A stretch of DNA of 21,870 bases from Breznakia blatticola (GTDB taxonomy: Bacteria; Bacillota_I; Bacilli_A; Erysipelotrichales; Erysipelotrichaceae), in contig NZ_SODD01000040.1 of assembly GCF_004365815.1 (NCBI RefSeq), positions 1 through 21,870 of the forward strand, in the 5' to 3' direction. This document shows positions 1 to 21,870 of the stretch, piece after piece; within the stretch, counting starts at the first letter, position 1; each line of letters opens with the position of its first letter. Both the position numbers and the translations under genes were made by a program. Below the pieces are notes generated by a model. That model worked only from the letters and a program-made list of their open reading frames with translations, did not search any database and was not told where the DNA came from.

Positions 1-21
1 TATTTCATGACCATAATGTAT

Positions 22-54
22 AAAAAAAGGAATCTTGGTATGGACCAAAACTCC
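22..54 (-). terminator. Rho-independent terminator after the AI-2E transporter gene
   Basis: GGAATCTTGG (29-38) pairs with CCAAAACTCC (45-54) at 8 of 10 positions. On the minus strand the stem is followed by a T7 run (28-22). It lies about 10 nt past the stop codon at 64. Confidence 0.6.
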
Positions 55-63
55 GTATCTTAC

Positions 64-1212
64 TTATATTTCTGTATCTTCTTGGGTTGGTTTATGTGCC
101 AAACGATAATCGACAAATTGTTTTGTTAGATAGTATAATGCCGCAAAAACTGGCACTCCAATAAACATACCTACAAATCCAAATAATGCACCACCAACTG
201 TAACTGAGAATAGTACCCAGAAACTTGGAATTCCTAATTTATCTCCAAGGATTTTTGGTCCAAGGATATTTCCATCAAATTGTTGCAACACAAAGACAAA
301 GATTGCAAAATATAGTGCTTGTATTGGTTCAACTAATAGTAAGATAAATATGCCTGGGATTGCTCCAATGAACGGACCAAATACAGGAATCATATTTGTA
401 ACTCCTACAATTACACTAATAAATGGTGCATAGCTGATTCCTAACAATTCCAACCCAACATAACAAATGATCCCAATGATAAGCGAATCTAAAGCTTTAC
501 CAACAATAAAGTCATAGAAGATTCTACGTAATACTGGAAAGAAATCTTCAAAGAATGTAGATACTTTACTTGGAAAAATCGCTTGATTTAATTTTCTAAA
601 TTGTGCAATGAAGCGCTCTTTATCCATCAACATATACACACCCGCAATAATTCCAACCAGTACTTTTATAATCAGTGAAATAAATCCTAAACCAAAGTTG
701 AAGATTGTTGGGGCATAGGTTTGAATATTCTTCAATAAATCACCCAGTAAATCTTCACTTGATTCTAAAATGCTTTGCATTTCAGCTTGATCAATGTGAA
801 AGAAGTTTAATGTATCTTGCATAAATATTTCAAATGTCTTCAAATAATCATCATAATTTGCAAGTAATTGATCTAGTGAATCACGCATTTGATTTCCAAT
901 GACAAAGATTAGTAACCCAACAATAACTACACCAAAGATAACTGCAATAATCGCAGAGATATTTCGTATTGCTTTTTTAGAGAATGGTAGTTTGGCAAAT
1001 ACTTTTTCTTCTAACATCATCATGACTGGATTCATTAAAAAGGCAATTGCAAACCCAATCACAAACGGCATTAATACTTGGAATACATTATTTACCCATA
1101 CCTTCAACACTTCAAAATTGCTGAAGAAAAAGTAAATAGCTATCGCAATAAATGCAACTAGCCCACCAATGTATACGGTCTTCTTACTTCGTTCATCTAA
1201 ATTAAACTTCAT
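64..1212 (-). CDS. AI-2E family transporter (PerM/UPF0118-type permease)
   Basis: 382-aa polytopic membrane ORF. The C-terminal region (GNILGPKILGDKLGIPSFWVLFSVTVGGALFGFVGMFIGVPVFA) is typical of the AI-2E/PerM family. ATG start with a GAGGG SD 6 nt upstream. Confidence 0.85.
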   Translation of the reverse strand: MKFNLDERSKKTVYIGGLVAFIAIAIYFFFSNFEVLKVWVNNVFQVLMPFVIGFAIAFLMNPVMMMLEEKVFAKLPFSKKAIRNISAIIAVIFGVVIVGLLIFVIGNQMRDSLDQLLANYDDYLKTFEIFMQDTLNFFHIDQAEMQSILESSEDLLGDLLKNIQTYAPTIFNFGLGFISLIIKVLVGIIAGVYMLMDKERFIAQFRKLNQAIFPSKVSTFFEDFFPVLRRIFYDFIVGKALDSLIIGIICYVGLELLGISYAPFISVIVGVTNMIPVFGPFIGAIPGIFILLLVEPIQALYFAIFVFVLQQFDGNILGPKILGDKLGIPSFWVLFSVTVGGALFGFVGMFIGVPVFAALYYLTKQFVDYRLAHKPTQEDTEI

Positions 1213-1232
1213 ACATTTCCCTCACTAACACT

Positions 1233-1433
1233 TTATCGATAAATGGTTAAGCTAAATAGAAACTGTGTTGCCAAATACGAAAGTGCAAATGACAGCAATA
1301 TCAACAACAAGCGAACCTTTTGTGGATTGCTTGTAAAACATAGTTTATCAAAACGTACTGCAGTAAGTGCCCACATACTTAAAGCAAACATCACAATGTA
1401 CGCTCCAACTTCTACGATATGAATTACACTCAT
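1233..1433 (-). CDS. Small integral membrane protein, DUF1146 (YwzB-like)
   Basis: 66-aa ORF with two TM segments, resembling the DUF1146 family pattern as recalled from memory. Its ATG overlaps the upstream gene's stop as ATGA (1430-1433), which suggests translational coupling. Confidence 0.55.
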   Translation of the reverse strand: MSVIHIVEVGAYIVMFALSMWALTAVRFDKLCFTSNPQKVRLLLILLSFALSYLATQFLFSLTIYR

Positions 1434-2665
1434 GCTTCTAACTCCTTCTTATTCATTTCACTACATCCTAAAATCAAAAGGAAGAGTGTTCCTGTTTGAA
1501 CCCAGAAAACTGGAAAATCAATAATACAGAAGGCAATCGTACTAAGTAGTACCCCAGTGATTAAAGTTGCAGTACTTGCATCAATACGACGAGCAATCAT
1601 ACGAATGTATCGTTTTACTTGGCTTAGTATATATCCACCAATAAAAATCGTTCCGATTAAACCAAACGAAATAAATGGTTCAATAAACATCGAATGTGTA
1701 TGTGGTGCAGAAATTCCTAAGCGTTTTGATAAATGAGAAGATCCCCACTTATTAACATATGCATCATAGTAATTTGGATAGAAATGATAGTACGTCAATG
1801 GCCCTTTTCCAAATATCCATGTATCTTTCACCATCAATGATGCGGTTTGCCAAATGTGCAAGCGTCTACCAATACTCAACCCTTGTGAAGCAATACGAGG
1901 TAGTAATCCAGGTTTTAATGCAAGAAGGCCTAACGCCGCACCTATTCCCGCAATACTTACAATAAATGTTTTGTACCATTTTGCCACCAACAACATTCCT
2001 AGAAGTGCAATCGCTAAACATAACCAAGCAATTCTACCTCCAGTTAAGAAAATACCAAATAAGTTGATCACTCCAGCAATCACATAGAATATTCTTCTTG
2101 ATGTTGGTCTTGTAAACATAAATTGATGTACACAAAATGTACTTGAAAACACTAACATCATGGCATAATAATTCGCATTAAAGAAGAATGTATGAACACG
2201 ATGTTCTGGTTTATTTTGGATATCAAAAAAGCCATGCATAGCATCTACATTATTCATATAGTAAATATTTTCACCAATTGCATACACCACACTAATAATA
2301 CTTAGCACAATCATAACGTTAATTACAATTTCAAGTAAGCTACGATGTATATATTTTCGAAAATACACAACATTAATAAATATCGCTCCCATTCCTACAC
2401 TTAATAGTGCTCCTAAATAGTTTTGGAATAGTAAGGATACAACAAAAAGATAAATAGCAAACATGAATAATAAATTTGCTCGTTTTACACTTTTCATGAT
2501 CACTGGCATTTTCTTTCTTACCAATACATAAATCGCGATTCCAATAACTGTGGCAATCGTTACTACATAAGGTAAAAATAAGGAAGCACACATGATTACA
2601 ATCAATTTGTCTTCCAATGTATAAATATGTCTAAAGTCGTATAAAAAACTTCGTATATGTCCCAT
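1430..2665 (-). CDS. O-antigen ligase / Wzy_C-family polytopic membrane protein
   Basis: 411-aa ORF with about 10-12 TM helices. It has a central GGRIAWLCLAIALLGMLL segment and a large loop typical of O-antigen ligase-like (Wzy_C) proteins. ATG start with a GAGGT SD 7 nt upstream. Confidence 0.7.
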   Translation of the reverse strand: MGHIRSFLYDFRHIYTLEDKLIVIMCASLFLPYVVTIATVIGIAIYVLVRKKMPVIMKSVKRANLLFMFAIYLFVVSLLFQNYLGALLSVGMGAIFINVVYFRKYIHRSLLEIVINVMIVLSIISVVYAIGENIYYMNNVDAMHGFFDIQNKPEHRVHTFFFNANYYAMMLVFSSTFCVHQFMFTRPTSRRIFYVIAGVINLFGIFLTGGRIAWLCLAIALLGMLLVAKWYKTFIVSIAGIGAALGLLALKPGLLPRIASQGLSIGRRLHIWQTASLMVKDTWIFGKGPLTYYHFYPNYYDAYVNKWGSSHLSKRLGISAPHTHSMFIEPFISFGLIGTIFIGGYILSQVKRYIRMIARRIDASTATLITGVLLSTIAFCIIDFPVFWVQTGTLFLLILGCSEMNKKELEA

Positions 2666-2686
2666 AGGTCTAACCTCGCATATAGA

Positions 2687-2714
2687 ATTATACCATAGCC
2701 AAATTGAAAGACAA
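2687..2714 (-). promoter_or_regulatory. Sigma-A type promoter for the Wzy-like/DUF1146/AI-2E operon
   Basis: Minus strand: TTGTCT (2714-2709), 16-nt spacer ending in TGg, TATAAT (2692-2687). This is an extended -10. Confidence 0.55.
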
Positions 2715-2791
2715 ACTAGCGATGGCTTTATTCACATTACAATATTGAAAGAATACAAGTGAAATTACATACAAAAGTAAACACACCAACA

Positions 2792-2820
2792 AAAAAACAC
2801 CATACATTTTTAATGTACAG
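2792..2820 (-). terminator. Rho-independent terminator ending the uvrB-MFS-small ORF transcription unit
   Basis: Minus strand: CTGTACATT-AAA-AATGTATGG (9 bp including G-U pairs, 2820-2800), followed by TGTTTTTTTG. Confidence 0.55.
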
Positions 2821-2893
2821 CGTTAACTTTTGAATATCTTCTTAGTCTACATAATTTGTCTATGAAAACTTATACGTCCTACACTAAAATACT

Positions 2894-3106
2894 TTAATAC
2901 TTCTTCTTGATGATGAAGCAACTTGTGATTAATCCAACTAGAATAATCAAATAAATAGTCGCTGGCATCACTAAGTAAATAAGTAGATCTTCCGATTCAA
3001 TATCCATATAGAAATCATAACTCAAATAGAATTGCATCAATGCAGCAAACAGTACAAATCCGATCGCCACTTTTATTACTAATAATATAGTTTTTTTATT
3101 TTTCAT
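2894..3106 (-). CDS. Hypothetical small membrane protein (2 TM)
   Basis: 70-aa ORF with two hydrophobic helices and a lysine-rich C-terminus. A GAGGGG SD lies just upstream of the ATG. It starts 29 nt downstream of the MFS gene. I recognised no family. Confidence 0.45.
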   Translation of the reverse strand: MKNKKTILLVIKVAIGFVLFAALMQFYLSYDFYMDIESEDLLIYLVMPATIYLIILVGLITSCFIIKKKY

Positions 3107-3135
3107 GTTCCCCTCATTCTATCAAACACAGTTTT

Positions 3136-4332
3136 TTATGATTTGAATTTTAGTACTCTTTTAATTACCAAAATAAAAATCAAGCAAGCAGATAATCCAA
3201 AGGAGATACTACTTGATAAGAAGGATAATTTTGGTCCAATCGTGTAAATTGCTCCTGCATACACACCACCAATAACCATTCCCATAGACTTCATTGAATT
3301 ATAAAATCCCATAACTTCTCCACTATGTGCCTCATCTGCGTGTTTTGCACACAAGTCTTGAATTAGTGGAATATAAATCGCATTAGCTCCAAAGAATAAA
3401 ATATTGAAGAACGCAAATGGAATAACATCTACACTCATATACACCCCAAAGAGTAGTAATGCCGCAATCATACAAACTACTACAAACGATTTTGCCACAT
3501 TGGTATGACGCATAATCCATAAAGAAATTGTTGTATTAGCAAGTAAGGATATTAGACCCACTACCGCTTTCATGATTCCGTTATAACTTGAGTTAAAATT
3601 GAATACATCTTTAAGATAGTAGTTCAAACTCTGATCATATGTTGTTGTTGCTAATGACGTTAAAAATACGACGATAAACAACACAACAAAACCAACATTC
3701 ATAAACTTACGCGCATTGAAGAATGCACGAAATGGATTTGCTTCTTTAGAAAATGAGAATTTTTCAGTTTGGATTTCTTTATCCTCTTCTAAAATAAAAT
3801 AGAACAAGATTCCACTGGCTACAAGTGTGACAACTTGCAACATGAATGTAAACTCAGTCGATATCAATCCACTAAATCCACCAATCATAAAACCAAATGC
3901 ACCAAACACAGTTTGTATTGTTGCATTGAGTGCTAAAAACTTCCCACGATTTTCATAGTCTGCTTTATGAATGATATACGTTAATTGACTTACGAAGATT
4001 CCACCAACAAAGAACCCACTAACCATTCGTGCAATCATAATAAGAATTGGTGTTTTAAATACCATAAATAGGAATTGACCAAGTCCATATCCGCAACAAC
4101 AAATTAGTAATGTCTTTTTACTACCAAGGCGTTTGCCTAGGGTTGCCCACATTGGTGAAAACAGAAAGTTTGTAAATGACATCCCAGCATACACAAAGCC
4201 AAACATATAGTCTGGCATGTGTAAATTTTTTAATAATGTAGGGGTGATTGGATGGGCAAAGTTTGCCGCCATAATCTCAATAGCAACAACGACTAAAAAT
4301 AAATACATTCTACGATTTTGTTGCTTACTCAT
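3136..4332 (-). CDS. MFS transporter
   Basis: 12-TM protein with MFS-like loop motifs (e.g. [14 protein letters not shown] between TM2 and TM3). I prefer the ATG at 4332 (MSKQQNRR...) over the track start at 4371. It has a GGAG SD 9 nt upstream and overlaps the uvrB stop as ATGAGTAA. Confidence 0.85.
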
Positions 4333-6301
4333 TACGTAACTCCAATAGTATATCTCTAAGTTCTGCTGCACGTTCGAAATCTAGAACTTTTGCGGCATCT
4401 TTCATTTCTTTCTCAATATTCTTAATCATCTTATCTTTATCTTTTTTCGACAATTTCTTATCTTTATTCATGTATTTTTTTGCCATCTCTTTTGTTTCTA
4501 CAGAGTGCAATGCTTCATGAATCGGTTTAATAATTGTTTTTGGTGTAATTCCATGTTCTTTATTGTATGCTTCTTGAATCGCACGACGACGACTGGTTTC
4601 ATCGATTGCATATTGCATACTATCCGTCATTTTGTCTGCATACATAATGACACGTCCATGTTCATTACGAGCTGCACGTCCAATAATTTGGACAAGTGAA
4701 CGTTTGCTTCGCAAGAATCCTTCTTTGTCTGCATCAAGAATACAGATCAAACTAACTTCAGGAATATCTAACCCTTCTCGCAACAAGTTAATCCCAACAA
4801 GTACATCATATTTACCTTGTCGTAGTTCACGAATGATTTCTGTACGTTCAATGGTAGTGACTTCGTGGTGTAACCAAGCAACTTTGAAATCGAGTTGTTT
4901 TAGATGGGCAGTTAATTCTTCTGCCATACGTACCGTTAACGTAGTAATCAAAGTTCTTTCACCACGTTCAATTTGACTGTTGATTTCATCCACAATATCA
5001 TCAATTTGTCCCATTGTTTTACGGATCTCCACATTTGGATCTAAGAGTCCGGTTGGACGAATGATTTGTTCGACAATTTTTCCATCCGTTTTTTCAAGTT
5101 CATAATCACCAGGTGTCGCACTTACATAGATTGCTTGATTGACTTTTCCTTCAAACTCTTCAAATCGTAATGGACGGTTATCTAGTGCACTTGGTAGACG
5201 GAATCCATAATCTACAAGGGTTGTTTTTCTAGCACGGTCACCATTAAACATTCCGCGGATTTGCGGTAAACTTACGTGACTTTCATCCACAACAATTAAA
5301 AAATCATCTGGGAAATAATCAAATAAGGTATATGGCATTTGTCCTGGAGCACGTCCATCAATATGACGTGAATAGTTTTCAATACCTGGACAAACTCCAA
5401 ATTCACGAAGTGCTTCTACATCATATGAACAACGTTGTTCCAAACGTTGTGCTTCTAGTAATTTATCATCCGCACGGAAGAATTCTAAACGATCTTCCAA
5501 CTCTTTTTCAATACCTACACAAGCACGTTCAATTTGTTCTTTCGGTGTGGCATATCCACTGGCTGGATAAATATTATATAGTTGATATCCTTGGTGTACT
5601 TTTCCAGTTAATGGATCGACTTCTACAATACGTTCCACAATATCATCAAACAATTCAATACGTAAAATGTAATCATCTGTATATCCCAGTCCAATTTCAA
5701 TACTATCTCCACGTACACGGAAAGTACCTTTTTTAAGGTCCATATCGTTACGCACATATTGACGAGCAACAAGATTTCCAATTAATTCTTTACGATCAAT
5801 TTGTTCATTCACTCGAATGTTCATAAACATTCCACGATAAATGGATGGATCACTACTACCATAGATACAAGCTACCGAAGCAACAATAATCGTATCGCGA
5901 CGTTCCAATACACTATTTACTGCAGACATACGAAGCATCTCAAGTTCTTCATTTTGCTTCGTTGTTTTATCAATATATGTATCACTTGTTGGAATGTAGG
6001 CTTCTGGTTGATAGTAATCGAAATTTGATACGAAATATTCCACTCGATTATGTGGGAAGAATTCTTTAAACTCCGTATACAATTGTCCAGCAAGTGTTTT
6101 GTTGTGGACAAACACCAATGTTGGTTTATTTACCTTCGCAATTACATTCGATACAGTAAAGGTCTTACCAGTACCTGTTGCCCCTAGTAAGACTTGTTCT
6201 TTTTTATTATCAAGGATTCCTTGCGTCAACTCTTCGATTGCGTGAATTTGGTCTCCTTGTGGTTGGAATTCACTTACCAACTGAAACAATTGTTCTTCCA
6301 T
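4325..6301 (-). CDS. uvrB: Excinuclease ABC subunit B
   Basis: 658 aa. Walker [14 protein letters not shown] box ([11 protein letters not shown]), helicase motifs, and a C-terminal UVR domain ([17 protein letters not shown]). Confidence 0.97.
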
Positions 6302-6324
6302 AGCATCCTCCCTTTGTATGCATC

Positions 6325-6353
6325 ATTCTACCATAGAAGGCCTACTTTGTATA
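6325..6353 (-). promoter_or_regulatory. Sigma-A type promoter for uvrB
   Basis: Minus strand: TATACA (6353-6348), 17-nt spacer ending in TGg, TAGAAT (6330-6325). A strong SD (AAAGGGAGG) lies before the ATG. Confidence 0.5.
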
Positions 6354-6389
6354 GAAATCCAACCTCCTACTTTTTATGTAGTATATAAC

Positions 6390-6415
6390 GTAAAAACCTG
6401 GATTTCTCCAGGTTT
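6390..6415 (-). terminator. Rho-independent terminator after the S41 protease gene
   Basis: AAACCTGGA (6394-6402) pairs with TCCAGGTTT (6407-6415), loop TTTC. On the minus strand the stem runs into TTTTT. Confidence 0.75.
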
Positions 6416-6423
6416 CATCTTTA

Positions 6424-7914
6424 CTATTTTACGACTTCAATCGCTTTTAATAATTGTACATCCAATGTTGCTTTTTCATCATGCCATTTACGTGCACACG
6501 CTGAATTTAAAGCAGTTAAAATATCATCATTGATCGTTTCACTGATTTCAAGTTGGTTGTCTTTTTCAAATTGTTTTAATACATCTGCTGTTTTTTGTGA
6601 ATAGTATCCATCCTGGCGATCTACATCATAGCCTAAGAAATCCAAATAGATTTGTGCATCTTGAATCCCTGCACCAACAGAGTCTACTTTATATGCAGTC
6701 GTATCTGCACTAGGTGCAAAGGTTAATGCTGTTGGTAAATTGACTTCTTCATCTGGTTTCAATCCAACTTTGTTAATTTTCTCTTTGCTTGGAGTTAGCC
6801 ATTCCGCAACTGTAAATTTAAAGATACTTCCATCATTGAAATCAATGGATTGTTGGACTGTACCCTTTCCATAACTTTTTGTTCCTACTAAGGTTGCATC
6901 CAAGTGTTCTTGGAAAGCAGCAGCTAATAATTCTGAAGCACTTGCTGTATTTGCGTTCATTAAGATCGCATAATGATCAAATGTATACTCATCTTCAACA
7001 TTACTTGATTCATAAGATGTTAAATTTCCATTTTTATCTTCTTGGTAAATAACAGTTTTTCCTGAACCCATAAAGATTCCGGCGATATCCAATGCAGTTT
7101 GCACATAACCACCACCATTATTACGTAAATCAAGCACAATACTTTTTACGTTTTGTTCCTTAAATGATTTTGCATATGCAGCTACTTCATCCGCTGTGTT
7201 ATCTGAAAATGAAGATAATTCAATAATACCTACACCATCTCTGACATACCCATAGGCAGTAATGGAAATGGTTGCACGTGTCAACTCTACTGTTTTCACT
7301 TCAGAACCACGTTTGATTTCAACACGTACTTTTGTGCCTTCTTCTCCCATGATCATTTCTTTAATCTTATCGATATCCACATCTGTAATATCAACTCCAT
7401 CGATTTTAGTAATGATATCTCCTTGAATTAATCCACCCTTTTCAGCTGGTGAATCTTTATATACTTTATCTACTAAAATGGTATCATTTTGTCGGTAATA
7501 CTGAATTCCTATTCCTGTTAAGGATCCACTTAATGAAGTCATTAAACTCTCTGCTTCTTCAGCATTTAAATATTGTGTATGTGGATCTGCTTCATTGTAG
7601 TTTGCTAATCCAAAGATACTCTGATCCAGCAAGTATTCACTAATATCTTTTTCATCCTTACCAAAGTACCACTCATTTTGCATGATTTCGTAAATTTCGT
7701 TGAATTTTCTAGATTCACTTTCCAATGATCCATTATTGTTGTTGATCATTGGTGTTGCACTTGTCACATGATTAAATAGGTATCCCCCTAAGAAAAATAC
7801 AATGCATAGTGCAACAGTTAGAATTTGCTTTCTTCGTTTTTTACGTAGTTCTTCTAATTCATCAGGCCATACATGCTTTTCAACCTTGATTTTACGTGTA
7901 TTGTTTTCGTCCAT
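6424..7914 (-). CDS. S41 family C-terminal processing peptidase (Ctp-like) with PDZ and peptidoglycan-binding domains
   Basis: 496 aa. N-terminal TM anchor, PDZ segment (SPAEKGGLIQGDIITKIDG), S41 core (NGGGY, TASASELLAAAFQ, GTKSYGKGTVQ). The C-terminus has a PG_binding_1-like repeat (YLDFLGYDVDRQDGYYSQKTADVLKQFEKDNQL). Confidence 0.9.
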   Translation of the reverse strand: MDENNTRKIKVEKHVWPDELEELRKKRRKQILTVALCIVFFLGGYLFNHVTSATPMINNNNGSLESESRKFNEIYEIMQNEWYFGKDEKDISEYLLDQSIFGLANYNEADPHTQYLNAEEAESLMTSLSGSLTGIGIQYYRQNDTILVDKVYKDSPAEKGGLIQGDIITKIDGVDITDVDIDKIKEMIMGEEGTKVRVEIKRGSEVKTVELTRATISITAYGYVRDGVGIIELSSFSDNTADEVAAYAKSFKEQNVKSIVLDLRNNGGGYVQTALDIAGIFMGSGKTVIYQEDKNGNLTSYESSNVEDEYTFDHYAILMNANTASASELLAAAFQEHLDATLVGTKSYGKGTVQQSIDFNDGSIFKFTVAEWLTPSKEKINKVGLKPDEEVNLPTALTFAPSADTTAYKVDSVGAGIQDAQIYLDFLGYDVDRQDGYYSQKTADVLKQFEKDNQLEISETINDDILTALNSACARKWHDEKATLDVQLLKAIEVVK

Positions 7915-7980
7915 AATCTTTCCTCGCTCAATAATTTTACCACATCAAGAACCATAAACAAATGAAATCCATGTGAACGA

Positions 7981-8010
7981 AAGAAAACCTTCAAACATCG
8001 TCTGAAGGTT
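7981..8010 (-). terminator. Rho-independent terminator after the PPIase gene
   Basis: AACCTTCA (7986-7993) pairs with TGAAGGTT (8003-8010). On the minus strand it is followed by TTCTTTCGTT. It lies 7 nt past the stop codon. Confidence 0.7.
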
Positions 8011-8016
8011 ACCCTG

Positions 8017-8757
8017 TTATTTTATATCTTTATATGTGCAAACTTCGATGCGCACAATATGAATATCTTTTCCTGGCGTTCCATTTTGGTCAGCTTGTAG
8101 TGAAGCCATTTCATCTACAACATCCATACCATTAACAACCATTCCAAATACTGTATGCACACCATCTAACCAAGGGGTTCCACCTAGACTTTGATATGCA
8201 TCTTTGATGTTGTCATAGTTTGCATTTGAGTTATCATAGCTTTGGCTAAATCCATTACTTGAAGTTGCTTGTACGATAAAGAATTGTGAACCATTCGTAT
8301 TTGGTCCACCATTGGCCATTGATAATGCACCACGTACATTGATTAAGTGACTTGAAAATTCATCTTCAAAGCTGTTACCCCAAATACTTTCTCCACCATG
8401 TCCAGTTCCTTCTGGATCTCCACCTTGTACCATAAAATCTTGGATAACACGGTGGAAAGATACATTATTGTAGTATCCTTCTTTTGCATGCGTGATAAAG
8501 TTTTCTACCGCTTTTGGTGCTTCTTTTTCAAATAAGACAAGATCAATTTCTTTTTCTACACCATCAATTGAGACAAACATCTTAACTGCAGGCATATCAT
8601 CTGTATATTTCTTACTTACTTGAATTAACTCTTCACTTCTTTTTTCTTTTTTTTCTTCCTTTGTATCTTGCACATTACTTTCATCTTCTGTTTTTTCACC
8701 AGAACATGCAACTAGCATCCCAATCATACAAAACGACAATATTAATTTCTTTAACAC
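8017..8757 (-). CDS. Cyclophilin-type peptidyl-prolyl cis-trans isomerase, lipoprotein
   Basis: Cyclophilin signatures are present (FHRVIQDFMVQGGDP, GALSMANGGPNTNGSQFFI). Signal peptide with lipobox LVAC. The track start at 8778 is a TTG inside glyA. I prefer the GTG at 8757 (VLKKLILSF...), which has a GAGGAG SD 9 nt upstream, just after the glyA stop. Confidence 0.88.
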   Translation of the reverse strand: MLKKLILSFCMIGMLVACSGEKTEDESNVQDTKEEKKEKRSEELIQVSKKYTDDMPAVKMFVSIDGVEKEIDLVLFEKEAPKAVENFITHAKEGYYNNVSFHRVIQDFMVQGGDPEGTGHGGESIWGNSFEDEFSSHLINVRGALSMANGGPNTNGSQFFIVQATSSNGFSQSYDNSNANYDNIKDAYQSLGGTPWLDGVHTVFGMVVNGMDVVDEMASLQADQNGTPGKDIHIVRIEVCTYKDIK

Positions 8758-8761
8758 GATT

Positions 8762-9991
8762 TTATGCTCCTCTAACAATTGGATAGTTAACTGTTAACGC
8801 ACGAACTTCTTCTTTGATTTTTGCAAGTTCTGCTTCATCATCGATGTTTTTAAGTGCGCGTGCAATCCAACGTCCAACTTGTTCAAATTCTTTTTCTTTA
8901 AATCCACGAGTTGTCATCGCCGGTGTCCCTAAACGAATTCCACTTGTCGTGAATGGTTTTTCCTCATCAAAAGGAATGGCATTTTTATTACATGTAATTC
9001 CTGCTTTATCTAATGCTTTTTCACATGCTTTTCCCGTAAGGCCAAATGACTTTTTCACATCGACTAATAATAAGTGATTATCTGAACCACCAGCAACTAA
9101 ACGGAATCCTTCTTCTGTTAATACAGCTGCTAAGGCTTTGATGTTTTTGATTACTTGTTCTTGGTAAGTTTTAAATTCTGGTTGTAATGCTTCATAGAAA
9201 CATACTGCTTTTGCGGCAATGACATGCATTAATGGACCACCTTGCATTCCTGGGAATACCGAACGGTCTAAATCTTTCGCGAATTTTTCTTTGCACATTA
9301 CTACTCCACCACGAGGTCCACGTAAGGTTTTGTGAGTTGTTGTTGTCACAAAGTCTGCATATGGAACTGGATTTGGATGTAATCCTGCAGCAACTAAACC
9401 TGCAATGTGTGCCATATCTACCATGAAGTAACATCCAACTTCATCACAAATCTCTTTGATTCGGGCAAAATCGATAATTTTACTATAAGCGCTTGCTCCA
9501 GCAACTAATAGTTTTGGTTTTTCTGCTAAAGCAATTTCACGCAGTTGATCATAATCGATTTCTTCTGTTTCTTTATCTACTCCATAACTAACAAAGTTAT
9601 ATAGCAACCCTGAAAAGTTTAATGGGTGTCCATGCGTAAGATGCCCACCTGCTGCTAAATCCATACCAAGCACTTTATCTCCTGGTTGTAATACCGTTAA
9701 GTATACTGCCATGTTTGCTTGACTACCAGAGTGTGGTTGTACGTTTGCATGTTCTGCTCCGTATAGTTTTTTAAGACGTTCGCGCGCTAAGTCTTCAACA
9801 ACATCCACGTATTCACATCCACCGTAGTAGCGTTTTCCTGGATATCCTTCTGCATATTTGTTTGTTAGTACAGACCCTGCTGCATCAAGTACATCTTGAC
9901 TTACATAGTTTTCTGAAGCAATTAATTCAATGTTGTATAATTGGCGATCTGCTTCTTTTTGAATCGCATCAAATATTTCTTTATCTTTCAT
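8762..9991 (-). CDS. glyA: Serine hydroxymethyltransferase
   Basis: 409 aa. PLP-lysine motif [14 protein letters not shown], with conserved SHMT sequence end to end. Confidence 0.97.
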
Positions 9992-10439
9992 CTAATTCTT
10001 TCTCCTCTATGACACATACTTTATCAATTCGTCTTTGGTGTTTTTCTTCTTTTGAAAACTCTGTTTCTAACCAAATACGTACAATTTCTTTCATTACAAG
10101 TTCACCAATGACACCTTGTCCCAAGGCAAGTACATTGGAATCGTTGTGTTCTCTTGTGAGTTTTGCAGTCACGATATCACTAACTAATGCACAGCGTACA
10201 CCAACAACTTTATTAGCTGTAATACTTGCACCAATTCCTGTTGTACATAGTACAATCCCACGATCATTACTTCCTTTAGCGACCGATTTAGCGGCAGGAT
10301 ATACCGTGTCTGGATAATCCATGGAGGATATATCATGTGTCCCAAAGTCTTCAACTTCATGTCCCAATTCTTGTACATACGTTTTTACAATCTCTTTGTA
10401 ATCATAAGCTCCATGATCACATGCTAATGCAATTTTCAT
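9981..10439 (-). CDS. rpiB: Ribose-5-phosphate isomerase B
   Basis: 152 aa. [15 protein letters not shown] and [13 protein letters not shown] are typical of the RpiB/LacAB family. ATGA overlap with the tsaC stop, and an 11-nt overlap with the glyA start. Confidence 0.93.
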
Positions 10440-11050
10440 TTCTGTTCCTCCTGTAATACTGCTTGTATCTGTGCAAGTGAATACTTTCCTTCGCGAACTA
10501 CACGAACTTCTTCACCTGTTAGATCTACGATTGTACTTGCAACATTTTCTTTTGCTTGACCGATCACGATTGCATCGATTCGTCCATCTAGTTGTTGCAG
10601 TACTTCTGTTTCATCTTTTCCTGGTGTTTGTCCTGACATATTTGCTGAAGTGACCAACATCGGTCCTTCTTCCAACATATCTAAAACAAATGCATCATCA
10701 GGAATACGAATCGCAATGGTTGGCTTCCCATCACTTACGTATGCTGGAATTTCTTCCTTTTTATTTACAATGACCGTGAGTGCTCCTGGCATAAAATGTT
10801 TATACAGTGCATCCATTTTCCAATCCACATTCGCAATGGCTTTGATTTGTTGCAAATCTTTTACCATGGTTGGAATGGGTTTATCACGATCACGATCTTT
10901 TGCTTGTTTTAATGCTTCAAGTGCATCAGGATTTCCATATCTTACACCAACCCCGAATACCGTATCTGTAGGAAATGCGATGACCTTTCCTTTATATATA
11001 TAGTCTTTGATTTCCTTTATTTCTGCTGTTGTGAAAATTTTAGTCTTCAT
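10436..11050 (-). CDS. tsaC: L-threonylcarbamoyladenylate synthase (YrdC-domain, short TsaC type)
   Basis: YrdC-domain motifs are present (KGKVIAFPTDTVFGVG, LVTSANMSGQ). The track start at 11074 is a GTG. I prefer the ATG at 11050 (MKTKIF...), preceded by GGTGAAGG, which overlaps the upstream ORF by 11 nt. Confidence 0.85.
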   Translation of the reverse strand: MKTKIFTTAEIKEIKDYIYKGKVIAFPTDTVFGVGVRYGNPDALEALKQAKDRDRDKPIPTMVKDLQQIKAIANVDWKMDALYKHFMPGALTVIVNKKEEIPAYVSDGKPTIAIRIPDDAFVLDMLEEGPMLVTSANMSGQTPGKDETEVLQQLDGRIDAIVIGQAKENVASTIVDLTGEEVRVVREGKYSLAQIQAVLQEEQK

Positions 11051-11231
11051 AACCTTCACCACTTGCTTTTGCACGATAAATTTGTGCTTTTAATTCATTG
11101 TATGCTGCAAGTGACATCATCACCACTGGTTGACCTTCACTACGTTTGATTAATACTTCATCATGTTCTTCTGTAAGCGCTAAAGCGGACGCTAAATGAT
11201 TCAATAATAATGCTTCTTCAACTATCTTCAT
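11040..11231 (-). CDS. Phd/YefM-family antitoxin-like small protein (N-terminal domain only)
   Basis: 63 aa. TEEHDEVLIKRSEGQPVVMMSLAAYNELKAQ closely parallels E. coli YefM [30 protein letters not shown] (recalled from memory, not aligned). ATG with an AAGGAAGTG SD. The toxin-binding C-terminal tail is absent. Confidence 0.6.
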   Translation of the reverse strand: MKIVEEALLLNHLASALALTEEHDEVLIKRSEGQPVVMMSLAAYNELKAQIYRAKASGEGYED

Positions 11232-11254
11232 TTTATCACTTCCTTCATCCTATT

Positions 11255-11282
11255 ATTATACGCTATTTGTGTGCGGATACAA
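11255..11282 (-). promoter_or_regulatory. Sigma-A type promoter for the yefM-like-tsaC-rpiB-glyA-PPIase operon
   Basis: Minus strand: TTGTAT (11282-11277), 16-nt spacer, TATAAT (11260-11255). It lies about 24 nt upstream of the ATG at 11231. Confidence 0.6.
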
Positions 11283-11397
11283 TTTTGGATATCACTTATT
11301 TTTTTATGTTTTTTACTTGATTTTTAGTAAAAACATTGAAAACATTTTCATTATACACCAAATTGTTACAAATTTTTACATTTTCTTTCATATTCTC

Positions 11398-11425
11398 TTG
11401 CATTTCGCGAATAACTCGATATAAT
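11398..11425 (+). promoter_or_regulatory. Sigma-A type promoter for the ilv cluster
   Basis: TTGCAT (11398-11403), 16-nt spacer, TATAAT (11420-11425). The predicted leader to the ilvB ATG is only about 40 nt. SD AAAGGGGGAA at 11459-11468. Confidence 0.6.
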
Positions 11426-11473
11426 GAGTATTATTATATATAATGTAGTGTAGTTATAAAGGGGGAACAGAAT

Positions 11474-13132
11474 ATGAAACTAACAGGTTCACAAATCATT
11501 ATGGAAATATTAATGGAACATGGTGTTGATACTGTCTTCGGTTACCCTGGTGGTGCCGCCCTTTTTATCTATGATTCTTTGTACGATTACCAAAAGCAAA
11601 TTAAGCATGTACTTACAGCACACGAACAAGGTGCTGCACACGCAGCTGATGGATACGCAAGAGCGACAGGTAAAACGGGAGTATGTTTTGCAACAAGTGG
11701 GCCAGGAGCAACAAACTTGGTTACAGGAATTGCAACTGCACAAATGGACAGCATCCCACTGGTCGCTATCACTGCCAATGTAACAGATGATCTCATTGGA
11801 CGTGATGCATTCCAAGAGGTATCGATTACAGGAGTCACATTACCAATTACAAAACACAATTATTTCGTTAATCGTGTAGAAGACTTAGCGGATGCATTAC
11901 GTGATGCATTCCGCATCGCACAAGAAGGACGTAAAGGTGCTGTACTTGTCGATGTCACAAAAGATGTATCGAATGCACTTTGTGAGTTTACACCAGAAAA
12001 ACCTAGACCACTTGCACCACATCCTACGATCAACCCAGATAAAATTGAAGAGATCGCAGAAGTAATCAACAGTGCAAAAAAACCAGTTGTTTACTTTGGT
12101 GGAGGAGTTGCTAGTTCTGATGCTAGAGAACAACTTGCAACATTCTTAGATAAGATTGATGCACCAGCAACGTATACATTAATGGCCGCTGGTATTCTTG
12201 ATGCAGATGATCCAAAAAACTTAGGATTGATTGGAATGCATGGAAGTATGGCAGCCAATCGCGCAGTAGATGCAGCGGATTTAGTTATTGCTTTAGGTAC
12301 ACGCTTCTCGGACCGTGTTGCATTAAATCCAAATCGTTTTGCACAAAATGCAGCAATTATCCAAATTGATATCGATGAAAGTGAAATAAATAAAAACGTT
12401 GTGATCAACTACGATGTTGTTGCAGATATTAAAGAAGCTCTTGAGATGTTAATTCCACTTGTAGATAAAGCTGATCATAAGAATTGGGTCCAAAAAGTGC
12501 ATGGTTGGAAAAAGGATATCAATGTTCCTTTAGAAAATGCACCACTTCGACCAAAAGAAGTTATTCAAAAAGCTTGCGAGCTTACGGATAAAGAAACCAT
12601 CTATGTAACCGACGTTGGACAACACCAACTTTGGGCTGCACAGTTCATTAAACACAAGAACACAAAATCATTCTTAACAAGCGGTGGTCTTGGAACGATG
12701 GGATATGGATATGGTGCTGCTATAGGAGCACAGCTTGGACAACCAGATAAGCGCGTTATCCATTTTACTGGAGATGGTAGTTTCCATATGAATTTAAACG
12801 AGGCATGTACAGCAGTCTCACAAAACTTACCAATCATTACCATCATTATGAACAACCATGTCCTTGGTATGGTATACCAATGGCAAACTGTGTTCTATGA
12901 TAAACACTACTCACAAACCGAACCACAACGGAAAACCGACTTTGTGAAACTCGCAGAAGGATTTGGTGCAACTGGATATCGTGCAACCACTCCTGAAGAG
13001 TTCATAGATGCATTTACTAAAGCACTACAAAGTGATGGTCCTGTATGGATCGATTGTGAAATCAATAAACTTGAGCGTGTACTTCCAATGATTCCAAATG
13101 GTGGAACAATTGAAGACATGATGATTGATTAG
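11474..13132 (+). CDS. ilvB: Acetolactate synthase (acetohydroxyacid synthase) large subunit
   Basis: 552 aa. ThDP-enzyme N-terminus (VDTVFGYPGGA), ThDP-binding motif GDGSFHMNLNE...NN, and GGLGTMGYGYGAAIGAQ. Confidence 0.95.
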   Translation: MKLTGSQIIMEILMEHGVDTVFGYPGGAALFIYDSLYDYQKQIKHVLTAHEQGAAHAADGYARATGKTGVCFATSGPGATNLVTGIATAQMDSIPLVAITANVTDDLIGRDAFQEVSITGVTLPITKHNYFVNRVEDLADALRDAFRIAQEGRKGAVLVDVTKDVSNALCEFTPEKPRPLAPHPTINPDKIEEIAEVINSAKKPVVYFGGGVASSDAREQLATFLDKIDAPATYTLMAAGILDADDPKNLGLIGMHGSMAANRAVDAADLVIALGTRFSDRVALNPNRFAQNAAIIQIDIDESEINKNVVINYDVVADIKEALEMLIPLVDKADHKNWVQKVHGWKKDINVPLENAPLRPKEVIQKACELTDKETIYVTDVGQHQLWAAQFIKHKNTKSFLTSGGLGTMGYGYGAAIGAQLGQPDKRVIHFTGDGSFHMNLNEACTAVSQNLPIITIIMNNHVLGMVYQWQTVFYDKHYSQTEPQRKTDFVKLAEGFGATGYRATTPEEFIDAFTKALQSDGPVWIDCEINKLERVLPMIPNGGTIEDMMID

Positions 13133-13146
13133 GTAAGGGGGATAAC

Positions 13147-14659
<1,513 letters not shown>

Positions 14660-14661
14660 TT

Positions 14662-14686
14662 AAAGAAGGCAGCTTGCCTTCTTTTT
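14662..14686 (+). terminator. Terminator-like hairpin between ilvC and the MazG-like gene
   Basis: AAAGAAGGCA (14662-14671), loop GCT, TGCCTTCTTT (14675-14684): a perfect 10-bp stem running into TTCT. It starts 3 nt after the ilvC stop and ends 8 nt before the next ATG. Confidence 0.6.
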
Positions 14687-14693
14687 CTACATT

Positions 14694-14963
14694 ATGAATC
14701 GAAATGAAATATTGAAACTAGCGATCAAAACTTGGGGAGTCGATGCACAAACCAACTGTGCAATGGAAGAACTTGCTGAGTTAATCCAAGCGATTTCAAA
14801 GTTTAAAAGAGGTTACGATAATAAAGAAGATATCATTGATGAAATTGTTGATGTACAAATAATGATTGATCAAATCAAGCTTATATGCGACATTGATGAT
14901 ACAATGTTAGAAAAGCGAGCGACTTACAAGTTGCAACGTATCAAAAACCGTTTAGAGGAGTAG
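14694..14963 (+). CDS. MazG-like all-alpha nucleoside triphosphate pyrophosphohydrolase family protein
   Basis: 89 aa. The two metal-binding motifs of the family occur in order: EELAEL (ExxE type, [18 protein letters not shown]) and DEIVDV (ExxD type, [15 protein letters not shown]). No SD precedes the ATG. Confidence 0.55.
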
Positions 14964-14967
14964 AACT

Positions 14968-16647
14968 ATGATTGATAAGAAAAATCTAAGAAGTGCAAAT
15001 GTTACGGAAGGTGTAGAAAAAACACCTGCACGTAGTTTGTTTTATGCAATGGGATATACAAAAGAAGAATTGGATCGACCACTGATTGGTGTTATTAGTG
15101 CACATAGTGAAGTTGTACCTGGACATATTCATCTAGATAAAATCGCAGAAGCGGTAAAAGCTGGTGTTCGTATGGCCGGTGGTACACCAATTGAAATTCC
15201 TTCGATTGGTGTTTGTGATGGAATTGCAATGGGTCACGAAGGTATGAGATATTCTCTTCCTTCACGTGAACTGATTGCAGACTCTGTTGAAAGTATGACA
15301 ATTGCCCATGCACTTGATGGACTTGTCTTGGTTCCTAACTGTGACAAAATCGTTCCTGGAATGATCATGGGAGCAAGTCGCATCAACATTCCAACTGTTG
15401 TATGTAGTGGTGGACCTATGCTCGCAGGAAATGTAGCTGGTGAAGAAGTTTCCCTATCCAAAACATTTGAAGCAGTTGGTGCCTATAAAGCAGGTATCAT
15501 TGATGAAGCACAATTACTCGATGTAGAAGAAAATTCATGTCCGGGATGTGGTTCATGTGCAGGTATGTATACCGCAAACTCAATGAACTGTTTAAGTGAA
15601 GCGCTAGGTATTGCTTTACCAGGTAATGGAACCATTCCTGCTATTTCAAGTCGTAGAACACAACTTGCTAAACGCGCAGGTATGCAAATCATGGAAATGG
15701 TCGAAAAGGATATTAAAATCCGCGACATTATCAATCCAGTAAGTATTCGCAATGCTTTAGCTTGTGATATGGCTCTTGGTTGTTCATCAAACAGTGTTCT
15801 TCACTTATTAGCTATCGCTAACGAATCTGGAATTCCATTAGATTTAAATATGTTTAATGAAATGAGTGAAAAAGTACCTAACCTTTGTCACCTAGCACCT
15901 GCTGGAGATACACACATGCAAGATCTTAATGCGGCTGGAGGAATTCCTGCTGTACAAAATGAACTAGCAAAGCTAAACTTGCTGGATTTAGATGCATTAA
16001 CCGTAACTGGACAATCCGTTGGCGAAAACATCAAAGGAATTACCAACCGCAACCCAGATACAATTAAACCAGTCGAAACACCATTCTCAAAAACAGGAGG
16101 TATTGCTATCTTGTTTGGTAATATCGCACAAGAAGGATGTGTCGTTAAACGTAGTGCAGTAGCTAAAGAAATGTTAGAACACAAAGGACCTGCACGTGTA
16201 TTTGATAGCGAAGAAGAAGCAATCGATGCCATTTACAAAGGAAGCATCGTTGATGGTGATGTTGTAGTGATTCGTTATGAAGGTCCAAAAGGTGGTCCAG
16301 GAATGCGTGAAATGTTAAACCCAACAAGTGCACTTGCTGGAATGAAACTTGATAAAACGGTTGCTTTAATTACCGATGGACGCTTCTCAGGAGCAAGTCG
16401 TGGAGCAAGTATTGGACACGTATGTCCAGAAGCTGCAGCCGGTGGAAACATTGCACTCATTCAAGAAGGAGATATGATTGAAATCAATATCCCTGCGTAT
16501 TCAATTAACGTGGATGTAAGCGATGAAGAACTTACAAAACGTAAAGAAGCATGGCAACCAAAAGAACCAAACGTGAAACATGGATGGTTAAAACGTTATT
16601 CAATGCTTGTTGATAGCGCCGCTAAAGGTGCCATCATGAAAGACTAA
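14968..16647 (+). CDS. ilvD: Dihydroxy-acid dehydratase
   Basis: 559 aa. Fe-S ligand contexts CDKIVPGM and [16 protein letters not shown], conserved C-terminal [19 protein letters not shown]. Confidence 0.97.
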
Positions 16648-16660
16648 TTCATACAAAGTA

Positions 16661-16689
16661 AAAGTGCCTACATCAAGTAGACACTTTTT
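16661..16689 (+). terminator. Terminator after ilvD (possibly bidirectional)
   Basis: AAAGTGCCTAC (16661-16671) pairs with GTAGACACTTT (16677-16687) with one mismatch, followed by TT. The stop codon of the convergent minus-strand ORF (16673) lies inside the hairpin. Confidence 0.6.
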
Positions 16690-17068
16690 CATTTACAATT
16701 ATCTTTTCATTCGAACGAATAAGTTGCATCAATAAACCGATATTAAAACCCACATATCCAAATACAAGTGAAGATATATTTTGATAAACGGATTCCAGTT
16801 CACTATATAGTGGTTTATCTGCAAGATTTACATAGGTAAGACAAATAGCACAGAAGGTAATAGATAGTACAACAATCAGTATCAACAAATTACGATTTCC
16901 TTTTTTTGAAGCATATATCATCGCAATAAAGCATCCAATTAAAGTCAGTTGTATATATGCAAAATTACCTTTACCAACATCTGCTTGAATTCCATATGTG
17001 AAACCTAAAATCAACAACAAACTAACTACGCTAATTATAATTCCTATTCGTTTCATAGATTGATTCAT
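16673..17068 (-). CDS. Hypothetical membrane protein (4 TM)
   Basis: The track start at 17074 is a TTG inside the SD spacer. I prefer the ATG at 17068 (MNQSMKRIG...), which has AGGAGGG 6 nt upstream. Four hydrophobic helices. I recognised no family. Confidence 0.5.
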   Translation of the reverse strand: MNQSMKRIGIIISVVSLLLILGFTYGIQADVGKGNFAYIQLTLIGCFIAMIYASKKGNRNLLILIVVLSITFCAICLTYVNLADKPLYSELESVYQNISSLVFGYVGFNIGLLMQLIRSNEKIIVNEKVST

Positions 17069-17150
17069 AACCAACCCTCCTTTTACTTATCATATATGTA
17101 TTTTTAATTTCAAACTAATATGTATTCATATATACTACGTCTAAAGCAAG

Positions 17151-17180
17151 AAAAAAGCCCAGGTAAGGGGGTTCCTGGAC
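17151..17180 (-). terminator. Rho-independent terminator after the metalloprotease gene
   Basis: Minus strand: GTCCAGG-aacccccuua-CCTGGGC (17180-17157), followed by TTTTTTCTTGCTTT. Confidence 0.7.
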
Positions 17181-17242
17181 TTTCTCTGTTGTATTAGATA
17201 TACAACTATATAATTATGAAAACATGATTTCAGCAATTTCTA

Positions 17243-18382
17243 TTAGTTAAGTAAATTACGTACATAGTTGTATGAGTGTGGAGCTGCTGCTCGCAATGTA
17301 CCTTGATCATAATAGTAATATACGACAAGGTTCGCTAACCATTCATAACGGTTATCGCGCATGTTTCCACTAAATTTGGCAGGTAAGTTATTCTTTTCTG
17401 CTTGGAAGATACCTTCCAAGTTACCTGATGCATTGGTTGCATAATCATACATATGTGTCATTTCATGTAATGCTGTTGTTGAATAATATGCAGATCCATT
17501 TAGCCACAAGCGACCATCGCTGTATGCCATTCCTAAATATGGATATGACAAGCTATTATCGATTGTGATGGTATGTAAGTTCGAGTTATTAAAGATTGCT
17601 GGCAATCCTTGTAGTTCACTCATATATGAGCGAATGACTCCATCACTTACATCATTTCCAACAACAATTTTCCATCCACGTACATACAAATTGTTACGAT
17701 CTAGTGCTGGCGTAGTATAAGTAGGTGCCGCTGGTGTACTAACTGTATTTGTAGGTTCACTATATCCTGTATAACCGCTTTGTTCTTCAGTCGTTTGTTC
17801 TACTTCATTCACTACTACTTGAACACTTTTACGTGATGTATTATGGTTTGCATCTGTTGCTTCCATAATGACTTCGTATGTTCCTGCTTTTGTACTATCT
17901 ACATCATTTTTCACGTATTCAATTGGTAAATCACCATCAACAACATCATAAGCACTTGCTTCTAAGTCATCAGTTGTAAATGTATCACCAACAGATAATG
18001 TAAGATCATTTGCTTTAATTACTGGAGCTTTCGTATCTTTCATTTGTACGTGAACCATATATATATGTTCGGCAATTGGGTTTTCTGCTTCAATTACTGG
18101 ATTACTATCACTAATTGTTTCTACACGATAGATATCATATAATTTAGAATCTGTCCCACGTGCACTTTCGCTAACGATATGGATTACTTTTTCATTGTCT
18201 TGTGCAAACTTCTCTTTAATTTGTTTTTGGATTGTTTCTGGTTTATCATATTCCATTTGCATATCCACTTTTTGTTCAATTGCGTTGTTTGCTAACGCGT
18301 TTTCATTAAAACGATTCAATGAGAACATTGATCCGGATGCTATCATTAACATCACCAATACAATAGTAATTTGCTTTTTCAT
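17243..18382 (-). CDS. Secreted zinc metallopeptidase: signal peptide, DUF5011-type Ig-like domain, PPEP-like (M34/ATLF-like) catalytic domain
   Basis: 379 aa. Signal peptide MKKQITIVLVMLMIASGSMFSL. The Ig-like segment (KAPVIKANDLTLSVGDTF...AYDVVDGDL...STKAGTYEVIMEATDANHNT) fits the DUF5011 pattern. The C-terminal domain has HEMTH (HExxH) and YEWLANLVVYYYYDQGTLRAAAPHSYNYVRNLL. The latter parallels the C. difficile PPEP-1 C-terminus EEFFAESFAYYYLNQDTNSKLKSACPQTYSFLQNL (recalled from memory). Confidence 0.72.
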   Translation of the reverse strand: MKKQITIVLVMLMIASGSMFSLNRFNENALANNAIEQKVDMQMEYDKPETIQKQIKEKFAQDNEKVIHIVSESARGTDSKLYDIYRVETISDSNPVIEAENPIAEHIYMVHVQMKDTKAPVIKANDLTLSVGDTFTTDDLEASAYDVVDGDLPIEYVKNDVDSTKAGTYEVIMEATDANHNTSRKSVQVVVNEVEQTTEEQSGYTGYSEPTNTVSTPAAPTYTTPALDRNNLYVRGWKIVVGNDVSDGVIRSYMSELQGLPAIFNNSNLHTITIDNSLSYPYLGMAYSDGRLWLNGSAYYSTTALHEMTHMYDYATNASGNLEGIFQAEKNNLPAKFSGNMRDNRYEWLANLVVYYYYDQGTLRAAAPHSYNYVRNLLN

Positions 18383-18653
18383 ACATCTCTGACCCCTTTC
18401 GTCATATTCTGTTTCACAATTTAATACTTTTCATACTATATATTTATCATAACCTACATTATTAGTAGGAATTAATATCTAAGGGAAATCCAGTTTAGCG
18501 ACATGGATAGGTCGAATGAATAAATGTGTGTGTTGTGTGTGTTTATAGAGGGATTTTTCACTTAAACCTATATTTTTGGTAGGATTTTAGATTTAAGCAA
18601 TAACCGCTTACACATCGCGGTTTGTAAATAGAGTAACCTTTATTTACATGCAC

Positions 18654-18681
18654 ATTCTAGCATAACTGAGGGGGTAGTCAA
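18654..18681 (-). promoter_or_regulatory. Extended -10 promoter inside array module 3
   Basis: Minus strand: TTGACT (18681-18676), 16-nt spacer ending in TGc, TAGAAT (18659-18654). It starts 9 nt downstream of the module-3 palindrome. Confidence 0.55.
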
Positions 18682-18776
18682 CTATAATGCCTATCATATT
18701 AATAGGAATATAAATCTTAAGAATTACTGCACATTATCAGCAGTCAATTCAAAGGTATCTCTCTCTTTACACTCTC

Positions 18777-18804
18777 ATAATACCACATATTACCCACACG
18801 TCAA
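18777..18804 (-). promoter_or_regulatory. Extended -10 promoter inside array module 4
   Basis: Minus strand: TTGACG (18804-18799), 16-nt spacer ending in TGg, TATTAT (18782-18777). It has the same offset from its palindrome as the module-3 promoter and lies exactly 123 bp from it. Confidence 0.55.
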
Positions 18805-18861
18805 CAGATAAGCCTACAAATTTAGTAGGAATAACATAATTTACCAAAATTGTCTTTGCAT

Positions 18862-18895
18862 ATAAAAAGAAGACTGGATTATTCCATATCTTCTT
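18862..18895 (-). terminator. Rho-independent terminator of the DUF815 ATPase gene
   Basis: Minus strand: AAGAAGA-taTGGAataaTCCAg-TCTTCTT (18895-18867), followed by TTTATATG. The stem includes the last codons and the stop codon of the gene. Confidence 0.7.
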
Positions 18896-20072
18896 GAATC
18901 TTTTGCATCTCAACAAATTGCTTTGCAGTACGTGGACTACGTCCATTATTACGAATCGCAAACATCTCTGCTTGCGTAATTAATTCATCCCCACTGATTG
19001 TCAGTTGGTTTTCTCTTGCTAAACCTTGGACAATTTCTAAATATAAATCTTTGTTAGGTTTTTGGAATGTAATGGTTAGTCCAAAGCGTGCAGCTAAACT
19101 CATTGTTTCTTGAATGGAATCATTGGTGAATAGTTCATCACTATTTCGATCTTTCATACTTTCCTTAACGAAATGACGTCGATTTGTCGTTGCATAGATT
19201 AATACATTTTTTTGACGCCCACCAACACCACCTTCTAAGATGGTCTTCAATGCCACAAAATTATCATCGTTACCTGAGAAACTTAAATCATCAATAAAGA
19301 TAATAAACTTCAAAGGGTTCTTTGCAAGCTCATCCATCAGTTCTGGCAGTTTGTGTAACAACTGTTTACTTACTTCAATTAAACGCAATCCTTTTTTATG
19401 GTATGCATTGGCAATCGCCTTTACTGTTGAACTTTTCCCAGTTCCTGCATCACCATACAGCAATGTATTACTTGCTTTCATTCCTTGTAAGAATGCTAAA
19501 GTATTTTGTTTTACCTGATTTCTTTCACGTTCATATCCAATGAGTTCGGATACATCTTGTGGATCTGGATGTTTAACTGGGAGCAATCCATGTTGTTCTA
19601 AACGGAACACATGATACTTTGCATACATTCCATATCCATCAATTGGTAAACGCTCCATTTTTGTTAGATAGTCTTTTTTGAATTGATATTTCGTGTTTTT
19701 CCATTTCGGTAAGAACCCTGGATATGGTAAGTCTTTCAGTAATTGTTGCGAAGTTAATGAACTCACTTCTTGCAGTACACGAAGTTCATGCAACAAACTT
19801 TGATGCAATACATTTTCAACTGGTTTTTGTTGCGCAATTCTAGATACGTATACATTTTCATTACGCATCACAAACTTATATATGTAACGTGACAAGTTTG
19901 TATCTTTATAAAATAAACTTGCACAGAAATCACAATAGTAATTGATATACGATTCCACTTCTTGATCATTAGCATCTAGTAGTGTTCTAAGCTTTATAAT
20001 TACTTCATCTTGTAGGATACTACGAAAAATCACAAGTGAATTTAAGCGTTTTTGTAATTCCGTAAACTTCAT
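18879..20072 (-). CDS. DUF815-family P-loop (AAA-like) ATPase, function unknown
   Basis: 397 aa. Walker A LLYGDAGTGKSSTVKAI, Walker B FIIFIDDLSF, then ATTNRRH. The ~190-aa N-terminal region is of unknown function. The overall layout is typical of DUF815 ATP-binding proteins. GAGGGGTG SD. Confidence 0.8.
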   Translation of the reverse strand: MKFTELQKRLNSLVIFRSILQDEVIIKLRTLLDANDQEVESYINYYCDFCASLFYKDTNLSRYIYKFVMRNENVYVSRIAQQKPVENVLHQSLLHELRVLQEVSSLTSQQLLKDLPYPGFLPKWKNTKYQFKKDYLTKMERLPIDGYGMYAKYHVFRLEQHGLLPVKHPDPQDVSELIGYERERNQVKQNTLAFLQGMKASNTLLYGDAGTGKSSTVKAIANAYHKKGLRLIEVSKQLLHKLPELMDELAKNPLKFIIFIDDLSFSGNDDNFVALKTILEGGVGGRQKNVLIYATTNRRHFVKESMKDRNSDELFTNDSIQETMSLAARFGLTITFQKPNKDLYLEIVQGLARENQLTISGDELITQAEMFAIRNNGRSPRTAKQFVEMQKIQEDME

Positions 20073-20144
20073 ATAATCACCCCTCTATTGGCTTTAAAAA
20101 TTATTACATATCATTTTCTATCCTTTGATATTTATAGTATATCA

Positions 20145-20188
20145 TGAAAAAAACCGAGTATCACGATGAATGTATACATGGATACTCA
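20145..20188 (-). terminator. Rho-independent terminator of the adhesin gene
   Basis: Minus strand: CTGAGTATC (20188-20180) pairs with GATACTCGG (20161-20153) over 9 bp including one G-U pair, with an 18-nt loop, followed by a T8 run (20152-20145). Confidence 0.8.
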
Positions 20189-20212
20189 GTTTATATTCTT
20201 ACAATTTACAAT

Positions 20213-21538
20213 CTATCTTTTGTTGAATACTCGTTTCTTTGTGTAAAGAAGTGTTACTGAACTAGCAAACAATAGCATTAAGTAAAAACTTGCATTGCTT
20301 GTATCACTTGTCTCAACACCAGTTGATGGTCTATTAACTACTTCTTCCGGTTTATTTGGCTTTGAAGGATTTTCCGGTTTCACTGGTTCATTTGGCACTT
20401 CAGGTTTGTTTGGTTTTTCAGGTTTTTCAGGAACAGTTGATTCTAATAATAATTCGCCATTAACCTCATCCATAGCCACAGTTCTATTCCAAAAGCTGAT
20501 TCCTAAGTCTTGTGTATTTCCGTTCACTGGTTTATATATCGTATATCTTTCTTCAAGAGTAACACCAGTAATTCTTATAGATACTTTAGATGTAATTGAT
20601 TCTTTCAGTTGCGTTTTATGAATCCTCACTTTAAATCCATTTACAGTAGGCATGTTTTGATTTGAAAAATCACCATTACTATCACTCACTTCGTAAACAA
20701 CATCGCTACTAATCGAAATATCGGTACTTACAAAATCTCCCACTTGACTTACTTCAACCATATTTGAAGTATAGTAGCCAGTTTCTTCATCAAATGTAAA
20801 TGTTAAATCCGTATTATCAAAAGTAAGTTCTGGTTGATTAGACGTATGTGCAAAACCATTATTTTCTAAATCTTGATAAACTGAATTAAGCACATCAATA
20901 AGTTTCAATTGCAGTTGAAACTTTTCATCATCCACAGTATTGTATGTATCCACATATTTTCCTGCGTTATAGTCTACAATGAATTGATCTTTATTTTTTA
21001 CAACTTTCAAAGCATTCTCAAAATCTGCCGATCCGTATGTCTCATTGTTATATAAATATCTCCACAAAGTAAATTGTTTTATATAATACTCAATTTGTTC
21101 TTTTGTAGCAGCTTTTGTTTCTCCAATTTGAATTATATTTTCTAATCCGTCAATACTATACGCATCGAGATCTATTCCCATTATTGCTTTTAGAGCGTAC
21201 CCATATTCATTTTGACTTAAATTTCCATCTAAAACTTTATCAAAAATATAGTCATCTCTTTCGCTTGGGTAAGAAATAGTCGGAGATATACAATATGCAA
21301 TTCCAGTATATGTCTCTCCTTTTTCGTCTTCATACGTCACATTCATATACGCATGATCTTCTCTTGATACACCGCCTCTAGTTTCATCAAGATAATACAA
21401 TCCCATAATAAACGGCCCTCTTTGAGATACCGTCATTTGATCTGGATAGTAGAAACCTGTATCAGCCTCCACAAATCCAAACTGTACTAGCAGCATACAT
21501 GCAGCTATACAGCCAATAAAAAATCTTTTAAGGTTCAT
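20213..21538 (-). CDS. Cell-wall-sorted surface protein with putative thioester domain (TED), Ig-like middle domain and Pro-rich stalk
   Basis: The track start at 21562 is a GTG. I prefer the ATG at 21538 (MNLKRFFIGC...), which has AGGAGG 9 nt upstream. Signal peptide ending VEA/DTG. AYCISP fits the TED Cys motif [YFL]C-phi-[DNEHS], and KQFTLW roughly fits the Gln motif phi-Q-x-phi-phi-W about 72 residues later. Stalk PEKPEKPNKPEVPNEPVKPENPSKPNKPEE. The C-terminus has RPSTG, a hydrophobic helix and KKRVFNKR (sortase-type sorting signal). Confidence 0.65.
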   Translation of the reverse strand: MNLKRFFIGCIAACMLLVQFGFVEADTGFYYPDQMTVSQRGPFIMGLYYLDETRGGVSREDHAYMNVTYEDEKGETYTGIAYCISPTISYPSERDDYIFDKVLDGNLSQNEYGYALKAIMGIDLDAYSIDGLENIIQIGETKAATKEQIEYYIKQFTLWRYLYNNETYGSADFENALKVVKNKDQFIVDYNAGKYVDTYNTVDDEKFQLQLKLIDVLNSVYQDLENNGFAHTSNQPELTFDNTDLTFTFDEETGYYTSNMVEVSQVGDFVSTDISISSDVVYEVSDSNGDFSNQNMPTVNGFKVRIHKTQLKESITSKVSIRITGVTLEERYTIYKPVNGNTQDLGISFWNRTVAMDEVNGELLLESTVPEKPEKPNKPEVPNEPVKPENPSKPNKPEEVVNRPSTGVETSDTSNASFYLMLLFASSVTLLYTKKRVFNKR

Positions 21539-21634
21539 TTCTTCTTTCCTCCTATTGAACACACATAATACACATTTCTATATATTCTTCACACAAAATG
21601 CGCAATATTATATTAGCATATTTGCATATAACTG

Positions 21635-21653
21635 ACTACATTAAAAATGTAGT
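21635..21653 (-). other. Hairpin/palindrome in the adhesin 5' leader
   Basis: ACTACAT (21635-21641), loop TAAAA, ATGTAGT (21647-21653): a perfect 7-bp inverted repeat. It lies about 100 nt upstream of the adhesin ATG and downstream of the predicted promoter. Confidence 0.4.
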
Positions 21654-21752
21654 AACCAAAAAGCACTTTTCAACTAAAAAAGACAATTAACTAAACTTAG
21701 AAATCACAAGTATTGTGCAAATCATATCAAGGTACATCAATGTTTAACTTGC

Positions 21753-21781
21753 ATTATACAACTAATTTCCACTTCTGTAAA
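21753..21781 (-). promoter_or_regulatory. Sigma-A type promoter for the adhesin gene
   Basis: Minus strand: TTTACA (21781-21776), 17-nt spacer, TATAAT (21758-21753). This implies a 5' UTR of about 200 nt. Confidence 0.6.
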
Positions 21782-21870
21782 TGTCAATTATAAATTAACG
21801 AAAATTCGGAATCAGAGTTGATGAATTTTCGGAATATGAGTTGAAGAAAAATCGGAATTATAAATTGATG
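21779..21870. repeat. At least four tandem 22-24-bp direct repeats (iteron-like / activator-site-like), truncated by the window edge
   Basis: Copies: aaatgtcaattataaattaacg (21779-21800), aaaattcggaatcagagttgatg (21801-21823), aattttcggaatatgagttgaag (21824-21846), aaaaatcggaattataaattgatg (21847-21870). Consensus AAAWTTCGGAAT-N4-5-RTTGAWG. The first (most degenerate) copy overlaps the adhesin -35 element. Confidence 0.65.

Follow-up and report, generated by a model that had tools for sequence, protein, structure and literature searches.

Is the secreted metalloprotease encoded by EDD63_14019 the dedicated releasing enzyme of a surface protein encoded nearby on the same strand? The question is raised by a window of 21,870 nucleotides that constitutes a whole contig of Breznakia blatticola. 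An earlier note on this DNA proposed that the protease, a DUF815 ATPase, and a sortase-anchored adhesin form an adhesion/release module of the kind known for Pro-Pro endopeptidases (PPEPs). A re-reading of the sequence confirmed the positions given in that note for its motifs, its three genes, the 496-bp gap, and the Pro-rich stalk. We favor, with a probability of roughly 0.7, a different account, wherein the protease is a stand-alone, trans-acting, exported zinc endopeptidase of putative activity, a distant cousin of PPEPs and not the dedicated partner of the adhesin.

Table 1. Features of the B. blatticola locus, with their positions in the window and the basis for each assignment.
Feature	Positions	Strand	Basis
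Secreted multidomain zinc metalloprotease gene (predicted), EDD63_14019, 379 aa	17243..18382	-	ORF and record match
Signal peptide or signal anchor, residues 1-31	18290..18382	-	MKK, hydrophobic run, and ALA, from sequence
N-terminal beta-alpha-beta-beta-beta domain, residues 36-115	18038..18277	-	AF2 model
Ig-like domain (Big_3 / Bact_surface_Ig-like, formerly DUF5011), residues 120-192	17807..18025	-	Pfam, PDB 2kpn, Foldseek
Thr/Pro/Glu-rich disordered linker, residues 193-225	17708..17806	-	pLDDT and variable alignment columns
Compact M34/ATLF-fold catalytic domain (modeled), residues 226-379	17246..17707	-	AF2, Foldseek, hhalign
Intergenic region, 496 bp, four spaced palindromes, two strong promoter-like sites	18383..18878	-	Sequence
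DUF815 AAA-type ATPase gene, 397 aa	18879..20072	-	PF05673, E 3.3e-84
Strain-specific orphan surface protein (adhesin) gene, 441 aa	20213..21538	-	Sequence
Four-helix-like small membrane protein gene (mem), 133 aa, 3' of protease	16673..17074	-	Weak Pfam matches only

Architecture and fold of the protease

The first 35 residues of the protease have pLDDT values below 50 in the AF2 model, and the signal sequence would probably be cleaved after ALA31. The N-terminal domain that follows (pLDDT 80-94; strands 37-44, 64-71, 82-91, and 106-115; helix 48-61) has no family match and is missing from the short paralogues P0014-P0016. The presence of a DUF5011-type Ig-like domain, as claimed previously, was borne out: matches to Pfam PF16403 (E 9.6e-5) and PF07523 (Big_3; E 7e-4) both lie under the gathering score and are backed by PDB entry 2kpn (Big_3; E 4e-5) and by Foldseek matches to 2kpn and InlK. 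Linker residues 196-223 again have pLDDT values below 50.

The last 157 residues (223-379) are modeled with a pLDDT of 93.2 and a pTM of 0.87. They include the HEMTH motif (residues 306-310; 17453-17467), YEWLA (346-350) with its invariant Glu347 (17342-17344), an invariant YPYLGMAY loop and edge strand (17522-17545), and the C-terminal block YYYYDQGTLRAAAPHSYNYVRNLL (355-378). When the catalytic domain was compared with the PDB by Foldseek, the top 30 matches were all PPEP-1, PPEP-2, or PPEP-3 (query-normalised TM 0.63-0.69), followed at ranks 31 to 46 by anthrax lethal factor (TM 0.55-0.64). Alignment of the protease profile to PPEP-1 by hhalign gave a probability of 95.2% (E 2.6e-8; 35% identity over 71 columns), and a PDB search with the protease-family profile recovered PPEP-1 at E 3e-5. 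In the profile comparison, HEMTH and Glu347 align with the PPEP-1 zinc ligands, such that His306, His310, and Glu347 correspond to His142, His146, and Glu185, and Glu307 corresponds to the general base Glu143. All four residues are unchanged in 16 of 16 family members, and mean column identity is 73% in the catalytic domain versus 55% in the remainder.

The likeness to PPEP-1 named in the earlier note is real, but it reaches statistical support only at the level of profiles and folds; a single-sequence phmmer comparison with PPEP-3 gave E 0.2. The Pfam ATLF (PF07737) family, which had been put forward as a check, matches 6 of the 16 members of the family and, among distant relatives, 36 of 45, whereas the window protein itself has no match at E ≤ 1. 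As modeled, the last 157 residues adopt an M34/ATLF-type zincin fold whose closest solved structures are the PPEPs. The description "PPEP-family member" holds for the fold and fails in the strict sense, given the lack of a direct ATLF match, a short S-loop, a Tyr178 position that is not conserved, an alignment to PPEP-1 over the C-terminal half only, and a search that returned no c-di-GMP riboswitch. The enzyme has neither the long S-loop nor an oxyanion Tyr where PPEPs carry theirs, so Pro-Pro specificity should not be assumed. The protease is a distant cousin of PPEPs and adds a new subfamily to a known fold, which is a modest finding.

Genomic contexts of the protease family

Our search with the protease returned eight cluster representatives at E ≤ 1e-30, with the next relatives only at 1e-14. 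The family is limited to Breznakia and Erysipelotrichaceae MTC7, with two to four paralogues per genome, and most paralogues sit among housekeeping genes. Anchored surface proteins adjoin only 3 of about 15 family loci, namely the window, locus L003 of B. pachnodae, and the pilus-sortase operon of locus L016. At L003, the paralogue is followed after 300 bp by the gene of a 724-aa surface protein that has a C-terminal anchor and a stalk of the PEKP type. At L016, the distant family member P0023, alike in architecture, begins 18 bp past the second of two sortase genes, which themselves stand after genes for a tip protein (LPSTGG) and a pilin (LPNTGG). No further anchored surface proteins were found in 334 kb of protease flanks. 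Given these three loci, a looser functional tie between the protease family and surface proteins may therefore exist.

Such a tie could mean that the whole family acts in trans on sortase-dependent surface proteins and pili, processing or releasing them, and is bound to no particular gene partner. The window adhesin, the stalked B. pachnodae protein, and the L016 pilins would then all be substrates. We regard this broad claim as unlikely. It is favored by the placement of P0023 directly 3' of a pilus and sortase operon, by the L003 arrangement, by the proximity of all three anchored proteins to a protease gene (each ≤3 kb), and by the fact that characterised PPEPs cut surface proteins. Nevertheless, it fits only 3 of about 15 contexts, a number too small for a significance test, and the place of the L003 protein is variable, being taken in other genomes by an IS element or a lipoprotein gene. 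In addition, the L016 pilins have no Pro-rich stalk, and other distant family members are found in mobile-element-like or cell-wall-hydrolase contexts.

Similarly improbable is a nutritional or host-directed exoprotease that would degrade dietary or insect-gut proteins to peptides, which would then be imported and passed to cytoplasmic aminopeptidases. B. blatticola is an insect-gut fermenter, and several paralogues per genome would suit diversified substrate ranges. Moreover, the largest paralogue group (L003, L004, L012-L014, L019, and L020) always lies, on the same strand, 3' of an Xaa-Pro-aminopeptidase-like M24 gene and usually also of an M18 aminopeptidase gene. This M24-protease order may, however, be historical and not functional because it belongs to the housekeeping block uppS-cdsA-dxr-rseP. 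Gaps of 140-260 bp stand ahead of the protease gene. The window paralogue adjoins no peptidase gene, and a peptide transporter was not found nearby.

The neighboring surface protein and conservation of the locus

The adhesin gene begins with an ATG preceded by AGGAGG, and its product carries a signal peptide as read from the sequence. The Pro-rich stalk PEKPEKPNKPEVPNEPVKPENPSKPNKPEE (residues 370-399; 20342-20431) is followed by RPSTG (403-407; 20318-20332), a hydrophobic segment (418-432), and finally TKKRVFNKR as the tail. As claimed, the stalk directly before the sorting signal has no Pro-Pro dipeptide, and the same is true of all 441 residues. The tentative label "thioester adhesin" is based on two motifs, AYCIS with the single mature cysteine (Cys83) and, 72 residues on, QFTLW within KQFTLW (Gln155), and on a sub-threshold Pfam TED match (E 0.088). 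UniRef names the protein a TQXA domain protein, and a thioester-type domain is possible. Homology searches detected no homologues of the adhesin, nor did the PDB yield a match.

Within the 496-bp gap are four CCTAY-N7-RTAGG palindromes spaced by 114, 123, and 123 bp, a number reached in none of 100 shuffles of the gap. The gap also contains promoter-like sites with an extended -10 (18804-18777 and 18681-18654), has a folding z-score of -1.9, and matches no Rfam family at E ≤ 1, including c-di-GMP riboswitches. It is probably a regulatory region or the 5' leader of the protease gene. The adhesin gene has its own promoter-like site (21781-21753), separate from those of the protease gene.

A relative with a 98%-identical protease keeps the order mem, protease, intergenic region, and DUF815, with a PLP-enzyme gene in the place of the adhesin gene; DNA homology between the two loci ends 17 bp 5' of where DUF815 starts. 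The mem gene is syntenic in this relative and absent in MTC7. The DUF815 gene is likewise syntenic with the protease gene there and sits beside it at L008-L010, and any functional link between the two would be hypothetical. Searches by tblastn with the adhesin and DUF815 found no homologue of either at other protease-homologue loci (L001-L007 and L011-L013), and no DUF815 gene was called at the remaining loci fetched. In this survey, which had been set beforehand as a refuting test, the protease and adhesin do not co-occur in related genomes. Because their closeness is confined to one strain, the proposed unit of protease, DUF815, and adhesin is not a conserved adhesion/release module. As part of our overall explanation, the adhesin gene is read as a strain-specific insertion beside a conserved ilvD-mem-protease-DUF815 block. 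The closest relative is only 2% diverged, and loss of the adhesin gene there is as possible as its gain in the window strain.

These results leave little room for a dedicated pair, wherein a PPEP-family enzyme of altered specificity would cut the adhesin stalk outside the sorting signal and convert attached cells to released ones, and we consider it very unlikely. Its attractions are the PPEP-like fold, the fitting layout of the adhesin, the shared strand and close spacing (within 3 kb) of the two genes, and the precedent of CD3246, a PPEP-1 substrate that is likewise a thioester-domain adhesin (PMC8610288). Against these stand the absence of the adhesin beside the 98%-identical protease, an adhesin with no homologue found versus many protease-family members, the intervening DUF815 gene and 496-bp gap with separate promoter-like sites, the lack of a P-P-X-P site and c-di-GMP riboswitch, and the unconserved S-loop and Tyr178. 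About equally doubtful is a catalytically inactive binding module like C. difficile CD1597, in which a PPEP-like HEXXH domain with an extra N-terminal domain showed no proteolysis (PMC11460543), for although the protease has Asp343 or Phe337 in place of the oxyanion Tyr178, the invariance of its four active-site residues, the better conservation of its catalytic domain, an invariant Tyr346 beside the Glu ligand that could stand in for the absent Tyr, and an export signal that CD1597 lacks all argue otherwise.

If the protease is instead a stand-alone, trans-acting enzyme, as we favor, it would be exported by Sec, its Ig-like domain may tether it to the cell surface or to a substrate, and zinc-activated water would cut extended segments of extracellular polypeptides. 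Two roles are each conceivable to a similar degree, though less likely than not: the enzyme might trim or free sortase-type surface proteins and pili of the same cell, or it might break down host or dietary protein into peptides for import.

Comparison with known systems

The relevant PPEPs (EC 3.4.24.89, MEROPS M34) are PPEP-1 (Zmp1/CD2830) of C. difficile, PPEP-2 of Paenibacillus alvei, and PPEP-3 of Geobacillus thermodenitrificans. They are the best structural matches across the whole Breznakia catalytic domain, with which they share the HEXXH helix, the Glu third ligand, the C-terminal helices (YYY...AP..Y..(F/V)), and a GN motif. They are also secreted, as is predicted for the Breznakia protease, and their genes can adjoin those of surface-protein substrates. 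In contrast, identity is 14-20%, and the sequences can be aligned only from HEXXH on, in the C-terminal half. The Breznakia protease lies well beyond the BLAST criterion of 1e-25 that defines the PPEP family. The PPEP catalytic domain is also longer (~193 versus 157 aa), with an N-terminal subdomain of three helices and five strands versus one helix and four strands, and with an S-loop region of ~28 residues carrying Trp103/Tyr113 versus ~8 residues (~20 shorter). The Breznakia enzyme lacks a Tyr at the Tyr178 position and adds the N-terminal and Ig-like domains. Three traits unite the PPEP-1 and PPEP-2 systems (PMC8610288): a P-P-X-P site, a substrate gene directly beside that of the protease, and c-di-GMP riboswitches. 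None of them is found at the window locus.

Anthrax lethal factor (M34; Pfam ATLF) has the same zincin fold, and distant relatives of the Breznakia protease are ATLF members, but it is a toxin of 776 aa that contains other domains and acts on host MAPKK, and it has no sequence-level match to the window protease. CD1597 resembles the Breznakia protein in joining an N-terminal domain through a flexible linker to a C-terminal PPEP-like domain; it is spore-associated and has no signal peptide, whereas the Breznakia protein bears an export signal and includes an Ig-like domain.

The adhesin resembles the TED/TQXA sortase-anchored adhesins (such as CD3246, Cpa, and SfbI) in its AYCIS and QFTLW motifs, Pro-rich stalk, C-terminal anchor, and UniRef label, and differs in its RPSTG sequence (versus LPXTG or (S/P)PXTG), its sub-threshold TED score, and its orphan status. 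Finally, small secreted ATLF-like proteins from metagenomes (e.g., P0029, P0036, P0039, and P0042; ~175-200 aa), although single-domain and related to the Breznakia profile only at E 1e-8 to 1e-10, have the same domain length as the protease and a "GN..N.YEF(F/W)A" Glu-ligand helix, in which a Tyr stands just before the Glu as in YEWLAN.

Fold and family of the exported protease

The 379-aa exported protein encoded in the window is a divergent zincin of the ATLF/M34 fold that resembles the Pro-Pro endopeptidases (PPEPs) but is not a PPEP. The window comprises the whole of a 21,870-bp contig from Breznakia blatticola (Erysipelotrichaceae). The protease gene is one of four that occupy the minus strand between 16.6 and 21.6 kb (see table), where a DUF815 ATPase gene separates it from the gene for a 441-aa surface protein, referred to here as the adhesin. 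The ATPase aligns with the full-length PF05673 profile (residues 154–388 against profile positions 4–243 of 249), and the remaining genes of the contig are housekeeping genes (ilvBNCD, glyA, rpiB, uvrB, an S41 peptidase and transporters). An 89-aa ORF is present on the plus strand at 14694–14963, between ilvC and ilvD, and an 89-aa gene is also called in a relative whose protease is 98% identical (L008:13419–13688).

Genes of the minus-strand cluster, protease domains upstream of the catalytic core, and genomic slots of protease paralogues
Feature	Location	Strand	Remarks
441-aa surface protein (adhesin)	20213–21538	−	
DUF815 AAA ATPase	18879–20072	−	PF05673, E = 3.3e-84
379-aa exported protein (protease)	17243–18382	−	496-bp gap from ATPase gene
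133-aa membrane protein	16673–17074	−	
Export signal	protease residues 1–31		
Beta-alpha-beta-beta-beta domain	protease residues 36–115		confidently modelled; missing from short paralogues
Ig-like domain	protease residues 120–192		Big_3/DUF5011 type
Disordered linker	protease residues 193–225		
Paralogue slot after uppS-cdsA-dxr-rseP-M24-M18	L003, L004, L012–L014, L019–L020		
Paralogue slot beside pta and glycogen genes	L002, L005, L011		
Paralogue slot beside LytTR two-component system or uvrA	L006, L015		

The motifs by which the earlier note had recognized a PPEP-like enzyme are all present, namely HEMTH at residues 306–310, YEWLA at residues 346–350, and a C-terminal YYYYDQ...RNLL block. 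HEMTH and Glu347 are invariant in 16 of 16 family members, which corresponds to the gluzincin pattern of M34/ATLF-like zincins, wherein a Glu further along the chain joins the HEXXH motif to complete the set of zinc ligands. Direct scans were insufficient to reveal this relationship. The window protease gave no match at E ≤ 1 to Pfam PF07737 (ATLF), NCBIfam and Pfam scans yielded a sub-threshold Ig-like domain only, with ATLF absent, and a single-sequence phmmer search of the PDB returned PPEP-3 at E = 0.2 and no match to PPEP-1.

The PPEP/ATLF signal becomes clear from the use of 16 homologues as family profiles. These homologues are 40 to 98% identical to the protease and all belong to Breznakia or to Erysipelotrichaceae MTC7. 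The family profile matches PPEP-1 (E = 3e-5 to 5e-5) and PPEP-3 (E = 2e-4 to 6e-4), six of the 16 homologues match PF07737 (best E = 2.9e-6), and hhalign comparison of the family with PPEP-1 gives a probability of 95.2% (E = 2.6e-8, 35% identity over 71 columns). The ligands and base of PPEP-1 (His142, Glu143, His146 and Glu185) align with His306, Glu307, His310 and Glu347 of the protease. The PPEP-1 sequence used for comparison agrees with the published numbering at all twelve residues compared, and also with the fragments printed by HMMER. An exhaustive HMM search covering 1.8 billion representatives recovered only eight close clusters (E ≤ 1e-30) followed by a gap to 1e-14, beyond which lie 167 more distant proteins, and 36 of 45 sampled distant relatives carry ATLF Pfam membership (best E = 5e-23).

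Structural comparison leads to the same fold. The catalytic domain (residues 223–379) was modelled with a pLDDT of 93.2 and a pTM of 0.87, and its 30 best Foldseek matches in the PDB are all PPEP-1, PPEP-2, or PPEP-3 (query-normalised TM 0.63–0.69, 14–20% identity). Anthrax lethal factor comes next, and all of these matches have a probability of 1.0 with query-normalised TM values of 0.55 to 0.69. The catalytic domain alone was used for this search instead of the full-length model, for which Ig-like and cadherin matches swamped the list. Thus, a significant match to the M34/PPEP fold, proposed in the earlier note as a test of its reading, was obtained by family profile, hhalign, and Foldseek. 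A phage origin of the protease was rejected on the basis of a PHROG scan that gave no match and a viral fold library that returned generic zincin matches only.

The adhesin and its relation to the protease gene

Judged from its sequence, the adhesin has the layout of a wall-anchored protein. It begins with a signal peptide (MNLKRFFIGCIAACMLLVQFGFVEA) and carries at residues 370–399 the 30-residue Pro-rich stalk (STVPEKPEKPNKPEVPNEPVKPENPSKPNKPEEVVNRPSTG) that had been described previously, after which the chain continues with RPSTG, a hydrophobic segment, and a basic tail (C-terminus FYLMLLFASSVTLLY, then TKKRVFNKR). As had also been noted, the adhesin contains no Pro-Pro dipeptide. The RPSTG motif retains the PxTG core but is not known as a sorting motif, and its first residue has no known precedent among the established variants. 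NCBIfam gives a weak match to the C-terminus of an LPXTG family (E = 0.2), and no sortase gene was found within the window. Similar ends occur in two unrelated Breznakia surface proteins, the adhesin (window 20216–20332) and a B. pachnodae protein (L003:13480–13657), which share a Pro-rich stalk, EE-x-VN...TG, and an SD(T/H)SN sequence that in both directly precedes the hydrophobic segment and basic tail. PxTG is missing from the B. pachnodae protein, where the sequence reads VNLTG. This common ending may be a lineage-specific sorting signal.

The adhesin possibly includes a thioester domain. The motifs of TED/TQXA adhesins place Cys in (Y/F)C(I/L/V) and Gln in TQxA(I/V)W, and the candidate residues are Cys83 (in AYCIS), which is the sole Cys of the mature protein, and Gln155 (in KQFTLW), located 72 residues later, with both motifs being degenerate. 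The match to TED PF08341 is weak and below threshold (E = 0.088, 13.7 bits versus a cut-off of 22), and NCBIfam TQXA gave no match, TQXA appearing only in the UniRef name. No homologues of the adhesin were found in a 5.8-billion-protein index, the PDB, or plasmids with either the full-length protein or its stalk-less region, and by these sequence searches the adhesin is in effect an orphan. The first full-length search was empty partly because the 90% cluster of the adhesin is represented by a 49-aa fragment, such that a full-length search cannot recover the adhesin itself. The Pro-rich region matches phrog_31248 (E = 3e-5), probably as a result of low complexity.

The earlier note had proposed that protease and adhesin constitute an adhesion/release module. 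In the Breznakia strain with the 98%-identical protease (L008–L010), the locus matches the window in its arrangement of ilvD, membrane protein gene, protease gene, 496-bp gap, and DUF815, but the position of the adhesin next to DUF815 is taken by a divergently oriented gene for a PLP-dependent enzyme. Nucleotide homology with this relative breaks off 17 bp ahead of the DUF815 start codon (window 20090–21870 versus L008:7022–8310), and the adhesin region has the lowest GC content of the window (0.31). The site looks like a variable or insertion-prone boundary. Past the adhesin start, the contig extends for another 332 bp. For the MTC7 orthologue, the contig begins 94 bp upstream of the gene, and thus its upstream neighbours lie beyond the contig end. 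The other paralogues reside in the three conserved slots listed in the table, and neither a DUF815 nor an adhesin homologue was found within 8 to 10 kb of them.

Synteny between protease and adhesin is therefore absent. The adhesin gene lies two genes from the protease gene, is missing from the orthologous locus, and has a strong promoter-like site of its own at 21781–21753, with two more such sites in the gap before the protease gene. A single comparison with a near-identical strain thus removes the linkage between protease and adhesin. An adjacent secreted substrate with P-P-X-P sites is not present, the adhesin being devoid of Pro-Pro. According to a review of PPEPs, PPEP-1 and PPEP-2 have three traits in common: a P-P-X-P site, a substrate gene immediately next to the protease gene, and a pair of c-di-GMP riboswitches, in the 5′ UTRs of protease and substrate (PMC8610288). 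All three are absent at the window protease locus, where no c-di-GMP riboswitch or other Rfam family was matched at E ≤ 1 in positions 16600–21870. The module is therefore unsupported as a genetic unit. Proximity of a stalked adhesin gene combined with a motif similarity was not enough to infer a release switch. A role for DUF815 in a protease system was also rejected because its gene is adjacent in one orthologous group only.

The gap between the ATPase and protease genes (18383–18878) carries four CCTAY-N7-RTAGG palindromes (18453–18829, spaced by 114, 123, and 123 bp) that are found nowhere else in the window, and four were reached in 0 of 100 shuffles. The palindromes at 18813 and 18690 each precede, by ~7 nt, a strong minus-strand promoter-like site with an extended −10, and a short hairpin lies ~45 to 60 nt beyond each of these sites. 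These elements could be operator sites or could mark two tiny transcription units. An Rfam scan of the gap gave no match, its whole-length RNA fold is marginally better than that of shuffles (z = −1.9), and the small ORFs within it are unconvincing. Conservation of the gap is uninformative because the sole relative that has it is ~98% identical.

Genomic contexts of the protease family

A weaker version of the module proposal survives, wherein the protease family would be linked to anchored surface proteins without being part of a fixed module. At the B. pachnodae locus (L003), a gene for a 724-aa surface protein lies 300 bp beyond the paralogue; the C-terminal part of this protein consists of a PEKP-type Pro-rich stalk without Pro-Pro, a hydrophobic anchor, and a basic tail. 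A metagenomic contig (L016:1–9137) carries a complete sortase-dependent pilus operon encoding a CLIPPER/SpaA tip protein (LPSTGG), a pilin (LPNTGG), two sortases, and then a protease homologue, a distant member with the same architecture that begins 18 bp past the second sortase gene. Across ~334 kb of flanking sequence, part of it redundant, no C-terminally anchored surface proteins were found other than those of L003, L016, and the window, and all of these are encoded <3 kb from a protease gene. However, such neighbours occur in three of ~15 contexts, which are too few for statistics, and at other loci the slot of the L003 surface protein is taken up by an IS element or a lipoprotein gene. 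Other distant members are surrounded by mobile-element-like genes or share sequence with an overlapping choline-binding NlpC/P60 gene.

A nutritional role of the protease family is an equally plausible alternative. Neighbouring genes for M24 (Xaa-Pro-aminopeptidase-like) and M18 peptidases recur beside the paralogues, and the main paralogue group (L003, L004, L012–L014, L019, and L020, at approximately 6000–12000) always comes after rseP and the M24 gene, and usually after an M18 aminopeptidase gene too.

Several further features of these loci were observed. The slot between protease and hlyIII-smc in the main paralogue group varies, being occupied by a small lipoprotein, by an IS element, or by a surface protein together with an ECF-type sigma factor. 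Four DUF6138 genes come after the protease homologue in L016. Distant homologues with the same Ig-like and ATLF layout lie amid mobile-element-like genes at three loci (L017, L021, and L022), one of which includes RNase T, RuvC, and topoisomerase genes along with an NrdD gene split by an intein/LAGLIDADG, another a ToxN toxin, and the third TraF-like and PadR genes.

In a further scenario, which we regard as improbable, the Breznakia family is a reduced branch of the PPEP fold that lacks the long S-loop and has its catalytic Tyr moved beside the Glu ligand. Its target would have changed from Pro-Pro to X-Pro-rich “PxKP” stalks, and it would act in trans to release adhesins and pili that are anchored by sortase. 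The operon of L016, with its pilus, sortase, and protease genes, would then be ancestral, and the B. blatticola adhesin would be one of several substrates.

Proposed action and comparison with PPEPs

As a divergent ATLF/M34-fold zincin, the protease would be exported and would possibly remain tethered through the signal anchor or the Ig-like domain. His306, His310, and Glu347 would hold the zinc, and Glu307 would serve as general base. The enzyme would cut extracellular polypeptides, perhaps with a preference for Pro-rich segments, and would act in trans, unpaired with the neighbouring adhesin. If active, it would extend the PPEP/lethal-factor fold to Erysipelotrichaceae, which were not included in a 2021 survey of PPEPs, in a form with a smaller catalytic core and a novel arrangement of domains, and it could help to identify the parts of the fold that determine Pro-Pro specificity. 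As a family of secreted proteases from insect-gut bacteria, it is of modest practical value, and the L016 operon offers a concrete place to pursue a possible link to pili. We found no paper on this Breznakia protease family.

The protease differs from true PPEPs in several respects. Sequence alignment holds only from HEXXH to the C-terminus, leaving the N-terminal half unaligned, and the protease falls far below the BLAST value of 1e-25 to PPEP-1 or PPEP-2 that delimits the PPEP family (PMC8610288). PPEPs have an oxyanion Tyr seven residues ahead of the Glu ligand (Tyr178 in PPEP-1, Tyr190 in PPEP-3), whereas the counterpart of Tyr178 in the protease is Asp343 by hhalign or the Phe/Tyr337 column by hmmsearch, and the residue seven ahead of Glu347 is Asn340. 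The invariant Tyr346 of the protease instead sits at a different position, immediately before Glu347. The N-terminal subdomain is predicted to have one helix and four strands, compared with three helices and five strands in PPEPs. In PPEP-1, an S-loop with Trp103 and Tyr113 within a ~28-residue segment closes over the P1–P1′ prolines, and PPEPs also have a diverting loop, whereas the predicted secondary structure of the protease leaves ~8 residues (DNSLSYPYL) between a strand and the edge strand at this segment.

We place the protease outside the PPEPs because of the partial alignment, the lack of an oxyanion Tyr at the PPEP position, the predicted shorter S-loop region, the smaller predicted subdomain, and the similarity below the delimiting BLAST value. 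The group forms a new subfamily within a known protease fold; it is confined to one lineage and has an unreported domain arrangement, and it is not a new kind of system.

What the first reader, a model, noticed from the sequence alone, without database searches (positions are those of the whole stretch)
18451..18843. Four-module structured non-coding array upstream of the protease gene: palindromic box, repeated extended -10 promoter, hairpins with differing stems
The 496-bp gap between the DUF815 terminator and the protease ATG has no credible ORF but is highly organised. Read on the minus strand, each module has a conserved tail (CTTAAGAT-N-ATTCC) running into a palindrome (CCTAY-N7-RTAGG, at 18813-29, 18690-06, 18567-83 and 18453-69). 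In modules 4 and 3 a near-consensus extended -10 promoter follows at an identical 9-nt offset (TTGACG/TGgTATTAT and TTGACT/TGcTAGAAT, exactly 123 bp apart). A unique segment follows, ending in a hairpin 1-4 nt before the next conserved tail. The hairpin position is conserved but its stem sequence differs completely: ACTGC/GCAGT (18726-44), AACCGC/GCGGTT (18602-22) and ATCCA/TGGAT (18488-508). Stems that change sequence but keep pairing at a fixed position are what a functional RNA structure, or a family of specificity-varied sites, would look like. Candidate readings are a tandem multicopy small-RNA array (each with its own regulator box and promoter, as in the Listeria LhrC clusters), a processed multi-unit transcript, or a stacked-promoter and attenuator leader controlling the protease. 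I could not match it to any family I know.
Basis: seen in the sequence. Interest (0 to 1): 0.7.

Follow-up and report, generated by a model that had tools for sequence, protein, structure and literature searches.

The report
Repressor-box array before a protease gene
The stretch is a real, conserved control region in front of a secreted protease gene, with two strong promoters and four copies of a protein-binding box that looks like the site of the cysteine-sensing repressor CymR; it is elaborate, but of a known kind.

Summary
Four CCTAY-N7-RTAGG boxes lie only in this 496-bp gap of a Breznakia blatticola contig (0.04 expected). Two near-consensus extended -10 promoters follow boxes 1 and 2 at one fixed offset. 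The downstream gene is a PPEP/Zmp1-like secreted metalloprotease.

The whole four-module layout recurs in Erysipelotrichaceae bacterium MTC7, whose protease is 69% identical. Modules 2-3 are 90-94% identical there, against 43% at four-fold sites of the neighbouring gene.

The shared element is not the palindrome but TTAATTCCTAY. It also occurs three times in the leaders of two further MTC7 protease paralogs. With its palindromic partner it sits 8 bp upstream of the -35 of cysK in Oscillospiraceae. It fits the strong half of the B. subtilis CymR (Rrf2) consensus, which I recalled from memory. That consensus ranks these boxes top in every locus and picks out the B. subtilis cysK promoter.

Best reading: tandem promoters guarded by four CymR-like operators, followed by a constrained leader RNA. 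One 13-bp helix has two compensatory changes.

The LhrC-like sRNA-array reading fails, because there are no terminators and only two promoters. Regulator identity, direction of control and transcripts are inferred. Interest is moderate.

The parts
18864..18895 (-). Intrinsic terminator of the DUF815 ATPase gene. The stem AAGAAGA/TCTTCTT overlaps the stop codon and is followed by a T run.
   Evidence: Sequence. A stronger equivalent stem is present in MTC7.
18808..18834 (-). Operator O1 (27 bp; TTATTCCTAC-N7-GTAGGCTTAT). It ends 3 bp before the P1 -35.
   Evidence: Box. Fit to the CymR consensus: 14/19. Tail plus box is 91% identical in MTC7, while adjacent segments are 50-57%.
18777..18804 (-). 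Promoter P1: TTGACG, 16-nt spacer, TG-n-TATTAT.
   Evidence: The -35 and extended -10 are conserved in MTC7, while the spacer is 50% identical.
18721..18750 (-). Hairpin H1, the extended stem GAAUUgACUGC/GCAGUAAUUC. No U-tract follows.
   Evidence: -9.5 kcal/mol. Two pairs changed on both sides and two on one side between species, and two pairs are broken.
18685..18711 (-). Operator O2 (ATATTCCTAT-N7-ATAGGCATTA). It is the best CymR-type site, ends 3 bp before the P2 -35, and lies about +59 to +85 of P1.
   Evidence: 17/19 to the consensus, the single top site of the window. 0.001 such sites are expected per gap-like sequence.
18654..18681 (-). Promoter P2: TTGACT, 16-nt spacer, TG-n-TAGAAT. 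The spacer ACCCCCTCAG is unusually conserved.
   Evidence: The spacer is 94% identical in MTC7.
18623..18648 (-). Hairpin at the 5' end of the P2 transcript (UGUAAAUAAAG/CUCUAUUUACA).
   Evidence: Inverted repeat I4. -7.2 kcal/mol. All 10 pairs are invariant in three sequences, so they say nothing either way.
18602..18622 (-). Hairpin H2 (AACCGC/GCGGUU).
   Evidence: -8.6 kcal/mol. In MTC7 an A-to-C change lengthens the stem by one pair.
18558..18600 (-). RNA helix 8: 13 bp between the module 3 'tail' (18600-18588) and the sequence after the box (18570-18558). AAAUCCUACCAAAAAUA sits in a 17-nt loop.
   Evidence: All 13 pairs form in all sequences. Two pairs are compensatory and two changes are wobble-compatible. 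Simulated chance is 0.001-0.05. The G-U pairs place it on the minus-sense RNA.
18562..18588 (-). Operator O3 (AAAATCCTAC-N7-ATAGGTTTAA), inside the transcribed leader.
   Evidence: Box. 14/19 to the consensus. Tail plus box is 90% identical in MTC7.
18514..18558 (-). G-free tract rich in C and A (AAAAAUCCCUCUAUAAACACACACAACACACACAUUUAUUCAUUC). It is almost invariant between species.
   Evidence: Sequence. The module 3 body is 93% identical. Any function, such as Rho loading or an anti-SD role, is conjecture.
18488..18508 (-). Hairpin H3 (AUCCA/UGGAU, weak).
   Evidence: -4.2 kcal/mol. The pairs are invariant; one loop change occurs.
18448..18474 (-). Operator O4 (TAATTCCTAC-N7-GTAGGTTATG), about 70-90 nt before the start codon.
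   Evidence: 15/19. The arms are conserved in MTC7, while the 7-nt centre and the following 50 nt are at neutral divergence, 45%.
18380..18400 (-). Shine-Dalgarno GAAAGGGG and the ATG of the protease gene.
   Evidence: 90% identical in MTC7.
17243..18382 (-). The regulated gene: a 379-aa secreted protein with a signal peptide, an Ig-like domain and a C-terminal HEMTH metalloprotease domain of the PPEP/Zmp1 (ATLF-like) type.
   Evidence: Homologs carry PF07737. A family profile hits PPEP-1/Zmp1 structures at E = 6e-5.

Best explanation
The gap is the transcriptional control region of a secreted PPEP-like metalloprotease gene.

Layout. Two strong sigma-A promoters, P1 and P2, stand in tandem. 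Each is preceded by a 27-bp pseudo-palindromic operator that ends 3 bp before the -35 (O1, O2). Two more operators (O3, O4) lie in the transcribed leader. O2 is also a downstream site for P1. The operators have one strong, extended half (WAATTCCTAY) and a weak half (RTAGG...). This is the geometry and sequence of sites bound by Rrf2-family dimers, and they fit best the cysteine-metabolism repressor CymR.

Inferred mechanism. When the regulator is active (for CymR: complexed with CysK when cysteine is plentiful), it occupies the four sites. It would hinder RNA polymerase at both promoters and block or loop the leader. When it leaves, two near-consensus promoters fire into the protease gene.

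RNA layer. The leader from P2 to hairpin H3 is itself under strong constraint and forms at least one helix supported by covariation. A second, RNA-level layer (stability, translation or termination) is therefore likely, but it is undefined.

Shown: the boxes, the promoter sequences, cross-species conservation, the fit to the consensus, the recurrence at cysK and at paralogous protease genes, and the helix covariation.

Inferred: the regulator's identity, repression rather than activation, the cysteine signal, the transcript starts, and read-through.
For: Boxes and promoters.
- Four boxes against 0.04 expected.
- Two 10/12 extended -10 promoters at an identical offset.

Conservation in MTC7.
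- The ortholog locus in Erysipelotrichaceae bacterium MTC7 keeps all four modules in order.
- Box arms are conserved, while the 7-nt centres change at 1-4 positions.
- Identity is 91% for O1 and 90-94% from O2 to H3. Four-fold sites of the adjacent DUF815 gene are 43% identical, and the neutral-looking parts of modules 1 and 4 are 45-58%.

The shared element.
- It is TTAATTCCTAY. Three copies lie in each leader of two further MTC7 protease paralogs, one of them 18 nt upstream of TTGACA-16-TATTAT.
- That upstream copy stays intact between the two paralogs, while the promoter spacer next to it is scrambled.

Action as DNA.
- A motif-plus-promoter scan of 185,579 species genomes gave 42 hits, near chance. 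MTC7 had four hits at three loci, all upstream of these protease genes.
- The same scan found TTAATTCCTAT-N7-ATAGG 8 bp upstream of the -35 of cysK in Clostridium sp. CAG:964 and an Oscillospiraceae isolate. Seven metagenome contigs, at least three from human gut, carry it too. The RTAGG partner and the TTA prefix were not part of the query. There the box lies outside the predicted transcript.

Fit to CymR.
- The consensus TAAWNCN2ANTWNAN3ATMGGAATTW is recalled from Even et al. 2006.
- It scores 17/19 on O2, the top site of 43,700 positions in the window. O4 scores 15; O1 and O3 score 14.
- It scores 14-16 on the MTC7 array and 16-17 on the two cysK boxes.
- Its top site in a 3.9-kb B. subtilis locus lies in the cysK promoter, which I recall as a CymR target.
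- The gap holds 7 sites scoring 14 or more, against 0.77 expected.

Geometry.
- TCCTA-N9-TAGGN has the 5-N9-5 form of the Rrf2 operators of HypR and SifR, TGTAA-N9-TTACA (PMC9218516).

Leader RNA.
- Helix 8 has 13/13 pairs kept, 2 compensatory and 2 wobble-compatible changes, and H1 has 2 compensatory pairs.
- No terminator lies between P1 and the start codon.
Against: - The CymR consensus is from my memory. It could not be found in the paper library. Only its ability to pick out the B. subtilis and Oscillospiraceae cysK promoters was tested here.
- No Rrf2 gene is present in any fetched locus. Whether Breznakia or MTC7 encodes CymR could not be checked.
- A secreted protease is not a classical CymR target. 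No cysteine or sulfur gene of these organisms could be inspected for the box.
- IscR-type and CymR-type motifs resemble each other (PMC3828012), so the regulator could be another Rrf2 paralog.
- O1 and O3 fit the consensus only at 14/19, a score that 30 window sites reach.
- Operators ending 3 bp upstream of the -35 could activate rather than repress.
- Operators alone do not explain 90-94% identity over about 240 nt (18484-18721).
- Covariation rests on two lineages only. With strong transition bias, the helix 8 result could arise by chance in about 5% of cases.
- There are no transcript data.
Confidence: 0.55

Rival explanations
1. The boxes are operators for a DNA-binding regulator that is not CymR or Rrf2. 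Candidates are a LysR-type or a lineage-specific regulator of secreted and surface proteins. The architecture is the same: tandem promoters plus upstream and downstream sites.
For: - All the evidence for action as DNA applies: fixed position upstream of the -35, conservation of the untranscribed copies, and arms conserved with a free centre.
- The TAT-N7-ATA core also satisfies a T-N11-A LysR-type pattern (from memory).
- Three direct ATTCCGA repeats at 23-24 nt lie upstream of the neighbouring surface-protein gene. They have no palindromic partner, which is unlike a dimeric Rrf2 site.
- The target genes are proteases, not sulfur genes.
Against: - The independently derived CymR consensus ranks these boxes top and also picks the B. 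subtilis cysK promoter.
- The only outside occurrence is at cysK, the hallmark CymR target.
- The G/T alternation between ATTCCGA and ATTCCTA falls exactly on the degenerate M position of that consensus.
- The 5-N9-5 geometry matches Rrf2 operators.
Confidence: 0.2
2. The main function is at the RNA level. The gap encodes a long structured leader, or a cis-acting RNA switch, for the protease. The repeated UUCCUAC hairpins are recognition sites for an RNA-binding protein or an RNA partner, and the DNA palindromes are a by-product.
For: - Modules 2-3 are 90-94% identical against 43% at neutral sites, more than operators need.
- Helix 8 and H1 show compensatory changes, with G-U pairs that only work on the minus-sense RNA.
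- Folding z-scores are -3.2 for the window leader and -3.6 for the type B leader.
- In the type B leader the 5' end GUAGGAA pairs with a downstream UUCCUAC, and a right arm UGGG keeps pairing through G-U.
- C. difficile PPEP-1 is itself linked to c-di-GMP riboswitch control (papers listed, not read in detail, plus my own knowledge).
Against: - The motif copies upstream of P1, of the type B promoters and of cysK lie outside the predicted transcripts, yet they are the best conserved.
- The motif sits in a loop in module 3, in a stem in other copies, and in a 4-5-bp hairpin of about -5 kcal/mol at O1 and O4. There is no common RNA context.
- The closing C-G pair becomes C-A without compensation.
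- No Rfam family matches.
Confidence: 0.15
3. It is a tandem array of independently transcribed small RNAs, as in the Listeria LhrC cluster. Each would have its own regulator box, promoter and terminal hairpin.
For: - Boxes 1 and 2 each precede a strong promoter.
- The two transcribed starts resemble each other (TGTAAAGAGAG and TGTAAATAAAG), and each is followed by a hairpin about 45-75 nt downstream.
Against: - Only two of the four modules have a promoter.
- No hairpin is followed by a U-tract, and the scan finds no terminator in the array.
- H3 is only -4.2 kcal/mol.
- Modules 1 and 2 are 53% identical, and modules 3 and 4 share only tail and box.
- The module 1 body evolves at a near-neutral rate, 58%.
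- The same motif set precedes protease genes at three loci, which fits cis control.
Confidence: 0.07
4. The modules are decaying AT-rich duplication remnants with no function.
For: - Module 1 and 4 bodies diverge at about the neutral rate, 45-58%.
- Modules 1 and 2 look like an old duplication, 53% identical.
Against: - The four-module layout, the box arms and both promoters are kept across lineages whose four-fold sites are 43% identical.
- Modules 2-3 are 90-94% identical.
- The motif recurs at unrelated loci.
Confidence: 0.02

Closest known systems
[quoted passage not shown]
   Same: - A 27-bp pseudo-palindrome with one strong half (ATMGGAATTW, equal to WAATTCCKAT) and a weak half.
- It sits at or next to sigma-A promoters.
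- The consensus ranks O2 and O4 top in the window, and it also picks the B. subtilis and Oscillospiraceae cysK promoters.
   Different: - The target is a secreted PPEP-like protease, not a sulfur-metabolism gene.
- There are four operators in a row at 114-123-bp spacing with two tandem promoters.
- The sites abut the -35 from upstream or lie far downstream, whereas the B. subtilis cysK site lies downstream of the -10.
- An inner CCTAY-N7-RTAGG palindrome is more pronounced than in the B. subtilis site.
- No regulator gene was identified.
Rrf2 operators of HypR and SifR (TGTAA-N9-TTACA)
   Same: The 5-N9-5 near-palindrome geometry, here TCCTA-N9-TAGGN (PMC9218516).
   Different: The half-site sequence is different, and here one half is extended and the other degenerate.
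Listeria LhrC1-5 multicopy sRNA cluster
   Same: Tandem units of about 100-120 nt, each with a regulator box upstream of its own promoter, apply to modules 1 and 2.
   Different: - There are no terminators.
- Only two modules have promoters.
- The units are not homologous throughout.
- The motif is mostly outside or at the edge of the putative RNAs.
- The array is tied to a downstream gene family.
c-di-GMP riboswitch control of the C. difficile PPEP-1 (zmpI) gene
   Same: A PPEP-type protease gene is preceded by a long, structured, regulated leader.
   Different: There is no match to any c-di-GMP or other Rfam family. Control here appears mainly through DNA operators.

Membership tests
CymR / Rrf2-type operator | Sequence fit to the 27-bp CymR consensus TAAWNCN2ANTWNAN3ATMGGAATTW (recalled from Even et al. 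2006) | tested here: met
   O2 scores 17/19 and is the unique top site of the window. O4 scores 15; O1 and O3 score 14. The gap holds 7 sites at 14 or more against 0.77 expected. Caveat: the consensus could not be verified in the library. It was checked only through its top hit in the B. subtilis cysK promoter.
CymR / Rrf2-type operator | Dyad geometry of Rrf2 operators (5-N9-5 core, about 19-27 bp) | tested here: met
   All four boxes, in both species, read TCCTA-N9-TAGGN. HypR and SifR sites are TGTAA-N9-TTACA (PMC9218516).
CymR / Rrf2-type operator | Position at or overlapping a promoter of the regulated gene | tested here: met
   O1 and O2 end 3 bp before the -35 of P1 and P2. The type B loci have one copy upstream of the -35 and an inverted copy over the -10/+1 region.
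CymR / Rrf2-type operator | The same box occurs upstream of cysteine or sulfur genes (regulon coherence) | tested here: inconclusive
   Met in another lineage: cysK of Clostridium sp. CAG:964 and an Oscillospiraceae isolate.
CymR / Rrf2-type operator | A CymR/Rrf2 gene in the same genome, and binding of the protein (with CysK) to the site | not testable with these tools
   tblastn with an approximate CymR sequence found nothing in the loci held.
LhrC-like multicopy sRNA array | Every unit has its own promoter | tested here: not met
   Only modules 1 and 2 have one. The sequence at the equivalent positions in modules 3 and 4 is not promoter-like.
LhrC-like multicopy sRNA array | Every unit ends in an intrinsic terminator | tested here: not met
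   The only terminator-like call inside the array is box 1 itself, upstream of P1. H1-H3 have no U-tract.
LhrC-like multicopy sRNA array | Units are homologous RNAs sharing seed motifs | tested here: not met
   Modules 1 and 2 are 53% identical. Modules 3 and 4 share little beyond tail and box.
Known riboswitch or leader families (c-di-GMP-I/II, T-box, S-box and others) | A match to an Rfam covariance model | tested here: not met
   No hit at gathering threshold in the window. At E up to 10 in 18200-19000 there are only hits far below gathering score to unrelated families, such as eukaryotic snoRNA and miRNA. Nothing relevant turned up in the type B leader either.
PPEP / Zmp1-like (ATLF, M34) metalloprotease (the downstream gene) | An HEXXH zinc site in a C-terminal domain homologous to PPEP-1 | tested here: met
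   HEMTH is present. Homologs carry PF07737. A family profile hits Zmp1/PPEP-1 chains at E = 6e-5 over residues 304-379. Pro-Pro specificity was not tested.

The most novel reading that the evidence does not exclude
The roughly 165-nt core from the P2 start to hairpin H3 (18488-18648) could be a regulatory RNA in its own right. It evolves far more slowly than the flanking genes. It would reuse the operator sequence by displaying AAUCCUAC in the 17-nt loop of a helix supported by covariation. The same sequence would then work twice: as a DNA operator, and as an RNA decoy or pairing site. One possible partner is the GUAGGAA-rich 5' ends of the paralogous protease leaders. Another possibility is that it gates Rho loading on the adjacent G-free CA tract.
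Probability: 0.15. Interest if true: 0.7.

Novelty: new member of a known kind. Interest (0 to 1): 0.4.

Why it matters
If correct, this places a family of secreted PPEP-like metalloproteases under a cysteine- or redox-sensing Rrf2 repressor in insect-gut Erysipelotrichaceae. The neighbouring sortase-type surface protein, which carries related repeats, may belong to the same regulon. That would link extracellular proteolysis or surface remodelling to sulfur status. It is a different solution from the c-di-GMP riboswitches that control PPEP-1 and its substrates in C. difficile.

The region also shows an unusually dense design: two near-consensus promoters and four operators in 400 bp. The leader is better conserved than the neighbouring DUF815 coding sequence (77% nucleotide identity). 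This makes a compact test case for combined DNA-level and RNA-level control. It does not reveal a new kind of system.

Tried and rejected
- Known RNA families. Rfam found nothing, in either search mode, on the window or the type B leader.
- Tandem repeats. TRF does not see the modules; they are too diverged.
- Small ORFs in the gap. Start codons are lost in MTC7.
- Homology between the array and other protease leaders. blastn and nhmmer find only the orthologous arrays.
- Other protease paralogs (L005, L007, L011, L014, L015, L058). None has the motif or a convincing CymR-type site.
- Recombinase core sites or an invertible promoter. The 7-nt centres differ among copies and the copies are direct repeats.
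- LytTR-type sites. This was prompted by an Agr-like system next to a paralog in L058. It is rejected because no paired direct repeats at 21-22 bp occur in the modules.
- SigH, SigI, ECF and CodY motifs. Checked by eye; the matches are inconsistent.
- Type III toxin-antitoxin or CRISPR-like arrays. The downstream gene and the repeat geometry do not fit.
- Metagenome scan. It added only the cysK lineage; the other roughly 80 hits are chance.
- Literature check of the CymR consensus. It failed, because the key papers are not held.
- Near-box upstream of uvrB (6365-6383). It lacks TTCC and is probably unrelated.
Full report
**What is there**

On the minus strand, the window has a DUF815 ATPase gene (18879-20072) and then a 496-bp gap. 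After the gap comes a 379-aa gene (17243-18382).

The protein has a signal peptide, an Ig-like domain and a C-terminal HEMTH motif. It is 100% identical to a hypothetical protein of Breznakia blatticola, and several homologs carry the ATLF domain PF07737. A profile of 13 family members hits the Pro-Pro endopeptidase Zmp1/PPEP-1 structures at E = 6e-5 over the catalytic end. Calling it a protease is therefore justified.

**The observation**

CCTAY-N7-RTAGG occurs four times in the window, all in this gap. Shuffles expect 0.04.

Two sigma-70-type promoters score 10/12 with a TG extension, at 18804-18777 and 18681-18654. They are 123 bp apart, and each -35 starts 8 nt after a box.

The three hairpins are present, at -9.5, -8.6 and -4.2 kcal/mol. 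There is no conserved ORF and no Rfam match.

Two corrections apply. H1 and H2 differ by a single compensated pair, so their stems do not differ completely. Only modules 1 and 2 align along their whole length, at 53% identity; modules 3 and 4 share just the tail and the box.

**Relatives**

A Breznakia species with a 98% identical protease has the same gap with a few substitutions.

I scanned one genome per species for the motif plus promoter (ATTCCTAY-N18-20-TTGAC-N14-TGNTANNAT). It gave 42 hits, about what chance predicts. The exception was Erysipelotrichaceae bacterium MTC7, with four hits at three loci.

One MTC7 locus is the ortholog. It has DUF815, the four modules in the same order, and the start of the protease gene. 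An IS element cuts that gene after about 11 codons.

The two organisms are 84% identical in DUF815 protein, 77% in its DNA, and 43% at four-fold degenerate sites. Against that background the gap divides into two classes.
- Constrained: tail and box of module 1 (91%), the -10 regions (83%), everything from box 2 to hairpin H3 (90-94%), and the ribosome-binding site (90%).
- Near-neutral: the P1 spacer (50%), the module 1 body (58%) and the module 4 body (45%).

In all four boxes the arms are kept, while the 7-nt centre changes at 1-4 positions.

**What the conserved unit is**

The other two MTC7 loci are paralogous protease genes. One of them is also present on a metagenome scaffold (L009). They have a different, roughly 300-nt leader.

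That leader shares only TTAATTCCTAC with the window, in three exact copies (in L041 the third reads TTAATTCCTGC). One copy lies 18 nt upstream of TTGACA-16-TATTAT and two lie in the leader. An inverted copy lies over the -10/+1 region.

Between the two paralogs the leader and coding DNA are almost identical, and the promoter spacer is scrambled. The upstream motif block is intact.

The right arm is weak and variable. Some copies lie outside the predicted transcript.

Protease homologs in other Breznakia and metagenomes lack the motif.

**Identity of the box**

The metagenome scan, like the genome scan, brought up one unrelated lineage repeatedly. The sequence TTAATTCCTAT-ATGGTTT-ATAGG lies 8 bp upstream of TTGACA...TGTTATAAT in front of cysK. 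It occurs in Clostridium sp. CAG:964, in an Oscillospiraceae isolate and in seven metagenome contigs, at least three of them from human gut. The arms are conserved and the centre varies. The TTA prefix and the RTAGG partner were not in the query.

cysK is the hallmark target, and the partner protein, of CymR. CymR is the Rrf2-family repressor of cysteine metabolism (PMC3828012).

I recalled the B. subtilis CymR consensus TAAWNCN2ANTWNAN3ATMGGAATTW from Even et al. 2006. I could not find it in the library, so I tested it empirically.
- In a 3.9-kb B. subtilis cysK locus, its single best site (15/19) lies in the cysK promoter.
- In the two Oscillospiraceae loci the best site is the cysK box (16 and 17).
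- In the window the unique best site among 43,700 positions is box 2 (17/19). Box 4 scores 15, and boxes 1 and 3 score 14.
- In MTC7 all six sites scoring 15 or more lie in the array.
- The gap holds seven sites scoring 14 or more, against 0.77 expected. A 17/19 site is expected 0.001 times.

The core TCCTA-N9-TAGGN also has the 5-N9-5 geometry of the Rrf2 operators of HypR and SifR (PMC9218516).

IscR and CymR motifs are similar, so another Rrf2 paralog cannot be excluded. No Rrf2 gene lies in the loci I hold.

**RNA layer**

Operators of 27 bp cannot explain 90-94% identity over about 240 nt (18484-18721).

RNAalifold and pair counting on the three orthologous sequences give a 13-bp helix. 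It joins the module 3 tail (18600-18588) to the sequence just after box 3 (18570-18558). All pairs are kept in all sequences. Two pairs changed on both sides, and two one-sided changes turn G-U into A-U or the reverse.

Six of the eight substitutions in this 54-nt stretch fall in the helix, and none breaks it. By simulation this has a probability of 0.001-0.008, or about 0.05 under extreme transition bias.

The compensated positions reach beyond the operator, and the G-U pairs fit only the minus-sense RNA. This favours a real RNA helix that puts AAAUCCUACCAAAAAUA in a loop.

H1 also has two compensated pairs. The remaining helices never vary, so they say nothing either way.

A 45-nt G-free tract rich in C and A follows (18514-18558). 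Its role is unknown.

No intrinsic terminator separates P1 or P2 from the start codon. Read-through into the protease gene is therefore the expectation.

**Verdict**

The gap is a promoter-operator-leader region. It has two strong tandem promoters, four Rrf2/CymR-like operators (two abutting the -35 boxes and two in the leader), and a constrained, partly structured leader RNA.

The LhrC-like sRNA array is not supported. The 'stacked promoter and leader' reading is close to right.

The regulator's identity, the sign of regulation, the cysteine signal and all transcripts are inferred. This is a new member of a known kind, with an unusual target and an unusually dense layout.

Noticed in passing
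window 21790-21870 (minus strand), upstream of the gene at 20213-21562: Three direct repeats, TAATTCCGAT, TATTCCGAA and GATTCCGAA, are spaced 23-24 nt apart at the very end of the contig. TRF also reports them, as a period-23 array at 21800-21858. They end a few bases before a consensus promoter, TTGACA-17-TATAAT (about 21785-21757). TAATTCCGAT is a 10/10 match to the strong CymR half-site. It differs from the protease boxes at the consensus's degenerate position. The gene behind it encodes a surface protein with a signal peptide, a P/K/E-rich linker and an NRPSTG sorting signal. It could belong to the same regulon, and it could be a substrate of the protease.
   Followed up: partly
window 17038-17064 (minus strand): A perfect strong half-site (AATAGGAATTA, 10/10) lies in inverted orientation within the first codons of the 133-aa membrane-protein gene just downstream of the protease. 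About 0.3 such sites are expected by chance in the window (my rough estimate, not computed).
   Followed up: no
window 6365-6383: A near-box, TACTAC-ATAAAAA-GTAGGA, lies between a Peptidase_S41 (C-terminal processing protease-type) gene terminator and uvrB. It lacks the TTCC part of the motif and is probably unrelated.
   Followed up: partly
L039 25-1242 and L004 1-100 (Erysipelotrichaceae bacterium MTC7): In MTC7 the protease ortholog behind the array is interrupted after about 11 codons by an IS element with a DDE transposase. The ends carry the inverted repeats GGGGCTGTGACA / TGTCACAGCCCC. The rest of the gene starts a different contig.
   Followed up: yes
L022 637-939 and L041 2925-3222 (also L009 4700-5000): A roughly 300-nt 'type B' leader precedes two MTC7 protease paralogs. 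Its MFE z-score is -3.6, and its 5' end UAAGUAGGAA pairs with the second motif copy. A hairpin before the ribosome-binding site differs between the paralogs by pair-preserving changes (CGUGG/CUAUG against CAUGG/CCAUG). No Rfam family matches.
   Followed up: partly
L022 940-1000 compared with L041 2866-2925: The two paralogous loci are about 98% identical from the -10 onward, including synonymous sites. The 16-nt promoter spacer and the segment between the motif and the -35 are almost completely different. This suggests gene conversion with a sharp boundary at the promoter.
   Followed up: no
L058 4001-7650: In another organism a short (314-aa) paralog of the protease is followed by a LytTR response regulator and an AgrC-like histidine kinase. 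The next intergenic region has a promoter (7306-7335) and a terminator (about 7497-7528). Together they would give an RNA of about 185 nt, and three RTAGGAA motifs lie about 120 nt apart. It may be an Agr/RNAIII-like arrangement.
   Followed up: partly
window 20213-21562 compared with L002 1-1311: The surface-protein gene upstream of DUF815 in the window is absent from the closely related Breznakia genome. There a PALP-domain gene abuts DUF815 instead, as it does in MTC7. This is a recent insertion or deletion.
   Followed up: no
window 11075-11473: No T-box or other Rfam leader was detected upstream of the ilvB-ilvN-ilvC-ilvD operon, nor anywhere else in the window.
   Followed up: no
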